Origin: Acidimicrobiia bacterium
Lineage (GTDB): Bacteria; Actinomycetota; Acidimicrobiia; Spongiisociales; UBA5794
NCBI GenBank assembly: GCA_030066875.1
Contig: JASJAS010000002.1
Coordinates: 212-64,211 of the forward strand
Length of the DNA stretch: 64,000 nucleotides
Direction of reading: 5' to 3'
The position numbers were made by a program, and so were the translations under genes. Under the pieces are notes generated by a model. The model had not been told where the DNA came from, did no database searches, and saw only the letters and a list, made by a program, of their open reading frames with translations. Shown here one piece after another: positions 1-64,000 of this stretch. How positions within the stretch are numbered: position 1 is the stretch's first letter; every line of letters starts with the position of its first letter.

Positions 1-1
1 T

Positions 2-1525
2 GACTGGATGTTCATCAAAGACCCGCAACACTTCTCGTGGATGGGTCCGGCGGCTACGCAGGCATACGGCCCAACCCCGTTGGCCTACCCGGTCGATACG
101 TCCCCGGCAGCTTTCGCTGATGAAGTTCTGGTGACGCAGACGCCGTTCGGTCAGCCGAACCCGGATTACCAATACGTCATTGCCGACGGCGACGGGAATG
201 GGCTGGCGGATGTGTTCCAGTTGGTGCCCCGCTCCAACGGCACCAGGCTGGAGTACTCGCAGACCGATCGCAGGCATGAATGGTGCGCCGTCGGGAGGGA
301 TCATGCCCTCGACATCGAGGTCGGCGACCGGATTGCGTTGATGGGTGACTACTCCCGGGTCGGGCGCAACGACCTGCTCCTGATCGACAACTCGGATGAA
401 TACCTGTCGATCCAGGTATCGCTCAAGCCGACGAGCTTTGAGGAGTCGATCACCGTGCCGACCCTCATCCCCAGCGTCGTCGGCGACGACTACCTCTTCG
501 GCGATCACGACCGTGACGGCAACATCGACCTCTACGTGATTCACCATGGAGAATCCGCGACGTCGGTCACGGTGTACGACGGCGGCGAGGACTTCACCAC
601 GCAGCTGCTTGCCACCGACACCGGGCTCGGTGACACGACCGGCAGTCTCTTCACTCTGGGTGATACCAACCTCGACGAGCTGCCTGACCTGTTTGCCGTG
701 ACCAGGGACGGTGATACCAAGACCGTTGCCATCTTGCCCAACGGCTATAGCACCGTCACTGCGACCTACTCGCTCGATGTGGAGGGGGAGCTGATCGACG
801 TGCGGGTGAACGACTACGACGGCGACGGTCGCGGCGACCTTTGGCTCTGGGACACATCGGGCACCCTCCGTGTCCGGCTGGGCAACATCCGGCTCCCCGG
901 CGTGTCGCCTTCCTCATGGCACAACAACCCCGGTTGGGAATGCGACGAGGACAGTCCTCCCTACGTCTTCTCAGGGCTGTTCCGTGACGACGACGGCAAC
1001 ATCCACGAGCAAGACATCGACACGATTGGTGCGGCTGGGATTTCCCAAGGCTGCAACCCGCCGTTCAACGACGAGTACTGTCCCGACCGCGAAGTATCAC
1101 GTGGCGAGATAGCTGCCTTCCTAGTGCGAACCTTCGGTTTGACGGACGACGGGGGCGAAGACTGGTTCGTTGATGATGACGAGTCGGTGTTCCAATCGGA
1201 CATCAACAAGCTGGCGGCTGCCGGGATTACCACAGGCTGCAACTCGCCTGATCTCGATGAGTTTTGCCCAGACGAGACCGTCAGCCGGGCAGCCATGGCA
1301 GCGTTTCTGGTGCGCGCGCTCGGGCTCGAGGACAACGGTGGGGGAGATCTGTTCGTCGATGACGACGGATCGGTGTTCGAAGCAGACATCGACAAGCTGG
1401 CGATCGCGGGGATAACCCTCGGCTGCAACCCGCCCGTCTACGACCGGTTCTGCCCAACCGAGCCCGTCAGACGTGACCAGATGGCGAGCTTCCTTGCGAG
1501 GGCGCTCGGGTCACTCACCGCATAG
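2..1525 (+). CDS. Secreted FG-GAP/VCBS-like repeat protein with three C-terminal SLH-like repeats. It is probably 5'-truncated by the window edge.
   Basis: The frame is open from the window edge and no signal peptide is visible after Met at 8. It has Ca-binding-like 'DGDGNGLADVF', 'DRDGNIDLY' and 'DYDGDGRGDLWLW' motifs. Three ~60-aa repeats at 980..1522 read 'FxDDDGSVFxxDIxKLAxAGITxGCNxPxxxxFCPxxxVxRxxMAxFLxRALGL', which resembles S-layer homology domains. Confidence 0.75.
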   Translation, partial: DWMFIKDPQHFSWMGPAATQAYGPTPLAYPVDTSPAAFADEVLVTQTPFGQPNPDYQYVIADGDGNGLADVFQLVPRSNGTRLEYSQTDRRHEWCAVGRDHALDIEVGDRIALMGDYSRVGRNDLLLIDNSDEYLSIQVSLKPTSFEESITVPTLIPSVVGDDYLFGDHDRDGNIDLYVIHHGESATSVTVYDGGEDFTTQLLATDTGLGDTTGSLFTLGDTNLDELPDLFAVTRDGDTKTVAILPNGYSTVTATYSLDVEGELIDVRVNDYDGDGRGDLWLWDTSGTLRVRLGNIRLPGVSPSSWHNNPGWECDEDSPPYVFSGLFRDDDGNIHEQDIDTIGAAGISQGCNPPFNDEYCPDREVSRGEIAAFLVRTFGLTDDGGEDWFVDDDESVFQSDINKLAAAGITTGCNSPDLDEFCPDETVSRAAMAAFLVRALGLEDNGGGDLFVDDDGSVFEADIDKLAIAGITLGCNPPVYDRFCPTEPVRRDQMASFLARALGSLTA

Positions 1526-1643
1526 CGAGGCGGCGAAACCTTCCAGAACCTGGATGGGCGTTGGGCAAAGGTCGCGATATGGACCAAGATCGGGGCTGGC
1601 GATCCCGCCTCAAGCGGGATCTCGAGGAGTCGATACTCTGAAG

Positions 1644-3611
1644 ATGCACCGCTCGAGAAGGATTTCCCGTTTGGCGCGCACCGCGGTCGTCGCGCTCACC
1701 ATCGCAGCCCTCATCGTGCCCGCCGGCACTGCAGCCGCGGACGAAGAAGCGACCGTCACTTTCGAAGGCGCGGGCTGGGGTCACGCCGTCGGGTTGAGCC
1801 AATACGGTGCCTATGGAGCGTCGCGCGACGGTTGGTCGGACGAAGAGATCACGAACTATTTCTACCAGGGCACAAGCATCGAGGTCTTAGGGGAAGGCGA
1901 TCTGTCGGTGCCCGACGATATCTGGGTTGGGCTGAAGCGGGACCTGGATTCGGTGACGTTGATTGCGCGCCAGGTCATCTATCCCGGATCGCCGGTCACG
2001 CCAGCTCCGATGACGCTGACCCGCCCCGCCGACGGGATGAGTTGGGAGCTCGCCGTTGATGATCGCGTGGAGATCAATCGGGTCCCCGGCGAGCGGAAGT
2101 GCGACCTCATCTTCTCGGGTTCTTTCGCCGAGGAGTCGCTTGGTGGCTCCTGCGATCTCGATGTCACTTGGGACGGTGATGCCGAGATGCCGACGCGCAA
2201 GATCGAGGTCGATGGGTGTGAGTTCATCGACTGGAACGGAGCGGAGAGCCAATACCCCCCCGGCGGACCTTCGATCATGCGGCCTTGTCAATACGGCCGA
2301 GGTTATCTGGTGATCCGGGCGCCGGGACCGCCGGGTTCGATTGCCACCGGTCCCTTCGACATGTCGATGGTCATGGGGATGGAGGATTACCTACTTGGCA
2401 TCTCCGAGATGCCGTACTGGTGGGGTCATGCGCAGGCACGTGGCATGGAAGCGCTGAAGGCTCAAGCGATCGCGGCTCGCTCCTATGCCAGGGAGCTGCA
2501 GCTCTATCGGGGTACCCCGGGCAACAACTCGTGTGGAGCGTGGTGCCATGTGCGCGACGACACCTACGATCAGCGGTATGTGGGCTGGGGTCACGGCTGG
2601 ACCACCTGGACGGCGGCTGTGGAGTCGACGGCCGGGGAGGTGATGACCCACCCCGATGCGACAACCAGCCCGGTGGCGGCCAACGACACCGAGAACATCG
2701 TGCGCGGCTACTACTCCTCCTCGAGCGGGGGAGCCACCGAATACGGGCACGAGGTGGGCGTCGGTGGCACGGTCCCCAAGCCCTACTACTCCTCGGTTCC
2801 CGACCCGTGGTCGCTGGATCCGAGCCTGAACTTCCGCGCCGATTGGAGCTTCGAGTTCTCCGCAGACTTCGTGGCCGGCAAGGTTGGGTTGGACACGCTG
2901 GAGTCGGTGGCGGTCACTGATCGCAACACGTCCGGCAGCGCCCGCACAGTCGAGTTCGTCGGCATCGACGATGGTGCCGCGGCCACGAGGACCTGGACAA
3001 GCCAGGATGTAAGGTCGGTGTTCGGCCTCTACTCGATCTACTTCGATGTTGTGTACGGCACCGCGTCTCCCTTCACGGACATCATCGGTTCCGTCCACTA
3101 CGACGACATCGTTTACATCGCCGACGCCGGGATCACCGCCGGCTGCAATCCGCCCTACAACACCGAATTCTGCCCCGGTGGCTTCGTTACCCGCGGGCAG
3201 ATGGCCGCTTTCCTGGTCAGAGCCCTGGGCCTGAGCGATGACGGCGGTCAGGATTGGTTTGGAGATGACGACGGGATCACCTTCGAGGGCGACATCAACC
3301 GGCTGGCAACCGCTGGCATCACCTTCGGATGCAACGAAGACGGCACGAGGTTCTGCCCCAATGACACGGTGTCGCGCGCTCAGATGGCGGCCTTTCTCGT
3401 CAGAGCTTTCGGCTACTCCGATCCGGGAGCAGGCAATTGGTTCACCGACGACGATGGGTCGATCTTTGAGTCCGACATCGACAAGCTGCGGGTCGCCGGC
3501 GTGACCTTCGGCTGCAACCCTCCGGACAACGACAAGTACTGCCCGGAAGACCCCGTGCGACGTGACCAGATGGCGTCGTTCCTAGCGCGGGCGCTTCGCG
3601 GCCAGGCGTAG
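1644..3611 (+). CDS. SpoIID/LytB-domain protein with three C-terminal SLH-like repeats.
   Basis: The start is set at ATG 1644, giving a signal peptide 'MHRSRRISRLARTAVVALTIAALIVPAGTAAA'. SpoIID-like motifs 'GWGHAVGLSQYGAYG' and 'YYSSSSGGATE' are present. Three SLH-like repeats at 3072..3608 are homologous to those of the upstream gene. Confidence 0.8.
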   Translation: MHRSRRISRLARTAVVALTIAALIVPAGTAAADEEATVTFEGAGWGHAVGLSQYGAYGASRDGWSDEEITNYFYQGTSIEVLGEGDLSVPDDIWVGLKRDLDSVTLIARQVIYPGSPVTPAPMTLTRPADGMSWELAVDDRVEINRVPGERKCDLIFSGSFAEESLGGSCDLDVTWDGDAEMPTRKIEVDGCEFIDWNGAESQYPPGGPSIMRPCQYGRGYLVIRAPGPPGSIATGPFDMSMVMGMEDYLLGISEMPYWWGHAQARGMEALKAQAIAARSYARELQLYRGTPGNNSCGAWCHVRDDTYDQRYVGWGHGWTTWTAAVESTAGEVMTHPDATTSPVAANDTENIVRGYYSSSSGGATEYGHEVGVGGTVPKPYYSSVPDPWSLDPSLNFRADWSFEFSADFVAGKVGLDTLESVAVTDRNTSGSARTVEFVGIDDGAAATRTWTSQDVRSVFGLYSIYFDVVYGTASPFTDIIGSVHYDDIVYIADAGITAGCNPPYNTEFCPGGFVTRGQMAAFLVRALGLSDDGGQDWFGDDDGITFEGDINRLATAGITFGCNEDGTRFCPNDTVSRAQMAAFLVRAFGYSDPGAGNWFTDDDGSIFESDIDKLRVAGVTFGCNPPDNDKYCPEDPVRRDQMASFLARALRGQA

Positions 3612-3657
3612 CAACCCATCTACACTTGCGTCGCGATCCGTAGCAAAGAGGTCTTGA

Positions 3658-4956
3658 ATGCAAAGTGAGCGCGTCCGTTTCTTCGCCGAAGAGCGGTGGA
3701 CCGGCGGTGTCATCGGCATGGGATATGTGGGTCTGCCGCTTGCGGTGACCATGGTCGAGCACGGGATGCGAGCCATCGGTTTCGATCGATCCCAAGAGCG
3801 GGTCGACCTGCTCAATCGTGGCGTATCCCCTGTCGAGGACGTATCCGATGACGAGCTCACGGCTGCGCTAGCCGACGGTCTCGAAGTCACATCGGACGAA
3901 GCCCGCCTCGCCGAGAGCGACGCAATCTTTATTTGCGTGCCGAGCCCGCTGGGCCGCAACCGCGAACCCGACCTCTCGTTCATCCGATCCGCCGCGGAAA
4001 CAGTCAAAGGCGTTGTGGGCTCAGGCATGTTGGTTTCGCTCGAATCGACCACCTACCCCGGGACCACCGAGGACATCCTCGTCCCCGCGGTTGAAGAGGC
4101 CGGCTTCGTCCCCGACGAGGACGTGTTCGTTGCATTCTCTCCCGAACGGGTATCTCCGGGCGCCGAAATGAAGACCGGCGATATACCCAAAGTCGTCGGC
4201 GGCATCACTCCACGGTCGACCGAAGTCGCCAGCGCGGCCTACGCCAGGATCGTCGCCTCGGTTCACCCGGTTTCCTCTGCCCGGGCCGCAGAGATGGCCA
4301 AGCTGCTGGAGAACACTTACCGGGCAGTGAATATCGGCCTGATCAACGAGATGGCGCAACTCGCCCACGAGCTCGACATTTCGATCTGGGAGGTCGTCGA
4401 CGCGGCGGCAACAAAGCCGTTCGGTTTTCAGCCCTTCTACCCGGGGCCGGGTGTTGGCGGGCATTGCATTCCGCTCGATCCACAGTTCCTGGCGTGGCGG
4501 GCCAAGGAAGCCAATTTCGCCACCCGATTCATCGACCTCGCCGAGCAGGTCAACATCAAGATGCCGGCCTATGCCGCAAGGCGAGTAAGTGATCTGCTCA
4601 ATCGCGCCGGGTTACCCGTATACGGCACCAAGGTCCTCGGCGTCGGGATCGCTTACAAGCCGAACGTCGCCGACGATCGGGAATCGGCTTCGATCGAGGT
4701 TCTGCGCGAGCTGGAAGGGCGCGGTGCCCGGATCGCGGTTCTCGATCCGGTGGTAGGTGAGGACCGCATTGCTGTCCACGGATTCGATCCGGTCGCGGCG
4801 GACGGCTCGCTGGAAGATTACGCGATGGCGGTTCTGCTGACCGATCACGCCGTTCTCGATTTGAAGCGCATTGCGACCGAAGTGCCGATCGTTCTCGACA
4901 CCCGCGGCGCCTATCGCCGAGCCGGGTTGGAGTTCGATAACGTCGAAGCTCTGTGA
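3658..4956 (+). CDS. Nucleotide-sugar dehydrogenase of the UDP-glucose/GDP-mannose dehydrogenase family (WecC/TuaD-like).
   Basis: N-terminal Rossmann motif 'GVIGMGYVGLPLAV' and catalytic-Cys motif 'GVGGHCIPLDP'. The length of 432 aa is typical. An AGAGG RBS lies upstream. Confidence 0.85.
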   Translation: MQSERVRFFAEERWTGGVIGMGYVGLPLAVTMVEHGMRAIGFDRSQERVDLLNRGVSPVEDVSDDELTAALADGLEVTSDEARLAESDAIFICVPSPLGRNREPDLSFIRSAAETVKGVVGSGMLVSLESTTYPGTTEDILVPAVEEAGFVPDEDVFVAFSPERVSPGAEMKTGDIPKVVGGITPRSTEVASAAYARIVASVHPVSSARAAEMAKLLENTYRAVNIGLINEMAQLAHELDISIWEVVDAAATKPFGFQPFYPGPGVGGHCIPLDPQFLAWRAKEANFATRFIDLAEQVNIKMPAYAARRVSDLLNRAGLPVYGTKVLGVGIAYKPNVADDRESASIEVLRELEGRGARIAVLDPVVGEDRIAVHGFDPVAADGSLEDYAMAVLLTDHAVLDLKRIATEVPIVLDTRGAYRRAGLEFDNVEAL

Positions 4957-6011
4957 AACCAAGGCTGCTCGTCGTCTCTCCGGTGCACCCCCCGGACGAC
5001 CCGCGTATCCGGCACAAGCTGATCCGAACGCTGCAGGCGGAATGGGCCGTGACGTTTGCCGGCCGCGACAGGGGGCCGGTCGACCAGCAAGGCATGAGAT
5101 GGGTAGAGCTGCCCGGTGGCCGGTTGCGTCGCGGAGCTCACGCCACTTGGCTGCTCATGAAACGGAACTACGACGTCGTCTCGCTCCATGATCCTGAGAT
5201 GCTGCCGGCGGCCCTCCTGGCCAGCTTGCTCGGCAGAACCATCGTGTTCGATGTTCACGAGAACGTCCCGGCTCAGTTGCGCTCCAAGCCCTGGATTCCA
5301 CGGTTGCTGCGCCGTCCCGCCGCCTGGATCTCGAGCTTGCTGCTTCGGTTGGCCGAGAAGCGCTTCCCGATGACTCTGGCGGAGGCCGGCTACAGCTCGT
5401 TGTTCGCGGAAGAGCACCCCGTCTTCCCCAACTACCTGACCGGAAAGCCACCTGAGCCACGCGACCCGGACCCCACCGTCGGTGTCGTCTATCTGGGCGA
5501 TGTCACTGAAGCGCGCGGTCTAGCGATGGTCGTCGAGGCGGTAGCAGAGGGCGGGGCGTCGACGATGACCATCATGGGTAGGTGCCGGCCCGACTTCAAG
5601 ACACAGCTGATGGCTACCGCCCGTCGGCACGAGCTCGACTTGCAGTTCCACGGCTTTGTCGATCCGGACGAAGCGTTGCGCATCACCGCAGCCGGCATTC
5701 TCGGGTTGTCTCCGCTGTTGGATACCCCCAACTATCGAGCCTCATTGCCGACAAAAGTCCTCGAGTACCTCGCGGTCGGAATACCGACGGTGGCCTCGGA
5801 CTTGCCCGGCACCCGTAGCGTCGTTGGAGATACCCCGGGAGTGATCCTGGTGCCACCCGGCGATCTTGGTGCCTGGCGCACCGCAATACGGGAGGCCATG
5901 GCCGATCCGAAGCTCCGCGCCGATGCACGGGCAGGCGCCGAGGCGATCCGGATGTCGTACGTATGGCCGGAGGAAGACGTGCGGGCCTTCTACCGCGAGC
6001 TGCTTGGCTAG
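4953..6011 (+). CDS. Glycosyltransferase family 4 (GT-B fold).
   Basis: GTGA start/stop overlap with the upstream dehydrogenase. N-terminus 'MKPRLLVVSPVHPPDDPRI' and C-terminal 'PTKVLEYLAVGIPTVASDLPG' are GT4-like. Confidence 0.75.
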   Translation: MKPRLLVVSPVHPPDDPRIRHKLIRTLQAEWAVTFAGRDRGPVDQQGMRWVELPGGRLRRGAHATWLLMKRNYDVVSLHDPEMLPAALLASLLGRTIVFDVHENVPAQLRSKPWIPRLLRRPAAWISSLLLRLAEKRFPMTLAEAGYSSLFAEEHPVFPNYLTGKPPEPRDPDPTVGVVYLGDVTEARGLAMVVEAVAEGGASTMTIMGRCRPDFKTQLMATARRHELDLQFHGFVDPDEALRITAAGILGLSPLLDTPNYRASLPTKVLEYLAVGIPTVASDLPGTRSVVGDTPGVILVPPGDLGAWRTAIREAMADPKLRADARAGAEAIRMSYVWPEEDVRAFYRELLG

Positions 6012-6970
6012 CGGCTGCTCAGAAAGCCGAGGCCCCACGCAACGTGCATCGTGGCCACTGCAGCAGGGAACAACAGGGCTGCAGGGTCTCGTGTTCTGAT
6101 CAACTGGCTGATTGTCGCCGTTGCCAACAACACAACGTAGAGGAGCGGAACCACGGGGGCGAGCGGACGCCATGGGGTGAACGCCAGCACCAGGGAAATC
6201 AGAAGTGCAATGATGAACAACGGCGCCACCAACTGACGCAGCCGGGTCGATTCGGGGTGCATCCTGATCACCCGCCGTTTCCACGTCCCGTACTCGAAGA
6301 ACTGGCGCCACAGTGCCGCCAGGGTGCGGCGCGGCCGGTAGATGACGCGCAAACTCGGGTCGAACCAGACAATGCCCCCGTTGGCTCGCAGCCGGATGTT
6401 GAGTTCGTAGTCCTGGTTGCGGGTGAGGTCTTCATCGAACATACCTGCCTCGATGAGGGCGGATCGTCGGAACACGCCGAGGTAAACGGTGTCCGTTGCC
6501 CCGGGCGGTCCGCCGTAGTGGAAGCGGGCGTCGCCCACTCCGACGCGTGAGGACATTGCGTAGGCGATGGCGCGCTGCATCGGGGTGATGCCGACGGCCT
6601 GCTGGATCCCCCCGACGTTGACCGCGCCGGTGTGCTCCATTGTGGCGACCGCCGTTCTGATGTAGTCGGGTTCGAACTCGGCGTGGCCATCGCAGCGCAC
6701 GATGACATCGCCTTGGGATGCGGCGGTCGCGATGTTGAGGCCACTCGGGGTCCGACCAGACGGATTGTCGACGTATCGAACCTGAGGAGACTCCCTACAG
6801 ATGCGGTCGAGGATCTCTCTAGTGCCGTCGTCGCTCATCCCGTCCGCGATGACGATCTCGACTTCACCGTCATAGTCCTGTCGCAGGATCGAAGTGATGG
6901 TGGCCTCGATGTTGGCGGCTTCGTTGCGGACCGGGATGATCACCGACACGAGCTTGATCGGGTCAGACAT
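6008..6970 (-). CDS. Glycosyltransferase family 2 with C-terminal transmembrane segments.
   Basis: 'VSVIIPVRNEAANIEATITSILRQDY...ADGMSDDGT' is the GT2 DxD region. The C-terminus is hydrophobic. The start is moved to ATG 6970, which overlaps the upstream stop by 8 nt (ATGTCTGA). Confidence 0.8.
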   Translation of the reverse strand: MSDPIKLVSVIIPVRNEAANIEATITSILRQDYDGEVEIVIADGMSDDGTREILDRICRESPQVRYVDNPSGRTPSGLNIATAASQGDVIVRCDGHAEFEPDYIRTAVATMEHTGAVNVGGIQQAVGITPMQRAIAYAMSSRVGVGDARFHYGGPPGATDTVYLGVFRRSALIEAGMFDEDLTRNQDYELNIRLRANGGIVWFDPSLRVIYRPRRTLAALWRQFFEYGTWKRRVIRMHPESTRLRQLVAPLFIIALLISLVLAFTPWRPLAPVVPLLYVVLLATATISQLIRTRDPAALLFPAAVATMHVAWGLGFLSSR

Positions 6971-7484
6971 CGACTTCCTCCGCCAGAGCGACCGCTTGCT
7001 CCATCCAACCTGCCCCGACTTCTCCGAACGGCTCGTGACGGTTCTCGACCGCAACATAGAGCTTGGCGGTCGTCGCCCGTGCCGTATCGACGAGGCGTTG
7101 CGGGTACTCCATGCTCAGCTGATGAGCCGCGAACTCGTCTTCATCCGCTATCTCGACACGTCCATCGCTCCAGCGCACGATGTCGAGGTCGATGTCCACC
7201 ATCGTCACCCGCGTTCCGTCCCATTGCGGCGGGGTAATGATGTCGATGTAGAGGTCGTAGCTTCTCTGGTGTCCCCAGATCGCTGTCCACCACTTGTTGT
7301 CGGGAATCAACTTGACGTTTGTCGTCTGTGACAGCTTCGCTGGTTCGTCGCCGCGCTGCATGGGAGACGCCGGGGGCGACCATAGCCACAGGCCATGCTC
7401 GTCCTCACCAAGACGACGCATGGCAAACTGCCAGTGACGTTGCCCGTCCCACTTGCGAAAGTCAATCTGCACGAGGTCGTTCAT
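6963..7484 (-). CDS. DUF402-family protein.
   Basis: 'FRKWDGQRHWQFAMRRLGEDEHGLWLW...DLDLDIV' resembles DUF402 from memory. It is translationally coupled to the GT2 gene. Confidence 0.55.
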   Translation of the reverse strand: MNDLVQIDFRKWDGQRHWQFAMRRLGEDEHGLWLWSPPASPMQRGDEPAKLSQTTNVKLIPDNKWWTAIWGHQRSYDLYIDIITPPQWDGTRVTMVDIDLDIVRWSDGRVEIADEDEFAAHQLSMEYPQRLVDTARATTAKLYVAVENRHEPFGEVGAGWMEQAVALAEEVDV

Positions 7485-7511
7485 CCGACCGTCGAGCCTA
7501 CTGAGGTTCGG

Positions 7512-8525
7512 CTACTCGACGCGCCAGGTTCCGTGCTGGGACACGAGATCGGAGATCGAGGCGGAAGCGTTACGTTCCTTGGCTGCCTCGATCTGTTCGG
7601 TCATGAGCTCACCGTAGGTGACCCGCTGCACCTGGCGGAATACCCCGATTGGAGTCGGTCCGGTGGGTCCGTGCGAAAGTCGACTCAACAAGAAGGCCAC
7701 TCCCGGGTTCGGCATGGTGGGATCGTGAATCGCGATGGCGTCCATCCCAACATCAGCGACCTCGACGATCTTGGCTCCGTCGAGGCCAACGGTTACCCCC
7801 ATCTCGTTGTCGGCTCCGAACACGATCGGCTCGCCGGCTTCGAGGTAGATCCGGTTGGCTTCCCGTTCCTGACGGCCCGTGAGTAGCTGGAAAGCCTTGT
7901 CGTTGAAGACGTTGCAGTTCTGGTAGATCTCGACGAATGCCGTGCCCTGATGCTCGTAGGCGGCGCGCAGCATCGCGGTGGTGTGAGGACGGTCCATGTC
8001 GATGGTCCGGGCAACGAACGTTGCTTCCGTCCCCAGCGCAAGGCTCACCGGGTTGAAGGGATGGTCGATCGACCCGGCCGGGCTGGTCTTCGTCCGCTTT
8101 CCGAGTTCGCTCGTGGGCGAATACTGCCCCTTCGTGAGACCGTAGATCTGGTTGTTGAACAGCAGAATCTTGAGATTGACGTTGCGTCGTAAGGCGTGGA
8201 TCAGGTGGTTGCCGCCGATGGACAGCCCGTCACCGTCGCCGGTGATCACCCACACCGTGAGGCTCGGGTCGGCAAGCGCCACTCCGGTGGCAATGGCGGC
8301 GGCCCGTCCGTGGATCGAGTGCATGCCGTATGTGTTCATGTAATACGGGAAGCGCGATGCACAACCGATTCCCGATACGAACACATGCTTCTCTCTGTCG
8401 ACGTCCAGCTCTGCAAGGAAGTTCTGCACCGAGGCCAAGATGGTGTAGTCGCCGCAACCGGGGCACCACTTGACTTCGCCTCCAGATTGGAAATCGGCCC
8501 GCGTGTAGCGAGTGTCGGTAGTCAT
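7512..8525 (-). CDS. korB: 2-oxoacid:ferredoxin oxidoreductase, beta (TPP-binding) subunit.
   Basis: 'KWCPGCGDYTIL', 'GIGCASRFPYY' and 'TGDGDGLSIGGNH' TPP motifs. ATGA overlap with korA. Confidence 0.9.
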   Translation of the reverse strand: MTTDTRYTRADFQSGGEVKWCPGCGDYTILASVQNFLAELDVDREKHVFVSGIGCASRFPYYMNTYGMHSIHGRAAAIATGVALADPSLTVWVITGDGDGLSIGGNHLIHALRRNVNLKILLFNNQIYGLTKGQYSPTSELGKRTKTSPAGSIDHPFNPVSLALGTEATFVARTIDMDRPHTTAMLRAAYEHQGTAFVEIYQNCNVFNDKAFQLLTGRQEREANRIYLEAGEPIVFGADNEMGVTVGLDGAKIVEVADVGMDAIAIHDPTMPNPGVAFLLSRLSHGPTGPTPIGVFRQVQRVTYGELMTEQIEAAKERNASASISDLVSQHGTWRVE

Positions 8526-10393
8526 GACGGATCCCCAACTAGGTCGATGATCTTCTTTGTGATTTCGTTGGCCATGAACGGTTCCCCCTGCACCTTGTTG
8601 AGCGTGACCGTCGGCACGAGGTAGGCAGCCCGCAGCAATGCTGCCAGCTGCCCACTATTGAGTTCCGGGACGAGTACCTTCTCGTAAGCGGCAAGCAAAT
8701 CCCCGAGATTTCGCGGGAATGGATTCAGATAACGCACATGGAGGTGCGCCGCCGGGTATCCGGCATCTGTCGCGTTGTTGACCGCGGCGCGGACAGCACC
8801 AAACGTCGAGCCCCAGCTGACCACCAGTGTCTTGGCTTCCTCGGGACCGGACACCTCCGCTTCGGGTATGTCATTGGCGATGCCGGCGATCTTGGCGGCC
8901 CGGGCCTCGGTCATCAGCTCGTGGTTGTCTGGATCGTAGGACACAAGCCCGGTCAAGGCGTCCTTCTCCAACCCGCCGACGCGATGCTCTAAGCCGGGGG
9001 TTCCCGGGATTGCCCACGGCCTGGCTCCGGTCACCTCGTCACGGGCATACGGCAGATACTCCCCATCAGGCCCGTTCGGCTCGGTCGCGTACTTGATGTC
9101 GAACTCGGGCAGATTGTCGAAATCCGGGATCTGCCACGGTTCTGCGCCGTTTGCCAGATATCCATCAGAGAGCAGGATCACCGGGGTCATGTACTTGAGC
9201 GCGAGACGGGCGGCCTCCATGGCGACCTCGAACGCGTCACTGGGCGACGCGGCGGCGATGACGGGCAGCGGGGCTTCGCCATGGCGACCGTAGAGAGCCA
9301 TCATCAGGTCTGATTGCTCCACCTTGGTCGGCAGACCCGTCGATGGGCCGGCGCGCTGTACGTCGACGAGCACCAACGGCAATTCGGTCGTCAGCGCCAG
9401 GCTCAGCGTTTCGCTCTTGAGAGAGACGCCGGGACCGGAGGTCGTGGTGACGGCGAGATGGCCGGCGAAGGCGGCTCCCAACGCCACACCTACGCCGGCG
9501 ATTTCGTCCTCGGCCTGGAACGTCTTCACCCCAAAGTGCTTGAGACGAGCGATCTCCTCGAGGATCGATGTTGCCGGCGTGATCGGGTATGACCCGAGGA
9601 ACAGCGGGAGGCCGGCGGCCTTGGCTGCGGCGACGAGCCCCCAAGCTAGTGCCTGGTTTCCGGTGATATTGGCGTACTCGCCGGGTGGGAGCTTGGCCGG
9701 AGCAACCTCGAAGGTGTGGTGGAACTCCTCGGTCGTGTTTCCGAAGTTGAAACCGGCGCGGAGAGCTTCGACATTCGCCCTGGCGACCGGGTTCTCGGCC
9801 CCGAACTTGTTGTTGACCCACTCGAGGATCGGTTCGGTGGGTCGGTTGAACATCCACGAGATGAGACCCAGCGCAAAGAAGTTCTTCGATCGCAGCACTG
9901 ATCTGCCGGTGACTCCGGTGTCCTTGACGGCGATCTTGGTCAGCTTCTCCATCGGTGCCGTGAGGACGTGGTAGCCGCTCAGGCTGTCGTCGTGGAGCGG
10001 GTTGGTTTCGTATCCCGCCTTCTCGAGGTTGCGCTCGTCGAACGCGTCTTCGTTTGCGAGAATCAGCCCGCCCGGCTTGACATCTCTGAGGTTGGTTTTG
10101 AGCGCAGCCGGATTCATGGCCACGAGGACATCGGCCTCGTCTCCATGGGTGAGGATGTCCCAGTCGGCGATGTGGACTTGAAATGAGGAAACCCCGGCGA
10201 GAGTGCCCTGAGGTGCCCTGATCTCCGCTGGAAAGCTCGGGAACGTGGCCAGGTCGTTGCCGAAAGCGGCTGAGGTCTCGGTGAACCGGGTCCCGGCTAG
10301 CTGCATTCCGTCACCCGAATCTCCGGCGAATCGGATCACGACTTGATCACGCTGCTCGGGTGGCTTGGGGGGAGAGAGAGTCTCTTCCTGCAT
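8522..10393 (-). CDS. korA: 2-oxoacid:ferredoxin oxidoreductase, alpha subunit (fused alpha/gamma type).
   Basis: 623 aa. 'IRFAGDSGDGMQLAG' is the gamma-like N-terminus and 'GSYPITPATSILEE' is the alpha domain. It is paired with korB as in actinobacterial KGOR. Confidence 0.9.
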   Translation of the reverse strand: MQEETLSPPKPPEQRDQVVIRFAGDSGDGMQLAGTRFTETSAAFGNDLATFPSFPAEIRAPQGTLAGVSSFQVHIADWDILTHGDEADVLVAMNPAALKTNLRDVKPGGLILANEDAFDERNLEKAGYETNPLHDDSLSGYHVLTAPMEKLTKIAVKDTGVTGRSVLRSKNFFALGLISWMFNRPTEPILEWVNNKFGAENPVARANVEALRAGFNFGNTTEEFHHTFEVAPAKLPPGEYANITGNQALAWGLVAAAKAAGLPLFLGSYPITPATSILEEIARLKHFGVKTFQAEDEIAGVGVALGAAFAGHLAVTTTSGPGVSLKSETLSLALTTELPLVLVDVQRAGPSTGLPTKVEQSDLMMALYGRHGEAPLPVIAAASPSDAFEVAMEAARLALKYMTPVILLSDGYLANGAEPWQIPDFDNLPEFDIKYATEPNGPDGEYLPYARDEVTGARPWAIPGTPGLEHRVGGLEKDALTGLVSYDPDNHELMTEARAAKIAGIANDIPEAEVSGPEEAKTLVVSWGSTFGAVRAAVNNATDAGYPAAHLHVRYLNPFPRNLGDLLAAYEKVLVPELNSGQLAALLRAAYLVPTVTLNKVQGEPFMANEITKKIIDLVGDPS

Positions 10394-10541
10394 CGTGGAT
10401 GCTCCTATGAGTGGCTGCGCAAGCGGCCTTGTTGCCTATTCTGTCTATGGATCGAACCGCTGTCGCGCACCGAACCGGTTGCTTAGTCTATGCGCTCTGC
10501 CGAGCATTTACAGCGACTGGGCTTGGTACGGTCTGAGCCGT

Positions 10542-11930
10542 TCAATCTTGCGATCCATGCGGCGCGTTGCACCTGCTCAACCCTGCATCCTCGAGAGCCA
10601 GACCGATCTCGAGCAGGCGGTGTTCTTCCCAGCGACGGCCGATGAGTTGAACGCTTGGAGGTGGCTTCCCGGCTCGCTGAAGCGGTAGGGCTAGCGCCGG
10701 CATGCCTGTGTGGTTGACCAGCGCGGTGAATCGTGAGAGCTGCGGACGGAACGAGACCATCTTGCCGGCTACGTCGATGAGCTCGTCGCCGATCGGCTTC
10801 CTGTTGGCGGCCACTGTCGGCGTCATCAGTGCATCACAGCTTTCCAGTGCGGCTTGCGCAACGTGCCGGATCCGAGCGCGCCACTCTTGGGCACGAACGT
10901 AGCGGATGGGATCTGTGTCGAAGGCCTCTGCCATCCGTTGGGCGACGTCTGGTCCGTATGACTCGGGGTGGTGTTGCCATCGATCGTTGTGCACGGCCGC
11001 TACCTCGGGGTACACCGAGTCTTCCAAGGTGCTTGCCGGTACCAGATCGGGAAGGTCTAGATCGATCAGCTTGGCTCCTCGGTCCGTCAAGGCTTTGCGG
11101 ATGCTGGCGAATCCGTCGGCGACGTCGCCTGTTTGCGGGAGGTCGACCCAGGGGTGGGGGATGCCCAAAGTGAGCTGGCGCAGCGAGGCAGATCCCTGTG
11201 GGGTGACCACGGGCTGCGGTGCCGACCAGGGATCCGCCGGGTCGTGGCCGGCGATGATGAGATACACCGAGGCTGCGTCCTCAACGGTCCTGGTGAGCGG
11301 CCCCACGGTGTCGAGCGAGGGCGCCAGCGGGAAGACTCCCGTCAGTGGAACCCGGCCGTGTGTGACCTTGAGGCCGACGATCCCGCAAATGGCGGCTGGG
11401 ACTCGGACCGAACCTCCGGTGTCGGTGCCCAATGCCGCGACCGCGGCGCCGGCTGCAACAGCTGCCGCTGACCCGCCCGAAGAGCCGCCGGGCGAAAGCG
11501 AAGTGTCCCAAGGATTGCGGACCGCGCCGAACCAGTGATTCTCGCTGGAGAACCCGAACGCGTATTCATGTAGTCCCGTTCGGCCGATGATGACCGCGCC
11601 CGCCCCTTCGAGCCGGGTAATCACGGTTGCGCTTTCCTGCGGGATAGGAGGCGGCAGGCTGGTGCCGGCCGTGTTCGGACGCCCCGCGTGGTCGATGAGA
11701 TCCTTGACGGCAATCGGCACTCCGGCGAGCCGACCACCACCCCCACCGCGGGCTACGCGGGCGTCCACCTCGGCGGCCGCCCGTGATGCGTGCTCGTAGT
11801 CGATATGGGTGAAGGCGTTGATGGCCGGTTGGGTCGCCTCAGCCCGTGCCAGGTAGTCGGCGACGACTTCGACCGCCGACAACTCACCGCCGTTCACCGC
11901 ACGTGCAATCTCGGCGATACCGGCCGGCAT
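10542..11930 (-). CDS. Amidase (amidase-signature family).
   Basis: AS motif '[33 protein letters not shown]'. ATG 11930 with a GGGAG RBS is preferred over the track's TTG at 11945. Confidence 0.85.
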   Translation of the reverse strand: MPAGIAEIARAVNGGELSAVEVVADYLARAEATQPAINAFTHIDYEHASRAAAEVDARVARGGGGGRLAGVPIAVKDLIDHAGRPNTAGTSLPPPIPQESATVITRLEGAGAVIIGRTGLHEYAFGFSSENHWFGAVRNPWDTSLSPGGSSGGSAAAVAAGAAVAALGTDTGGSVRVPAAICGIVGLKVTHGRVPLTGVFPLAPSLDTVGPLTRTVEDAASVYLIIAGHDPADPWSAPQPVVTPQGSASLRQLTLGIPHPWVDLPQTGDVADGFASIRKALTDRGAKLIDLDLPDLVPASTLEDSVYPEVAAVHNDRWQHHPESYGPDVAQRMAEAFDTDPIRYVRAQEWRARIRHVAQAALESCDALMTPTVAANRKPIGDELIDVAGKMVSFRPQLSRFTALVNHTGMPALALPLQRAGKPPPSVQLIGRRWEEHRLLEIGLALEDAGLSRCNAPHGSQD

Positions 11931-11935
11931 TTGAC

Positions 11936-13120
11936 TCACTCCCAACTGACCCGCTGGTTATCGGGGAAGATCGAGACCCAAAGTCTCCCCGGAGGAAGCA
12001 CGATGGGCGATCCGTCGGGCAGGGTGAGCTCGAAGCGCTCGTCGGCTGACTCTCGGGCCCAGTTTCCTTCGACCACCATGCCGCTGTAGAAGACGTAAGC
12101 GTCGCCGCTCCCAAAGGTGTCGAGTGCGGGTACCGCTGAGCCGGCTCCGCTCGATGAGCTCGCCCAGTACCTGGTCGCATTGATGACGACCAGTGTGTCC
12201 GCGGCGATCTGGTGTTCGAGAACCTCGGGCTCAGTTGTGGTCGTTGTGCTCGCGCCGGATTCGTTCCCGTCGTCGTCTGAGCCGTCGGTGTCAGACGAAT
12301 CGTCGATGTCGTCGTCGCTGGGCAGAGCGAGCCAGTTGTGCGGAGTCGATCCGATGAACCTCAGGTATTCGCTGCCGGTCCATTCCCAACGCACCTCGGG
12401 TCGATCCGACCAATCGAGAGTCACCTCGTCGGCTCCGGCTAGCCCAAGAGTCGGTTCACCGAAGTCGAACATCGGCTGGGTCGGCGGTTCATCAGGGTAA
12501 CCACGCCGATCCGCTTCGTCTCTCATCAGCAAAGTAGAGCCGTAGAGGTTGTGTGGTGCCCGCCGAGTGCCAATTCGAAACGTCGTGTTGCCGTTGTCGC
12601 CCAGCAACTTCACTCCGTAGCCGGCGATGACGCCGCTGATCCACGGTTGGGCGCCGGAGATCTGCAGAGGAGCACCGAGATACTTGACCAGCGTGGGGTC
12701 GGTCGGTCGGCCCGAGCGAATCGGGCCAAGGAACTCGGTGTCGGAATGGTGGAAGAGAGCAATGAACCGTGTCAGGCCCCCTTCGACGAGCAGTTCGTAG
12801 ATGGCATCGGCCTGTTCGATCCCCGACTGTGGACGGGCGTTCCAGTGGTTGTCGATCTTGACCGCGATGACGCGCCTTTCGAGCATGGCTTCGTCGGCGA
12901 CGCCAAGACCATTCAGCGGGGAAGGCGGCAGGGTGGTCACCGTCGTCGTTGTCGCCGGCGCCGAGGTGGGTGGCACGGTCGTCGGGTCTGCGGTTGTTTC
13001 GACGACGGGTGCGAGCGTCGTCAGCTGTGTGGTCGTGCTGGGCTCGGTCTCGTCTCCGCTGCAGGCAGCAATGGTGAGGGCGAACGCAACCAAGACCATG
13101 AGGGGTTTGGAGATAGTCAC
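11936..13120 (-). CDS. DUF3048-family lipoprotein.
   Basis: Lipobox 'AFALTIAAC|SGD', a Thr/Pro-rich linker, and 'VKIDNHWNARPQSGIEQADAIYELLVEGGLTRFIALF', which is typical of DUF3048. Confidence 0.7.
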   Translation of the reverse strand: MTISKPLMVLVAFALTIAACSGDETEPSTTTQLTTLAPVVETTADPTTVPPTSAPATTTTVTTLPPSPLNGLGVADEAMLERRVIAVKIDNHWNARPQSGIEQADAIYELLVEGGLTRFIALFHHSDTEFLGPIRSGRPTDPTLVKYLGAPLQISGAQPWISGVIAGYGVKLLGDNGNTTFRIGTRRAPHNLYGSTLLMRDEADRRGYPDEPPTQPMFDFGEPTLGLAGADEVTLDWSDRPEVRWEWTGSEYLRFIGSTPHNWLALPSDDDIDDSSDTDGSDDDGNESGASTTTTTEPEVLEHQIAADTLVVINATRYWASSSSGAGSAVPALDTFGSGDAYVFYSGMVVEGNWARESADERFELTLPDGSPIVLPPGRLWVSIFPDNQRVSWE

Positions 13121-13183
13121 GAGGGCGGAGTGTATACCCGGCCCGGAGGCAACCCGAGGAATCGACCGACTACCGTCGTCTGT

Positions 13184-13861
13184 ATGAAGGGACTCGTGGA
13201 GTTTGTTGCAGCCGAGCTGGCCGTCCGGGCGAATCCTGAGAAGGCGGCTGGCATGGCCGCCTATATGAAGACAGATATGCCGTTCTACGGTGTCCAGAAG
13301 CAGGGTCGGGTCGAAGTCGCCAGGGCGATGAAACGACTATTCCCCATTGACGACCTGGCAACATACCGTGCCGCCATCGAGGCTCTGTGGGTTCAGCCGC
13401 GTCGTGAGGAGAAGTACATCGCGATTGCCGTAGCCAAGGAGTACAAGCAATTCCTCACCTTCGAGAACCTCGACCTGTACCGGCGGCTCATTGTCGAAGG
13501 AGCATGGTGGGACTTCGTCGATGAGGTGGCGATACATTGCGTAGGAATCGTCTACCTCAACGACCGGGACCGCATCGAGACCGTCATCGAGGAATGGGTC
13601 GACGACGAGGTCATGTGGTTGCGACGCACCAGTCTGATCTCGCACATCAAACACAAGGAGCAGACCGACTACGAACTGCTATTCGACCACTGCTTGCGCC
13701 GCGCCGCGGAGAAGGAGTTCTTCATTCGCAAAGCCATCGGCTGGACGTTGCGGGAGTACGCCAAGATCGCGCCAGAACGGGTAGCGGGGTTCTTGTTGGA
13801 GCACCGCGACCGCTGGTCGGGTTTGAGCTTCCGCGAGGCGGCCAAGCACCTAGATATCTGA
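13184..13861 (+). CDS. DNA alkylation repair protein (AlkD/AlkC-like HEAT-repeat family).
   Basis: Start at ATG 13184. The track's 5' extension is antisense to the DUF3048 gene. 'AAYMKTDMPFYGVQKQGR' and 'FIRKAIGWTLREY' match the family. Confidence 0.75.
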   Translation: MKGLVEFVAAELAVRANPEKAAGMAAYMKTDMPFYGVQKQGRVEVARAMKRLFPIDDLATYRAAIEALWVQPRREEKYIAIAVAKEYKQFLTFENLDLYRRLIVEGAWWDFVDEVAIHCVGIVYLNDRDRIETVIEEWVDDEVMWLRRTSLISHIKHKEQTDYELLFDHCLRRAAEKEFFIRKAIGWTLREYAKIAPERVAGFLLEHRDRWSGLSFREAAKHLDI

Positions 13862-13886
13862 GCGCGGCGACGGATATCATCGCCCC

Positions 13887-14513
13887 ATGATCGAGCGGGC
13901 ATTGTGGAATGAGAGGTACCGGGAGAGGGGAGCGCTGTGGGGCGCTGCGCCCAACCAGTTTGTCGTCGACCGGCTGCGCGGGCTAGAGCCGTGTCGAGTG
14001 CTCGATCTGGGAGCGGGGCAAGGTCGCAACGCAATCTGGCTGGCGGAACAGGGGCACCGGGTCACCGCCGTCGACCTGTCCGATGTAGCCATCGAGCAAG
14101 CTCGAGAGCTCGCGGCGGGTGCAGGAGTCGAAGTGGACCTCGTCGCGGCGGACCTCAGTGCCTGGGAACCAGAGGCCGCGTCCTTTGATCTGGTATTGCT
14201 GGTGTACGTGCAGGTGCCGGAGGACCTGCGCAAGGAACTCCATGCCAAGGCGATCGGGGCGCTGGCACCCGGGGGGCAGGTTGTGGTGATCGCACATCAT
14301 CGCGACAACCTCGATCACGGAGTTGGTGGCCCGCCCATGCCGGAGATCTTGTTTGATGAGGAGTTACTCGCGGCCGACTTCGCTGAGCTCGACGTCATCG
14401 AGAACGGCCGGGTATTGCGGCATGTCGACCGGGATGGCGTGAAAGGTGACGCCATCGACATTGTCTTCATGGCGCGGCGGGTGGGCCAGCGCGGCTCCGT
14501 TGGGGCGGACTAG
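13887..14513 (+). CDS. Class I SAM-dependent methyltransferase.
   Basis: SAM motif I 'VLDLGAGQGRNAIWLAEQGHRVTAVD'. 208 aa. Confidence 0.8.
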   Translation: MIERALWNERYRERGALWGAAPNQFVVDRLRGLEPCRVLDLGAGQGRNAIWLAEQGHRVTAVDLSDVAIEQARELAAGAGVEVDLVAADLSAWEPEAASFDLVLLVYVQVPEDLRKELHAKAIGALAPGGQVVVIAHHRDNLDHGVGGPPMPEILFDEELLAADFAELDVIENGRVLRHVDRDGVKGDAIDIVFMARRVGQRGSVGAD

Positions 14514-15004
14514 CCCAGTCTTCCGGCACTCGCCGGTGGCCAATAGCGGGCGACGACCCGCCACCGGATCGTGTCCTCTTCCACTGGACCGATGGTTCTG
14601 CTGTCTGCTGCCGAGGCCGGTCGGTTGTCTCCGAGTACGAACACCTCGCCGGCGTGTAGAGGCCACTCCCCATCCGGCCGTGTCGGCCCATCTGCCCACG
14701 GCTCGGCGAGGACTATGCCGTCAACGTGCACATATCCGTTGCTCAGCACGATGCTCTCTCCGGGTAAGCCTACGACCCGTTTGACTAGTTCAAAGCCTGC
14801 AATCTCGGGGTGGGGGAGAATGACCAGTTCTCCGCGAACGAGATCTCCTTGTCTGGCAGCCGCGATGATGTAGTCACCTGCCGCGAGCCCAGGCTCCATC
14901 GACGACTCGCGCACCTCATAGCGGCGCCACCGGCCCTTGAGTCCGATCGCGGCCGCGGCGGCTACTGCTCCTGCAAGGGCGACTCTGCTCAGACGCGGAG
15001 ACAT
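14510..15004 (-). CDS. sodX: S26-family signal-peptidase-like protease, the NiSOD maturation protease.
   Basis: Catalytic 'SMEPGL' Ser box, 'VKRVVGLPGE' Lys box and 'GDNRPASAADSR'. It is divergently adjacent to sodN, which is the established sodX arrangement. Confidence 0.8.
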   Translation of the reverse strand: MSPRLSRVALAGAVAAAAAIGLKGRWRRYEVRESSMEPGLAAGDYIIAAARQGDLVRGELVILPHPEIAGFELVKRVVGLPGESIVLSNGYVHVDGIVLAEPWADGPTRPDGEWPLHAGEVFVLGDNRPASAADSRTIGPVEEDTIRWRVVARYWPPASAGRLG

Positions 15005-15102
15005 CGGGATTCCTTTCCACTGCTGAGTCTACGGAGACGTCGCGGGCCCTGTCACGGGAGTGTATGGTCGCGACAGGAATCTCAAACACCAGGAGGTGAC
15101 CG

Positions 15103-15519
15103 GTGGGATTGTTCCGACCCACAAGGGTGGCACATGCGCATTGCGACCTGTTCTGCGGCGTCTACGACCCGGCCCAGGCGATGATCGAAGCGAAGTCGGT
15201 GCTCAACTGCTGTACCAAGTACCACGCGTCTGATGATGAGGTGTTTCGGGCGCGGTGCATCTCGGTCAAGGAAGAGCGCGCCGAACTGGTGAAGCATCAC
15301 CTGAACGTGCTGTGGGCCGACTTCTTCAAGCCACCGCATCTAGAGCAGTTCCCTAATCTGCACGACCTGTTCTGGCGGGCAATCAAGGCTGCCGGGGACG
15401 CTAAGAAGTCGATGGACCCTGCAGTTTCCGAAGGGCTCATCGCGCTCATCCAGGAGATTTCGGATATCTTCTGGCAGACCGAGGCCGCTCAAGCGGCCGG
15501 GGTCTACCCGCCGAGCTAG
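15103..15519 (+). CDS. sodN: Nickel-containing superoxide dismutase precursor.
   Basis: GTG start 6 nt after an AGGAGG RBS. A 12-aa leader 'MGLFRPTRVAHA' is followed by the Ni-hook 'HCDLFCGVYDP' (canonical HCxxPCGxY). Confidence 0.9.
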   Translation: MGLFRPTRVAHAHCDLFCGVYDPAQAMIEAKSVLNCCTKYHASDDEVFRARCISVKEERAELVKHHLNVLWADFFKPPHLEQFPNLHDLFWRAIKAAGDAKKSMDPAVSEGLIALIQEISDIFWQTEAAQAAGVYPPS

Positions 15520-15541
15520 GCAGTCGCAAGAGACGCTTATA

Positions 15542-15568
15542 GGAAGGGGCCCCGACGGGGCCCCTTCC
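15542..15568. terminator. GC-rich perfect hairpin between convergent sodN and the ABC ATPase gene; likely a bidirectional terminator.
   Basis: GGAAGGGGCCCC-gac-GGGGCCCCTTCC is a 12-nt perfect inverted repeat. It is followed by GTTT on the plus strand. Confidence 0.7.
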
Positions 15569-15586
15569 GTTTCCAGCCGGTGACTT

Positions 15587-16375
15587 TCAGTCGTGGAAGT
15601 GTTCCAGCTCGTCCTGGGTTGCCTCACCGGGCATCTTGCCCATGATGATCATCGCCAGGACTTCGTCCTTGGTGACTTCGTCCTTGTTGACGGTCCCGAC
15701 CAGCTTCCCCTGAGCCATCACCGAAATGCGATCGGCGAGATCGAACACATCGTGGATGTCGTGGCTGATCAGGAAGATCCCGATACCCTCTGCTTTGAGC
15801 TGCTGGATCAGGTCGTTCACCTGCTCGGTCTCGGCGGGGCCGAGCGCCGCGGTCGGCTCGTCCATGATGAGGATCTTGGCGTTGAAGTGAACGGCCCGGG
15901 CGATCGCTACCGACTGGCGCTGGCCGCCTGACAGCGACTGCACCGGCACCTTGAAGTTCTCGAACCTGGGGTTGAGCCTTCCCATGACGGTGCGTGATGC
16001 ATTTTCCATCGCCCGGTCATCGAGAGTTCCCCAGTTGGTACGCAGCTCGCGTCCCAGGAACATGTTGGCCGGGGCGTCGATGTTCTCCGCCAGAGCCAGA
16101 GTCTGGTAGATCGTCTCGATGTTGTATTCCTTGGCGTCACGCGGCGTTTCGATGTGGGCCAGTTCGCCGTTGACAAAGATCTTGCCCGAGTCGGCCTTGT
16201 GCGCCCCGGAGAGCGTCTTGATCAGCGTGGTCTTGCCGGCACCATTGCCGCCGACGACAGCAACGACCTCACCGGGGAAGAGATTGACCGTGACACCGTC
16301 GACAGCGTGAACTCCGCCGAACGCGACCCGGATGTCGCGCAACTCGACCAAGGGAGTGGTGGTTTGTGTAGTCAT
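15587..16375 (-). CDS. Sugar ABC transporter ATP-binding protein (single NBD, CUT2-like).
   Basis: Walker A 'GGNGAGKTT', signature 'LSGGQRQ' and Walker B 'ILIMDEPT'. Confidence 0.9.
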
Positions 16376-17688
16376 GCTGATGCCCGCCTCCTGTAAACGG
16401 TGTCCAAGGCGACCGCCAAGACCAGTACCACCCCAACTGCGATGTCCTGGGCGGCAGTCTCGACGCCGACGAGAGCCATGCCGGATTGCAGCGACTGCAT
16501 GACCAGTGCGCCCAGCATCGCGCCCGGGATGGTGCCGACGCCACCGGTGAGCGACGTGCCGCCGATGACGGCTGCGGCAATGACATAGAGCTCCGTGAGC
16601 TGGCCTAGACCGCTCACCGCGGCATTGAGACGTGCCACCTGGACCGCGGCGCCGATCCCGACCAGGATGCCCATCAGAGCAAACGTCTTGATGATCGTGG
16701 CACGCGTTTTGATACCGGCCAGCTCCGCGGCCTCGGGATTGCCGCCGATCGCGTAGACATACCGGCCGAATCTGAGCCGGGTGGCCACGAATGTCATCAC
16801 CAAGACGACACCGATCGCAATCAAGACCGGGTTGGCAAGACCAAACGGGATATCGCCACCGCCACGCTGCTCGGCGAGACGCGGTGGCAAGAGGTAACTG
16901 TTGAGATACGCGATCGCGCCCAGCACAACAACGATGCTGACTCCGCCGATGGTGTAGTCAGCCCAGCGGGGACGAAGCTTGAAGCCGAACCGGATGCGCT
17001 GCCGGCGGCCATTTATGAGCAAGAACACGATGCCGGCGCAGGCAAGGATGCCCACTATCCAGCTCCACGTGTAGCCGATGGTGCCTCGCGCCCCCCCGCC
17101 AAGCAGCTGGAACGTCGCGTCCATCGGAGCAATGGTCCGCCCGGATGCCATCATCCAGGCCGCTCCGCGCCACACCAGCAGCCCGCCGAGGGTCACGATG
17201 AATGAAGGCACACCGACGTAGGCAATGATGGCGCCCTGGAATGCGCCGAGCACCGCACCCATGATGATTCCCGCTGCAAGCGAGATGATCCAGATCCAGG
17301 GACTGTCGAAACCGAGATAATCCGGCAAGATCTCGGCCTGGAGCATGGCCATCGCCATGCCCAGAACTGCAAGCATCGAGCCGACGGAAAGGTCGATGTT
17401 CCTGGTGACGATGACGAGCACCATCCCCGTCGCCATGATTCCTACGGCGGCGGTTTGTACGGAGAGATTCCACAGGTTGCGAGCCGAGAGAAAGGTACCT
17501 TCGCTCCACGAACCCCCGCCGGACCAGAACTGGAATCCAATCCAGATGATCAGCAGCGCCCCGATCATCCCCAGCATGCGAGTGTCGATCTCCATGGCGC
17601 GTATTGCATCTGCGAACGAACCTCCGGGACCGTTGCCGGGATCCATCAACTCGGTTTGCTCCGGTGCCTCAACGGGAGCGTTTGTCAC
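16372..17688 (-). CDS. Sugar ABC transporter permease (XylH/AraH-like).
   Basis: 438-aa polytopic membrane protein. It is translationally coupled to the ATPase gene, and the C-terminal region is typical of CUT2 permeases. Confidence 0.85.
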
Positions 17689-17777
17689 GTTTTCACCTCC
17701 AACCGATAGAACGACGCCGCGCCCCCGAATACTACGGAGGCGCGGCGTGCGATTCTCAAACTACGACGGTTCTCGAC

Positions 17778-18899
17778 CTATGGGCAACCTGCCACCGAGC
17801 CCGAGGGCACGTTCTGGCAAAGAGTTGCCTCATCGATCCATCCAGCGTCGAGGACGACCTGGAGGTTGGCGTTCGTGATCGGAATCGGAGCCAACAGGAT
17901 CGACGTCATCGAGTTGCCGCCGGGGGAGTCGAACTGGACGACACCTGCGATGCTGCCGAGAGCAGTTCCCTGAGCGAGGGCCACAGCAGCCTCACCAGCT
18001 GCCTTGCCCAACTCGCGGGCGTCCTTCCACACCGACACCGTCTGCTCGCCGAGAGCGACACGGTTGAGGGCGGCAGCGTCGCCGTCCTGGCCGGAGACCG
18101 GGGTGATACCGGCCATGCCCTGAGCGCGCAGCGCTTCAACGACGCCGCCTGCGGTACCGTCGTTGGATGCAACGACCGCATCGACCTCATTGTTGTTCTG
18201 CGTCAGGATCTGCTCCATGTTGGTCTGAGCAATCGCCGGATCCCAGTTGTCGGTGTACATCTCGCCAACGTTGACGATCGCGCAGGAGTCATCGAGCTCC
18301 GCACAACCGGTCGCCTCGAGGAGAACCTCTTGCTGACCGCCGCGCAGGAAATCTGCATTGGCGTCCGCCTGGTTGCCCTTGATGAACACGTAGCGGCCTT
18401 CCGGCATCACGTCATAGATAGCACGAGCCTGCATCCGGCCAACCTCGACGTTGTCGAAGGTGATGTACAGCGCACCCTCGTTCTCGATGAGGCGGTCATA
18501 GGCAATGACCGGAATTCCCTGGTCGAGGGCGCTCTGCACAGCCGGCAGGATGGCGGTACCGTCCTGCGCCAGGATGATCACGACATCGGCACCGTCGGTG
18601 ATCAGCTGCTCGACGTCGGTGATCTGCTGCTCAGCGGATGAGCCGGCGTCGGTCGAGATGTACGCCACGCCGGCCGCGTCGAGAGCTGCCTTGATGGCAG
18701 GCTCATCGGACTTTGCCCAGCGCTCTTCGTTGTAGTTGTTCCATGAGACACCGACGATCAGTTCGTCGTCGCCACCCGCGGGGGCTTCGGTCTCATCGGA
18801 TGGGGCGGCAGTTGTCTCGTCTGCGTCGTCATCCCCGCCACATGCTGCGAACAGCATGGCGAGTACAGCGAACAGTGCCACCAGCTTCCTGTAGGACAC
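17778..18899 (-). CDS. Sugar ABC transporter substrate-binding lipoprotein (XylF-like periplasmic-binding fold).
   Basis: GTG start after a GGAGGAGG RBS. Lipobox 'MLFAAC|GGDDD'. 'VGVSWNNYNEERW' is type I PBP-like. Confidence 0.85.
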   Translation of the reverse strand: MSYRKLVALFAVLAMLFAACGGDDDADETTAAPSDETEAPAGGDDELIVGVSWNNYNEERWAKSDEPAIKAALDAAGVAYISTDAGSSAEQQITDVEQLITDGADVVIILAQDGTAILPAVQSALDQGIPVIAYDRLIENEGALYITFDNVEVGRMQARAIYDVMPEGRYVFIKGNQADANADFLRGGQQEVLLEATGCAELDDSCAIVNVGEMYTDNWDPAIAQTNMEQILTQNNNEVDAVVASNDGTAGGVVEALRAQGMAGITPVSGQDGDAAALNRVALGEQTVSVWKDARELGKAAGEAAVALAQGTALGSIAGVVQFDSPGGNSMTSILLAPIPITNANLQVVLDAGWIDEATLCQNVPSGSVAGCP

Positions 18900-19072
18900 T
18901 TTGTTTTCCTCCTCCTAAGGGGTGTCCCAAATTGGGACCCGTGTACCCTAGCTACCTTCTCCACAATTGGTCGGGGCCGAGGCTCATTGGGTGAGCCGAC
19001 CCCGGACCGCTCCCCGGTTCCTCATGGGTGGACCGCGGATTAGCGCACAGCATACGCCCAATATGTTCGATT

Positions 19073-19097
19073 GTGCAACAAAAGCTTTGGGTTGCAC
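19073..19097. promoter_or_regulatory. Candidate operator palindrome in the divergent transporter/ROK intergenic region.
   Basis: GTGCAAC-N11-GTTGCAC has 7-bp perfect arms and an internal AAAGCTTT palindrome. It lies between the SBP gene and the ROK regulator gene. Confidence 0.35.
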
Positions 19098-19182
19098 GGA
19101 AAGCTAGCGTAGGATCTCCACCTGCAGGCTTGGGCACGGCTGTGGGGATATAGTGGGGTTTCCAACAAATCAAGGAGACAGG

Positions 19183-20415
19183 TTGGGTCGCGGCAACGGA
19201 AAGCTCGGACAATCGGCCGGTTCCATGCGCGGTGTGGCGGCCGATGAGCTGCGTCGTCACAACCTCGGTGCGGTGCTCGACCACCTGCATCTGGCCGGTC
19301 CGGTGACTAGATCACAGCTCACCGTCGTCACGGGTCTCAACAGATCAACCGTGGCAGATCTAATCGGTGAGCTCGCCGCCCTCGGTTTGGTGACCGAAGG
19401 GCCGGCGACCGTTGCCAACGGCCCGGGACGTCCGTCACCGGTTGTCGATGTTCGACCTCATGGCGCCGTCGTCTTAGCAGTCGAGATCTCGGTCGACTCG
19501 CTCGCAGTCGCCACAGTCGGCATCGGTGGGCACGTCTTCAACCAGGTTCGGGTTGCTCGCCATCGCGGCCACTTCCGTCCCGACCAGACCATCGCGGACA
19601 TAGGACAGCTGTCGGCGCCGCTGCTCGATGCCCTGCCGGAAGGGAGTCATGTGCTGGGAGCAGCAGCGGCGATCGTCGGGATCGCCCGCCGCAGCGACGG
19701 TTTCGTTCACTTTGGACCCAATCTCGGCTGGCGGGATGTTCCGTTGGGCGACATGCTGGCCACCGGGCTGGGGCTGCCGGCGCCTGTGGCCGTTGCCAAC
19801 GACGCAGACCTGGGTGCACTCGGGGAGTTTCGACGGGGAGGTCGGCCAGATGTCGAGCATCTCGTCTACATATCCGGTGAGGTTGGGATCGGTTGCGGCG
19901 TGATTGCCGGGGGGAGCCCCCTGCTCGGCTCCGCTGGATACGCCGGTGAGGCCGGACACAACCTCGTGAATCCGAACGGAACCGAATGTGGATGCGGGGC
20001 CACTGGCTGCTGGGAGACCGAAGCCGGCGAGAAGGCTCTGCTGGCGCGGGCCGGTCTCGCCGGCGAAGCCGTCGGCCTCGAGGCCCTCGACCTTCTGGAA
20101 GACCGCACCATCGCCGGTGACAGGCAAGCGCTCGAAGCAATGGAGGAGACTGGTCATTGGCTCGGCATCGGCATTCGAACGTTGATAAACCTGTTCAACC
20201 CGGAAGTCGTTGTTCTCGGCGGCATGTACCACCGCTTCTTCGACCACCTGATCGATTCCGCAATCCGCAGCACCAGTGGAGCGGTTGACGTCTCCCGCAG
20301 CATGGCAGAGATCAGCCGGAGCAACATTGGCTTAGGAGCACCGTTGATCGGCGCTGCTGAACTGGTGTTGGCGGGTGTAATCGATGACCCGGCGGCCGTG
20401 CTGCACTCTGGCTGA
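19183..20415 (+). CDS. ROK-family transcriptional regulator (XylR/NagC-like).
   Basis: N-terminal wHTH 'RSQLTVVTGLNRSTVADLIGEL', ROK sugar-kinase fold and Zn motif 'CGCGATGCWE'. The start is uncertain: TTG 19183 sits 5 nt after AAGGAG, with GTG 19153 and ATG 19225 as alternatives. Confidence 0.8.
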   Translation: MGRGNGKLGQSAGSMRGVAADELRRHNLGAVLDHLHLAGPVTRSQLTVVTGLNRSTVADLIGELAALGLVTEGPATVANGPGRPSPVVDVRPHGAVVLAVEISVDSLAVATVGIGGHVFNQVRVARHRGHFRPDQTIADIGQLSAPLLDALPEGSHVLGAAAAIVGIARRSDGFVHFGPNLGWRDVPLGDMLATGLGLPAPVAVANDADLGALGEFRRGGRPDVEHLVYISGEVGIGCGVIAGGSPLLGSAGYAGEAGHNLVNPNGTECGCGATGCWETEAGEKALLARAGLAGEAVGLEALDLLEDRTIAGDRQALEAMEETGHWLGIGIRTLINLFNPEVVVLGGMYHRFFDHLIDSAIRSTSGAVDVSRSMAEISRSNIGLGAPLIGAAELVLAGVIDDPAAVLHSG

Positions 20416-20444
20416 CTGACGCCGAAACCCCACGCGCAACTACG

Positions 20445-22325
20445 ATGGGAAATCTAATGCCGACCGGCAAAACCAAGGGGTTCTTGATCGGAGCGGGCGC
20501 GCTCGGTGTGCTCGCCGTGCTCGCAGCCGGACTGCTTATGACGCGGGCGGATTCCTCGTCCTGTGAGGCCTCGGTCGATCACCCTGATTGGTCGGTGGCC
20601 CGTCGCTGGGATGAAGCGGCGCTGAACGCGGTGCGACGCGATCTCCCGGCTCCCACCGTCCACGCCCGCAACCTCTTTCACATGTCCTCGGCCATGTGGG
20701 ACGCCTGGGCCGCATTCGAACCCGCCGCCAGTGGTTACTTCGTCACCGAGGACCACAGCTCCGACGACGTTACAGCAGCCAGGGCGGAGGCAATCAGCTA
20801 CGCGGCCTACCGGATACTCGAGCACCGCTACCTCGACGCCGCCGGTGGCTCTGACTCGATCCCGGAGTTCGATTCCCTGATGGAATCGATGTGCTACCCG
20901 ATTGACGTCACGACCACTGAAGGCGACAGTCCGGCGGCTCTGGGGAATCGAATCGCTGCAATGATCATCGAACTCGGGTTGGTTGATGGCTCTCGGGAAT
21001 CCGATCGCTACGTTGACGATTCCTATGCTCCCGTGAACGACGCCCTCACCGTTGCCGCGTCGGGCACCGCAATGATCGACCCCAACCGTTGGCAGCCGCT
21101 GCAGATCGAGAACATGATCTCGCAAAACGGTATCCCTGTCGTCGATGGCATCCAGGAGTTCATCGGTCCACACTGGGGTCATGTAACCGGGTTTGCTTTG
21201 CCCGCCGATGCGGGTGACGGGCTGCCGCTCGACCCCGGTCCGCCCCCGTTGCTGGGCAATCCGGCCACCGATCAGGAGTTCAAGGATGCTGCGGTCGAGG
21301 TGGTTCGCTTCAGCAGTTTGCTCGATCCTGCCGCCGACGTCGTTGTCGATATCTCGCCGGCAACTCTGGGCGACAACGCCCTTGGAGTCAACGACGGAAC
21401 CGGCCATGTGCAGAACCCGGTGACCGGTCAGCCCTATGCGCCCAACCTCGTCAACGAAGCCGACTTTGGCAGGGCGGTCGCCGAGTTCTGGGCGGACGGA
21501 CCCAATTCGGAGACTCCGCCGGGGCATTGGAACACTCTGGCCAACGAGGTCTCCGACCAGCTCACTGAACTCCGGATTGGCGGCACCGGCCCGGTGGTCG
21601 ACCGACTCGAGTGGGACGTGAAGCTGTATTTCGTTCTCAACGGGGCGAACCACGATGCCGCCATCGCTGCCTGGGGAGCCAAGGGCTACTACGACTATGT
21701 GCGACCCATTTCGATGATCCGCTACATGGGTGGTCTCGGACAGTCGAGCAACCCGGATGGAGAGGCGTATCACCCCGACGGGCTCGTGCTGGCACCCGGC
21801 TTGGTCGAGGTGATCACCGTAGAGACGACGGCCACCGGAGGACCGCATGAGCACCTTGCCGGGCACGAAGGCGAGATAGCGGTGCTGGCATGGACGGGCA
21901 CCCCGGAAGAACCCGAAGTCCAAATCGGCGGAGTGGCGTGGGTGAGGGCAGTCGACTGGGTCCCGTACCAGCTGCCGACGTTCGTGACGCCGTCCTTCGC
22001 AGCGTATGTGTCTGGTCACAGCACGTTCAGTCGAGCCTCCGCGGAGGTGCTCGCCGGGTTCACCGGCAGCGAGTTCTTCCCATCGGGTTTGGGAAGCTGG
22101 ACTATCCCCCAGGACTCGTTCGAATTCGAGGCCGGTCCGGCGACCGATGTCGTGTTGCAGTGGGGCACCTACTACGACGCTGCCGACCAAGCCGGGCTTT
22201 CCCGCCTGTACGGCGGGATCCACGTGAGCGCCGACGACCTGAAGGGTCGCCTACTCGGTGCGGAGATTGGCCAGACGGCATGGTCGCTGGCTCAGGTGCA
22301 CTTCGGGCGGCCGGGGAATGGCTGA
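20445..22325 (+). CDS. Secreted or membrane-anchored PAP2-superfamily protein (vanadium haloperoxidase / acid phosphatase-like).
   Basis: N-terminal TM/signal 'FLIGAGALGVLAVLAAGLLM'. All three PAP2 motifs are present: KX6RP ('KGYYDYVRP'), SGH ('YVSGHSTF') and SRX5HX3D ('SRLYGGIHVSAD'). Confidence 0.75.
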   Translation: MGNLMPTGKTKGFLIGAGALGVLAVLAAGLLMTRADSSSCEASVDHPDWSVARRWDEAALNAVRRDLPAPTVHARNLFHMSSAMWDAWAAFEPAASGYFVTEDHSSDDVTAARAEAISYAAYRILEHRYLDAAGGSDSIPEFDSLMESMCYPIDVTTTEGDSPAALGNRIAAMIIELGLVDGSRESDRYVDDSYAPVNDALTVAASGTAMIDPNRWQPLQIENMISQNGIPVVDGIQEFIGPHWGHVTGFALPADAGDGLPLDPGPPPLLGNPATDQEFKDAAVEVVRFSSLLDPAADVVVDISPATLGDNALGVNDGTGHVQNPVTGQPYAPNLVNEADFGRAVAEFWADGPNSETPPGHWNTLANEVSDQLTELRIGGTGPVVDRLEWDVKLYFVLNGANHDAAIAAWGAKGYYDYVRPISMIRYMGGLGQSSNPDGEAYHPDGLVLAPGLVEVITVETTATGGPHEHLAGHEGEIAVLAWTGTPEEPEVQIGGVAWVRAVDWVPYQLPTFVTPSFAAYVSGHSTFSRASAEVLAGFTGSEFFPSGLGSWTIPQDSFEFEAGPATDVVLQWGTYYDAADQAGLSRLYGGIHVSADDLKGRLLGAEIGQTAWSLAQVHFGRPGNG

Positions 22326-23955
22326 TGTTCCGACCCCCGGCAAGCGTTTCTGGATGTGGTTGGGGCTTGGGGCACTCGTTGTAGTCGCCGGTGGTTTCCT
22401 TCTCGCCAGTAGAGGCGGTCCGGTCACGCCGACCGAGGCATTGCCGCCCCCTGTGTTCGTCGACGACACCGCATCGTCGGGAATCGTTCACGTGTACGAC
22501 GGTGATTTCGAGTTCTTTGTCGGCGGCGGGGTTGCGGTCTTCGATTGCGATGGCGATGGTCGCCAAGACCTCTACCTAGCGGGTGGGGCGAATCCTGCCG
22601 CGCTGTACCAGAACCGGAGCCAGACGGGCGGGAGCCTGAGGTTTGCAGCCATCGACAGTGCCCATACCGATCTCACAGACGTCACCGGCGCCTACCCACT
22701 CGATGTGGACTCGGACGGCCATTTAGACCTGGCGGTGCTTCGTGTCGGGGAGAACGTCATGCTGCGCGGTCTCGGCGGTTGCCGTTTCCAGCGCGCCAAC
22801 GAACTCTGGGGTGTCGACGGGGGGAACGACTGGACCGCCGCGTTCAGTGCCAAGTGGGAGGGAAGCAACACGTTGCCGACCCTTGCATTCGGCAACTACC
22901 TCGAGTGGCCCGTGGACCGCGAGCAAGTGGCCCAATGTGCCGACAATGTGCTGCATCGCCCGCAGGGGAGCGCCTACGGTGAGGCAACCGTCTTGTCTCC
23001 CGGCTGGTGCACGCTGTCAGTGCTGTTTGCCGACTGGGATCGCTCTGGGCGCGGGGACCTGCGGATCGCCAACGATCGCCACTACTACCGGGATGGTTCC
23101 GAGCAGTTGTGGCGAGTTGCGGCCGGCGAGGCACCCCGGTTGTACACGGAGGCCGAGGGCTGGGAGGAGATTCAGATCTGGGGGATGGGCATTGCCAGCC
23201 AGGACGTCACCGGCGATGAATACCCGGAGTTCTTTATCACCAGCCAGGGGGACAACAAGCTGCGTACCCTCGAGAACGGGCCGGATCAGCCGACATACGA
23301 TGACATCGCGATCCGGCGGGGTGTGACCGCCCACCGGCCCTTCACCGGTGACGACGTATTGCCGTCGACGGCGTGGCATCCGGAGTTCCAGGATGTCAAC
23401 AATGACGGATTCCTCGACCTCTTCGTTACCAAGGGCAATGTCGAGGCGATGCCGGAATACGCCATGGCCGACCCCAACAATCTCCTACTCGGCCAACCCG
23501 ACGGCACGTTCGAGGAAGGTGCCGGGAGTGCGGGCGTCGCCAGCTTTGCCCGTAGCCGTGGGGCGGCTCTTGCCGACCTCAACCTCGATGGCCTGCTAGA
23601 TCTGGTTGTAGTGAACCGAACCGAGAACGTTCACGTGTTCCGTAACGGCGGTGATGCCGGCAACTGGATAGCGCTGCAACTGACGCAGCCCGGTCACAAC
23701 CGGCACGCCATCGGAGCTTGGGTCGCCGTGGAGATCGGTGACCACGTCGTCTCTCGCGAGGTGAGCGTGGGGGGAGGCCACGCTGGCGACCAGACTGGGT
23801 GGATCCATCTTGGCCTCGGCAAGTCGGACGTCGCCACCGTTCGCGTGACCTGGCCGCAGGGCGAATCGACAACGGCCCATGATGTCCCAGCCGGAACCTT
23901 CCTCGTGCTCGATCGTCTGGCGGCGCCCGAGTATTGGGAACCCCCGTCGCCGTGA
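22318..23955 (+). CDS. CRTAC1-family protein (FG-GAP/VCBS repeats plus an ASPIC/UnbV-like C-terminus).
   Basis: ATG 22318 overlaps the upstream stop (ATGGCTGA). TM anchor 'FWMWLGLGALVVVAGGFLLA'. Repeats 'FDCDGDGRQDLYL', 'DVDSDGHLDL', 'DVNNDGFLDLF' and 'DLNLDGLLDLVV'. Confidence 0.75.
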   Translation: MADVPTPGKRFWMWLGLGALVVVAGGFLLASRGGPVTPTEALPPPVFVDDTASSGIVHVYDGDFEFFVGGGVAVFDCDGDGRQDLYLAGGANPAALYQNRSQTGGSLRFAAIDSAHTDLTDVTGAYPLDVDSDGHLDLAVLRVGENVMLRGLGGCRFQRANELWGVDGGNDWTAAFSAKWEGSNTLPTLAFGNYLEWPVDREQVAQCADNVLHRPQGSAYGEATVLSPGWCTLSVLFADWDRSGRGDLRIANDRHYYRDGSEQLWRVAAGEAPRLYTEAEGWEEIQIWGMGIASQDVTGDEYPEFFITSQGDNKLRTLENGPDQPTYDDIAIRRGVTAHRPFTGDDVLPSTAWHPEFQDVNNDGFLDLFVTKGNVEAMPEYAMADPNNLLLGQPDGTFEEGAGSAGVASFARSRGAALADLNLDGLLDLVVVNRTENVHVFRNGGDAGNWIALQLTQPGHNRHAIGAWVAVEIGDHVVSREVSVGGGHAGDQTGWIHLGLGKSDVATVRVTWPQGESTTAHDVPAGTFLVLDRLAAPEYWEPPSP

Positions 23956-23965
23956 GGAGGCAGCG

Positions 23966-25339
23966 ATGAGCGAACCACGTCTCGAACAGGTCACGCTTCC
24001 CGAGTTCGGGATGCCCGACGCCATGCCGGAGATCCCAGCAGCCGTCTACCGGCATCGGCTGCGGCAGCTACAAGACAGGATGGTGGCCGCCGGCTACGAC
24101 CGAGTGCTGGTCTTCGCAGATCGAGAGCACAGCGCCAGCATGTCCTATCTCACCGGGTTTGATCCCCGATTCGAGGAGGCGATGCTGATTGTGGCCCCTG
24201 AGGGCCCGCCGCTCTCCCTCGTCGGCAACGAATGTGTGGGGATGGCCGAAGCTGCTCCGCTCGATATGCGGGTCGAGCTGTTTCAGGACTTCAGTCTGCC
24301 CAGCCAGAGCCGCGACCGCTCCCGGCCGCTCTCTGAGATCCTTGGGAGCGAAGGCGTGGCGGTGGGAAGCAATCTGGGTGTGGTCGGCTGGAAGACCTAT
24401 TCGACCCCGACCATGCTCGACGGTCCCGCTTATCTCATCGATGAGTTGCGGTCGATCACAGGGGATGCCGCGCTGGTACGCAACGCGACCGGCCTCCTCA
24501 TCGACGCCGGTGATGGCTTGCGTGTCATCAACGAGGTCGAGCAGCTGGCCTTCTTCGAGTGGGCCGCTTGCCAGACTTCCCAAGGTGTCCGCAATCTCTT
24601 GACCGGACTCGTGCCGGGGATGACCGAGCGGGAAGCCGTGCGGCTGCTGCAATGGAACGGGATGCCGCTGTCGTGCCACCTCATGCTCACGGCGGGGGAG
24701 CGGGCCACCCTCGGATTGCTCAGTCCAGGTGATCGGCCCATCGCTCGCGGGGACCGGTTCACGGTGGCGTTTGGGATCTGGGGAGCCCTCAACTGTCGCG
24801 CCGGTTGGGTCGTCGAGTCGGCCGATGAGTTGCCGCCGGAAATCGCGGACTACGTCGACAGGCTCGTCGCACCGTACTTCGCAGCCATCGCGGAGTGGTA
24901 CGAGGCAATGCACATCGGGCAGAAGGGTGGGGTCCTCTTCGAGATCATCGCCCGCCATCTCGGTGACCCGTTCTTCGGGATTTTCCTCAACCCCGGTCAC
25001 CAGATCCATCTCGAGGAATGGGTGAACTCTCCGATCTCTGCCCATTCTGAGATCGAGATGCGTTCGGGGATGGCCTTTCAGGTCGACGTGATTCCGGCCA
25101 CAGGTACGCCCTACTTCACGACGAACATCGAGGACGGCATAGCCCTGGCCGATGCGGAACTACGCGACGAGTTCAGCCGGCGTTACCCCGACGCGTGGAA
25201 TCGAATCGTCGCCAGACGGGGTTTCATGCGGGAGGCGCTCGGCATCGACCTGCACCCCGACGTACTGCTCTTCTCCAACATCCCCGCCTACCTGCCCCCC
25301 TTCCTCCTCCGCCCTGATCATGTCATGACGCTTGCTTGA
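23966..25339 (+). CDS. M24-fold protein (creatinase / Xaa-Pro aminopeptidase-like).
   Basis: ATG 23966 follows a GAGGAGG RBS. The N-terminal creatinase/prolidase-like domain and C-terminal pita-bread-like 'GHQIHLEEW' are present. The usual Asp metal ligands are not evident ('FTVAFGIWGALNCRAG'). Confidence 0.55.
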   Translation: MSEPRLEQVTLPEFGMPDAMPEIPAAVYRHRLRQLQDRMVAAGYDRVLVFADREHSASMSYLTGFDPRFEEAMLIVAPEGPPLSLVGNECVGMAEAAPLDMRVELFQDFSLPSQSRDRSRPLSEILGSEGVAVGSNLGVVGWKTYSTPTMLDGPAYLIDELRSITGDAALVRNATGLLIDAGDGLRVINEVEQLAFFEWAACQTSQGVRNLLTGLVPGMTEREAVRLLQWNGMPLSCHLMLTAGERATLGLLSPGDRPIARGDRFTVAFGIWGALNCRAGWVVESADELPPEIADYVDRLVAPYFAAIAEWYEAMHIGQKGGVLFEIIARHLGDPFFGIFLNPGHQIHLEEWVNSPISAHSEIEMRSGMAFQVDVIPATGTPYFTTNIEDGIALADAELRDEFSRRYPDAWNRIVARRGFMREALGIDLHPDVLLFSNIPAYLPPFLLRPDHVMTLA

Positions 25340-25364
25340 GGTAGCCGGGTCGGCAGTCGGGTGT

Positions 25365-25403
25365 GGAGTTCGGTTGCCTCGAACTCCGAGCTGCTTTAGC
25401 AGC
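25365..25403. terminator. Two small hairpins between the convergent M24 and DUF3179 genes.
   Basis: GGAGTTCG-gttgcct-CGAACTCC (25365..25387) and GCTGC-ttta-GCAGC (25390..25403). Confidence 0.4.
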
Positions 25404-25408
25404 CAGCC

Positions 25409-26512
25409 TCAGTCGTCCAACGGCCAGAGCCGTCCGTCGGGGAAGAAGGTGAAGTAGTCACGGGGAAATGAGGTGAAGGCGGCCAGCTTGTCGAGTGATT
25501 CACCGTCACTCCCGGCGCCGGTGAAAGGATCGAATACTGCACCCGATGCAGCATCGACCAGACCATCGTCGACAATCTCGAGTTGCACCACGGTGCTGTC
25601 CAGCCTCCGGCTGAATACCGCCCAACGTTCCGGGTCTCTCGGGTCGATCGCCACTGCGATCTCCACTCCTGCGATCACATCGTTGACGACGCCCTCGCGA
25701 CGCAGCGCAGGTACGTCGTAGGCGGCAGATTCGGTGCCCAGGTCGACAACTATCGCCATGTCTTTGAGGTCGAATGCGGTTGCCCAGCCGGGGGCGTCGA
25801 GGGCCAGCGTGTTGGGGTGGGCCGTCTGCCACGCCTCCCAAGTGGTCAGCGCCGACGGCAGCAGCGTGAGGGTGCTTCCTGTCAGCGGTCCCAAGATGGC
25901 TTCACCCAGTGGCTGACTCCAGATTGATCCGGTTTCGTGATCCCACCATGTCATCGCTTGGCCCCACAGCGCTCCCTGGTTGCCCAGCACGATCGCTTCT
26001 CCGTTCAAATCGCGGCGATGGACCATCGCCGTGGCGCAGATCGGTCACCAGGTGACCAGAACCGGGATTCCCTCCAGCGAATCGATCACCATCTCGCGTT
26101 GGTTGAGATGCGTCACCGGGTAGGCCTTGGCGGTCTCGGCTCCGGCGAGTCCGATGACGAGGCTGTCCTCCGGCCAGTCGACTTGGTCCGGTGTGGTGAA
26201 CTCAGGGTTGTAGATGGGAGCGATCTGGTCGCGGTCGAGCAGCTGGCGGTATCCCTCGGGAAGAGGCTCGCCGGCAAGAACCGGGTCGTAGACCGCCCCG
26301 GGATCGACCGGCTCGACGGTTGATTCCGCAGGGTCGGCGGGCTCGACGGTTGATCCCGCCGTGTTGGCCGGCTCAACAGCTGACGTCGGGGGCTCGGTTT
26401 CGGTAGGCCGGTCGACGACACTCTCCTGGGCCACCCCGGAGCAGGCGGCGGCCAATAGCGCAAGACCAATGCCGGCGATCGCTGTCCGGACCGAAGGTGC
26501 TCGCTGCCCCAT
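25409..26512 (-). CDS. DUF3179-family lipoprotein interrupted by a single in-frame TGA (26047..26045). It is either a candidate selenoprotein or a nonsense pseudogene.
   Basis: ORFs 26045..26512 and 25409..26026 are in the same frame, separated by TGA plus 6 sense codons. Lipobox 'LALLAAAC|SG'. The sequence reads 'IPVLVTW-TGA-PICATAMVHRRDLNGE...GSIWSQP', which resembles the DUF3179 hallmark region. Confidence 0.6.
26013..26031 (-). other. SECIS-like stem-loop 13 nt downstream of the in-frame UGA.
   Basis: The mRNA reads CGGCGAU-GGUCC-AUCGCCG: a perfect 7-bp stem and a 5-nt loop containing GGUC. Confidence 0.35.
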
Positions 26513-26621
26513 ACAGCCTCAACATTCCAGTCCGCCAGCCTGTTCCAACTTGTCGCCATTCCGACTCTCTAATCGGCTGGCGCACGTCGACCTACTCGAG
26601 CAATCGCCCGCGAGAACGGCG

Positions 26622-28217
26622 TCAGGTTGCCGTCGGTTCTGTCTCCTTGGTTCTCTTGCCGTAGAGCAAGTCGTGGAGGAGGGCACCGATGAGGACGGCG
26701 ACACCCGTGAACACTGCAGTTCCGATGAGGACGATGACTATCGACACCGTGGTCCGTAGCGCCGATGCCATTGCTGTGATGTCGAGCAATTCGGCGATTC
26801 CCCAGGAGACTCCGAAGGCGGCCAGGCCCCCGATTGCAGCCAGTGGCACAGCCCTTCCCAACTCGGTCGCGAGAGCGGTGATGCGTCGAGCTCCGTCCCC
26901 TTCGCCGTACCAGACGGCAGCCAGAATCGCGGTGTAGATGCCTAGCGCGAGCGTCGATGCCAGGGCCACCCCCCGTATGCCAAAGCCATCCTGCAATATC
27001 ACGTACAGGGGCACCGCGGCGACTGTGGCGGCGGTGCCGACGATCACCGGCGTCCACATTTCTCGGCGGGCATAGAAGGCCCGATTGAGTATCTGGAGGC
27101 CGCCCCAAACCGGAATCGCGAACGCGTAGAAGAAGAGCGCTTGTGCGGTACCAATCGTGCTCTCCGGGGTGAACTCACCGCGTTCGAAGAGCGCCCTGAC
27201 GATGGGAACCGTCATCGCGGCGACTAGAGCGGCGGCCGCCAGCGATGGAATGATCACCCACCGCAACGCTTTGTCGACCGCAAGCCGCATCTCGTGTCGG
27301 CGACCCTCGGCAAAGAGTCGCGCAAGGAACGGGTAAGCCGCCACCCCGACAGCCTGAGCGATAACACCAACCGGAACCAGCATCGTGCGTCTGGCGTAGT
27401 TCAGCTCCGTAGCGGCCCCTTCGCTGACGAACTGGCCGAAGACCCGCATGAAGGTCTCGTCCAGTACAACGATCGACTGGCCGATCATCAACGGGAACGC
27501 AATCATCAGGTATTCCTTGAGAACCGGTTGCCGCCATGGGAGGCGCAGGCTGAGACGCATTCCCACCCGCCGTGCTCCCCACCACTGCAGAGCGAAGTTG
27601 CCTATGAACGCGCCGATTAGCGCTCCCCACACGAACCCTTCGGGGCTGGCATCCGTGACGACCGCCCACCCGATTCCCCCGGCGATGATCCCGAGGTTGT
27701 AGATGATTGGCGCAAGCGTCGGAATCGTGAATACGCCCTTGGTGTATTGCACGGCAGTGAACAGGGCTCCGAGCACAAAGAAGACCTGGGCGGGGAGAAT
27801 GATCCTGGTGAAGCGGACGGTGTTTTCGATCTGCTCAGGGCTGAATCGAGGGAACAGGAGATCGATGATGTGAGGCGCAGCCACCCAGCCGACTGCGACG
27901 AGCCCAACGATGCCGACTGCGATCGGTCTAATGATGGCACTGAGTGCTTCCCAACCGCCGCCCTCGTCATCTTCGGCGAGGAAGCGGGAGAAGATCGGGA
28001 TGAACGTGATCGACAGGAACCCCCCGGCCAGCAGATAGTTCAAGAAGTCGGGAATGGCGAAAGCCGCGACGTATTCGTCGGTGGAAGCGGTGGCTCCTAG
28101 CAGCGAGGCGAAAACGATCTCGCGCAACTGTCCAAGAATGCGGGAGATGAGCACACCGGCTGAGACGATCAACGCCGCCGTCCCCATACGCCTGCCAAGC
28201 GAGGTGGTTGTGCTCAC
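26622..28217 (-). CDS. murJ: Lipid II flippase MurJ (MviN).
   Basis: 531-aa polytopic MOP-superfamily protein. The N-terminus 'VSAGVLISRILGQLREIVFASLLGA' is typical of MurJ. Confidence 0.85.
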   Translation of the reverse strand: MSTTTSLGRRMGTAALIVSAGVLISRILGQLREIVFASLLGATASTDEYVAAFAIPDFLNYLLAGGFLSITFIPIFSRFLAEDDEGGGWEALSAIIRPIAVGIVGLVAVGWVAAPHIIDLLFPRFSPEQIENTVRFTRIILPAQVFFVLGALFTAVQYTKGVFTIPTLAPIIYNLGIIAGGIGWAVVTDASPEGFVWGALIGAFIGNFALQWWGARRVGMRLSLRLPWRQPVLKEYLMIAFPLMIGQSIVVLDETFMRVFGQFVSEGAATELNYARRTMLVPVGVIAQAVGVAAYPFLARLFAEGRRHEMRLAVDKALRWVIIPSLAAAALVAAMTVPIVRALFERGEFTPESTIGTAQALFFYAFAIPVWGGLQILNRAFYARREMWTPVIVGTAATVAAVPLYVILQDGFGIRGVALASTLALGIYTAILAAVWYGEGDGARRITALATELGRAVPLAAIGGLAAFGVSWGIAELLDITAMASALRTTVSIVIVLIGTAVFTGVAVLIGALLHDLLYGKRTKETEPTAT

Positions 28218-28254
28218 GGCTGCAAGGTAGCGGTTGAGCCGCCTTTTGCGGGGA

Positions 28255-29040
28255 TCAGGAGGCGAGATCGCGCCGGCGCAGGATCGATGCCATCAGCGCG
28301 GAGCAAACCACCATCAACACCATGGCCTTCGCCACAGCGCCACCAGCACCCGGGTCTATGGCGCCCAGTCCGAATTCGTTGCCGACGAGTTCTTGAAAGT
28401 CGCGCGGGGCAAGGGCGGCTATTGCACTTGCGCCGATCCGCCATGGCGAGAGGCTGGATAGCGCCGGCACCGCGGCAGCGATTCCGTTCTCCCACACGAG
28501 CACGTAGGTCAAGCCGATGAGGGTTGCCCGTTTCAGCAGATAGCCCAAAGGAACGAACAACGCGGCATAAGCCGCCGTCGCAACCGCGGTTCCGACCAAC
28601 AGCGGCACGAAGTACGAGAACGTTTCCGTCTTGATCGCAACGAGAATCCCGAAGGCCGCGGCGCCGATGCCGTTGATGATCAGTGCTTCGATGAATGCGG
28701 CGACGACCTTCGCCCCCGCGATTACTACCCGTCTGATTGGGCGGAGCACGAGGAAGGACATGGTGTTGTCGCGTCGCTCGTCGCCCATCACGGAGGTGGC
28801 GATTATCAGCGTTACCACGGGAACCACGATGTTCATGAACACCCCGATGGTCATCCCGATAGAGACCTCAATACCTTCTTCGATCTGGGCCGCCGCCGAG
28901 TTCGTGCTGTTGCGGGTCGCGACCATGAATAGCAAGTACATGGCCGCTGCCGAGCCGGAGAGCAACAGCAGCCCTAGTGCGCGGCGCAGGCGCAGCGTCT
29001 GTCGAACGGTCACCGTGATGATCGCGACGAATGCGCTCAT
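28255..29040 (-). CDS. ABC-2-type transporter permease.
   Basis: 261 aa and about 6 TM segments. ATGA coupling to the upstream ATPase gene. Confidence 0.7.
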   Translation of the reverse strand: MSAFVAIITVTVRQTLRLRRALGLLLLSGSAAAMYLLFMVATRNSTNSAAAQIEEGIEVSIGMTIGVFMNIVVPVVTLIIATSVMGDERRDNTMSFLVLRPIRRVVIAGAKVVAAFIEALIINGIGAAAFGILVAIKTETFSYFVPLLVGTAVATAAYAALFVPLGYLLKRATLIGLTYVLVWENGIAAAVPALSSLSPWRIGASAIAALAPRDFQELVGNEFGLGAIDPGAGGAVAKAMVLMVVCSALMASILRRRDLAS

Positions 29041-29978
29041 CGTCCCCCCACCAGGTAGCGGAACACGCTCTCGAGTGACTCGTCCTCGGGGGCGAACCGG
29101 GAGATGCGAACGTTCAGGTCCCGGGCTTGCTTAGAGATGGTGGTACCGAGCGCGATGAGATCAGTTGTTTCGAGATGAATGCGAGAGTCGTCGATGCTGA
29201 CACTCGAAACGGCCTCGTTGTCGAGGAGCGCAGCCGCAAAGTCGCGCGTCCTATCGCATTCGACGAGCACGCGGTATGGGATGTGAGACATCGCCCGCCG
29301 AATTGCGCTGATGTCGCCTGCGGCCGCAAGCTTCCCATCGACGATCGCAATTACACGGTCGGTCATCCTTTCGACCTCTTGCAGGACATGTGACGAGACG
29401 ACGAGGGTTCGCCCCTCGCCGGCCAGTTTGCCGAGGAGCCTGATTAGATGGGCTCTCTGCACCGGGTCCGTGCCGTTCAACGGCTCATCGAGGACGAGCA
29501 TCTCCGGGTCATGCACCAGCGCCGCGGCCACCTTCGTACGCTGCCGCATGCCCTTGGAAAAACCGCCGATGGCGCGACCGGCATCCTCTGTGAGTTCAAC
29601 CAGCTCGAGGGCGCGATCCGCCGCCGGCTCCGGATTGCCCATACCGCTCAAGGTGGCCGCATACGCCACGTACTGACGAGCCGTGAGGGTGTTGTACAGA
29701 GCACTCTCCTCGGGTACGAATCCAAGCTCGCGGTAGCGGTCGACGCTGGCTCTGGGGAGGGCCCCCTTAACCAGAACCTCGCCCTGCGAAGGCAGGGTGA
29801 GCCCCGTGAGCATCCGCAGCAGAGTTGTCTTCCCTGCACCGTTTGGCCCGAGCAAGCCGGTGAGACCGGGACCGAAGGAACAAGTCACGTCGGAGACCGC
29901 AACCTTCTGCCCGAACCACTTGGAAACCCCGGTCACCTCGATTGTGGGGTTGGAGACGAGTGCAGGGTTGTCGCTCAT
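29037..29978 (-). CDS. ABC transporter ATP-binding protein.
   Basis: Walker A 'GPNGAGKTT', signature 'FSKGMRQR' and Walker B 'MLVLDEPLNG'. Confidence 0.9.
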   Translation of the reverse strand: MSDNPALVSNPTIEVTGVSKWFGQKVAVSDVTCSFGPGLTGLLGPNGAGKTTLLRMLTGLTLPSQGEVLVKGALPRASVDRYRELGFVPEESALYNTLTARQYVAYAATLSGMGNPEPAADRALELVELTEDAGRAIGGFSKGMRQRTKVAAALVHDPEMLVLDEPLNGTDPVQRAHLIRLLGKLAGEGRTLVVSSHVLQEVERMTDRVIAIVDGKLAAAGDISAIRRAMSHIPYRVLVECDRTRDFAAALLDNEAVSSVSIDDSRIHLETTDLIALGTTISKQARDLNVRISRFAPEDESLESVFRYLVGGR

Positions 29979-30865
29979 AGTTCCAGCCTGTATCTACGTG
30001 CCATCAGATACATCGTTCCGGCGCCAACCAAGGCGATGAATAGGATCGAGACCCACGGCTCGAATCCGACCGCCGACATCGGAACGCTGCCCTGTGACTC
30101 ATCGAACACCCAATTGCGGATCACCTCAGGGTGTTGCAGCACCGCGATCAACGTCCCGAAGCGCGAGCCTGGGAAGTCCAACGTCCGGAACATCTCGGCG
30201 AAACCGGGGGAGATGAAAACAACCGCGAGGTAGATGCCTGCCGCCGGTCCCACCCGCTTGGCATACGTCGAGATGAGCAATGCCGGGGCGCCGTACCCAA
30301 TCACATAGGCAACCATGGTCCCGAGAACCTTGAGAAGGTCGTCGAGGTTGTCGATGAGCGCCGCAGCGAGCCCCGCCTCGTCGAGCGCTGCGAAACCGAC
30401 ATACATCAGGAGATTGGGCAAGAGGAAGAAGGCTGAGGCGACTAGCGCGAGGGCGCCAACCCGTCCCCATATGTAATCCCAAGCAGTCATCGGGCGCGAG
30501 CTGTAGACCGACAGCACACCCTCTTCGCGGTCCGGGATGAGGAGGTTAGGAGCGGCCGATGCGACGAACAGGATGATGACCGTTCCCACGAGGCTGATGT
30601 ACTGGGCGTGTCCACCGAAAGGGCTTTCCGCATCAGGCGCGAAAGAGCTGAGGGCAAAGGCGAGTCCAACAAAGACTATGGCAGGAAGGAATGCAAGGAC
30701 AACGAGTCCCCACGGATAGATCTTGCGGCGCGCTTTGCGGCGGATCCCGAACGTCCGGCGCAGCCCGTCCTTCAGCATGGCCTTGATGGCGCCGGATCGA
30801 CCCAGCCGCTGTCCCTCGTAGGGCTTGTACCCGAGGTCGTAGACGACGCCTGCCTTATCGACCAT
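29975..30865 (-). CDS. ABC-2-type transporter permease.
   Basis: Start at ATG 30865 ('MVDKAGVVYDLGYKPYEG'), overlapping the upstream ATPase stop by 11 nt. Multiple TM segments. Confidence 0.7.
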   Translation of the reverse strand: MVDKAGVVYDLGYKPYEGQRLGRSGAIKAMLKDGLRRTFGIRRKARRKIYPWGLVVLAFLPAIVFVGLAFALSSFAPDAESPFGGHAQYISLVGTVIILFVASAAPNLLIPDREEGVLSVYSSRPMTAWDYIWGRVGALALVASAFFLLPNLLMYVGFAALDEAGLAAALIDNLDDLLKVLGTMVAYVIGYGAPALLISTYAKRVGPAAGIYLAVVFISPGFAEMFRTLDFPGSRFGTLIAVLQHPEVIRNWVFDESQGSVPMSAVGFEPWVSILFIALVGAGTMYLMARRYRLEL

Positions 30866-31769
30866 CGCTTGGCGCCTCCCCGAGGAAGATGTCCTCCAGT
30901 GTTGTCGACCGGGCACCCAACTTGCGCAAGGCGGTTCCCGTAGCAGCCAGCGCGTCTCGTGCGGCGAGGAATGGGTCATCCGGACTGGAGGTGATGGTCA
31001 GCGTCTGGCCCGCCTCGTCGACCTCTGCCCCCATTCGGCGCAACTCTGCGGCGACCAGCTCGGCTCCGTCGACAACCTCGAGTTCGACAACTCCTGTCTC
31101 GGTCAGCCCGGACAACGGTCCGTTCCGGAGCACTTGACCCCCATCAAGCATCACGACCCAGTCGCACGTCTGCTCGATATCGGGAAGGACGTGTGATGAG
31201 ACGAGCACGTTGATCCCGAAACCACCGAGACGGCCGATGAGATCGAGCATCTCTTCGCGTCCGCTCGGATCAAGGCCGGCCGTCGGCTCGTCGAGGAAGA
31301 CCATCTCGGGGTCGTGGACGATGGCTTGGGCGAGCATTGCCCGCTGCTTCATGCCCGTCGAGAAATCCCCCAGGTACCGGAACCGTTCTTCGTGGAGACC
31401 CACCATCGTGAGAATGTCCGAGGCTCGCTGTCTCGACTCGTTCGGTGGAACGCCGGCAAGTTCGGCGGCATAGGCGACGAAGTCCGCCGCAGTTTGGTCC
31501 TTAGGGAGGCATTCTCCTTCCGGCATGTAGCCGATGCGGGACCTGACGGTGATGAGGTCGTCGGCCGGATCGGTGCCGAGGACATTGACGGCACCGACGG
31601 TTGGCTCGAGGATGCCGAGCAGTATCTTTATGAGGGTGGTCTTGCCGGCTCCGTTGGCGCCGACCAATCCAATGCGTCCGGGTGGCACTTCGAGGTCGAG
31701 GTGGTGGAGAGCAATCACATCACCATACGCATGTCCGAGGTTGTTGGCAGAGATGGCGGCTGCGGACAT
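30855..31769 (-). CDS. ABC transporter ATP-binding protein.
   Basis: Walker A 'GANGAGKTT', signature 'FSTGMKQR' and Walker B 'MVFLDEPTAG'. Confidence 0.9.
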   Translation of the reverse strand: MSAAAISANNLGHAYGDVIALHHLDLEVPPGRIGLVGANGAGKTTLIKILLGILEPTVGAVNVLGTDPADDLITVRSRIGYMPEGECLPKDQTAADFVAYAAELAGVPPNESRQRASDILTMVGLHEERFRYLGDFSTGMKQRAMLAQAIVHDPEMVFLDEPTAGLDPSGREEMLDLIGRLGGFGINVLVSSHVLPDIEQTCDWVVMLDGGQVLRNGPLSGLTETGVVELEVVDGAELVAAELRRMGAEVDEAGQTLTITSSPDDPFLAARDALAATGTALRKLGARSTTLEDIFLGEAPSDGR

Positions 31770-31812
31770 AGGCCGAGGCTAATACCGGGCACCCCCGACC
31801 GGGAATCGGGAT

Positions 31813-32523
31813 TTACCCTGAAGCGCGTTCACGGCCGGTTCGTGCTCTGACCCGTCGAACCAGGTAGTGCCAGACCTTTTCGGGTGGGGGACCGTCCGGG
31901 GTGGCGGCAACTGCATGCTCCTGAGGTTCTTCGGCAGAGGCTGCGGCTTGCTCGGGTGGCGCCGGCCGGGTTCCGGTCTCAAGGCGTATCTCAGCGAGCC
32001 TTTCCCGCAGGAAGCGGGCTTCCGTCTCGGCCTTGGCTGCTCGCTCCCGTGCCGCCGCGAGCTGTTGGCCCGCCTCGTGGAGATTGCCGAGCTGATTCAG
32101 CATCTTGTTCCAGGCATCGATCGGAACGATCATTGTCCCTGGGGGTGCGGCGTCCGACGTTGTCCCGTCGGATTTCGGTGTCGGGGGAGTCTCGCCCTCG
32201 TACGCCTCCGCTGCGGGTCCCACTGTTCTTCCCAGTTCGGCGGCTCGTTCCTCGACACCGTCCAAGTCGACCAGCCGGATGTTGGTCCCCATCTGCGTCG
32301 GCTCCAGGTATGTCGGGATTGTGGAGCGACGGGCCCATTTGCGTAGGGTCTCCACCGGGATCCCTGTGGCTCTGCTCGCTTCACGCAACGTCACCCAGCG
32401 ACCCGGAGAACTGCTCGACTCGACGTTGTCTACCTCGGCCTCGGCCACTCGCTGCGGTGAGCCGCGCAGGGCTGCGGTCTCCCAAAGGAACGCAGGGTCA
32501 CTATCAGTCATGCGGGTCATCAT
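31813..32523 (-). CDS. Helix-turn-helix (MerR/excisionase-like) protein with a coiled-coil C-terminus.
   Basis: 'WVTLREASRATGIPVETLRKWARRSTIP' is HTH-like. The C-terminal 'QLAAARERAAKAETEARFLRERLAE' is coiled-coil-like. It heads the ABC-2 operon and is divergent from the BMC operon. Confidence 0.5.
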   Translation of the reverse strand: MMTRMTDSDPAFLWETAALRGSPQRVAEAEVDNVESSSSPGRWVTLREASRATGIPVETLRKWARRSTIPTYLEPTQMGTNIRLVDLDGVEERAAELGRTVGPAAEAYEGETPPTPKSDGTTSDAAPPGTMIVPIDAWNKMLNQLGNLHEAGQQLAAARERAAKAETEARFLRERLAEIRLETGTRPAPPEQAAASAEEPQEHAVAATPDGPPPEKVWHYLVRRVRARTGRERASG

Positions 32524-32619
32524 ACGACGCTAATCACGCGGGCTGCCTGCCTGGTTGGTGGGAACTGCGTGCGCGCGGTCTCGCCCACCTAGGATGGCAA
32601 CCGCCCGTAGGAAGCCGCC

Positions 32620-33225
32620 ATGCCGCCACCATCCGAAAGTCGAATCCCCGGCCGTCCCAGTTCCGACGATGTACGGGAGATGGTGTCCCGAATCGTCGAC
32701 GGCGTTCTCGAAGATCCGCAAGAGGCACCCGCAGAGCAAGCCAGTCCTCCGCCGGCCGCCCGTGCTCAGACCGACGGCATCGCCATCGGGGCCGATCACG
32801 GAGGCTATCCGCTGAAAGAACGTCTGGTGTTCCGGCTTCGTGAGCAAGGTCAGAGCATCCTCGACTGCGGAACGGATTCGCCTGACGCAGTCGATTATCC
32901 GGACTACGCCCACGCGGTCGCCAGCGCAGTCGCCACGGGAAAGGCCAGATGGGGCATCATCGTTGACGGTGCGGGAATCGGGTCTTCAATGGTCGCCAAC
33001 AAGGTCCCCGGAGTACGGGCCGCACTTTGCTATGACCTGTCGAGCGCCCGCAACAGCAGAGAACACAACCACGCCAACGTATTGACACTGGGAGCCGGCC
33101 TGATCGGCGAGAATCTGGCATGGCAGATCGTCCAAGAGTGGCTCGCCACCGATTGGGGCGGGGACCGCCATGCACGTCGTGTGGGCAAGATCACCGAGAT
33201 CGAGCGGCGCTACTCGACAATGTAG
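32620..33225 (+). CDS. RpiB/LacAB-family sugar-phosphate isomerase with a 53-aa N-terminal encapsulation-peptide-like extension (BMC cargo).
   Basis: The core '[16 protein letters not shown]...[17 protein letters not shown]...REHNHANVL' aligns to RpiB. The extension '[17 protein letters not shown]' plus a Pro/Ala linker is absent from the housekeeping RpiB at 41658..42110. Confidence 0.85.
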
Positions 33226-33232
33226 GAGAGAA

Positions 33233-34066
33233 ATGGATCGGGACAAGTTAATCGAGGCGGTAACCCAGGAAGTGCTCACCGCGCTCACTATGCGTTACGA
33301 CGTGTGTGAGTCACCCGAGGCGGTGCGCAACGTCGTCGCCAACGGAGCCGATCGAGTCAGCTTTCACGGTGATGCGGCTGATGTGCCGATGGATCTGGCC
33401 CGCTATATCGATCACACCCTGCTCAAGCCTGAGGCGTCCGCCGAAGACATCGACGAGCTTTGTGCAGAAGCACGCGAGTACGAGTTTGCATCGGTGTGTA
33501 TCAACCCCACCTGGGTGAGGCGGGCCGCCACCAACCTGCGCGGATCGAACGTGGTCACCTGCACGGTGATCGGATTCCCGCTGGGGGCCAACACAACGGC
33601 CATCAAAGCGATGGAGGCACGCCGGGCGCTACGCGAGGGCGCACGCGAAATCGATATGGTTCTCAACGTGGGTGCACTCAAGTCGGGTGAGTATGAGCAG
33701 GTACGGGAGGACATCGCCCAGGTTTCCGAAGCTGCACACGAGGTGGGCGGACTGTGCAAGGTCATTCTCGAGACGGCCTTGCTGACCGACGAGGAAAAGG
33801 TCATCGCCTCTTCCCTCGCAAAGGAGGCAAAGGCCGACTTCGTCAAGACGTCGACGGGTTTCGGTTCCGGTGGAGCGACGGTGTACGACGTAGCGCTGAT
33901 GCGGGAGACGGTGGGGCCCGACATGGGCGTCAAGGCGTCGGGCGGAGTACGCACCCTGGAAGATGTGGAGGACATGATCGCCGCGGGAGCAAGTCGCATC
34001 GGGGCTTCGGCGGGTGTGCAGATCGTGAGCGGAGACCAAGGAGAGGCAAATGGCGACCGGTATTGA
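33233..34066 (+). CDS. deoC: Deoxyribose-phosphate aldolase with an N-terminal encapsulation-peptide-like helix (BMC cargo).
   Basis: ATG 33233 follows an AGGAGAG RBS. '[12 protein letters not shown]', Schiff-base Lys motif 'DFVKTSTGF' and 'VKASGGVRT'. N-terminal amphipathic '[15 protein letters not shown]'. Confidence 0.9.
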
Positions 34067-34685
34067 GCTGAGGTCATACACATTCCTCGACAGTCTCCAG
34101 CCCCAGTACGCCGCGTTCCTGGGCACGGTCGCCAAGGGGTTCTTGCCGCTCGCATACGACGCCTCGCTGTGGGTCGAAGTCGCTCCCGGTATCGAGATCA
34201 ATCGGCTGACGGACGTCGCCCTCAAAGCGACCAAGGTGTGGCCGGGAATGCAAATCATCGAGCGGTACTACGGAGTGCTCGAAGTGCATTCACCCGACCA
34301 AGCCGAGACGCGGGCCGCCGGGCAGGCAATCCTCGACGCCATCGGCTTGACCGAAGAAGACCGTCTCAAGCCGCGACTGCTCTCCAGCCAGATCATCCGC
34401 CGGATCGACGACCATCATGCCCAGTTGGTGAACCGCGATCGGCACGGTCACATGATCATCCCGGGACAAACACTCTATGTTCTCGAATGCGAACCGGCCG
34501 TGTACTCGGCGCTGGCAGCCAACGAGGCGGAAAAAGCCGCGGAGATCAGCATTCTGGAGGTACGGTCATTTGGCTCGATGGGTCGCATGTACCTTGCCGG
34601 GGAAGAGAGGGATATCGATGTCGGCTGGCGGGCAGCTGTAGCCGCGCTCGAGGGTGTGAGCGGGCGCGAGCCGACGAAGAAGTGA
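34050..34685 (+). CDS. Tandem BMC-domain shell protein (BMC-T, divergent).
   Basis: It has two ~95-aa halves, each with the BMC beta-alpha-beta pattern: '[24 protein letters not shown]...GVLEVH' and '[30 protein letters not shown]...[14 protein letters not shown]'. An AAGGAGAGG RBS precedes it, and it lies inside the shell operon. Confidence 0.7.
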
Positions 34686-34712
34686 GTTTGGCAATGAAAG
34701 GAGGAGCTTCTC

Positions 34713-35015
34713 ATGGCTGAAGCTCTTGGAATGATCGAAGCTCGGGGTTTTGCGGCAATGGTCGAGGCCTCGGATGCGATGGTCAAGGCAGCCAAGGTCG
34801 AATTGGTGAGCTACGAGAAGACCGGAGGCGGCTACGTGACGGCCATCGTCCGTGGTGATGTCGCCGCGGTGAAGGCCGCAGTTGATGCCGGCGTCCGCGG
34901 CGCAGAGAAGGTCGGCGAGGTCATCGCTACCCACGTCATCGCCCGTCCCCATCTCAACATCGATCTGGTGTTGCCGCTGGGTCGCAGCGAAGAGGCCGAG
35001 CGCGAACTCGGCTAG
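34713..35015 (+). CDS. BMC-H hexameric shell protein (PduA/EutM-like, Pfam00936).
   Basis: '[57 protein letters not shown]' is a canonical BMC-H sequence. Confidence 0.95.
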
Positions 35016-35059
35016 CCACCTGTACCCGCCGCGGCGGGACCAGATTAAGGAGGCAATCC

Positions 35060-35347
35060 ATGCATCTGGGAAGGGTGGTCGGGACCCTCGTTGCGAGCCG
35101 CAAGGAGGAACTGCTCGAGGGCATGAAGTTCCTCGTCATTCGCCAACTCGGCGTCGACAACGACGAGACCGGTGGCTATGTGGTTGCGGTTGACGCAGTG
35201 GGTGCTGGGGTCGATGAGGTGGTCATGTACGCCCAAGGCAGCTCGGCGCGCCAGACCGTGCTCACGAGAGACAAGCCTTGTGACGCGGTGATCATGGCGA
35301 TCGTCGATACGTGGGAAGTAGACGGCGACGTGAAGTACCGGAAGTGA
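35060..35347 (+). CDS. BMC-P pentameric vertex protein (EutN/CcmL family).
   Basis: '[30 protein letters not shown]...[13 protein letters not shown]'. An AAGGAGG RBS precedes it. Confidence 0.9.
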
Positions 35348-35362
35348 GGCTCGGGACCGGCG

Positions 35363-36820
35363 ATGCTTAGCGAGCAGGATGTCAGGACGATCATCGAGAG
35401 GGTGAAAGGCCGCGTCGCCGCGGTCGAATCGTCCGGTCGCCCCGGTCCTGCGCTGGCAGCGAGTGACGACCTTGCGGCGTACGAGGCCCAGCTGGGAGAG
35501 GGCATCTATCCAACGATCGATAAGGCTGTAGCCGCGGCGCGCCGGGCGTTTGTTGAGTTCCGCGACATGGGTCTCGACGGGCGTCGCACCATTGTCGATG
35601 CGATGCGGGAGTCGATGCTCCGCGAAGGTGAGCGGCTTGCCTACATGGCCCGGGAGGAAACCGGCTTGGGTCGGGCCGACGACAAAACCATCAAGAACCG
35701 CATCGTGACGTTGGGCACACCCGGACCCGAGGACCTCGATCCCCATGCCGTCACCGGCGATGACGGGATGATGGTGACCGAGTGGGCTCCTTATGGCGTC
35801 ATCGGTTCGATCTCGCCCACCACCAACCCGACTTCCACCATCATCAACAACGCGATAGCCATGATTTCGGCCGGCAACGCAGTCGTCTTCAACGTGCACC
35901 CCAGCGCCAAGGCGGTCTCGGTCGAGAACATAAAGCTACTCAACCGCGCCATAGTGTCGGCGGGCGGTCCCACCGACCTCATTACTGCGATCCCGAACCC
36001 GACGCTGGAGAGTGCGCGCGAGGTCATGTACCACCCCGACGTCCGGGTCCTGCTGGTGACGGGCGGGCCCGGGGTGGTCAAGGAAGCGCTGAAGACCCAG
36101 AAGAAGTCAATCACCGCCGGTCCGGGCAACCCGCCCGCGGTCGTGGATCAGACGGCTGATGTGAGCAAGGCAGGCCGAGACATCGTCAACGGCGCCTCGT
36201 TCGACAACAACATCATCTGTGTAGACGAGAAGACAACCATCGTCGTCGACACGGTGGCCGACCGTCTCATCCAAGCCATGACGGCCGCGGGTGCGTACCG
36301 GCTCAAGGAACACGAGCTGAAACGACTGGAGCGGGTGATTTTCAAGGAACTCGGTCAGCCTGCGAAACCTGGTCTGATCAATCCGGAATGGATCGGCAAG
36401 GATGCATCAGCGATCTTGGGGGCGATCGGGGTCATGGTGGATCCGAGCATCAGGTTGCTGATTGCCGAGGTTCCGAGGGAGCACTCGCTTGTCTGGACCG
36501 AACAGATGATGCCGGTAATGCCGGTTGTCAGGGTCAAGGATGTCGATGTTGCCATCGATCTGGCCGTTCGCTCCGAGCACAAGTTCCGGCACACTGCGTC
36601 GATCCATTCCACGAACGTGGCTTCAATCACCAAGATGGCACGGGCCATGAACTGCAGCATCTTCGTGGCCAACGGTCCCAACTACGCCGGCCTCGGTGAG
36701 GGTGGAGAAGGCTTTACCTCGTTCTCGATTGCGTCTCCTACTGGAGAAGGGCTCACCCGGCCGCGCACCTTCTCCAGGGTGCGGCGGGTCACAGTTGTCG
36801 GAGCGCTGCGCTATGTCTGA
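35363..36820 (+). CDS. CoA-acylating aldehyde dehydrogenase (PduP/EutE-like) with an N-terminal encapsulation peptide.
   Basis: The catalytic region 'FDNNIICVDEK' matches the PduP/EutE 'FDNNxxCxxEK' motif. The N-terminus 'EQDVRTIIERVKGRV' is followed by the linker 'ESSGRPGPALAAS'. Confidence 0.9.
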   Translation: MLSEQDVRTIIERVKGRVAAVESSGRPGPALAASDDLAAYEAQLGEGIYPTIDKAVAAARRAFVEFRDMGLDGRRTIVDAMRESMLREGERLAYMAREETGLGRADDKTIKNRIVTLGTPGPEDLDPHAVTGDDGMMVTEWAPYGVIGSISPTTNPTSTIINNAIAMISAGNAVVFNVHPSAKAVSVENIKLLNRAIVSAGGPTDLITAIPNPTLESAREVMYHPDVRVLLVTGGPGVVKEALKTQKKSITAGPGNPPAVVDQTADVSKAGRDIVNGASFDNNIICVDEKTTIVVDTVADRLIQAMTAAGAYRLKEHELKRLERVIFKELGQPAKPGLINPEWIGKDASAILGAIGVMVDPSIRLLIAEVPREHSLVWTEQMMPVMPVVRVKDVDVAIDLAVRSEHKFRHTASIHSTNVASITKMARAMNCSIFVANGPNYAGLGEGGEGFTSFSIASPTGEGLTRPRTFSRVRRVTVVGALRYV

Positions 36821-37457
36821 CGAAGTGCTCACGAACGAAGTGCCCGGGGTGGATCCGGCGATAGCCATGATCGAGTTCTCTTCAATCGCGGTCGGGATCG
36901 TCGCCGGGGATGCCATGATCAAGGCGTCTCCGCTCGGATCGATCTACGCGGGCACGGTTCACCCCGGCAAGTATCTGGTTCTGGTCAGTGGGGACACCGC
37001 CAGCGTCGACGAGGCGTTCGACGTTGGCCTCTCCGTCGGGCGCGGAATGGTTCTCGACTCCGTCTTCCTTCCCGACATCCATCCCGCGGTGACGGGGGCA
37101 ATTGCGTCCGATGAGGAGGCCGCCTGGATCAGCGGGGACGCTCTCGGCATGGTCGAGACCGAGCACGTGGCAACCGTGATTCAGGCCGCCGACGCGGGGG
37201 TCAAGGCCGCCTTCGTCGAAGTCAGCGCGGTCCGTATGGCCGACGGTCTGGGTGGCAAGGGCTACGTGTTGTTCTCCGGAGAGGTTGCCGAAGTGGAGGC
37301 AGCCGTCGACGCTGCCGAGCAGTGGAGCGCGGAATCCGGCTTCGTACTGCAGGCCCACGTCATCGCCCAATTGCACGACGAGATGGCGTTCAATCTGCGT
37401 TCCGACCTGCGCTTCCGCAGCCGGCTGGCGTTGCGGCCCTTAGAGCGGGACGGTTGA
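36813..37457 (+). CDS. Tandem BMC-domain shell protein (BMC-T).
   Basis: ATG 36813 overlaps the AldDH stop (ATGTCTGA). It has two BMC domains: 'AIAMIEFSSIAVGIVAGDAMIKASP...KYLVLVSGDTASVDEA' and 'ALGMVETEHVATVIQAADAGVKAAFVEV...GYVLFSGEVAEVEAAVDAA'. Confidence 0.85.
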   Translation: MSDEVLTNEVPGVDPAIAMIEFSSIAVGIVAGDAMIKASPLGSIYAGTVHPGKYLVLVSGDTASVDEAFDVGLSVGRGMVLDSVFLPDIHPAVTGAIASDEEAAWISGDALGMVETEHVATVIQAADAGVKAAFVEVSAVRMADGLGGKGYVLFSGEVAEVEAAVDAAEQWSAESGFVLQAHVIAQLHDEMAFNLRSDLRFRSRLALRPLERDG

Positions 37458-37458
37458 C

Positions 37459-37731
37459 GTGCAGCTCGGGCGAGTCCGCGGAACGGTCGTAGCAACCATC
37501 AAGTCTGGAGGTCTCGAAGGAGTGCGCTTTCTGATTGTGCAGCCGCTCGACAAGCACCAGGAGCCGGTAGGCGATCCGCTGGTAGCGGCAGATGCCGTCC
37601 ACATGGCTGCGCCGGGAGAACTGGTGTACGTAGTCGGCTCGCGTGAGGCGGCGGAAGCGATGCCCGAGAGGTTCGTCCCGGTCGACCACGCAATCGTGGG
37701 AATCGTCGATCAGGTGGCGTTGTCACCATGA
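37459..37731 (+). CDS. BMC-P pentameric vertex protein (EutN/CcmL family), paralog 2.
   Basis: GTG start. 'MQLGRVRGTVVATIKSGGLEGVRFLIVQPLD...AADAVHMAAPGELV'. Confidence 0.85.
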   Translation: MQLGRVRGTVVATIKSGGLEGVRFLIVQPLDKHQEPVGDPLVAADAVHMAAPGELVYVVGSREAAEAMPERFVPVDHAIVGIVDQVALSP

Positions 37732-37997
37732 AGGTGGCCAGGGTTGCCGGGACGGTGGTTTCGACGATCAGCTTCCCATTCTTCGACGAGAAGCGGTTGC
37801 TGCTGTGTGATGTGCTCGACGCAAAGGGCGAGGTGCAGGGCTACACCATCGCCGTTGATGTCGTCGACGCCGGTGTTGGAGAAACCGTTCTGGTGTTGGA
37901 CGAGGGCAACTCATCGCGCCAGATATTCGGGCTGGAGACAGGTCCGATCAGGGCAACCGTCGTCGGAATCGTCGACGAGGTCGAGTTCGGAACCTAA
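37728..37997 (+). CDS. BMC-P pentameric vertex protein (EutN/CcmL family), paralog 3.
   Basis: ATGA coupling to the upstream gene. 'MKVARVAGTVVSTISFPFFDEKRLLLCDVLD...AVDVVDAGVGETVLV'. Confidence 0.85.
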   Translation: MKVARVAGTVVSTISFPFFDEKRLLLCDVLDAKGEVQGYTIAVDVVDAGVGETVLVLDEGNSSRQIFGLETGPIRATVVGIVDEVEFGT

Positions 37998-38006
37998 GGC
38001 CGACCG

Positions 38007-38052
38007 TTCTTGCGGACATAGCTTCGCTATTCCGGCGGCATGTCCGCAAGAA
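38007..38052 (+). terminator. Long hairpin immediately after the BMC operon; possible terminator or RNA-stability element.
   Basis: TTCTTGCGGACAT (38007..38019) pairs perfectly with ATGTCCGCAAGAA (38040..38052), with a 20-nt loop. There is no U-tract. Confidence 0.45.
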
Positions 38053-38166
38053 GCGTGGGGCGTCTCAAGATGCCGAGGGATATCGCCGATAGTCGGTAGG
38101 GTTCCGGCAACCGCGTGTGTGCGTGCGGTCGGTTCATCCGAAGCTACAGAGGGGAAGACACCCAGT

Positions 38167-38523
38167 ATGCGCAAGTTGTTCATTCTTCTGGCCGCGCTCG
38201 GCCTGGTCGCCGCAGCGTGCGGTGGCGACTCCGCCGGCTCATGTGAGAGCGTCGCCGACGATGCCATCCAGGTCATTCAAGAAGTAATCGACGAGCTGGA
38301 CTCGCTGACACTCGAGGAACTCGGCAACCTGGACGAGGAGCCCGAGGTGATCCAGAACATGGAGAAGCGAGCCGACGAATTGCAGGCGCAAGCCAACGAG
38401 CTGGGCTGCAGCGACTCTGAGATGGAGGAGCTGTTGAACGCTCGGGTCGGCAACCTCGAAGCCGACGGTATGTTCGGCGGGCTTCTCGTCGAGGAACTCG
38501 AGAGCGGAGGCTTCTTCGAGTAA
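38167..38523 (+). CDS. Small acidic lipoprotein, hypothetical.
   Basis: ATG 38167. Lipobox 'LGLVAAAC|GGD'. The Glu/Asp-rich helical region contains two Cys. Confidence 0.6.
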   Translation: MRKLFILLAALGLVAAACGGDSAGSCESVADDAIQVIQEVIDELDSLTLEELGNLDEEPEVIQNMEKRADELQAQANELGCSDSEMEELLNARVGNLEADGMFGGLLVEELESGGFFE

Positions 38524-38549
38524 AGCACCACCGATCTACAGTTCCCCAG

Positions 38550-39299
38550 ATGAACGGCAGCGGCAGGAAGACCACCCTTTGGCTCCTGCCGCTGCTTCTG
38601 TTTGTGACCAGCTGCGATGATCCGGTCACGGTGGTGGTGGAAGCTGAACCGGAGGAGGTCGAGACCTGCGAGTGGCTGATCCCGATAGGCATCGAACTGG
38701 TCAACGACTACTTCTACACCATCGAGGAATCCGACGTGGCCGCGTCGCTCGGAGATCCAGCGCAGCTGCCCACCTCGATTATTGCTCTCAACGCGCGGGG
38801 AGCCGATCTAGACCGTCGGGCCGACGAGCTGGAATGCAACCTCGCTGAGTTGAACACAGCCATCGTGGCAGCCACCGAGGGCTTGGAGCCGTCCGATCCC
38901 ATCACCAGCGTGTTCCTCGATACCGTGCGGGGCGGGGTTCTAGCACCGGAGGTGCCTGCGGGAGAGTGGGTCTTTGTCGAGGGAATGGTATTGGGCGAAC
39001 CGATCGTCCCTGCCCCCGGCCAGAGGATTACGCTCGTTGTGAACGACGATGGAACAGCATCGGGCAGTGCCGGCTGCAATCAGTATTCCTTGTTCGGATC
39101 AGTGGCCGACGGGGAGTGGCAGATCGAGAGGTTGGAGACATCGCAATCGCTGTGTCCGTCCGATGTTCATGCCACCGCGGAGGACCGCTACTTCACCGGT
39201 TTGATGTATGCGTGGGAGTACACGGTCAGCGCGAACTCGCTGCTGCTTGGGAATGCCGACACGGAGTTCAGATTCGAGAAAACGGTCGCCGAGGACTAG
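38550..39299 (+). CDS. Lipoprotein with a C-terminal META (HslJ-like) domain.
   Basis: Lipobox 'LLLFVTSC|DD'. 'ASGSAGCNQYSLFGSV...ETSQSLCP...AEDRYFTGL' is the META signature. Confidence 0.7.
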   Translation: MNGSGRKTTLWLLPLLLFVTSCDDPVTVVVEAEPEEVETCEWLIPIGIELVNDYFYTIEESDVAASLGDPAQLPTSIIALNARGADLDRRADELECNLAELNTAIVAATEGLEPSDPITSVFLDTVRGGVLAPEVPAGEWVFVEGMVLGEPIVPAPGQRITLVVNDDGTASGSAGCNQYSLFGSVADGEWQIERLETSQSLCPSDVHATAEDRYFTGLMYAWEYTVSANSLLLGNADTEFRFEKTVAED

Positions 39300-39988
39300 C
39301 GCGGCACGGAGCGAAGCTTCGAAGCCGCTGCCTCGTCCACCATCCACCGCGCCGCATCAGCTCCTGCTGCAACCCGCTGTGCCGGGAACGGCAGTCCATC
39401 GTCGATGATCTGCGAAAGAACCTCTGCTTTGTCCGCGCCTTGAACCAGGAAAACCAACTCGCGAGCGCTCCACAACAGCGCCATCGACGCAGTCAATCGC
39501 CAGGTTTCCTTTTGTTCGACCCAGCTGGCCAAATAGATGCCGGAGTCGTCTGTGAGGGCATCAGAGCCGGGAAACAGAGAGGCGGTGTGGCCATCATTAC
39601 CGATGCCGAGCAGCACAAGATCGGGTCGATCCTCGTAGAAGATCTCACAGAGTGTCGCGCCGTAGGAGGCCGCAGCTGCAGCCGGTTCGCCGAATGCGGT
39701 GTCGGGCGCAACCAAGCGGGCCAGAACCATGTCGACCAGCGTCTCGTGGACCATGCGGGTGTTCGAATCCGGGTGATCATGCGAAACCCAGCGCTCATCA
39801 CCGAGCCACATCGTCACCCTATTCCAGTCGACATTTCTCGTCGCGAGCTCTCGATAAGTGGCCGCAGGAGTATTTCCTCCGGCGAGTCCGAGTGTGGTCG
39901 GTCGATCTGAAGCATCGATACAAGCCGCGATGTGATCAGCAGCAGCCCGCGCCAGGGATGCTGCGTCGGCGTAGATGTGGACGCTCAT
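39296..39988 (-). CDS. pgl: 6-phosphogluconolactonase.
   Basis: Start at ATG 39988 ('MSVHIYADAASLARAAADHI'). 'LGLAGGNTP' and 'LLGIGNDGHTASLFPG' motifs. Confidence 0.85.
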   Translation of the reverse strand: MSVHIYADAASLARAAADHIAACIDASDRPTTLGLAGGNTPAATYRELATRNVDWNRVTMWLGDERWVSHDHPDSNTRMVHETLVDMVLARLVAPDTAFGEPAAAAASYGATLCEIFYEDRPDLVLLGIGNDGHTASLFPGSDALTDDSGIYLASWVEQKETWRLTASMALLWSARELVFLVQGADKAEVLSQIIDDGLPFPAQRVAAGADAARWMVDEAAASKLRSVPR

Positions 39989-40018
39989 ACGTCCAAAACT
40001 AGTGGCTACGCTCGGCAC

Positions 40019-40669
40019 ATGACTAGGAGACTGAGACTCGCATGGGGTGCCGGGGAGAAGGTGACCGCCCGCCTTGCCGTACCCCGGTCTGAAAGCGCGG
40101 CGGGAATCGTCCTCGCCCATGGCGCCGGAGCGGGACAGGACCACGACTTCATGGTGACCCTGCGCAGTGCTTTGGTCGGTGAAGGACTCACCGTATTGAC
40201 CTTCAATTACGCCTATACCGAGGCGGAGCGGAAGGCTCCCGACCGACTACCGAAGCTACTCGAGGTACATCGGGCGGCGGCTGATCGGCTGGCAACGTAC
40301 TGTGACCGGGTCGTGCTCGCAGGAAAGTCGATGGGTGGCCGGGTGGCGTCTCACCTCGCGGGTGACGAAGGCTGGCCGGCAGCCGCCATGGTCTATTACG
40401 GGTATCCGCTGGTGCCGCTCGGCAGGGGTGAGCCCCGGGAAACCACCCACCTGAGCCGGATCGGGGTTCCGCAGCTGTTCTTCTCGGGATCGAGGGATCG
40501 GCTCGGGCCGCCCGAGTTGATCACGGACCTTGCCAATCGGCTCCCCTCCGCCGAGGTCGAAGTGATTCAGGGCGGCGATCATTCCTTCAAGGTGCCAAAG
40601 GCAGCGGGTCTGACCCACGCCGAGGTGATCGGGCGCATGGCGGCGACTACAGCTCGGTGGATGGGATAA
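40019..40669 (+). CDS. Alpha/beta hydrolase (dienelactone-hydrolase/KANL3-like).
   Basis: ATG 40019. Nucleophile elbow 'LAGKSMGGRV'. 'SGSRDRLG' and 'GGDHSF' give the Asp/His triad context. Confidence 0.7.
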   Translation: MTRRLRLAWGAGEKVTARLAVPRSESAAGIVLAHGAGAGQDHDFMVTLRSALVGEGLTVLTFNYAYTEAERKAPDRLPKLLEVHRAAADRLATYCDRVVLAGKSMGGRVASHLAGDEGWPAAAMVYYGYPLVPLGRGEPRETTHLSRIGVPQLFFSGSRDRLGPPELITDLANRLPSAEVEVIQGGDHSFKVPKAAGLTHAEVIGRMAATTARWMG

Positions 40670-41546
40670 CACCCTTGCCGGCGTAATACCCGGCTCGAGC
40701 CTTGCCATCGAAGAGGTCGAGTACCCAGATACTTGCTCTTGGCCACTTCCGGGAGCCCCGCAGCGGCACCTTCCTGCTGTCGAGATCCCTTATCAGGGAG
40801 CGGACCCAGTTCTCGTGGGTGGCCAGAACCACCGCACCCGACCCAATCGACTTCAGGTACTTGCGGATGTCGTCAGCGGTCATGTTCTCTTTGAGCTTCT
40901 TGGACGTTTCGACGTCGATGCCGAGCTGGGCTGCAAGCGGCTCCACCGTCTGCACACAACGCAAGGCCGGGCTGGAGACGATCTTGGAAACTGGGTGGCG
41001 AGCCATGAACTCGGCAAGCTGGTTTGCCTGTTCCCGTCCCTTGCCGGTCAGCGGGCGCTTCTTGTCTGGGCCCTTCGCCTTGGAGCGAACTCCGGCGTTG
41101 CCATTACGCACAACGTAGAGGCGTGCCGACGAGGGGTTCTCTAGAAGCCCCTGCGCCCTTTCAATGAGGCGGGCGTCGCGGTTGTAGGTGAGGAGAGCCT
41201 TGGCCCCGTTGATACCCACCCACTCCGCATTGTCCACTTCCAGGTTCGGAACGAAAGAGCCTTTCACCGCCTCCAGCATCCAGTATTTCACGAGCTTGGG
41301 TCGGCCTCGCTGCGTCGGGTAGGTGACACCGCCGAGGAAAGGGCCGACATTGCACTTGATCCCGGTTTCTTCCCGTACCTCTCGGGCTGCGGCTTCTTCG
41401 AAAGACTCGCCTCGATCCAGCTTTCCCTTTGGCAGGGACCAATCGTGATAGCGGTTGCGGTGCACCAGTAGGAACTGCGGTCCGGTGTTACCGAATCCTT
41501 CTCTGTAGACGACACCGCCCGCGGCGAGAACTCGTGGCGTCGCCAT
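40647..41546 (-). CDS. Bifunctional-type Nudix hydrolase / histidine-phosphatase (SixA-like) fusion (MutT1-like architecture).
   Basis: Nudix box 'GKLDRGESFEEAAAREVREETGI'. The C-terminal His-phosphatase fold is 'LYVVRNGNAG...RPLTGKGREQA...LATHENW'. Confidence 0.75.
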   Translation of the reverse strand: MATPRVLAAGGVVYREGFGNTGPQFLLVHRNRYHDWSLPKGKLDRGESFEEAAAREVREETGIKCNVGPFLGGVTYPTQRGRPKLVKYWMLEAVKGSFVPNLEVDNAEWVGINGAKALLTYNRDARLIERAQGLLENPSSARLYVVRNGNAGVRSKAKGPDKKRPLTGKGREQANQLAEFMARHPVSKIVSSPALRCVQTVEPLAAQLGIDVETSKKLKENMTADDIRKYLKSIGSGAVVLATHENWVRSLIRDLDSRKVPLRGSRKWPRASIWVLDLFDGKARAGYYAGKGVIPSTEL

Positions 41547-41657
41547 CAGTGGACTCCTCCCGGCGGCGCTATTGCGCGGATTCCCGACACGCTACGGCTC
41601 CTCCGGGCCTGGTCAAGCGATGGTTGGCATGATCTATGTCGCATCCGGCAAGGAAGG

Positions 41658-42110
41658 TTAGGAGCGGTTACGTTCCAACTCCAGCACCTTGTTGAGACGG
41701 CGTACGTATCGTTCCTTCGGAACGAATTGGGCGCCCAGGTAGGCCTGCACGATCTCCTCAGCTACGGCGGCGCCGGTTACACGTGCGGCCAGGGCCAGCA
41801 CGTTGACATCGTCGTGCTCCACCGCCTGATGGGCCGTATACGTGTCGCCGGCTTGAGCGCACCTGATGCCGTCGAGTTTGTTGGCCGCGATGGCGGCACC
41901 AGCCCCGGAACCGCACACGACGATCCCGCGGTCGGCGCGCCCCTGTATGACCGCGCGACCCACAGCCGCGGCGAAGTCCGGGTAGTCCACCCTTTCTGCG
42001 TCTGAGTCGGTTCCCAGGTCGAGGACCGAGTGGCCGGAGCCTGCTATCAGCTGCTTCAGCTCCTCTTTGAGCTCGTATCCGGCGTGGTCGGCACCGATGG
42101 CTATTCGCAT
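41658..42110 (-). CDS. rpiB: Ribose-5-phosphate isomerase B (housekeeping copy).
   Basis: 'MRIAIGADHAGYELK', catalytic-Cys segment 'GIVVCGSGAGAAIAANK' and 'VEHDDVNVL'. 150 aa with no extension. Confidence 0.9.
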   Translation of the reverse strand: MRIAIGADHAGYELKEELKQLIAGSGHSVLDLGTDSDAERVDYPDFAAAVGRAVIQGRADRGIVVCGSGAGAAIAANKLDGIRCAQAGDTYTAHQAVEHDDVNVLALAARVTGAAVAEEIVQAYLGAQFVPKERYVRRLNKVLELERNRS

Positions 42111-42185
42111 GCGGGTTCATCCCCTGATGGCGTTCTCGAGCACATTATTGCTCGCGAAAAACCATGCAGCCTCTACCATCGCGGC

Positions 42186-43433
42186 ATGGATTCGATCAGG
42201 GTCATCGGCGGGAGACCGCTGTCCGGGGAAGTCGCGGTGCATGGGGCAAAGAACGCGGTGCTCAAACACATGGTGGCGATGCTGCTCGCTCCTGGTCGTT
42301 ACCGGCTCGAGAATGTGCCGGGGATTCTCGACGTCGACATCATGGGCGAGGTCCTCGACCACGTCGGGGCAACATGCACCCGCCGCGAGTCGGTCGTCGA
42401 GGTCGATGTGCCTGAATCGCTCAATCCCGAGGCGCCTCTCGAACTCGTCCGCAAGATGCGGGCCTCGATACTGATCCTCGGGGCTCTGCTGGCTCGAGTC
42501 GGCTCGGCCCGAGTCGCTCTCCCCGGGGGTGACGACTTCGGATCTCGTCCGATAGGCATGCACCTCGATGGTCTCGAGCAAATGGGAGCCGTATTCGAGC
42601 TGCGCCATGGTGTGCTCGAGGCATCGGCTCCCAACGGGTTGGCCGGTACCGACATCTTTCTCGAGTTCCCCAGTGTGGGAGCTACAGAGAACCTCCTCCT
42701 CGCCGCGGTGCTGGCCACAGGAAAGACGACCATCGGAAATGCGGCGCGCGAACCCGAATTGGCCGATTTGGCTTCGCTTCTCAACCAGATGGGAGCCAAG
42801 GTCGACGGAGCCGGGACATCCACAATCGAAGTCATGGGCGTGCCCTCACTCAGTCCAGCCGACCACAAGGTCGTCGCCGACCGTCTCGTCGCTGGGACCT
42901 ACGCGCTCGCTGCCGCGGCGAGCGGCGGTGAAATCACGGTCCTGGGCTGTGACCCCGGCTTCCTTCGCATGGAGCTGCGCAAGATGCAAGCAGCGGGGTG
43001 TGACGTCGAGCGTGGCGACGATTGGTTCTCCGTCACGGGCCCGGAAAGGCCCGAACCGCAGGACATCGCGACGTTGCCGTACCCCGGGTTTCATACCGAC
43101 ATGCATCCGCAGATGGTCGCGTTTCTGGCGCGGGCGACCGGGACCTCTCTCGTCACCGAAAACGTATACGCAGCGCGATTCCGCTATATCGGCGAACTCA
43201 ACAGGATGGGCGCCGACATTCAGACCGACGGCCAGCATGTTGTCGTCCGCGGGGTGGAGGAACTGAGTGGGTGCGAGGTCGACGGATGTGACATCAGGGC
43301 AGCGGCTGCGCTCACGATCGCCGGTCTTGCCGCCGAAGGGGAAACCATCGTCCACGATGCCGAACACATCGACCGGGGATACGACGGCTTTGTGGACACA
43401 TTGCGGAATCTCGGCGCCGACATCGATCGTTAG
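42186..43433 (+). CDS. murA: UDP-N-acetylglucosamine 1-carboxyvinyltransferase.
   Basis: Start at ATG 42186 ('MDSIRVIGGRPLSGEVAVHGAKNAVL'). 415 aa, EPSP-synthase fold. Confidence 0.9.
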   Translation: MDSIRVIGGRPLSGEVAVHGAKNAVLKHMVAMLLAPGRYRLENVPGILDVDIMGEVLDHVGATCTRRESVVEVDVPESLNPEAPLELVRKMRASILILGALLARVGSARVALPGGDDFGSRPIGMHLDGLEQMGAVFELRHGVLEASAPNGLAGTDIFLEFPSVGATENLLLAAVLATGKTTIGNAAREPELADLASLLNQMGAKVDGAGTSTIEVMGVPSLSPADHKVVADRLVAGTYALAAAASGGEITVLGCDPGFLRMELRKMQAAGCDVERGDDWFSVTGPERPEPQDIATLPYPGFHTDMHPQMVAFLARATGTSLVTENVYAARFRYIGELNRMGADIQTDGQHVVVRGVEELSGCEVDGCDIRAAAALTIAGLAAEGETIVHDAEHIDRGYDGFVDTLRNLGADIDR

Positions 43434-43436
43434 CCC

Positions 43437-44729
43437 GTGTTCGTAGTCGTCGCCTCGCTAGTCCTGGCGCTGGCCCAATCAGCAACGCCGTGGCCCGTCG
43501 AGTCGGTGACCCTCGATCCCGGACCGGGCACGACGCTTGCCATGGGTCGGGGCGCCTATGAGGGAAGGCTTGAAATCGGTGGCTACCGAGCGGGTCTGGC
43601 AGCAGTCGAAACGGCCACCATCGAGGACTACCTGCTCGGCATCACCGAGGTGCCGTCATCGTGGCCGTCCCAGACTCTTGCGGCCCAGGCGGTCGCTGCG
43701 CGGACCTACCTGGCGTGGACGCTGCACCGCGGTCGCTCGATCAACGGTCAGCGATACGACTACGACATATGCGCCTCGCAGTACTGCCAGGTCTATCGAG
43801 GCCCGGGTGACGCAGCCGATCGGTGGGCCAGGGCAGTTGGTACAACTGCGGGACAAATCCTCCTACACGACGGTCGGCCGGCGCAAGCCCTCTATTCCTC
43901 CAGCGCCGGCGCAAGAACCAGGTCGGTGCAGGACGTCTTTGGTGGATCCGGGGTTCCGTACCTGCAGGCCGTGGATTCTCCCGAACTCGATGTCACTCCT
44001 TACCGGCAGTGGGAGCTAACTGTGTCGCCTCGGATGTTCCGTCGAGTCTTCGCCAGGGGCGGATATGAGTTCGAGGGTGAGGTTTCTGACGTGGTGCTGC
44101 GCAACCCAGGTGAGGGCAACGGCCTGGTGACCATCGACGTTGTGACGGCACACGGTGTGACCACGATCCCGGTCACGGATTTCCGGGCGGTGTTCAATCG
44201 GCACGGACCTGCGCTTTACCCGAATCACATGCCGGTACGGCGCGCCAACGGAGATCGCTGGCCGCAAACGGTGCTCTCCTACACGTTCGACATCGACTAC
44301 GAAGCCCCATCGTTCACCAGCAGATTGCCGCTCCCCGAGTCCGATGCCGGCAACCCGGGTCGACTCACCGTGACCGGCCAGGGTTGGGGTCACGGCGTCG
44401 GCATGAGCCAGTGGGGCGCTATGGCCATGGGAAGTGCCGGTGCCGGCTACGAGGCGATTCTGAACCAGTATTACGGGCTCGATCCTGTGGAAGGGGGAGA
44501 TACTCTCCCCGAGAGTGTTCGGATCGGCTTGGCCGTTGAGCGTCGCGAAATCGCCGTTGTCGCCGACGGGCCTTTCGAACTCGTGACCGACGAGTTCGCG
44601 CCCGTGTCTGTGGAAGCCGGGGAGTGGGTCTTCCGTCGCTTCGGGAGGAAGGTGATCGTGTTGACTCCGGAAGGCCACACGTACGACTCGCAGTTGTTGC
44701 GGGTCCTAGCCAGGCGTCCGCTCGAATGA
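43437..44729 (+). CDS. SpoIID/LytB-domain protein (second copy, no SLH-like repeats).
   Basis: 'YSSSAGARTRS' and 'GQGWGHGVGMSQWGAMAMG'. N-terminal signal/TM. It lies directly downstream of murA. Confidence 0.75.
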   Translation: MFVVVASLVLALAQSATPWPVESVTLDPGPGTTLAMGRGAYEGRLEIGGYRAGLAAVETATIEDYLLGITEVPSSWPSQTLAAQAVAARTYLAWTLHRGRSINGQRYDYDICASQYCQVYRGPGDAADRWARAVGTTAGQILLHDGRPAQALYSSSAGARTRSVQDVFGGSGVPYLQAVDSPELDVTPYRQWELTVSPRMFRRVFARGGYEFEGEVSDVVLRNPGEGNGLVTIDVVTAHGVTTIPVTDFRAVFNRHGPALYPNHMPVRRANGDRWPQTVLSYTFDIDYEAPSFTSRLPLPESDAGNPGRLTVTGQGWGHGVGMSQWGAMAMGSAGAGYEAILNQYYGLDPVEGGDTLPESVRIGLAVERREIAVVADGPFELVTDEFAPVSVEAGEWVFRRFGRKVIVLTPEGHTYDSQLLRVLARRPLE

Positions 44730-45604
44730 GGAGGCTCGACGAACCACTGCGCAGCGGCCTACTCGAGATCACGCGCAGGCTGCAGGGCGCCGGAATTGAG
44801 TTCCAGGTTGGGGGGAGCTTGATGCTGCGGTTGCACGGCTACGACATCGAGCCCGGCGACATCGACCTGGTGGTCGGCACCGATCTACGCGGGGAGGTCG
44901 AACGCGTTCTGCACGACCTGCCGATCGAAGAGCCACCTCATCGCGAGCCGTGGCGTACCGACTGGTTTCTACGCGTGACGCTTTCTATGCCCGGCGGGGA
45001 TGTAGGCGTCGATGTCATGGGGGGACTAGCACTGTTCGTCGATGGGGTGCTCGTTCGCTTCCCCGAGTCGCCGGCTACCTCGGTCGCGGTAGAGGGAACC
45101 GAAATACCGCTGGCGTCACGCGCCGACTGGTACCACCTCTACCGGGTCCACAATGAGGTGACGGCGCGGCTGCTGGCGTCGCGGCTCAGCGACGAGGAGA
45201 TCATGGCGGCGGCACACCGGTTGTCTCTCGGCGATCGATTTTCCCCTACACTGATAGTGCGAATCGGGAATGGTTCGCACCCGCATGCGATTGAATCAGG
45301 TATGAGCAACGACGCACAGAGTTCGATCATCGAGGTGGCCTCGCCCACCGACCAGACCTTCGACGCGCCCGGCACCGAGACGATCGACCGGGCTTTGCTC
45401 GAGGAAACGTTGGAGTACATCCGTCCCGCGCTGCAAGCGGACGGGGGAGATCTGATTCTGCTCGGCACGCAGGGGGGCAAGGTCACGTTGCAGCTTGTGG
45501 GTGCGTGCGGGGGATGCCCACTTTCGACGATGACCCTCACGGCCGGTATCGAACGCATTCTCCAAGACCGTGTCCCCGGTGTGACTGAGGTCGTCGCCCT
45601 CTGA
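44726..45604 (+). CDS. Fusion of a nucleotidyltransferase-fold-like N-domain and a C-terminal NifU-like (Nfu) domain.
   Basis: ATGA overlap with the upstream stop. The N-domain 'VGGSLMLRLHGYDIEPGDIDLVV' has a GS...DxD NTase-like motif. The C-domain 'YIRPALQADGGDLILL...LVGACGGCPLSTMTL' has the NifU CxxC. Confidence 0.6.
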   Translation: MRRLDEPLRSGLLEITRRLQGAGIEFQVGGSLMLRLHGYDIEPGDIDLVVGTDLRGEVERVLHDLPIEEPPHREPWRTDWFLRVTLSMPGGDVGVDVMGGLALFVDGVLVRFPESPATSVAVEGTEIPLASRADWYHLYRVHNEVTARLLASRLSDEEIMAAAHRLSLGDRFSPTLIVRIGNGSHPHAIESGMSNDAQSSIIEVASPTDQTFDAPGTETIDRALLEETLEYIRPALQADGGDLILLGTQGGKVTLQLVGACGGCPLSTMTLTAGIERILQDRVPGVTEVVAL

Positions 45605-45674
45605 CCGATCCGTTGGATGCGTTGATTCGGCCCGTCGCGGCCGTCCAAGCACCCGCCACTAGGCTCGGGTCCCG

Positions 45675-46628
45675 ATGGCCCGCATAACCGATCCTGCCAT
45701 TCTCATTCCGGGTGCCCGCCAGGGTGACCGGCGCGCCCTCGCCCGACTGATCACTCTCGTCGAGAACGGTGGACCAACTTCCGATGCGGTGCTCGCCGAA
45801 CTCTTCCCCGGTGGCGGCTCAGCATGGACGACTGGCTTGACCGGAGCCCCGGGTGCCGGCAAGTCCACGCTCACTGACCGCCTGATCACTGTTGTGCGTG
45901 CCGAAGGGTCTGAGGTGGCAGTGGTAGCCGTCGACCCTTCCAGCCCGTTCAGCGGAGGAGCGGTACTGGGGGACCGGGTGCGGATGCAGGATCATGTCGA
46001 CGACACCGGCGTCTACATTCGCTCGATGGCGAGTCGCGGCCATCTCGGCGGTATCGCGGCGGCTACGCCCCGAATCGTGGCGACGCTCGATGGTCTCGGC
46101 TTTCCGGAGATCCTGGTCGAGACCGTCGGCGTTGGGCAGGCCGAAGTCGAGATCGCCAGCAATGCAGACACGACCCTGGTGGTGGTCAATCCGGGTTGGG
46201 GGGATAGCGTGCAGGCGGCCAAAGCCGGGCTCCTCGAAATCGGTGATGTCTTCGTCGTCAACAAAGCCGATCGACCAGGGGTTGCCGAAACGGTGCGTGA
46301 TCTGAAACAGATGCTCGAACTAGGCGCCGCTCCCGGCTGGGCACCGCCGGTGATCACGACCGTGGCCGCCACCGGTGAAGGCATCGAAGACCTGTGGGCT
46401 GCTGTCCGCAGCCACCGCAGCCACATGACGTCCTCCGGGGATCTCGTCGAAGAGCGGCGTTCTCGTCTGATCGCCGAGATGGAATCGGCGCTCCTCGCCG
46501 GACTACGACAGCGGGTTCGCTCATCAGTTCCTGCGGAGACCTGGGCCGGTCTTACCGACCAGGTGGCAGACCGACAACTCGATCCCTGGAATGCTGCAAG
46601 CCGGTTGCTGTTGGCGTTGTCCGATTAG
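45675..46628 (+). CDS. meaB: Methylmalonyl-CoA mutase-associated G-protein chaperone (MeaB/ArgK).
   Basis: P-loop 'GAPGAGKST', 'VETVGVGQ' and 'NKAD' G motifs. Confidence 0.85.
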   Translation: MARITDPAILIPGARQGDRRALARLITLVENGGPTSDAVLAELFPGGGSAWTTGLTGAPGAGKSTLTDRLITVVRAEGSEVAVVAVDPSSPFSGGAVLGDRVRMQDHVDDTGVYIRSMASRGHLGGIAAATPRIVATLDGLGFPEILVETVGVGQAEVEIASNADTTLVVVNPGWGDSVQAAKAGLLEIGDVFVVNKADRPGVAETVRDLKQMLELGAAPGWAPPVITTVAATGEGIEDLWAAVRSHRSHMTSSGDLVEERRSRLIAEMESALLAGLRQRVRSSVPAETWAGLTDQVADRQLDPWNAASRLLLALSD

Positions 46629-46657
46629 GTTGGAGCCAACCCGACAGGAAGGTTCCG

Positions 46658-47425
46658 ATGAGTCTCGTCGAGTACTCCGTCACCGGAGCGGTGGCGTTGA
46701 TCACCTTGGATCGTCCCCCCGTCAACGCGCTGAACAGCGAGCTGATCGCAGACATCGATAGCGCCCTCACGACAGCCGAATCGCCAGACATCAGAGCCGC
46801 GGTCATCACCGGCACCAAGCATTTCGCGGCCGGCGCAGATATCACCCGCTTCGTCGACGCTTTTGACAGCGAGACCCCCGAACCCCAGGCGTCCGGATTG
46901 GGTGCGGTGGTTCGCCGGCTGGAGAATCTGGAGAAGCCGACAATCGCCGCCATTTCGGGATATGCCCTCGGGGGTGGGCTCGAACTCGCGATGGGTGCCG
47001 ATTTCCGCTATATGGCCACGGATGCCAAGGTCGGTCAGCCGGAGATCCTTCTCGGGATCATCCCCGGCGCCGGGGGGACACAACGATTGCGACGCATCGT
47101 CGGGTACCAGGCAGCCAAGGAATTGAACTTCTCCGGGCGCCACATCACCGCGGCAGAGGCACATGACATCCGACTTGCAGACAAGGTGGTCGAGCCGGAT
47201 GATCTGTTGCGGGTCGCAATGGCGGACGCCGCGGCTTGGGCCGAGGGCCCCACCCGAGGCTATTGGGCGATCAAGAAAGCGATGGGCGACGGTTTTGGCC
47301 ATTCGATGGAGGCCGCTCTCGAGATCGAACGTGAGGCGTTCGAAGAGGTGTTTGCCTCCGACGACGCCAAGACAGGGATTCTGGCCTTCGTCAACAAGGA
47401 GAAGCCGGACTTCTCCGGGAGTTGA
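46658..47425 (+). CDS. Enoyl-CoA hydratase/isomerase family protein.
   Basis: ATG 46658. 'ITLDRPPVNALN', 'FAAGADI' and 'GYALGGGLELAM' crotonase motifs. Confidence 0.85.
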   Translation: MSLVEYSVTGAVALITLDRPPVNALNSELIADIDSALTTAESPDIRAAVITGTKHFAAGADITRFVDAFDSETPEPQASGLGAVVRRLENLEKPTIAAISGYALGGGLELAMGADFRYMATDAKVGQPEILLGIIPGAGGTQRLRRIVGYQAAKELNFSGRHITAAEAHDIRLADKVVEPDDLLRVAMADAAAWAEGPTRGYWAIKKAMGDGFGHSMEAALEIEREAFEEVFASDDAKTGILAFVNKEKPDFSGS

Positions 47426-47455
47426 GTACTCGTTCTTTGCGGGTAGCCTCCGCCG

Positions 47456-48604
47456 GTGGAAGAAAGCAGGTTGGCTCTCTGGACAAGGCGCATCGCGCTC
47501 GCGGTCGTTCTCGGTCTACTTGTCGGTTTGTTCTTCGGAGCGTTCCGTGGCTCGACAATCATCGCTGCCGACCTGCTCATTCCTGAGGCCCCGGCGCCGG
47601 GACCCACCTATGAGGTAGGAATGGTGGGGGCAGGCCGGATTGTGTTGCCGCGCGACGACGTTACGGAACGCGGCGGTGTCTGGGGAGTGAGTAACGCTAC
47701 CGGTGCCTACGGACAGATGGCAGCCGTGATCTCCAAAGACGCCGAGACCATCGAGCGTTCGTTTCGCACCCTGACCGGACGGTTCGCGGAGGGTGAGATG
47801 GTCACCCTCGACGCGTATGCCGCGGGGCATGACCCGCAAGAGGCTTTCGCCCTCGACTTCGACCACGTCCGAGTGCCGGGAAGCCTCGGGGTGAATCCGG
47901 CATGGGTTGTCGATGGCTCCTCCGACACTTGGGTCATCGTCATCCACGGGGAGGGGCTGGACGAGCGGCGCCAGGCGCTGCGAATTCTCCCAGCCCTGGC
48001 CGACGGCGGGTTTCCCGCACTGGTGATCACCTACCGCAATGACGGAGCCGCACCCGATGACGGCGGTTACTACCGCTGGGGATTGAGCGAGTGGCAGGAC
48101 GTCGATGCCGCCATCGCCTATGCGCGAACTCAGGGCGCCGAGGACTTCATCCTCTACGGGTTCGGTATGGGGGCGAACATCGCAGCGATGCATCTCCATG
48201 AATCCGACGCCGCAGCCCACGTGCGTGGGGCGATCTTCGACTCGGTGGTAATCGACCTCGGTGCGGTTGTTGATCAGATAGCTGAGGATCGCGGAATCCC
48301 GGGGATCGTGAGTTCGGCCGCCAAGGCCGTGGCGCGAGTCAGGTTCGGGTTGGAGTGGTCGGAACTCGATCAACTGGCTCGGGCCGATCAGTTCAACACG
48401 CCGCTGTTGTTGCTTCACGGCACCGCAGACGAGCTCGCGCCGATCGCAACGACTGACGAGTTCGTGGAGGCGGTCGCCGGCCCGGTCACCTACGAGCGGT
48501 TCGAGGGCGCTGGTAGAACCGAACTGTGGAACCACGATCCCGAGCGCTACAACATGGCAGTGCTTGCCTTCCTCATAGAGCTGACACGAGAAGGGGCGGG
48601 CTAG
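47456..48604 (+). CDS. Membrane-anchored alpha/beta-hydrolase-fold protein; the nucleophile position is Gly.
   Basis: N-terminal TM 'IALAVVLGLLVGLFFGAF'. 'VIVIHGEG', elbow 'LYGFGMGAN', 'LLLLHGTADE' and 'ELWNHD'. Confidence 0.65.
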   Translation: MEESRLALWTRRIALAVVLGLLVGLFFGAFRGSTIIAADLLIPEAPAPGPTYEVGMVGAGRIVLPRDDVTERGGVWGVSNATGAYGQMAAVISKDAETIERSFRTLTGRFAEGEMVTLDAYAAGHDPQEAFALDFDHVRVPGSLGVNPAWVVDGSSDTWVIVIHGEGLDERRQALRILPALADGGFPALVITYRNDGAAPDDGGYYRWGLSEWQDVDAAIAYARTQGAEDFILYGFGMGANIAAMHLHESDAAAHVRGAIFDSVVIDLGAVVDQIAEDRGIPGIVSSAAKAVARVRFGLEWSELDQLARADQFNTPLLLLHGTADELAPIATTDEFVEAVAGPVTYERFEGAGRTELWNHDPERYNMAVLAFLIELTREGAG

Positions 48605-48627
48605 CGGTCGCGCCGGGCCGGAGCGGT

Positions 48628-49647
48628 TCAGCTCGGATGGATCACGGTACGTAGCGTTGCGCCGAATCGCTCCAGCTCATCGAGTGCCGCGTTGACCGCT
48701 GCTTCCTCCAGCGGGATCGTTTCGGTGAGGATCTCATCGAGCAACAGCCCTCCCGTTGCGGCGTATTCGAGCAACTCATGGATCTCGGATGCAAGGTGAT
48801 CCGAGGTCCCGATCAATTCCGATTCGCCGCTCACAAGGTCCGTGTAGGGGCCTACCGCCATCTCGTCGGCCGTGAGCCCGACCGCCACAGCACGGCCCAT
48901 CGGAGCCAGCACATCGAGACAGTCGCGCATGACATCGGCCGAACCGACGAGATCGAGGGCTACATCCACCCCACCCTTGTCGAGGATCTCAGCAACGGCG
49001 TCATCGGACGCCGGGATCGCTTCCGCCCCGAACCGTTCGGCTTGCCGGAGCTTGGCGACGTTCACGTCCACCGCCAACACGCGGGACGCGCCTTCGAGAA
49101 ACGCCAGTTGGATGGCGGACATGCCGAGGCCACCGGCACCGAAGACTGCGACGGTTTCGCCTGCCGCGAGGCGTCCCTTGCGAAGCGCATGGAGCGAAGT
49201 CGCCGAGGAGCACATCATCACCGCGGCGTGATCGAGCGACACCGATGCGGGAACCGGGATGGCGTTGCGGGCCGGCACCACGATCTGCTCGGCGTACCCG
49301 CCGTCGCGGCCATTGCCGATCATCTTGCCCTCAGCGCAGAACTGCTCGAAGCCGCGCCGGCAATAGGAGCACTCGCCGCAACCGACCTGGTAGTGGATGC
49401 ACACACGCTGCCCGGGCTCGAGGTCTGCGACTTGCTCCCCGGTCGCACTCACGACGCCGGCGACCTCGTGCCCAAGAGCCAACGGGAGTGGACCGACGGC
49501 TGGGAATCCCCTTCGGTAGTGCACGTCAGAACGGCAGATGCCGGCGGCCGCGACGTCCACCACAACATCGTTCGGCGCAAGAGGCGGGAGAGCCACTTCT
49601 CGTAGCCGCAGAGGTGTCCCCGCGGCGACAAGTTGCAGAGCTCGCAT
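48628..49647 (-). CDS. Zn-dependent alcohol dehydrogenase (MDR family).
   Basis: 'GICRSDVHY', 'GHEVAGVV', structural Zn motif 'CGECSYCRRG' and Rossmann 'VFGAGGLG'. Confidence 0.85.
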   Translation of the reverse strand: MRALQLVAAGTPLRLREVALPPLAPNDVVVDVAAAGICRSDVHYRRGFPAVGPLPLALGHEVAGVVSATGEQVADLEPGQRVCIHYQVGCGECSYCRRGFEQFCAEGKMIGNGRDGGYAEQIVVPARNAIPVPASVSLDHAAVMMCSSATSLHALRKGRLAAGETVAVFGAGGLGMSAIQLAFLEGASRVLAVDVNVAKLRQAERFGAEAIPASDDAVAEILDKGGVDVALDLVGSADVMRDCLDVLAPMGRAVAVGLTADEMAVGPYTDLVSGESELIGTSDHLASEIHELLEYAATGGLLLDEILTETIPLEEAAVNAALDELERFGATLRTVIHPS

Positions 49648-49712
49648 TGGTCACCTCCCGCAGGACTTGTGTCGGTTCTGCAGGCTAATTCGGTATGCCA
49701 GACTGACGCAGG

Positions 49713-50845
49713 ATGTTCTATCTCGACCACGCCGCAACAACCGAGGTACGCCCGGAAACCCGGACCGCAATGGCGCCGTTTCTCGATGACTCGTTCGGGA
49801 ACCCTTCGGGTGTTCACGAGGTTTCACGGCGCGCCAAGAACGCCCTGGAGGAAGCTCGCGAGCGAGCGGCCGAGTTGTTGGGCGCCGCACACCCGCTCGA
49901 CATCGTCTTTACCGGTGGTGGCACGGAAGCCGACAACCTGGCGGTTGTAGGCAGTGCTCTTGCCGACGGGAAGCGCGGCGGCGTGGTGACGACCGCCGTT
50001 GAACACGAGGCGGTGCTCAGCTCCGCCGTCTTCCTCGACTCGCTGGGATGTCCCGTCGATGTCGTCGGTGTCGACGGACAGGGCCGGCTCGACATTGCAG
50101 AACTGGTGAGCCGGGTGGGCCCGGGCACGGCTGTTGTTTCGGTGATGACCGCCAACAACGAAACCGGAACCCTCTTTCCGGTCCGTGAGGTGGCCGAAGC
50201 TGTCCGCGCCGCCGCCGAAACAGTTCCGGTACACACCGATGCGGTGCAGGCGTTCGTCACAGAAGAGGTCACGTTTGCTGCGCTGGGAGTCGACATGATC
50301 TCGCTGGCGGCACACAAGTTTGGTGGACCAAAAGGCGTCGGCTTGTTGCTGGCGCCGCGTCACATTCATCTCGAGCCGGTCATTCACGGTGGCGGGCAGG
50401 AGCTAGGCCGTCGCTCCGGCACTCACAACGTCGCTGCCATCGTGGGCATGGTCGCTGCGATGGAGGCGACGGTTACCGACCGGATCGCAACCCGCAAGCG
50501 CATCGACGACATCCGCAACGATTTCGAAGCGACCATTGGGGCAGCGCTCGATGATGTCGAGATCAATGGCGACCTCGACCACCGCCTCGTGCAGCACAGC
50601 CATCTCCGGATTCCGGGCGTCTCTGCGGAAACGCTGTTGATCCGTTTGGATCAAGCAGGGGTGGCAGCCGCCGCCGGATCGGCTTGCCACAGCGGCGCGA
50701 TCGAGGTGTCGCATGTGCTGGCCGCAATGGGTAGAAGCGAGACTGCAGCGGCTGAGTGTGTGCGCTTCAGCTTCGGGTGGTCGAGTCGCCCCACGGACGG
50801 GCACGAGGCTGCGCAGCGGGTAGTAGCTGTAGCGAGGGACCTACG

Positions 50846-50849
<4 letters not shown>
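49713..50849 (+). CDS. Cysteine desulfurase (IscS/NifS-like, class V aminotransferase).
   Basis: 'MFYLDHAATT', PLP Lys 'AHKFGGPKG' and active-site 'AAGSACHSG'. Confidence 0.85.
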
Positions 50850-53960
<3,111 letters not shown>

Positions 53961-53966
53961 GCCCTG

Positions 53967-54362
53967 CTACTGAACCCGGAAAACCCAGCTCCACTCGCCG
54001 GGGTCGGGAAGGCCAGCGATCCGGTCCCACCGCACCCAAACCGTATGAATCCCCGGCGACCATTCCGGGATGATCGTCGTGTCGCTCGGCCGCCAGACGA
54101 ACCGACCCGTCTCCGGGGTCGCGATGATCTCATTTTCCGGAATGGCGACGCCGTCGATGACCAACGTGATTCCGTAGTCGACGGGGAGATCGATCTGCAC
54201 TTCCGTCTGGCGCAGCACGGTCGACTCGTTGCTCGGCGAATACGATTCGACGACTTCCGGTACCTGGTCGGGACGCCCCGATGGAGCGAACACGACGGCG
54301 CCGATCACGACGGCCGCCAGCGCAAGACCGAGAAGGGTGAAAGTGAGGCGGTAGCGGTTCAC
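53967..54362 (-). CDS. Small membrane-anchored hypothetical protein.
   Basis: GTG 54362 is the only plausible start downstream of the overlap with dapC. TM 'LTFTLLGLALAAVVIGAVVF' is followed by a beta-rich ectodomain. The 5' part of the track ORF is antisense to dapC. Confidence 0.45.
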   Translation of the reverse strand: MNRYRLTFTLLGLALAAVVIGAVVFAPSGRPDQVPEVVESYSPSNESTVLRQTEVQIDLPVDYGITLVIDGVAIPENEIIATPETGRFVWRPSDTTIIPEWSPGIHTVWVRWDRIAGLPDPGEWSWVFRVQ

Positions 54363-54416
54363 GGGGGGATCATACGGTTCGCTCGGCCCCCCGGGGAATT
54401 CGGTTACCGTGGGCTG

Positions 54417-55571
54417 ATGCGGCTGAATCCGACACTCGACCAGCTGGGGTCCTATCCGATCGCGATCGTCCACGAACGGGCGCGGGCGATGAGGGAGTCG
54501 GGCCGTGTGGTCATCGACTTCTCGATCGGTGACCCCCGGGAACCTACGCCGCCGTTCATTCCCCGGACGCTGAAATCGGCTGTTCCCACAGTGTCGCAAT
54601 ACCCAACAACACCTGGCCTCGCCGAACTGCGGACCACGGTGGCCGAGTATGTGCTGCGGCGCTTTGGCGTGGTCGTCGACCCGGAAGCACAGGTGATTCC
54701 CACGTCGGGGTCCAAGGAGGCCATCTTCACTGCACCGCTTGCTTTTATCGACCGCGCCGCGGGCGATGCCGTCATCTACGGCACCCCCGGATACCCGATT
54801 TATGAGCGTGGTGCGTTGTTTTCTGGTGCGCTGCCGGCCCCCGTGGAGCTCACGGGCGATTTCGTTCTTCGAGCCGGTTTCCCCGCAGCCGAGATCTGGG
54901 ACCAGGCCCGCATCGCCTGGATCTGCACCCCGCACAATCCCACCGGGGCGGTCACGTCCGCGTCCGACATGAAGGAGCTGCTGCAAACGGCCCGCCGTCA
55001 CGACACACTCCTATTCTCGGATGAGTGCTACGCCGATGTATATGAGCCAGCCGCCTACCCCGATGGCCCGCCCTCGATCCTGCAATTCGCGGGCAGTGAT
55101 TCAGCCGGGGTGTTGTCGTTTCTTTCACTGTCGAAACGCTCCGGGATGACCGGCTATCGCTCCGGCGCGGTCGTCGGCGACGCGGCCGCCATCGCTGCGC
55201 TGAAGAAGCTACGCACCGCTACCGGCACGGCGTCGCCGGAGTTCGTCCAGAAAGCAGCCGCGGCCGCTTGGGCCGACGACGCTCACGCCGCGGAACGGCG
55301 AGAGGTATTCGCGGCAAAACGGGATGTGCTTCGCAACGCATTCGAGAAGCTGGGGATGCGGGTAGTCGCATCCAAGGCAGGGTTGTACATGTGGGTCGAA
55401 GCAACCGATGATCTCGCAACCACCGACCGGTTGCTCGACGCCGGAGTTGTAGTCTCGCCGGGCCGGTTCTTTGGACCCGGAGGGGAGGGCTACATTCGTC
55501 TGGCGCTGGTACCCACATTGGAGGAATGTGAGCGAGCGGTGGAGGTGCTGGTTCAGTGTCTGAGTCGATGA
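54417..55571 (+). CDS. dapC: Class I aminotransferase, likely succinyldiaminopimelate aminotransferase.
   Basis: ATG 54417. 'IDFSIGDPREPTP' and PLP Lys region 'LSLSKRSGMTGYRSG'. It lies directly upstream of dapD and dapE. Confidence 0.7.
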   Translation: MRLNPTLDQLGSYPIAIVHERARAMRESGRVVIDFSIGDPREPTPPFIPRTLKSAVPTVSQYPTTPGLAELRTTVAEYVLRRFGVVVDPEAQVIPTSGSKEAIFTAPLAFIDRAAGDAVIYGTPGYPIYERGALFSGALPAPVELTGDFVLRAGFPAAEIWDQARIAWICTPHNPTGAVTSASDMKELLQTARRHDTLLFSDECYADVYEPAAYPDGPPSILQFAGSDSAGVLSFLSLSKRSGMTGYRSGAVVGDAAAIAALKKLRTATGTASPEFVQKAAAAAWADDAHAAERREVFAAKRDVLRNAFEKLGMRVVASKAGLYMWVEATDDLATTDRLLDAGVVVSPGRFFGPGGEGYIRLALVPTLEECERAVEVLVQCLSR

Positions 55572-56374
55572 ACGACCGTGCTCTCATCGAGGCGGCATAT
55601 GCCGATCTCGAGTTGTTGGACGACGCCGTCGAAGCAATCGAGCGGACGATTGCAGCGCTCGATCGTGGCAAGATCCGTGTCGCAGAGAAACTCGACGGGG
55701 AGTGGCAGGTCAACGTCTGGGTGAAGGAAGCGATCATGCTGTACTTCCGGGTCGCTCCTCTCGTTGCGAGTCACAGTGGACCATTCGAGTTCCACGACCG
55801 GATACCGACCAAGACCAACCTCGCTGCGGCCGGGATTCGGGTCGTTCCTCCGGGAACCATCCGCTATGGCGCGTTCTGCGAGCCTGGCATGGTTCTGATG
55901 CCCGGATACATCAACATCGGTGCCTATGTCGGGTCGGGAACCATGGTCGATACGTGGGCAACGGTCGGCTCCTGTGCCCAGATCGGACGCGATGTTCACC
56001 TGAGCGGTGGTGTCGGCATCGGCGGAGTCCTCGAGCCGCCGGGCGCCCGACCGGTCATCGTCGAAGACGGCGCATTCATCGGGAGCAGGTCGATCGTTGT
56101 TGAGGGAACGCTGATAGAAGAAGGCGCGGTGCTCGGAGCGAACACGGTGATCACGTCTTCGACACCGATCATCGATATCACGGGTGATGAGCCGGTCGAG
56201 TATCGTGGCCGGGTGCCGGCACGTTCGATCGTCGTTCCTGGGACCCGGCCCAAGGAGTACCCCTCGGGACACTACGACCTGCAGTGCGCCCTGATCATCG
56301 GTGAACGTTCCGCATCTACTGATCGCAAGACATCTTTGAACGAAGCTTTGCGCGTTTTCGAGGTACCTGTATGA
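55568..56374 (+). CDS. dapD: Tetrahydrodipicolinate N-succinyltransferase.
   Basis: 'GKIRVAEKLDGEWQVNVWVKEAIMLYFR' plus hexapeptide repeats. The ATG 55568 ATGA overlap is preferred; GTG 55556 is an alternative. Confidence 0.85.
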   Translation: MNDRALIEAAYADLELLDDAVEAIERTIAALDRGKIRVAEKLDGEWQVNVWVKEAIMLYFRVAPLVASHSGPFEFHDRIPTKTNLAAAGIRVVPPGTIRYGAFCEPGMVLMPGYINIGAYVGSGTMVDTWATVGSCAQIGRDVHLSGGVGIGGVLEPPGARPVIVEDGAFIGSRSIVVEGTLIEEGAVLGANTVITSSTPIIDITGDEPVEYRGRVPARSIVVPGTRPKEYPSGHYDLQCALIIGERSASTDRKTSLNEALRVFEVPV

Positions 56375-57477
56375 CCGCTCTACACGACACGCTCTCCGAG
56401 TTGGTGTCGATCCACTCCGTCACCGGCAACGAGGGGCGGCTTTGTACTGCCGTCGCCAAGCGCCTGCTGCCGATCTGGACGATGCAGTCGGTGACCCGCA
56501 TCGGCAATGCTCTGGTAGTGGGTCAGCAAACCGGCCGACCGCTGATTTCCTTGTTCGGCCACCTCGACACGGTACCCATTCAGGACAACGGAGAACCGGT
56601 TGTGGCCGACGGCAGAATGTCCGGTGTGGGTACATCCGACATGAAGTCCGGGCTGGCGGTCATGGTTCATTTGCTCGAAGACGATGCGGTCCGGACCGGA
56701 CCGTACGATGTTGTCGGCGTCTTCTACGACAAAGAAGAAGGTCCGATGGAGCAAAACGGGCTCGAGAAGGTGCTCGACAAGGCTCCGTGGCTTGCGGAAA
56801 GCGAGTTTGCGATCGTCCTTGAGCCGACGGACCTCGGGGTCGAATTGGGATGCAACGGGGCCATGAACGCCGAACTGATGTTTGAAGGCAAGGCTGCCCA
56901 CAGCGCCCGTCCATGGTTGGGCGAGAACGCGGTTACCAAGGCGGGGCCTTGGCTGGCGGAGATGCACGAGCGGCAGCCTGAAAAGGTGGTCATTGACGGG
57001 TTGGAGTTCAACGAGGTCTTCTCGGTGACCAAGGCCGAAGGTGGCATAGCCAACAACGTGCTCCCCGCTTCCTTGCGCATCAACCTCAACTATCGATTCC
57101 CCCCGATCTACTCGCTGGATGAGGCCGAGGCCCGACTGCACCAGATCGCAGCCGCGGCGGATTGGGTGGTGGTGAAGGACCGCGCTCCCGCCGGCGATGT
57201 AGTCCACGACAACCCGCACCTCGACCGGCTCATCGCTATCACCGGGGCAACCCGTCAAGCGAAGCAGGCCTGGACCGATGTTGCGCGCCTCACCGGCCGG
57301 GGCATCCCCGCCGTCAACTATGGACCGGGAGACCCGGCATTGGCGCATCAGCAAGCCGAGTCGGTTGCCCTCGAGAACGTCGACCAGGCATTCGACGTGT
57401 TGCGCGAGTTCCTCGTCGATGGCCAAGAGGACTCATCCGAGGAGTTGGCAAAGCTACTCAGCGAGGACGAAGACTGA
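56371..57477 (+). CDS. dapE: Succinyl-diaminopimelate desuccinylase (M20 family).
   Basis: 'LFGHLDTVP' and 'GTSDMKSG' M20 metal motifs. ATGA coupling to dapD. Confidence 0.8.
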   Translation: MTALHDTLSELVSIHSVTGNEGRLCTAVAKRLLPIWTMQSVTRIGNALVVGQQTGRPLISLFGHLDTVPIQDNGEPVVADGRMSGVGTSDMKSGLAVMVHLLEDDAVRTGPYDVVGVFYDKEEGPMEQNGLEKVLDKAPWLAESEFAIVLEPTDLGVELGCNGAMNAELMFEGKAAHSARPWLGENAVTKAGPWLAEMHERQPEKVVIDGLEFNEVFSVTKAEGGIANNVLPASLRINLNYRFPPIYSLDEAEARLHQIAAAADWVVVKDRAPAGDVVHDNPHLDRLIAITGATRQAKQAWTDVARLTGRGIPAVNYGPGDPALAHQQAESVALENVDQAFDVLREFLVDGQEDSSEELAKLLSEDED

Positions 57478-57510
57478 GCTGCGTCGTCGGCTCCGTTACC
57501 ATCTCGTCAC

Positions 57511-57801
57511 ATGCCCGTAGATATCGACATTGCCAAGGTTGCCCGTCTCGCGCGCCTGGCTCTCACCGAGGAGGAGCTTCGCCAATACGGAGCACAGCTC
57601 GTTGACATTCTGGAGCACGCAGAAAGGGTGAGCGCTCTTCCAACTGAAGGGGTACCACCGACCTCGCACCCGCTGCCCATGACCAACGCATTTCGCCCTG
57701 ACGAGGTGAGGCCGTCGCTCGATCGCGAGGAAGTACTCGAGCAGGCCCCGGAGAGGGAAGGCGAGTACTTCAGGGTGCCCCGCATCTTGGGTGAAGCATG
57801 A
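57511..57801 (+). CDS. gatC: Asp/Glu-tRNA amidotransferase subunit C.
   Basis: 96 aa. '[17 protein letters not shown]'. Followed by gatA and gatB. Confidence 0.9.
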
Positions 57802-59279
57802 GTGACCTTGCGGATCTCAACGTTGGCGAAGCTGCAACCGGGCTTCGCGCCGGCGACTTCTCGTCGGTCGAGCTGACCGACGCCGTCATCAAACGCGCCG
57901 GTATCACCGAGTCTCACCTGCATGCCTATCTGACGTTCGACCAGGACGCGGCGCGGGACGCCGCCCGGGTCGCCGACGATGCTCGGGCCGGCGGCGAGGA
58001 TCGCGGACCGTTGCACGGCATCCCGATTGCCCTCAAGGACAACATGACCACGCGGGGAACCGAGACCACGGCTGGATCGAAGATCCTCGCAGGGTACGTG
58101 CCCCCCTACGACGCAGCGGTTGTAGAGCGCCTGCAGAGCCGCCATGCGGTGATCCTGGGCAAGACCAACCTCGACGAGTACGCCATGGGTTCATCGACCG
58201 AGAACTCTGCGTATGGCCCGACGCGCAACCCGTGGGACACCGAGCGCATCCCCGGCGGGTCATCGGGAGGTTCGGCAGCAGCTGTGGCTGTCGGCTCCGC
58301 GATGGCCGCACTCGGTAGTGACACAGGCGGCTCGATCCGGCAACCGGCCGCAATGTGCGGGATTGTGGGAGTCAAACCCACGTACGGGCTCGTCAGCCGA
58401 TACGGGCTGATTGCTTTTGCGTCGTCACTCGACCAGATCGGTCCGTTTGCGAGAACAGTTGCCGATGCCGCCTCGCTGCTCGAGGTGATTGCAGAGTTCG
58501 ACATTCGCGATGCGACCAGTTATCGCGGTGAGAGACCCGCGTTTTCGCAAGCTCTGGAGGAGGGAGTTGCCGGGATGCGGGTCGGCGTCGTTACCGAGCT
58601 TTCGGGCGACGGCATCGACGCTGAGGTTGCCGCCGCCTGCCGCGCCATGTACGACAGCTTGGCGAATGCCGGGGCTGAAGTGTCAGAAGTCTCTCTGCCG
58701 GCCAGCGAGTATGCACTATCGGCCTATTACCTGATTGCGCCGGCGGAGGCCTCGGCAAACCTGGCCCGGTTCGACGGTGTGCGCTATGGGCTGCGCGTGG
58801 GTGGGGCAACCACCGAGGAGATGATGGCCCGTACACGGGCGGAAGGGTTTGGCCCTGAAGTCACCCGACGCATTCTGCTCGGGACCTATGCGCTGTCGGC
58901 GGGCTACTACGACGCGTTCTACGGCCAGGCGCAAAAGGTGCGCACTCTGGTGCGCCGGGACTTTGCCGCAGCCTACGAGAAGGTCGACGTGCTGGTCTCA
59001 CCGACGAGTCCGACGACGGCCTTCCCGATCGGGGAGCGCACGGCAGATCCGCTCAGCATGTACTACGCAGACGTTTGTACGATCGCCAGCAACCTGGCGG
59101 GAGACCCGTCCGGGTCGGTTCCAATCGGGCTCGACAACCAAGGTCTACCCATCGGGTTCCAGATAATGGCCCCGGCACTGCACGAGGCGAATCTGTTCCG
59201 GGCCGCTGCCGAGGTGGAGCGTCTCGCCACGTTCTCGCACCGCCCGGCGCTGGCGACCTCGGAAGTGAGGCCGGCATGA
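57798..59279 (+). CDS. gatA: Asp/Glu-tRNA amidotransferase subunit A.
   Basis: Amidase signature '[33 protein letters not shown]'. Confidence 0.9.
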
Positions 59280-60727
59280 GCGGATGGGAAGCGGTGATCG
59301 GGATCGAGACCCATGTGGAGCTGCAAACCCGGTCGAAGATGTTCTGCGGGTGCGCCGTCGACTTTGGAGCCGAACCCAACACAACGGTCTGTCCTGTCTG
59401 TCTAGCGCTTCCCGGGGCGCTCCCGGTGCCAAACCAGGAAGCCATCGAAGGCATCCTCAGCATCGGTGCGGCGTTCGAGTGTGAGCTCGTTACGGACTCG
59501 CTCTTTCACCGAAAGAACTACTTCTACCCGGACCTTCCCAAGAACTACCAGATCTCGCAGTATGACGTGCCGCTTTGTGTCAACGGGCATCTCGACGTCG
59601 AGGTCGAGGGCGAGGAGCACCGTATCGGGATCACGCGCGTCCACATGGAGGAGGACACGGGCAAGAGCTTGCACGGGAGCGAAACCGGTCGCATCCACGA
59701 CGCTGAGTACTCGCTGCTCGACTTCAATCGGTCAGGCGTGCCACTGGTGGAGATCGTGAGCGAGCCCGATATCCGCAGCCCCGAGCAGGCCAGGGCGTAT
59801 GCCGCTGAGCTGCAACGGGTGGTGCGCAGTCTCGGTGTCTCGGATGTGAGGCTCGAGGAGGGCAGTGTCCGGTTCGACGCAAACATCTCCGTGCGACCGG
59901 TTGGTCAGGCCGAGTACGGGACTCGTGCGGAGGTCAAGAACATGAACTCACTTCGCTCGTTGCAGCGTGCCGTCGCATACGAAATCGAAAGACAGATCGC
60001 CGTCATCGAAGGCGGCGGCGAGATTGTCCAGGAGACCCGCCACTGGGATGAGGGATCGGGCAAGACGTCGTCGATGCGCTCTAAGGAGGAATCCGAGGAT
60101 TACCGCTACTTCCAGGAGCCCGATCTCGTACCACTGCATGTCGATGACGAATGGCGGGAGCGGGTTGTCGCGGGCTTGCCCGAGCTTCCTGCGGTCCGGC
60201 GGCACCGCATCGCAGAGTCAGGAGTGGACCGCCAGGCGGCCGCAGTGATGGTCGAGGCCGGAGACCTCGCCGACTTGTTCGACGATGCGGTGGCCGGTGG
60301 CGCCGACCCGCGCACGGTCGGCAACTGGCTGTCTGGTGACGTGGTTGCGTATCTACGGAGGAACGACACCACGTTGCAGGAAACCCACTTGAGCGGCGCC
60401 CATCTACAGGAACTGGCCGAGATGGTACGGGAGGGGGCGTTGTCGAGCACGGCTGCCAAGGACGTGTTGGGAAGGGTGCTGCAAGGCGAAGGTACTCCTG
60501 CTGCACTAGCGGCGAAACACGACTTGATCCAGATATCGGACAGCGGGGAGCTCGAGGCCGAGGTGGACGCCGTCCTTGCTGCCAACGTCGATGTCCTCGG
60601 GAAGATCCGGGGCGGCGACATGAAGCCGATCGGGTTCCTCGTCGGGCAGGTCATGAAAGCAACTCGGGGAAAAGCCGATCCCAAGGTCGTCTCCGAGCTG
60701 ATCCGTACCAAGGCAGCCGAAGGGTGA
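59276..60727 (+). CDS. gatB: Asp/Glu-tRNA amidotransferase subunit B.
   Basis: ATG 59276 (ATGA overlap). '[13 protein letters not shown]' and '[16 protein letters not shown]'. Confidence 0.9.
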
Positions 60728-61191
60728 CCGATGAGCAGCGGCCGCGGAGCCCGACCGTGGTGTGCATCGCGGAGCGAGTTCTCGAGGCCGATCCTGCGCA
60801 GATCTGGACGCTTGTAGCCGATCCGGGCCGGGTCGGAGAATGGGCCGCGGTCGAGACCGTCGGCTTCATGGGATCCGAACTGCCGAAGACCGGACATGTC
60901 GTCTTTGTTCGCACCCGACGCTGGCAAAGACCTTCTAGGGCGCGGCGCATCGAGGTGGAGCAGTGGGAAGCCGGTTCGCGCTATCGGTGCAAGCTGCAGC
61001 CGACCCGTCTTGTCAAAGCAGCAAGCTTCGATGTTGAAGTCCACCCAGAAGTAACCAGTGGCGGGGTGGCCACCAGGGTCAAGTTGACCCAGCGAGTGGA
61101 GGCACCCACTGCGGCCGCAGGCATCCTCCGTTGGTACTTCGATCGCAGGTTGGAAACGACGCTCGATCGCATCGAGCGGACCTCGCGGTGA
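60724..61191 (+). CDS. SRPBCC-superfamily (polyketide cyclase/dehydrase-like) protein.
   Basis: 'ADPAQIWTLVADPGRVGEWA' is typical of the SRPBCC N-terminus. GTGA coupling to gatB. Confidence 0.6.
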   Translation: MTDEQRPRSPTVVCIAERVLEADPAQIWTLVADPGRVGEWAAVETVGFMGSELPKTGHVVFVRTRRWQRPSRARRIEVEQWEAGSRYRCKLQPTRLVKAASFDVEVHPEVTSGGVATRVKLTQRVEAPTAAAGILRWYFDRRLETTLDRIERTSR

Positions 61192-61820
61192 ACGGCGTCG
61201 TTTTCGACTTCGACGGTGTGCTCGCCGACAGCGAGTCGCTCTCCTGGAACGCGTGGCGCACCGTATTGCGTCGTTGCGGTGTCGATATGTCGGATGCCGA
61301 TCTGGTGGCGTGCCTCGGGACCAACAGCCGGGATACGTATGCCCACTTTGCGGGGCGCGGCGCCCTGCCGCCCTATGAGGAGGTCCTGGGCGCTGTTGAC
61401 GAGTTCCGGCGGTGTCGCTACCCCAGCGAGCTGCAAGGGTTTGCCGATGCCATCAACGCAGCACAAGCATTGTCCATGGTCGGAGTCCCACTCGCAGTGG
61501 CCACGTCGAGTTCTCGGCAGAACCTCGACCTCAAACTCGACGTGCTGGGGCTGGGTCGCTACTTCGACGCCACAGTGGCCGGCGACGAGGTACCTAGAGG
61601 CAAGCCTGCGCCCGATTTGTACTTTGAGGCGGTGCGTCGGGCAGGCATCGACGCCGGCACCTCGGTGGCCGTAGAGGACACGCGGGTCGGCGCCGATGCT
61701 GCTGCTGCGGCGGGCCTCCGAGTCGTGATCGTCAATCGCATGGGACTGAACACCGGGATGCACCCGACAGTCTCGGAGGTCGACCCCGACCTGCTGCTTC
61801 TCTGGCTCGGGCGGACCTGA
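61188..61820 (+). CDS. HAD-superfamily hydrolase (beta-phosphoglucomutase-like subfamily IA).
   Basis: GTG 61188 (GTGA overlap). Motif I 'VVFDFDGVLADSE'. 'VATSS' and 'EDTRVGADAA'. Confidence 0.8.
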   Translation: MNGVVFDFDGVLADSESLSWNAWRTVLRRCGVDMSDADLVACLGTNSRDTYAHFAGRGALPPYEEVLGAVDEFRRCRYPSELQGFADAINAAQALSMVGVPLAVATSSSRQNLDLKLDVLGLGRYFDATVAGDEVPRGKPAPDLYFEAVRRAGIDAGTSVAVEDTRVGADAAAAAGLRVVIVNRMGLNTGMHPTVSEVDPDLLLLWLGRT

Positions 61821-61865
61821 GCCCGAGTACCCGGGCTTGACGGGGTTCCGGGTTAAGGTGCTCCG

Positions 61866-62204
61866 ATGAACACCACACTGCTTGCCCAGGTGGACATCGA
61901 CGAGCTGCCGCCGGAGGTGGTCGACTCGCTGCCCGACGATATCGTTCAGCAACTCAAGGATGGCGTCCTCGACGCCATACCGGAAGACATCGTCGACTCG
62001 TTGCCGAGTGCGGTTCAGGACAAGATCCCTGAGGGCTTGCTCGAAGCCGCTTCCTCGAATCCCACGTTCACCAAGGTGTTGCTGGTGATCGGCGTCATCG
62101 CAGTGATCGGGTTCATCTTCGGGGTCGTCAAGAGCGCCATCAAGTGGATGATCTACAGCGCAATTGTCGGTGTCGCCGCTTGGTACTTCTTCTTTCAGCA
62201 GTAG
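61866..62204 (+). CDS. Small membrane protein with an acidic repeat N-terminus, hypothetical.
   Basis: Short repeats of the 'LPxxhhDS / IPEDIVDS' type are followed by two TM helices ('VLLVIGVIAVIGFIFGVV' and 'MIYSAIVGVAAWYFFF'). Confidence 0.5.
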   Translation: MNTTLLAQVDIDELPPEVVDSLPDDIVQQLKDGVLDAIPEDIVDSLPSAVQDKIPEGLLEAASSNPTFTKVLLVIGVIAVIGFIFGVVKSAIKWMIYSAIVGVAAWYFFFQQ

Positions 62205-62205
62205 A

Positions 62206-62655
62206 TCAAAGTAGCGCGACCGCGATCCATCCCACGGCCAGCCCGTAGAGACCGGCGACGACATCGTCTGCGGTGATGCCAAAGGCTCCCGGGAGGCGTT
62301 CGGCCTGGGGAACCCCTGGAAGGACCTTGAAGATGTCACCCAAGCGGGCGACAACCAGGGCGACCAGCCACGGCAACCCTTGCAGCCCGATGAACGCGAC
62401 CAAAGTACCGGCGACCTCGTCGATCACTACCCAACCGGGGTCCGAGTGCTTTCCCGCAAAAGGGGCCGCGGCCCACAACGACAGACCGATTGCAGCGGCG
62501 GCTACGAGCAGATCCACCCACCATGGAGCACTCCACAGAGCGAGACCGATGAGCGCCGCCAGCGCGGCACCGAACGTCCCGGCGCCGTTGTCGGTCTTGA
62601 AGGCGCGTTGCGGGATCAATCCAACGCCGAACCCGGTTGCGACTAGCCGTTGCAC
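62206..62655 (-). CDS. pgpA: Phosphatidylglycerophosphatase A.
   Basis: 'GFGVGLIP...GAGTFGAALAALIGL' and 'DPGWVVIDEVAG' are PgpA motifs. Confidence 0.75.
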   Translation of the reverse strand: MQRLVATGFGVGLIPQRAFKTDNGAGTFGAALAALIGLALWSAPWWVDLLVAAAAIGLSLWAAAPFAGKHSDPGWVVIDEVAGTLVAFIGLQGLPWLVALVVARLGDIFKVLPGVPQAERLPGAFGITADDVVAGLYGLAVGWIAVALL

Positions 62656-62672
62656 TGGGTGGAGGGTACCGG

Positions 62673-63254
62673 CTATCTCCCTGTGGCCCGTTGCATGATC
62701 TCAGCGATGACCTCCGATTTGGCGTCGGCGTAGTTCTGCACGTATACCCACGTGCGAGCGGCGAGGTCTCGCTTGGTCGCTGCGTACAGCTGCCGATCAG
62801 CGTCGTTGCGGCGCAAGTGGTCACGGAATACGATCATTCGGTCGATTTCCTCTTCCCCCTCACTGAAAACGTGAAGGTTGATGTCCGAATCAGGCCCTTT
62901 GAGCACCCGGTGTTCCAGCCAATCCGGTTCTCGTATTCGCAGCAGATACCCGGCTGCCTCGAGTGGTGCCACGTAGGCGGCCTCGTCGGCAGAATCGCTG
63001 ACCGCCATCACGAGGTCGATCCGGGGCTTCGCCGGCAGACCGGGCACCGCAGTCGAGCCGACGTGCTCGAGGAGCAGAACCCGTTCCCGGAGCAGACCAC
63101 GAATTCGCTCAGCTTCACGATCGAACAGCATCGGCCACGAAGGATCGGGGTCGGCTAGGTGAATCGGGCCGTCGATCCGTTCGAGTTCGCCGACAGTGAT
63201 CGCGGCGAGCTGGTCATCGCTCATCGACCCTGCCGATTGGTCACCGCCGGTCAT
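62673..63254 (-). CDS. GrpB-family (UPF0157) protein.
   Basis: 'LLEHVGSTAVPGLPAKPRIDL' and 'NLHVF' are GrpB hallmarks. Confidence 0.75.
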   Translation of the reverse strand: MTGGDQSAGSMSDDQLAAITVGELERIDGPIHLADPDPSWPMLFDREAERIRGLLRERVLLLEHVGSTAVPGLPAKPRIDLVMAVSDSADEAAYVAPLEAAGYLLRIREPDWLEHRVLKGPDSDINLHVFSEGEEEIDRMIVFRDHLRRNDADRQLYAATKRDLAARTWVYVQNYADAKSEVIAEIMQRATGR

Positions 63255-63257
63255 TCG

Positions 63258-63587
63258 CTACTTCGCCGGAAGGCTCTCCGCAAAAGACACCCCGCGATCG
63301 ATCCAAGCCCTCAGGTCGTCATCGGTGGACCAACCCGCGGTGGATACCAGCAGCCAGCCCTTCATCGGCCGGCCGGTCATGTCGAACAGACGCGCCCCTG
63401 GCAGTTGGATTGCCTCGTCGTGGGCATCCTTGCCGACCCGCACCATGAGTTCGTCACCGCTGACACCAACGGCCATGTTGCCGTTGACCATGAAAGCGAT
63501 GCCTCCAAACATTTCGCGCTCGGTGACACCCGGGTGCGACCCAATCTCGGCTCGGATGTCGTCGGCGAGATGCTCGTTGTATGCCAT
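63258..63587 (-). CDS. TfoX N-terminal-domain protein.
   Basis: 'REMFGGIAFMVNGNMAVGV' and 'MKGWLLV' are TfoX_N-like. Confidence 0.65.
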   Translation of the reverse strand: MAYNEHLADDIRAEIGSHPGVTEREMFGGIAFMVNGNMAVGVSGDELMVRVGKDAHDEAIQLPGARLFDMTGRPMKGWLLVSTAGWSTDDDLRAWIDRGVSFAESLPAK

Positions 63588-63672
63588 GACGGAAGTCTAC
63601 GCAGCGACCGTCGTCGCCAGCACGCCATCGCCGGATCGAGGGATAGAGTGCCGGGAACACAGAGAGGAACAA

Positions 63673-64000
63673 ATGCGCCCCGAACAGCTCGGCGAGATAG
63701 CGATTCCATCCGATCCCCGCCTCCATCCCGACAGGGAGCGGATCGTGTTCGTCGTGACGCGCCTCGACCTGGAGGACGACGAGTACAAGAACCGGATCTG
63801 GGTCTGGGATGATGTCCAGGCGCGGCCGCTCACCGCCGGTCCGGCCGACACCTCTCCTCGCTGGTCGCCTGATGGTTCGAGGCTTGCCTTCCTCCGCAAG
63901 GGCCCCGGGGACGACGACAAGCCGCAACTAGCCATCCTCGACATGGCCGGGGGGGAGGCTGAGGTCGTTACAGACTTCCAGCTGGGTGTGCTCGAAGCGG
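63673..64000 (+). CDS. S9-family peptidase (acylaminoacyl/prolyl oligopeptidase-like), 3'-truncated by the window end.
   Basis: ATG 63673 follows a GAGAGGA RBS. The frame stays open to the window end, so it is not in the track. 'SPRWSPDGSRLAF' is a beta-propeller blade motif. Confidence 0.6.
   Translation, partial: MRPEQLGEIAIPSDPRLHPDRERIVFVVTRLDLEDDEYKNRIWVWDDVQARPLTAGPADTSPRWSPDGSRLAFLRKGPGDDDKPQLAILDMAGGEAEVVTDFQLGVLEA

Follow-up and report, generated by a model that had tools for sequence, protein, structure and literature searches.

Two minus-strand open reading frames (ORFs) in a 64,000-nt stretch of DNA from an Acidimicrobiia metagenome-assembled genome (MAG; the stretch is hereafter the window) raise the question of whether a TGA codon ends a protein, marks a damaged gene, or is decoded as selenocysteine (Sec). 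The ORFs, 26512..26045 (155 aa) and 26026..25409 (205 aa), lie in one common frame, and all that intervenes is the TGA at 26047..26045, followed by CCG ATC TGC GCC ACG GCG, a run of six sense codons. The source annotation calls the 205-aa downstream fragment alone (P0001). The original prediction for this locus had described the same arrangement, which our ORF listing and translation confirm, and had proposed a candidate UxxC selenoprotein with a SECIS-like hairpin; this proposal is supported by the conservation of the TGA, by the Cys that homologues carry at the same column, and by the constraint on a downstream hairpin. In our reading, 25409..26512 is very probably one gene for a DUF3179 protein of all-beta fold that is exported and probably anchored by a lipid, with the UGA at 26047..26045 decoded as Sec.

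The DUF3179 selenoprotein coding sequence, which like all of its features described below is on the minus strand, spans 25409..26512 and comprises 367 residues plus a stop, as judged from its translation, its match to Pfam PF11376, and a coding substitution pattern in both halves among 79 orthologues. Read through the TGA, the product runs ...GIPVLVTW-[TGA]-PICATAMVHRRDLNGE...WDHETGSIWSQP, and its terminator is likewise a TGA (25411..25409). A Shine-Dalgarno-like GAGG (26517..26520) occupies nt 5-8 upstream of the ATG (26512..26510), leaving a 4-nt gap. The protein begins with MGQRAPSVRTAIAGIGLALLAAAC, and its N-terminus carries a signal peptide (26441..26512) with a lipobox-like LAAAC end, in which Cys24 is encoded at 26443..26441; the 367-residue length and the LLAAAC sequence had both been predicted and are confirmed by translation. 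The lipobox consensus is [LVI][ASTVI][GAS]C, and the LLAAAC of the window protein, having Ala at position -3, fits only the looser PROSITE-type rule, while the homologues have an uncleaved-looking, hydrophobic N-terminal anchor in place of a lipobox. Given this LAAAC-ending signal peptide and the hydrophobic anchors of the relatives, we infer an extracytoplasmic location, and the window protein is probably exported and lipid-anchored. The anchor is linked to the domain by a low-complexity tether rich in Pro, Glu, and Thr with a repeated STVEP(A/V)DP unit (26234..26440), a region that does not align between homologues and whose counterpart in a modelled homologue scores a low pLDDT.

With Cys substituted for the TGA, the read-through protein matches the Pfam DUF3179 model (PF11376) at E = 7.7e-44 and 150.7 bits against a gathering cut-off of 27 (hmmscan), which upholds the predicted family assignment; the best-matching stretch covers residues 94-240 (25793..26233), and NCBIfam returned zero model matches for the window protein. 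The hallmark of DUF3179 is a CPxC motif followed by a W-W-D-H...G-S-x-W-S-Q block, for which the window protein has U-P-I-C ... WWDHETGSIWSQP; the conserved CPLC and later LWSQ-type block named for this family in the original prediction were seen in our homologue alignments. The in-frame UGA (26045..26047) corresponds to residue 156 (Sec156 or U156), the first of the U-P-I-C motif, as judged by comparing the TGA and Cys forms of this column. Cys159 (26036..26038), which would be its resolving residue or partner within the UxxC, is encoded by TGC or TGT in 80/80 TGA forms.

Scanning GTDB with each species represented by a single genome yielded 80 related loci, nearly all from Acidimicrobiia MAGs. 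In the alignment of these 80 loci and the window, the column of interest held 74 TGA vs two TGC/TGT codons, and after the addition of ten further loci (90 sites) it held 79 TGA vs 11 TGC/TGT. A pattern scan of metagenomes for Cys forms carrying the TAMVH peptide gave two matches, and the DNA of Cys forms was gathered by exact-protein look-ups instead. A protein search returned many full-length homologues with W-C-P-L-C and an even larger number of proteins of ~206 aa, all starting with MVHRR, the Met of which lies seven codons after the TGA; these short proteins appear to be the products of gene callers truncating at a common in-frame stop. Cys occupied the TGA column in all 12 of the full-length homologues that were aligned. 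On a broader scale, the DUF3179 family comprised 11,234 members at E <= 0.001 among 1.84 billion 50%-identity representatives, and in a set of the best 141 with lengths of up to 520 aa, the column was Cys in 117 of the 123 full-length representatives and both motif positions were Cys in 114 of the same 123. The other 18 of these best 141 were fragments starting just past the motif, as expected of gene calls split at a TGA, and two representatives had a W at the column that is probably a TGA translated as Trp. The TGA thus replaces the first Cys of the CxxC, as had been predicted.

Both flanks of the TGA bear the marks of translation. Over the 60 codons that precede the TGA, amino-acid identity to the window (n = 79) was 62%, and over the 60 that follow it, 75%; differences at the first, second, and third codon positions were 0.26/0.24/0.51 upstream and 0.20/0.13/0.50 downstream, such that third positions differed about twice as often as first and second positions on either side. 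From this coding-type pattern, it follows that the two halves are each translated in the common frame. Elsewhere in the window TGA is an ordinary stop, terminating 14 of the 18 Pfam-supported genes that were checked plus the DUF3179 gene itself; the recoding is therefore local, and a global codon reassignment is ruled out.

A perfect 7-bp stem with a 5-nt loop had been predicted 13 nt past the UGA. The sequence and its folding bear this out: a SECIS-type hairpin at 26013..26031, identified using RNAfold, RNAalifold, and conservation, starts exactly 13 nt past the TGA (CGGCGAT-GGTCC-ATCGCCG, 26031..26013), with its 5' arm CGGCGAU at 26031..26025, its loop GGUCC at 26024..26020, and its 3' arm AUCGCCG at 26019..26013, and forms the dominant local helix (RNAfold). 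Bacterial SECIS elements are recognized by bSECISearch as a downstream stem-loop with a conserved G (GGU) in an apical loop located ~16-37 nt from the UGA, and the window has a helix of 7-8 bp with its loop at nt 24-28. By itself, the hairpin carries little weight: the 71-nt segment folded no better than its dinucleotide shuffles (z = 0.25), a perfect 7-bp hairpin occurs at the same spacing after ~1% of all TGA triplets of the window (1,692 in total, at a G+C content of 63%), and the proposed check using bacterial SECIS covariance models gave no support, there being no SECIS or relevant Rfam family at gathering score or, within 25800..26250, at E <= 10. The last result is no argument against a SECIS function, since the models cover few bacterial SECIS elements. 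With such weak indications from the single sequence, the case rests on comparison with relatives.

That comparison raises the hairpin far above chance: of the 80 distinct TGA forms, 78 retain all seven pairs, which answers the question of conservation among TGA-containing orthologues that the original prediction had raised. The hairpin overlaps the codons of Thr-Ala-Met-Val-His-Arg-Arg, and of these ACG (Thr), GCG (Ala), and CAT (His) were each found in 80/80 TGA forms (synonymous entropy 0 bits), ATG (Met) in 77/80 (0 bits), GTC (Val) in 72/80 (0.52 bits), and CGC (Arg) in 74/80, with another five forms having CGT, a G-C to G-U change (0.34 bits). Synonymous entropy was 0.9-1.9 bits at the codons just before the hairpin (Pro, Leu, Cys, and Ala/Gly) and equally 0.9-1.9 bits at those just after it (the second Arg, Glu, Leu, and Gly), and the frozen synonymous positions coincide exactly with those forming the 7-bp stem. 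The fixed codons of the hairpin are non-preferred: in the remainder of these 80 genes, Thr is encoded by ACG in just 35% of cases, Arg by CGC in 36%, and Ala and His by GCG and CAT, respectively, in 31% each. In the Cys forms (n = 11), five had all seven pairs and six were down to 4-6 pairs through substitutions that include CAT to CAC, GCG to either GCC or GGG, and ATG to either CTC or ACG; the five with a full stem look like recent Sec-to-Cys conversions. The RNAalifold consensus was the same helix, with five G-C to G-U changes and 0 double compensatory changes, compensatory covariation being unseen because the helix is invariant. Counting against a reading of this invariance in terms of RNA only, the hairpin coincides with a strongly conserved peptide, TAMVHRR. 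To judge from the synonymous sites, the hairpin is under RNA-level selection, and solely where the TGA is present, with its support coming from synonymous-site constraint and from decay in the diverged Cys forms as opposed to covariation.

Evidence for Sec use was also sought in the window and in the fetched contigs of the clade, spanning 1.2 Mb of related loci. The window contains no tRNA genes, and no tRNA-Sec was among the 91 tRNA lines reported by ARAGORN for the 80 related loci. When E. coli SelA, SelB, and SelD were run by tblastn against the window and the 80 loci, no match had an E-value below 0.1, and a DUF3179 query, serving as the positive control, was recovered as expected. A search of the window for a second selenoprotein gene using frame, GC3, and hairpin filters found none, giving only boundaries of adjacent genes and non-coding frames. 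On the fetched Acidimicrobiia contigs, three other genes had a TGA at a catalytic Cys, and their families were confirmed by Pfam: a glutathione peroxidase (GPx; locus L092) reading NVASK-U-GLTPQY, with the hairpin GCAGGUCUGC and its GGUC at nt 25; a CMD/AhpD-like protein (CxxU; L013) reading C-H-Y-U, with a hairpin GGUC at nt 22; and an OsmC-like protein (UxxT; L028) reading U-M-L-T, for which the hairpin scan found a loop starting with GGU. From these three loci, it follows that Sec is used in several proteins with the same SECIS type in the Acidimicrobiia that have DUF3179-Sec. GPx, CMD/AhpD-like, and OsmC-like proteins are established selenoprotein families (PMC9312934), and in Actinomarina, another Acidimicrobiia lineage, selA, selB, selC, and selD are present in 84/84 complete genomes (2026 preprint).

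Several other readings of the interrupted frame must be weighed against these results. Any interrupted ORF is by default explained by a nonsense mutation, which would make the gene a pseudogene, or by a TGC/TGT codon misread in sequencing or assembly, and the annotation of the downstream 205-aa fragment alone (P0001) agrees with this. These were the null hypotheses of the original prediction, and they are countered by the recurrence of the same TGA at 79 homologous sites in independent species-level assemblies, by purifying selection in frame on either flank, and by the RNA-level constraint on the hairpin that accompanies the TGA; we regard them as excluded for practical purposes, the probability of such a lesion being negligible. 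It is also conceivable that the UGA terminates, giving a 155-aa exported product and a 205-aa product from the ATG at 26026, or that it is read through as Trp or Cys by cells without Sec machinery. The conserved Met codon seven codons past the TGA, which gene callers have chosen in scores of homologues, speaks for this reading, as does the failure to find Sec machinery in the window and the 80 related loci. This Met is equally conserved, however, in the Cys forms, which are single chains, and a separate downstream fragment would have no export signal, and would split one predicted compact domain, and termination would leave both pieces without the near-invariant CPxC motif; moreover, frozen synonymous sites within an fdhF-like GGUC hairpin fit a SECIS function and not reinitiation. 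We therefore consider termination or Sec-independent read-through to be quite improbable.

A last alternative is that the lineage has recently lost its Sec machinery, leaving a relic gene from which a selenoprotein is not made any more. The family does undergo conversion of Sec to Cys, as seen in the 11 Cys forms, some of which have an intact hairpin, but the window copy retains its TGA, a perfect hairpin, an intact frame, and a typical codon bias (GC3 0.74), and close relatives at 73-87% identity are likewise intact, making a relic highly improbable. Decoding of the UGA as Sec is accordingly the reading that we retain. The single frame, the pairing of Sec and Cys homologues, the class-wide conservation of the TGA (79 TGA vs 11 TGC/TGT, in answer to the question of which codon close relatives carry), the RNA-level selection on the hairpin in TGA forms, and the normal role of TGA as a stop in the rest of the window are shown by the data, and from them we infer SelB-dependent insertion of Sec in DUF3179. 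In this mechanism, the hairpin at 26031..26013 would present its GGUC-containing apical loop ~21-25 nt from the UGA and, acting as a bacterial SECIS, would bring SelB-GTP-Sec-tRNA(Sec) to a ribosome that has stalled on this codon, whereupon Sec would be inserted as the first residue of the U-P-x-C motif.

The possible chemistry of the site was approached through a structural model. AlphaFold2 was run on P0003, a Cys homologue that is 64% identical to the window protein, with a 44-sequence alignment, and returned a confident model (mean pLDDT 88.9, pTM 0.80). In it, a helix or anchor at the N-terminus is joined through a disordered tether to a domain made entirely of beta structure, and the CPLC motif is placed in the turn between two strands, a beta-hairpin knuckle of the CPxCG type. 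A Foldseek search of the PDB using the P0003 model found no significant full-length match and nothing at E <= 0.001, and a sequence-profile search of the PDB gave no match. The best Foldseek matches were to Rieske-type ferredoxins and were weak and partial (E = 0.03-0.09, ~92 columns, target TM 0.45-0.60); a Rieske signal was absent from the Pfam search at E <= 10. A thioredoxin-fold oxidoreductase was rejected, the P0003 model being all-beta and the Foldseek search of the PDB having returned no thioredoxin-like match, and from these two results it follows that the UxxC lies outside any thioredoxin fold. Two histidines, H165 and H192, are invariant in the homologue alignment and near the Cys pair in sequence.

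On the basis of the model, the UxxC would most likely be either a redox couple of the selenenylsulfide kind or a metal site formed by Sec/Cys(/His), located beyond the cytoplasmic membrane. A narrower proposal places Sec156, Cys159, His165, and His192 together in a site for a metal or cofactor, built on a beta-hairpin of Rieske-like or rubredoxin-knuckle type in an extracytoplasmic anchored protein; it is speculative, and we consider it rather unlikely. If it were true, DUF3179 would represent a new kind of exported metallo-selenoprotein, one that might cooperate with the products of its recurrent FG-GAP/ASPIC and vanadium-haloperoxidase-like neighbours. The gene order in the window is MurJ (26622..28217, minus strand), DUF3179, a convergent creatinase-N-like gene, FG-GAP/UnbV_ASPIC, and DUF6851/VCPO-like, and this order is retained in close relatives; 17 loci have an ASPIC-like gene near DUF3179, and nine have a VCPO-like gene there. 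An ASPIC-like gene also adjoins one Cys-form DUF3179, another Cys-form neighbourhood contains OsmC, a rhodanese, and a CsoR-type repressor, and another has DsbD_TM and an AhpC/redoxin gene. The neighbourhoods hint at a redox or metal context.

The supposition in the original prediction that DUF3179 was unlisted among selenoprotein families proved to be wrong. The DUF3179 domain-containing protein (pfam11376) is listed as a UxxC/T selenoprotein by Zhang et al. 2022 (PMC9312934), and the entry is repeated in a 2026 AEM review (PMC13188914); both credit Zhang & Gladyshev 2007 (PMC1976440), in the text of which we could not match DUF3179 to any one 'OS_HP' family. The NCBI product name for homologues from Acidimicrobiia and Ilumatobacteraceae is likewise 'DUF3179 domain-containing (seleno)protein'. 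Our literature search found no function for DUF3179 and no experimental incorporation of Se for any DUF3179 protein.

The window gene thus belongs to an already known selenoprotein family and was mis-split by automated annotation, and the selenoprotein catalogue is unchanged by it. Scores of orthologues in public MAGs are, like the window gene, split or truncated at the Sec codon, and databases for this reason hold just a 205-aa C-terminal fragment without the export signal and the active-site motif. Acidimicrobiia is an abundant class in marine and sediment habitats. The nucleotide invariance of the hairpin across Acidimicrobiia might provide a lineage-specific template for selenoprotein finding, and the remaining value of the locus lies in the correction of annotations, in this class-specific SECIS template, and in the chemistry of an exported UxxC protein that is not a thioredoxin.

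Set beside known systems, the window protein most closely resembles the known DUF3179 selenoproteins, with which it shares the Pfam domain, Sec as the first residue of a UxxC, and the existence of Cys homologues; there is no substantive difference, the window copy coming from an Acidimicrobiia MAG in which it was called as a 205-aa fragment. Its hairpin resembles the E. coli fdhF SECIS in being located within the coding sequence immediately past the UGA and in having GGUC in the apical loop, and folding of the fdhF element (UGA140) supports the near-identical spacing that had been predicted, as GGUC starts at nt 24 in the window vs nt 22 in fdhF when the U of UGA is counted as 1. The two elements differ in stem sequence, no bulged U is evident in the window, and the window loop may be 5 nt (GGUCC), or 3 nt if a G-C closing pair forms. 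The thioredoxin-fold UxxC/CxxU selenoproteins (such as thiol:disulfide interchange or Prx-like proteins) likewise have Sec in place of one Cys of a CxxC-type pair, and the DsbA-like forms share a likely extracytoplasmic location, but the predicted fold of DUF3179 is all-beta. Rieske-type ferredoxins, finally, have a Cys pair on a beta-hairpin knuckle with conserved His nearby in sequence, as DUF3179 does with H165 and H192, whereas their CxH...CxxH ligand pattern sets them apart from DUF3179.

Beyond the DUF3179 family, in-frame TGA codons followed by hairpins were found in other genes of Acidimicrobiia contigs. On the MAG contig L092, a glutathione peroxidase gene (minus strand) carries TGA at the position of the catalytic Cys (L092:715-717; NVASK-U-GLTPQY), 5′ of a hairpin (ACGCA-GGUC-UGCGU) whose GGUC lies at nt 25, and is annotated in the source merely as a 36-aa fragment. 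A CMD/AhpD-like gene (L013:618, minus strand; C-H-Y-U), directly adjoining a DUF3179 gene of the Sec form, and an OsmC-like gene (L028:20010, plus strand; U-M-L-T), on a contig that also holds two DUF3179 copies, each show TGA in place of the active-site Cys together with a hairpin whose loop carries GGU, and both family assignments are backed by Pfam. L044 carries an in-frame TGA at position 11701 (plus strand; DFITPVG-U-GKPAE), and downstream of it lies a 6-bp hairpin whose loop is GGTC; Pfam gave no match for the 101-aa product of read-through, and this ORF may encode an uncharacterised small selenoprotein or may have arisen by chance.

Two DUF3179 copies per contig were a frequent arrangement, in a locus set that includes more than one DUF3179 locus from each of several genomes. 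The pairs comprised a Sec form with a Cys form directly after it (L085:298 and 1425), one Cys form and one Sec form (L028:10277 and 11429), and two Sec forms (L058:10316 and 17126). Among the 50%-identity family representatives, P0140 and P0155 read W-W-P-L-C/S at the Sec column, where the Trp most likely reflects TGA translated as Trp in a gene call made under genetic code 4. The top-scoring representative, P0121, is a multi-domain member of the family, with three DUF3179 stretches in its 1,587 aa.

In the DUF3179 protein of the window, the lipobox and the domain are separated by a low-complexity Pro/Glu/Thr linker (26234-26440, minus strand), a tether that includes the near-exact repeat STVEPADPAE / STVEPVDPG and that did not align across homologues. 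Elsewhere in the window, a small SAM-dependent methyltransferase gene (13887-14513, plus strand) had weak TPMT- and TehB-like Pfam matches, the TehB model being annotated as tellurite resistance.

The window also carries a DUF6851/VCPO-like gene together with an FG-GAP/UnbV_ASPIC gene (20445-23955, plus strand), and counterparts of this stretch were found in L001, L005-L010, L016, L023, L027, and L031. Near DUF3179, an ASPIC-like gene was present in 17 loci and a VCPO-like gene in 9. In L088, too, an ASPIC-like gene adjoins a Cys form. The DUF6851/VCPO-like product resembles the helical bundle of vanadium haloperoxidases.

Follow-up and report, generated by a model that had tools for sequence, protein, structure and literature searches.

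Which class of bacterial microcompartment (BMC) is encoded by a compact gene cluster of an uncultured Acidimicrobiia bacterium, and which substrate would such a compartment catabolise? The 64,000-nucleotide stretch of DNA that was analysed (hereafter, the window) comes from a metagenome-assembled genome. An original prediction, made from the letters of the window, had placed in it a nine-gene operon of the sugar phosphate utilisation (SPU) type. We examined these genes, their products and their surroundings and compared them with characterised systems.

Gene content and organisation of the locus

All nine ORFs proved to be intact on the + strand between 32620 and 37997, tightly packed as had been predicted, and strong family matches were obtained for them. 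Six shell genes and three enzyme genes lie within 5.4 kb, and the family matches bore out the predicted shell inventory of one BMC-H, two BMC-T and three BMC-P. The successive intergenic gaps (+) and overlaps (-) are +7, -17, +27, +44, +15, -8, +1 and -4 nt, and a purine-rich Shine-Dalgarno-like stretch was observed 5' of most of the genes, most clearly for the first five. This spacing, together with a -10-like box upstream and a hairpin downstream, suggests that the nine genes are co-transcribed as one operon.

The box, CCTAGGATG (32588..32596, + strand), lies approximately 25 nt upstream of the start codon of the first gene, which encodes an RpiB-like protein (RPI). When 13 relatives were aligned, no block of the intergenic region other than this box was conserved, and in this window the box is out of frame with RPI. 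We take its TAGGAT to fit the actinobacterial TAGRRT/TANNNT -10 consensus, and the box is likely the -10 element of the operon promoter. A scan of positions 31700-39400 with the E. coli-type sigma-70 consensus returned no promoter-like site, and a consensus scan of the same region called no U-tract terminator. Directly 3' of the last stop codon of the operon, we found an RNA hairpin without a U tract (38007..38052, + strand; MFE -36.8 kcal/mol, z = -4.5 vs shuffles), which is probably the operon end. The next gene past the hairpin, which encodes a lipoprotein, has an RBS of its own and starts approximately 170 nt downstream.

On the other side of the promoter region, a gene on the - strand (31813..32511) encodes a MerR-like protein of 232-236 aa with a winged HTH and a long helix. 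Its Pfam matches were weak (PF00376, MerR, 18.2 bits vs a gathering score of 28.2; PF12728, HTH_17, 17.8 vs 27), and precomputed PF12728 or PF00376 matches exist for some of its homologues. In the AF2 model, residues 39-93 form a wHTH with good confidence and residues 131-181 a 50-residue helix, and the best Foldseek matches were MerR-type DNA-binding domains, all of them weak (E at least 0.035). The gene is divergent from and adjoins RPI in 28 of the 48 related BMC loci, and where the module is flipped with respect to the flanking DNA, the gene still accompanies it. In addition, two sampled distant homologues also adjoin SPU operons. We consider the divergent gene a likely candidate for the regulator of the operon.

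Shell proteins

The BMC-H (34713..35015; PF00936, 8.2e-29) carries the KAAK and ARPH interface motifs, and its closest solved structure is the BMC-H of Haliangium ochraceum (HO; 5DJB, E 2e-42). Its hexamer is predicted to be the main facet protein of the shell. The three EutN-like genes all matched PF03319, as the original prediction had anticipated: BMC-P paralogue 1 (35060..35347; 4e-27) over the full profile length, paralogue 2 (37459..37731) with a value of 7.3e-25 and paralogue 3 (37728..37997) with 4.3e-20. The three share 34-37% pairwise identity; paralogue 2 has a GTG start 1 nt past the stop of the preceding BMC-T gene and overlaps the adjoining paralogue 3 by 4 nt.

The topologies of the two BMC-T proteins could be assigned by homology to PDB structures, the protein at 34050..34685 being permuted and that at 36813..37457 standard. 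The latter, BMC-T(s), is PduT-like, with two PF00936 domains (2.5e-33) and matches to the PduT structures 3PAC, 3NWG and 3N79 (E ~1e-31). It contains zero Cys residues and therefore lacks an Fe-S pore. The former had been described as a divergent BMC-T; it is in fact a canonical double-stacking permuted BMC-T(dp) of the CcmP type, with 64.7% identity over 204 residues to Synechococcus CcmP (PDB 4HT5/5LSR; E 2.5e-85) and a score of 334.6 bits on the CcmP family NF053796, below the equivalog cut-off of 340. The HO proteins T2/T3 (5V76/5V74) matched with E ~1e-72 and CsoS1D with 2.8e-55, and CsoS1D and the RMM T(dp) were much weaker PDB matches than CcmP. Because the fold is permuted, the match to the Pfam BMC profile reached an E of only 0.0033. 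The Glu-Arg pair in the IIERYYG motif aligns with that in FIERLYG of CcmP; we assume that this is the pore-gating pair, and by homology the protein may possess a large gated pore.

Enzymes and their N-terminal extensions

The DERA (DeoC) gene (33233..34066) gave a score of 286 bits on TIGR00126 deoC (1.3e-85), for which the cut-off is 117. The first in-frame ATG is at 33170, but the conserved start is the one at 33233. From residue 53 onwards, the core shows approximately 60% identity to the solved DERA 5DBU, and the two proteins agree exactly in the motifs EIDMV, FVKTSTG and GVKASGG, with the catalytic Asp, Lys and Lys all present. Residues 1-52 are unmatched by solved DERAs. The same N-terminal extension of approximately 52 residues was found in 277-aa homologues; it is kept in relatives and missing from Clostridium DERAs. 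The NCBI gene model is shortened to 225 aa. In the AF2 model, a helix at residues 3-20, a second at 28-36 and a strand at 41-44 stand ahead of the TIM barrel with low to moderate confidence, that of the N-terminal helix being low (pLDDT 47-64). The protein thus has the BMC-specific N-terminal extension, with helix and short strands, that marks the DERAs of SPU loci. The extension is Cys-rich in relatives, and the Cys cluster has been lost here.

In the RPI (32620..33225; PF02502, 1.4e-51), the PF02502 domain begins at residue 54. Alignment with E. coli RpiB (1NN4) paired ILICGTGVG of the latter with IIVDGAGIG, placing an Asp at the position of E. coli Cys66, and VDGAGIG was found in the RPI of all relatives whose examined stretch reaches that position. 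An RpiB-type protein that adjoins DERA and has Asp where the catalytic Cys would stand is expected of an SPU locus, the Cys-to-Asp change having been reported for all SPU RPIs (PMC11585597). The third enzyme, a CoA-acylating AldDH (35363..36820; PRK15398, 618.9 bits), matched the R. palustris BMC AldDH 5JFL with an E of 3.8e-127. Its catalytic Cys286 is conserved and aligned with that of 5JFL (FDNNIICVDEK vs FDNNLPCVAEK), and its C-terminus aligns to the end of 5JFL without an extension.

When relatives were compared, the N-termini of both RPI and AldDH showed a conserved motif (xDVRTIIERVKGRV in AldDH) followed by a variable linker. In RPI, this region is an encapsulation-peptide-like helix with a Pro/Ala linker. 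The hydrophobic moment of the helix is 0.66, a value reached by 3.6% of shuffles; this crude test singled out the RPI helix only. The N-terminal helix of AldDH is likewise predicted to be an encapsulation peptide, a feature of SPU and, in particular, SPU3 loci. Overall, DERA, RPI and AldDH each begin with a short conserved helix and a variable linker that are missing from non-BMC homologues, and these extensions probably serve encapsulation.

Conservation and genomic context

The identical nine-gene order was found in approximately 45 GTDB species genomes of Acidimicrobiia, other Actinomycetota and Chloroflexota, in which DERA identity ranged from 94% down to 59%. Because the order recurs in so many other genomes, a chance arrangement is excluded.

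The prediction had also pointed to a pentose-phosphate context. The genes in question are present: an ORF at 39296..40144 encodes pgl (TIGR01198, 1.7e-46), with a domain that begins at residue 59, so that a start near 39988 is plausible, and a second, housekeeping rpiB at 41658..42110 keeps the catalytic Cys. Both adjoin the module in many Acidimicrobiia loci, including loci with an inverted module. However, pgl is missing from four Acidimicrobiia loci (L001, L002, L012 and L013), and neither gene was detected beside the operon in the Chloroflexota loci. The neighbourhood is therefore lineage synteny and no evidence for a functional link. Approximately 60 ORFs, selected from the whole of the 64 kb window, included no match to PTAC (PF06130), Fe-ADH, PduS or TPI, and the window revealed none of the deoxyribose/nucleoside-supply genes deoA/B/D/K.

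Proposed working of the compartment

The combination of DeoC, RpiB and AldDH, predicted to be the SPU signature, fits the published definition of the class. The statement that SPU compartments are without an experimentally established substrate or physiology no longer holds in full, since the DERA of SPU6 cleaves dR5P (2-deoxyribose 5-phosphate) in vitro (Dwyer, Sutter and Kerfeld 2024; PMC11585597). That DERA came from the SPU6 locus of Chloroflexi bacterium GWB2_54_36, the sole source of SPU enzymes characterised in vitro, and the RPI of the same system has negligible R5P isomerase activity and binds DERA (PMC11585597). According to a published correlation, loci without PTAC have a T(dp), and a CcmP-like T(dp) is expected in SPU2 and SPU3; a T(dp) in the operon with no PTAC found in the 64 kb window fits this pattern. 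Comparison with the written description of the subtypes, not with the catalogue HMMs, supports assignment of the locus to SPU3.

We consider it highly probable that the region is one operon for an SPU3-type metabolosome catabolising dR5P; deoxyribose 5-phosphate from DNA is the most likely substrate of this protein-shelled organelle. In the scenario we propose, BMC-H hexamers, the PduT-like T(s) and the CcmP-like T(dp) would tile the facets, and the three BMC-P paralogues would cap the vertices. The N-terminal extensions of DERA, AldDH and the RpiB-like protein, together with a DERA-RPI complex, would bring these proteins into the shell. The substrate would pass in via shell pores and be cleaved by DERA to glyceraldehyde 3-phosphate, which would exit to glycolysis, and acetaldehyde, which would be kept inside and converted by AldDH to acetyl-CoA with CoA and NAD+. 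Since the locus lacks PTAC, an alcohol dehydrogenase and PduS, acetyl-CoA/CoA and NADH/NAD+ would need a passage across the shell, for which the large gated pore of T(dp) is the most plausible route. With Asp for the catalytic Cys, the RpiB-like protein would serve mainly in packaging together with DERA, rather than as an R5P isomerase; by analogy with SPU6, DERA would be active, RPI inactive and the two in complex. Transcription would start at the promoter with the TAGGAT box and end at the hairpin past the last BMC-P gene, with the MerR-like gene as the likely regulator.

Alternative explanations

Several other readings of the locus were weighed. The compartment might be SPU-like and have a substrate other than, or beyond, dR5P, if the Asp-variant RpiB-like protein were an active isomerase on another, possibly rare, sugar phosphate feeding DERA, or if DERA acted on another 2-deoxy sugar phosphate. 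Every related locus has kept the RPI-like gene, whose product retains its fold and a conserved His; the literature leaves the catalytic role of SPU RPIs unexplained and notes that RpiB enzymes are broad in specificity. The retention of pgl and the second rpiB beside the module in Acidimicrobiia and the failure to find deoxynucleoside catabolic genes nearby point the same way. However, the negligible activity of the SPU6 RPI on R5P, the lack of any known enzyme that would connect R5P/Ru5P to DERA and the failure to detect pgl or rpiB beside the Chloroflexota operons all argue against it, as does a DERA whose core so closely resembles bona fide DERAs, with every catalytic motif and a score far above the deoC equivalog cut-off. 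We regard this reading as unlikely. Only slightly less doubtful is the idea that the module is larger than nine genes, such that the MerR-like family (wHTH plus invariant long helix, >1,000 homologues), previously undescribed, would be the dedicated sensor-regulator of actinobacterial SPU3 compartments, and the Asp-variant RpiB-like protein and the structured DERA extension, Cys-rich in relatives, would be catalytic or redox/metal-dependent and not mere packaging tags. If this were true, the true substrate or the control logic of a widespread compartment would differ from the dR5P-only model.

A carboxysome-related or HO-type shell locus, in place of an SPU metabolosome, might be suspected from the close identity of T(dp) to beta-carboxysomal CcmP and from the HO shell proteins among the best solved matches of BMC-H and the T proteins. 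Yet the CcmP score falls short of equivalog level, and a CcmP-like T(dp) is to be expected anyway in SPU2 and SPU3. The 64 kb window yielded no RuBisCO, CcmM/N or carbonic anhydrase. HO main loci have an AldDH, a class II aldolase and no DERA or RPI, whereas DERA and RPI lead this operon, in which no PF00596 class II aldolase was found. The locus thus fits neither a beta-carboxysome nor an HO-type BMC, and the enzyme content effectively refutes either identity, leaving it a negligible probability. It is also very improbable, if a little less so, that the cluster is decaying or silent and has ceased to form a compartment: none of the nine ORFs is disrupted, start codons and Shine-Dalgarno sequences are present, and the order, sequence and catalytic residues have been retained across the approximately 45 species, even at 59% DERA identity. 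The metagenome-assembled source and the fusion, in one relative, of the last BMC-P to a downstream META-domain ORF are the observations on the side of decay. An SPU3-type metabolosome for dR5P remains the reading that we prefer.

Comparison with known microcompartments

The HO shell (PDB 5V74) resembles the predicted shell in having one BMC-H (E 2e-42), three BMC-P, a T(s) in HO-T1 (5DIH, E 5e-19) and T(dp) in HO-T2/T3 (E ~1e-72). It differs in its two T(dp) paralogues, against one here, and in the enzymes of the HO main locus. Sutter and colleagues reportedly found in 2017 that HO shell components self-assemble into closed icosahedral shells. With beta-carboxysomal CcmP of Synechococcus elongatus (4HT5), the T(dp) shares the permuted tandem-BMC architecture and the Glu-Arg pair, but its context is catabolic, not CO2-fixing. 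The SPU-type microcompartments of Hodarchaeales, for which dR5P from DNA is likewise the proposed substrate, have the same core of DERA and AldDH (bioRxiv 10.1101/2025.11.08.687404). Unlike the present locus, they have two BMC-H, one BMC-P that carries a DNA-binding tail, PTAC, and a T(s) whose partner is a PduS-like MNdh.

SPU6 of GWB2_54_36 has the same RPI, DERA and AldDH gene set, an RPI with the Cys-to-Asp change and an N-terminal EP, and a DERA with conserved catalytic residues and an N-terminal extension (approximately 70 residues in SPU6) (PMC11585597). However, its AldDH belongs to another clade and has a C-terminal EP, N-terminal here; its T(dp) falls in the 'blue' rather than the CcmP clade; it lacks a T(s); and a GntR/UTRA regulator stands where the MerR-like gene stands here.

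The agreement with SPU3 (Sutter et al. 2021, Supplementary Data 2; Dwyer et al. 2024) extends to AldDH, pfam01791 DERA and pfam02502 RPI as the sole enzymes, to N-terminal extensions on AldDH and DERA, to one BMC-H and a BMC-P triplet of which two adjoin, to a CcmP-clade BMC-T(dp), to a BMC-T(s) that lacks a pore cysteine and is unaccompanied by PduS, to the lack of PTAC and to host phyla that include Actinobacteria and Chloroflexi. The parts of the catalogue that were examined do not contain the term 'Acidimicrobi'. RPI and DERA are separate genes here and fused in 12-20 catalogued SPU3 loci, and the SPU3 description mentions neither the MerR-like gene nor the CCTAGGATG box nor a DERA extension that has lost its Cys cluster. 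The operon is thus a well-conserved, ordinary addition, in an uncultured Acidimicrobiia bacterium, to the already catalogued SPU3 class.

Gene content and probable boundaries of the operon

The ORF list revealed nine intact open reading frames on the + strand between 32620 and 37997, at exactly the coordinates of the original prediction, and Pfam and NCBIfam scans matched each product to the family that had been claimed for it. The first gene encodes a protein of the RpiB/LacAB family (RPI; PF02502, 1.4e-51, with the domain beginning at residue 54). After it come deoxyribose-5-phosphate aldolase (DERA; start ATG 33233; TIGR00126, 286 bits against a cut-off of 117), a CcmP-like BMC-T(dp) (34050-34685; NF053796, 334.6 bits against a cut-off of 340), a BMC-H (Pfam, 8.2e-29), a first BMC-P (4e-27), a CoA-acylating aldehyde dehydrogenase of the PRK15398 type (AldDH; 618.9 bits), a tandem-BMC protein, T(s) (36813-37457; 2.5e-33), and two further BMC-P (7.3e-25 and 4.3e-20), so that all three EutN-like genes match PF03319. 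The spacing between successive genes is +7, -17, +27, +44, +15, -8, +1 and -4 nt, and a purine-rich, Shine-Dalgarno-like stretch lies 5' of most of them, clearly so for the first five.

The ends of the operon were judged by phylogenetic footprinting and folding, after scans for E. coli-type promoters and U-tract terminators gave little: the former found no site over 31700-39400, and the latter gave just three weak sites, all intragenic and outnumbered by those in shuffles. Folding placed a hairpin immediately 3' of the last stop codon (-36.8 kcal/mol, z = -4.5), and the gene after that begins 170 nt farther downstream. The last BMC-P of close relatives is followed at once by a META-domain lipoprotein gene, which overlaps it by 4 nt in the related locus L002 (14487-15541); in two others, L001 (14488-15543) and L013, the two are called as one fused ORF of 351 aa. 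In the window the terminal hairpin is followed by two genes, one for a small lipoprotein (38168-38523) and one with a META domain (38550-39299). We rejected these two genes as operon members, as they are missing from more distant loci and are set off in the window by the hairpin and the 170 nt.

Shell proteins

The trimer protein encoded at 34050-34685 had been described as a divergent BMC-T. It is indeed a BMC-type trimer, but comparison with solved structures indicates that it is not divergent: it matched cyanobacterial CcmP (4HT5/5LSR) with an E value of 2.5e-85 and 64.7% identity, the T2/T3 trimers of the Haliangium ochraceum (HO) shell at about 1e-72, and CsoS1D at 2.8e-55. By sequence, this protein is a canonical permuted, double-stacking BMC-T(dp), and its divergent look arose only from PF00936 being a model of the unpermuted domain, which explains a Pfam BMC match of just 0.0033. 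In addition, a Glu-Arg pair in its IIERYYG motif aligns with FIERLYG of CcmP, and we take this to be the pore-gating pair of CcmP.

The second BMC-T, at 36813-37457, was borne out as such by its tandem-BMC match and by its similarity to PduT-type trimers (3PAC, 3NWG and 3N79, about 1e-31). It contains no cysteine and therefore cannot hold the Fe-S cluster of PduT. The BMC-H is closest to the HO hexamer 5DJB (E = 2e-42). Identity among the three BMC-P is only 34-37%; two of their genes lie side by side and overlap, and together the three correspond to the BMC-P "triplet" described for loci of the sugar-phosphate-utilising (SPU) class.

Enzymes and their N-terminal extensions

Over its core (residues 53-274), DERA shares about 60% identity with solved DERAs and has the Asp and the two Lys motifs intact, while residues 1-52 have no counterpart in those enzymes. 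We set the start codon at ATG 33233 because the homologs are uniformly 277 aa long and begin with MDR(D/E)KLIEAV. Gene callers differ on this start, and two other choices were found to be without support from conservation: the first in-frame ATG at 33170, which gives 298 aa and a 56-nt overlap with RPI, and the NCBI model of the window DERA (P0100), which is shortened to 225 aa and loses the whole extension. Truncated models of BMC enzymes have been described as an annotation artefact by Dwyer et al. (PMC11585597).

AldDH and 5JFL, an acylating enzyme associated with BMCs, aligned over their whole lengths (E = 3.8e-127), with the catalytic Cys among the matched residues (FDNNIICVDEK). In RPI, Asp replaces the catalytic Cys66 of E. 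coli RpiB 1NN4 (IIVDGAGIG vs ILICGTGVG), and VDGAGIG recurs in those relatives whose examined sequence reaches that position; the second rpiB, at 41658..42110, retains the Cys. The same substitution has been reported for all SPU RPIs (Dwyer et al., PMC11585597).

All three enzymes carry an N-terminal extension made of a short conserved helix and a poorly conserved linker. In RPI a conserved motif precedes a Pro/Ala linker, in AldDH DVRTIIERVKGRV precedes a variable linker, and in DERA a conserved 13-residue motif is followed by a conserved second element. When the presumed encapsulation helices were put to a crude hydrophobic-moment test, only RPI gave a significant result, the DERA and AldDH helices being not above shuffles; the latter two are presumed to be encapsulation peptides (EPs) from their conservation pattern and position, not from amphipathicity. 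The AF2 model of DERA contains a helix at residues 3-20 (low confidence), a helix at 28-36 and a strand at 41-44 before the barrel, in rough agreement with the published description of SPU DERA (PMC11585597).

We also observed that the DERA extension (33233-33400) has three parts, namely the helix, a variable Cys-containing loop and a conserved KVRxVVANGAxRxS. Comparison of related loci (L024-L027, L029-L033, L037, L039, L042-L046) revealed CxxCxxxC(A)AH(C/S) in the loop of many relatives from Acidimicrobiia and Chloroflexota. The window clade has a single invariant Cys (RYDVCES), and loci of the Ignavibacteria type (mostly Melioribacteraceae), at which no shell genes were detected beside DERA, have FYCxGGTCxGWERN. 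The loop may be a metal or redox site, and we found no discussion of this motif in the SPU literature examined.

Conservation and genomic neighbourhood

Two of the window proteins match NCBI entries of an Acidimicrobiia MAG at 100% identity, on a contig of 64,945 bp. DERA was used to scan one genome per GTDB species, and tblastn was then run with every window protein. About 45 genomes, from Acidimicrobiia, other Actinomycetota and Chloroflexota, share the order RPI-DERA-T(dp)-H-P-AldDH-T(s)-P-P without change, their DERA identity falling from 94% to 59%. The same operon and flanks occur on a 2.84 Mb contig of a relative whose DERA is 88% identical. The retention of this order, together with the matching relative, marks the cluster as a conserved, selected cassette, not a chance arrangement.

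The neighbourhood was read from this 88%-identical relative and from Pfam/NCBIfam scans of about 60 selected window ORFs. The neighbors of the operon are housekeeping genes, including murJ, an ABC-2 exporter, murA, ligA, gatCAB and mnmA. Among the selected ORFs of the 64 kb window, there was no PTAC/PduL, Fe-type alcohol dehydrogenase (ADH), PduS, triosephosphate isomerase or class II aldolase, nor were there further shell genes or deo genes. The pentose-phosphate setting that had been suggested for the operon holds insofar as pgl and the housekeeping rpiB lie nearby, and in many Acidimicrobiia loci they are kept there even where the module is inverted. However, tblastn detected neither gene at the Chloroflexota loci, and we read their proximity as lineage synteny.

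Three other units of the window were noted. A sugar ABC transporter of the xylose type (15587-20415; XylF-like binding protein, permease and ATPase, the binding protein scoring 358.8 bits, just below the cut-off) lies beside a divergent ROK-family regulator, and the distance from this unit to the BMC operon downstream of it is only about 5-6 kb in relatives. A NUDIX and histidine-phosphatase fusion (40647-41546, - strand; 192 bits, under the cut-off) resembles mycobacterial MutT1, an 8-oxo-(d)GTP phosphatase, and many Acidimicrobiia loci keep the fusion close to the operon; the presence of such a nucleotide-sanitising enzyme beside a putative deoxyribose-phosphate compartment may be a coincidence. 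At 7512-10393 (- strand) lie the genes for a 2-oxoacid:ferredoxin oxidoreductase of two subunits, with POR_N, POR and TPP_enzyme_C domains.

A probable promoter box and a divergent MerR-like gene

Phylogenetic footprinting of 13 aligned relatives revealed a sole conserved block 5' of RPI, CCTAGGATG (32588-32596), which sits about 25 nt before the RPI start codon and in the window does not share the reading frame of RPI. It contains TAGGAT, which we take to fit the actinobacterial -10 consensus. No conserved dyad operator was found upstream of CCTAGGATG, the short inverted repeats of individual loci being unconserved, and an Rfam scan of the whole window matched no RNA family and thus gave no riboswitch or leader.

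The gene divergent from RPI (31813-32523, - strand) encodes a MerR-like protein of 232-236 aa, which gave only sub-threshold matches to MerR/HTH_17. Its AF2 model contains a confident winged HTH and a 50-residue helix, and the best Foldseek hits were MerR-type domains (CarH, NmlR and BldC), all weak and none at E <= 0.001. A profile search placed this gene divergent from and adjoining RPI in 28 of 48 related BMC loci, and two distant homologs from a protein search also adjoin SPU operons. In four related loci of Acidimicrobiia genomes (L034, L035, L038 and L040), the MerR-like gene and the nine-gene operon are inverted against the ABC-2 exporter and the pgl/abhydrolase/rpiB/murA flanks (window 28255-43433), which indicates that these ten genes move as one module. 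On the grounds of gene linkage only, we propose the MerR-like protein as a candidate regulator of the operon. No such regulator is mentioned by Dwyer et al. 2024, and the regulator of their SPU6 locus is of the GntR type (PMC11585597). The distinct family to which the MerR-like protein belongs has more than 1,300 homologs, linked in all cases examined to Actinomycetota SPU operons; its members combine a MerR-like wHTH with an invariant N-terminal motif, DPAFLWETEALR, a linker rich in Pro, and a helix of nearly invariant sequence, DAWNKMLNQLGNLHEAGQQLAEARERAAKAETEA.

Proposed function and significance

The chemistry proposed here follows from the enzyme families and the published SPU model, and each step at the window locus is a proposal. 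DERA would split 2-deoxyribose 5-phosphate into glyceraldehyde 3-phosphate and acetaldehyde; the shell would trap the acetaldehyde, and AldDH would convert it to acetyl-CoA with reduction of NAD+. Because the locus has no PTAC, ADH or PduS, CoA and NAD+ could not be recycled inside the compartment, and thus acetyl-CoA and NADH would have to exit while CoA and NAD+ enter. The plausible route is the CcmP-like trimer with its large gated pore, consistent with the observation that loci without PTAC typically carry a T(dp) (PMC11585597). The role of the RpiB-like protein is most likely that of a packaging partner, by analogy with the DERA-RPI complex of SPU6.

Few BMC types are as widespread as the SPU compartments. 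The original prediction held that the class had no experimentally established substrate or physiology; it is now partly characterised biochemically, although DERA activity has been measured for just one SPU6 enzyme (PMC11585597), and in vivo function, shell assembly and regulation have so far been shown for none. The present operon is a minimal one, with nine genes, unfused RPI and DERA and no accessory enzymes, and, given its conservation in many Acidimicrobiia and Chloroflexota of sediments, it is a clean candidate for reconstitution in a heterologous host. Without PTAC, ADH and PduS, it is a sharp test case for the proposed passage of CoA/acetyl-CoA and NAD(H) through a gated CcmP-like trimer, and the MerR-like gene and the putative CCTAGGATG promoter box offer new handles with which to look for the inducing signal. 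The compartment would also have a bearing on how carbon and phosphorus are recycled in coastal sediments if sediment Acidimicrobiia use it to feed on extracellular DNA.

Comparison with known compartment types

The operon is of a known, catalogued kind, unsurprising to a specialist and adding little conceptually. A carboxysome and an HO-type BMC were considered and rejected. Among the SPU subtypes, SPU2 was rejected on its extra green-clade BMC-P, a T(s) that in most cases has a pore Cys, and host phyla that differ, and SPU6 on its C-terminal AldDH EP, a non-CcmP T(dp) and the lack of a T(s). SPU1, SPU4 and SPU7, which have PTAC and no T(dp), fit the locus less well. The description of SPU3 (Sutter et al. 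2021, Supplementary Data 2) comprises AldDH, pfam01791 and pfam02502 enzymes, with N-terminal EPs on AldDH and DERA; a shell of one standard BMC-H, a BMC-P triplet and a CcmP-clade T(dp); a T(s) without a PduS partner and without a pore cysteine; and host phyla that include Actinobacteria and Chloroflexi. We infer that the window locus is SPU3, a subtype set here by this written description and not by the catalogue HMMs; the SPU-type interpretation was right in substance, and the gene inventory agrees with the SPU3 description in every item.

Follow-up and report, generated by a model that had tools for sequence, protein, structure and literature searches.

The RpiB-fold gene that opens the microcompartment operon in the analysed 64,000-nucleotide stretch of Acidimicrobiia bacterium DNA (the window) very probably encodes an ordinary member of the SPU RPI clade, that is, an encapsulated protein which is partnered with deoxyribose-5-phosphate aldolase (DERA) and is not the R5P isomerase of the cell. 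Judged from its relatives, its pocket (Asp66/Ala68/Ser72/Asn95 in E. coli numbering) appears to have been remodelled as a set and to be constrained, not decayed. A sequence-only reading of this DNA had put forward the replacement of the catalytic Cys by Asp as a new lead, with a carboxylate base or a sugar phosphate other than R5P as its interpretations; the replacement was printed in 2024 by Dwyer, Sutter & Kerfeld as a property of "all SPU RPIs", with His99 kept, and both interpretations are also found there (PMC11585597), making the window gene one more member of the clade. What appears to be new here, on comparison of the sequences, is the four-residue signature together with the constraint on the binding site, which go past the main text of that paper (PMC11585597).

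The microcompartment-targeted copy and its locus

The features discussed are collected in Table 1. The start codon of the RPI gene is supported by its homologues, which span 97-100% of its length from residue 1-2. In a phmmer search against the PDB, residues 54-199 aligned without gaps to the C. thermocellum RpiB 3HE8 (E 7.8e-44) and likewise to E. coli RpiB (1NN4/2VVR), RPI numbers being E. coli numbers plus 50. Asp116 falls on Cys65 of C. thermocellum and Cys66 of E. coli, and Ala118 on Thr67 and Thr68, while the GADHGG motif (Asp59/His60, E. coli Asp9/His10), the REHNHAN motif (His149/Asn150, E. coli His99/Asn100) and the RHARR motif of the phosphate site (Arg183/His184/Arg187, E. coli Arg133/His134/Arg137) are all kept. 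The Glu of GGSGNGE-type sequences aligns to Ile71 of C. thermocellum and Ile72 of E. coli, the column in which RPI has Ser122. The AlphaFold2 model of RPI (mean pLDDT 90.8) superimposed on 3HE8_A with an rmsd of 0.6 Å over 146 columns and a TM-score of 0.97 normalised to the target (Foldseek), and the structural alignment therefore moves no Cys or Glu into the site. The residue assignments of the earlier reading thus stand: Cys to Asp, with the GAC as codon 116, and Thr to Ala are borne out by the ungapped alignment and the superposition, the absence of the mycobacterial Glu by Ser122, and the retained Asp/His pair and ring-opening His by the RPI sequence, while the CGSG of the second rpiB was read directly from the reverse strand.

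Table 1. Features of the window, with positions counted from its first nucleotide
Feature	Position	Strand	Basis
SPU-microcompartment RPI gene, RpiB/LacAB fold, Asp-type, 201 aa	32620..33225	+	PF02502 residues 54-191, E 1.4e-51
N-terminal amphipathic helix, residues 15-28, presumed encapsulation peptide	32662..32703	+	AlphaFold2 block pLDDT about 92
RpiB-fold domain, residues 54-199	32779..33216	+	ungapped alignment to 3HE8/1NN4; Foldseek 0.6 Å to 3HE8_A
Asp116, codon GAC, column of E. coli Cys66 (catalytic base)	32965..32967	+	
Ala118, codon GCG, column of E. coli Thr68 (O1/O2 proton shuttle)	32971..32973	+	
Ser122, codon TCT, column shared by E. coli Ile72 and the M. tuberculosis-type catalytic Glu	32983..32985	+	
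Asn145, column of E. coli Leu95, clade-specific Asn	33052..33054	+	
His149-Asn150, E. coli His99/Asn100 (ring-opening His), kept	33064..33069	+	
DERA/DeoC, deoxyribose-5-phosphate aldolase with N-terminal extension	33233..34066	+	TIGR00126 deoC, E 1.3e-85, residues 76-286 of the long ORF
BMC-H shell protein	34713..35015	+	PF00936, E 8.2e-29
BMC-P (pentamer) 1	35060..35347	+	PF03319, E 4e-27
Aldehyde dehydrogenase (AldDh), metabolosome core	35363..36820	+	PF00171, E 1.1e-36
Tandem-domain BMC-T shell protein	36696..37457	+	PF00936, two stretches
BMC-P 2 (37459-37731) and BMC-P 3 (37728-37997)	37459..37997	+	PF03319, E 7.3e-25 and 4.3e-20
Conventional Cys-type RpiB (CGSG), no extension, candidate housekeeping R5P isomerase, 150 aa	41658..42110	-	PF02502, E 2.9e-50

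The N-terminal helix is followed by a linker of low confidence in the AlphaFold2 model (residues 29-53, pLDDT blocks 61-62), and this combination of helix and flexible linker is the architecture given for SPU RPIs (PMC11585597). Membership of the RpiB/LacA/LacB superfamily is clear from PF02502 (174.5 bits, cut-off 24.7) and TIGR00689 (164.6, cut-off 88.3), and the protein also passes the TIGR01120 rpiB equivalog model (148.6, cut-off 138.65). It nevertheless lacks the Cys in the E. coli 66 column (Asp116) and the Thr/Ser for O2 to O1 proton transfer in the 68 column (Ala118) that mark Cys-type RpiB (EC 5.3.1.6), although His99, Asp9/His10 and Arg133/His134/Arg137 of that class are present, and it also lacks the Glu of mycobacterial Glu-type RpiB (M. 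tuberculosis Glu75 in GGSGNGE, E. coli 72 column), scoring under the cut-off of TIGR02133 as well (127.5 vs 168.2). The combination that characterises the SPU RPIs of Dwyer et al. 2024 is present: Asp in the Cys66 column with His99 kept, and a gene that shares its locus with DERA, AldDh and BMC shell genes, a BMC-P triplet among them. LacA was considered as an identity and rejected, both on the scores (NF006380 94.7 vs 164, TIGR01118 79.1 vs 181.1) and on context, the neighbour of RPI being DERA with no LacB partner; LacA is similar in being an RpiB-fold subunit with an Asp reported in the catalytic-base region (PMC11585597), but it works only as a heteromer with the adjacently encoded, Cys-bearing LacB, whereas the RPI orthologue is a homotetramer.

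RPI is the first gene of a co-directional operon that continues with DERA, a protein of 211 aa that matches no Pfam family, BMC-H, BMC-P, AldDh, BMC-T and two further BMC-P genes, and the locus is that of an SPU (sugar-phosphate-utilising) microcompartment. The likely start of DERA is the ATG at 33233, 8 nt past the RPI stop codon and behind AGGAGAG, while its longest ORF runs from 33170; the start of the BMC-T ORF as listed overlaps the AldDh gene. The BMC-domain genes of the operon are the only ones in the 3.16-Mb, 81%-complete genome, and the closest loci are found in Acidimicrobiia MAGs with 66-77% identity to RPI. The neighbours give no clue to the substrate: upstream lie genes for components of an ABC-2 transporter, for MurJ and for a DUF3179 protein, and nucleoside or deoxyribose genes are absent. 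The protein studied experimentally, the SPU6 RPI of Chloroflexi bacterium GWB2_54_36 expressed in E. coli (PMC11585597), shares with the window RPI the Asp in the Cys66 column, the kept His99 and the N-terminal encapsulation helix with linker, and its gene likewise lies directly upstream of an extension-bearing DERA in a locus with AldDh, BMC-H, BMC-T and a BMC-P triplet. It differs in coming from another phylum and in having a linker of about 75 residues, against about 25 in the window RPI; complex formation and encapsulation are known from this orthologue.

The genome's only two PF02502 copies both lie in the window, and a genome search found no RpiA in the 81% covered by the assembly, which leaves the Cys-type copy as the sole candidate for a conventional R5P isomerase there. 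Its motif reads GIVVCGSGAGAAIAANK, it is 46% identical to the Asp-type copy, and it has orthologues in 27 of 30 relatives (61-87% identity), with about 9 kb between the Cys-type and Asp-type genes both here and in several genus-mates. The Cys-type lineage has conserved deviations of its own, with Arg97 to Val and Asn100 to Asp found order-wide and His134 to Tyr/Phe within the genus.

Signature and constraint in the Asp-type clade

The Asp is no chance substitution: among close homologues (65% identity or more), every one of the 119 whose motif could be read has DGAG. A wider search, through 1.84 billion cluster representatives, brought up 12,489 members of the family, the best 150 of which yielded 136 full-length domains (50%-identity representatives), and among these 136 the Cys66 column holds Asp in 118, Cys in 17 and Gly in one. 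The 118 Asp-clade representatives, drawn from a dozen or so phyla and with at most about 50% mutual identity, are counted below in E. coli numbering. Asp66 is invariant (118/118); position 68 is Ala in 104, with Val and Leu also listed but no Thr or Ser, against Thr/Ser in 17/17 Cys-type sequences; position 72 is Ser in 117, against Met/Ile in 17/17; and position 95 is Asn in 105, where the commonest Cys-type residues are Leu, Met and Ala (13/17). Asp9/His10 are kept in 110 of the 118 (five of the remainder are gaps), Asp42-Tyr43-Pro44 in 116-117 (Tyr43 in 116), His99 in 117 and Asn100 in 116, and at the phosphate site Arg133 is found in 116, His134 in 117 and Arg137 in 114. The Asp/His pair, His99/Asn100 and the phosphate site are thus 93-99% conserved, or 97-99% of the rows covering the column. 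An N-terminal extension is present in 82 of the Asp-type representatives, and 24 more have C-terminal fusions or extensions.

A maximum likelihood tree separates the two types by a branch supported at 97/83: the Asp-types group beyond it, and on the Cys-type side stand 18 rows, namely the E. coli sequence, the housekeeping copy of the window and 16 of the 17 Cys-type representatives. Two sequences break this pattern. One, on a long branch, is a two-domain fusion resembling LacA/LacB; the other is a Cys-type sequence nested in the Asp clade (P0270), which is probably chimeric. P0270 had the look of a reversion at first, but no conclusion is drawn from it, as its Cys-type CGSGTGM motif is joined to a C-terminal half resembling the Asp-type (NSREHN...), and recombination or a faulty assembly may have produced it.

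Three of the substituted positions (66, 68 and 72) are those at which RpiB enzymes move protons. In Cys-type enzymes Cys66 abstracts the C2 proton (Cys to Ser and Cys to Ala mutants are dead), Thr68 shuttles a proton between O2 and O1, the backbone amides of residues 67-71 stabilise the enediolate, His99 opens the furanose ring, and His10, Arg133 and Arg137 hold the phosphate (PMC4783025). The window RPI has the same fold as these enzymes (1NN4/2VVR and 3HE8; rmsd 0.6-1.5 Å, 44-50% identity) and shares Asp9/His10, Tyr43, His99/Asn100 and Arg133/His134/Arg137 with them, but differs in Cys66 to Asp, Thr68 to Ala, Ile72 to Ser and Leu95 to Asn and in its N-terminal targeting extension, and its orthologue is without R5P isomerase activity. 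The Glu-type enzyme of M. tuberculosis (Rv2465c, 1USL/2VVO) has also replaced the catalytic Cys and uses a carboxylate base, but there the Cys column holds Gly, the base Glu75 stands in the E. coli 72 column and Ser71 (E. coli Thr68) is kept, whereas the window RPI has its carboxylate in the Cys column, Ser in the Glu column and no Thr/Ser. From these alignments, the three proton-transfer positions of the two known RpiB mechanisms seem to have been re-tooled together, with the binding and ring-opening residues apparently under strong purifying selection, and the co-ordinated substitutions around a retained binding site therefore look unlike those of a decaying pseudoenzyme. They would suit either an enzyme acting on some other substrate or a scaffold that needs a bound ligand to assemble or to function.

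Association with shell genes, DERA and other isomerases

We fetched 80 loci (74 Asp-type and six Cys-type), a set from which the share of Asp-types in the whole RpiB family cannot be read, because one of the retrieval patterns contained the clade-specific Ser and biased it to Asp-types. DERA lies within 3 kb in 59 of the 74 Asp-type loci and in none of the six Cys-type loci, and shell genes are present in the available flank in 41/74 and 0/6, respectively. In the 40 loci with full flanks DERA adjacency is the tighter of the two (33 vs 27), and because of this and the frequent fusions the data point to RPI and DERA being a functional unit. The DGAG variant could be asked to be specific to microcompartment-bearing genomes, and this is largely what was found: among 20 genomes in which the Asp-type gene has no shell gene within 10 kb (mostly Acidobacteriota), 19 still carry BMC-domain (PF00936) genes elsewhere, the single miss being a 1.7-Mb MAG, while whole-genome searches of Cys-type controls found BMC-domain genes in 0/5. 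Five Asp-type loci without DERA or shell genes within 10 kb have no recurrent partner, their neighbours being unrelated (UvrA, an ECF sigma factor, a phosphoribosyltransferase, transglycosylases and a transposase).

Other isomerases accompany the Asp-type gene almost throughout. Among 19 Asp-type genomes, the three with a single PF02502 copy have RpiA, 14 further ones have a Cys- or Glu-type RpiB, and the other two have a second PF02502 copy with an untyped column. Two relatives without the Cys-type copy have RpiA, and the sole exception with neither is a genome from the window's genus which is 82% complete. The Asp-type variant is tied to microcompartment genomes and was not found as the housekeeping isomerase, and the concern that DGAG might be common among bona fide housekeeping enzymes can be set aside, as a conventional isomerase or another RpiB-family copy is found alongside it in all the genomes looked at but this one.

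These data bear on whether RPI could after all be a genuine R5P isomerase which uses Asp as a carboxylate base but needs particular conditions to be active, such as the shell interior, a different pH or a cofactor. The score over the TIGR01120 cut-off and the full retained set of R5P-binding residues would agree with such activity, and M. tuberculosis RpiB is a precedent for a carboxylate acting as base (PMC4783025, PMC11585597); both its Glu solution and the Asp of LacA have been discussed for SPU RPI (PMC11585597). We nevertheless regard it as very improbable: the purified Chloroflexi orthologue had negligible R5P to Ru5P activity, both alone and complexed with DERA (PMC11585597), which contradicts the carboxylate-base reading for that protein, the Thr/Ser68 shuttle kept in both Cys-type and Glu-type enzymes is lost, each genome but the 82%-complete one has a separate conventional isomerase or second RpiB-family copy, and R5P has no pathway link to DERA in the compartment.

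Possible roles of the Asp-type protein

The explanation that we consider very likely as a whole is that RPI is a cargo protein of the SPU microcompartment, targeted by its N-terminal encapsulation helix, and that the R5P isomerase role in the cell would be filled by the Cys-type copy 9 kb away. By analogy with the Chloroflexi orthologue, RPI would most likely bind DERA at about 1:1 inside the compartment and most likely have little or no R5P isomerase activity. It would still bind a phosphosugar, most plausibly a substrate or product of DERA, since the pocket appears remodelled as a set with its binding and ring-opening residues under purifying selection, and it may thus act for DERA as a partner that binds ligand, or as a non-canonical catalyst, and not as an inert, decaying scaffold. 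Against this stand the findings that no activity or ligand is known for any Asp-type member, that the published complex left the Km and Vmax of DERA unchanged with the authors favouring a packaging role for RPI while leaving other substrates open (PMC11585597), and that RPI is absent from SPU5 loci and often from SPU4 loci (PMC11585597) and therefore dispensable for some SPU compartments. The pocket could also be conserved for the stability of the fold or for the interfaces within the tetramer and with DERA, and not for ligand binding; in the Leishmania RpiB mutants D45N and E149A structure was lost along with activity (PMC4783025).

It is quite possible that RPI is purely a pseudoenzyme or scaffold, which lost catalysis with Cys66 and only tethers DERA into the core via its encapsulation peptide, similar to CcmM or the catalytically dead AldDh copies of other microcompartments, and a non-catalytic packaging or adaptor role, possibly ligand-dependent, is likewise a real possibility. 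The homotetrameric SPU RPI has a typical N-terminal encapsulation peptide, it co-purifies with DERA at about 1:1 as a stable complex with negligible R5P isomerase activity and no kinetic effect on DERA, and RPI-DERA fusions occur in SPU3 (PMC11585597), all of which a tether would explain, as it would the adjacency of RPI and DERA in 59/74 loci and the C-terminal fusions in 24/118 representatives. However, a scaffold would not require Asp66, Ser72, His99/Asn100, Asp9/His10 and Arg133/His134/Arg137 to stay invariant over some dozen phyla, and the replaced residues went to one specific set without drift.

Tentatively, RPI could be an active isomerase, or a ring-opening or enolising enzyme, which uses the Asp66/Ser72 pair on a substrate other than R5P, for instance deoxyribose-5-P (ring opening or anomer handling for DERA), G3P/DHAP or tetrose phosphates. 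The base (Cys to Asp), the shuttle (Thr to Ala) and the alternative-base position (Ile/Met to Ser) changed together while the binding residues were all kept, and phosphosugars of four to six carbons are known substrates in the RpiB family (NCBIfam DerI and LacAB models; Axen 2014); the different-substrate interpretation of the earlier reading would fit this strong conservation of the pocket. Loss of the O2-contacting Thr might suit a 2-deoxy sugar, but since deoxyribose-5-P has no 2-OH, an aldose-ketose isomerisation of it is impossible. TPI lies within 10 kb in only 2/74 Asp-type loci, a count that would leave room for an isomerase acting on trioses but is uninformative unless set against RPI-less SPU loci, and SPU1 and SPU4 loci have been reported with both TPI and RPI. 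The unchanged DERA kinetics in the complex argue against substrate delivery.

The boldest form, that RPI is a working enzyme or ligand-gated DERA partner rebuilt around Asp66/Ser72 with Ala68 and Asn95 and acting on a phosphosugar other than R5P, which may be deoxyribose-5-P (ring opening or enolisation) or triose or tetrose phosphates made in the compartment, we consider rather unlikely. If true, it would add a third solution to the Cys66 and Glu75 types of the RpiB family, and the accepted reaction scheme of one very widespread type of microcompartment would change, the SPU compartments, with >280 loci in 26 phyla (PMC8217296), ranking with the most widespread organelles of bacteria. Taken together, the signature and the constraint sharpen the choice between enzyme and scaffold for the second SPU signature protein. 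It also has a practical side: because they pass the equivalog model, Asp-type RPIs are named 'ribose 5-phosphate isomerase B' by annotation pipelines, and the window RPI, with its score above the TIGR01120 cut-off, will therefore be misnamed by automatic annotation, so that in such genomes the Cys-type or RpiA copy is the one to take when the pentose-phosphate pathway is reconstructed.

Substitutions in the Cys-type RpiB of the order

The only candidate for a conventional ribose-5-phosphate isomerase in the genome is the Cys-type RpiB (see table below), despite the substitutions found in it. The Cys-type lineage of the order (the copy in the window and loci L115-L140) reads VEHDD where REHN(D/N) is near-universal, and this 'housekeeping' lineage carries Arg97→Val and Asn100→Asp (E. 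coli RpiB numbering), while within the genus of the window His134 is also replaced by Tyr or Phe. In the family set, the three positions are kept in 16-17 of the 17 Cys-type and 116-117 of the 118 Asp-type representatives.

Features of the window, with coordinates and strand
Feature	Position	Strand	Location
Asp-type RPI	32620-33225	+	
211-aa ORF	34050-34685	+	between DERA and BMC-H
Cys-type RpiB	41658-42110	-	

Proteins combining Asp-type and Cys-type features

Two RpiB-family proteins combine features of both types. In P0220 (325 aa) an Asp-type domain 1, which has the motif GIVLDAYGIG and lacks Asp9/His10-type residues, is joined to a Cys-type domain 2, and this protein looks like a LacA-LacB-like fusion with no relation to the SPU clade. 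The Cys-type P0270 (149 aa) was placed within the Asp clade (support 100/85; compared with P0264 and loci L092 and L108); its CGSGTGM motif is shared with the housekeeping copies of the Pyrinomonadaceae, its C-terminal half is Asp-type-like (a stretch of 21 residues), and it may be a recombinant of paralogues or an assembly chimera.

Neighbouring genes and annotation of the Asp-type RPI

The 211-aa ORF gave no Pfam match, and tblastn showed it to be conserved in most Asp-type loci with shell genes; the sequence-only reading had separately described it as a putative divergent BMC-T.

In the Acidobacteriota (Bryobacteraceae, Pyrinomonadaceae and Blastocatellia; loci L034-L077, e.g. L040, L044, L050, L051, L057, L063 and L072) the Asp-type RPI and DERA genes form a two-gene module distant from the shell genes, which are dispersed across several contigs. 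The RPIs of this phylum have much longer N-terminal extensions, of up to 130-155 residues, counted as open frame 5' of the domain, an upper bound.

The Asp-type protein scores 148.6 with the NCBIfam rpiB 'equivalog' TIGR01120, above the curated cut-off of 138.65, and its homologues are named 'ribose 5-phosphate isomerase B' in public sources. Since this activity was negligible in published work on an SPU RPI orthologue, the naming of the Asp-type homologues is a systematic mis-annotation.
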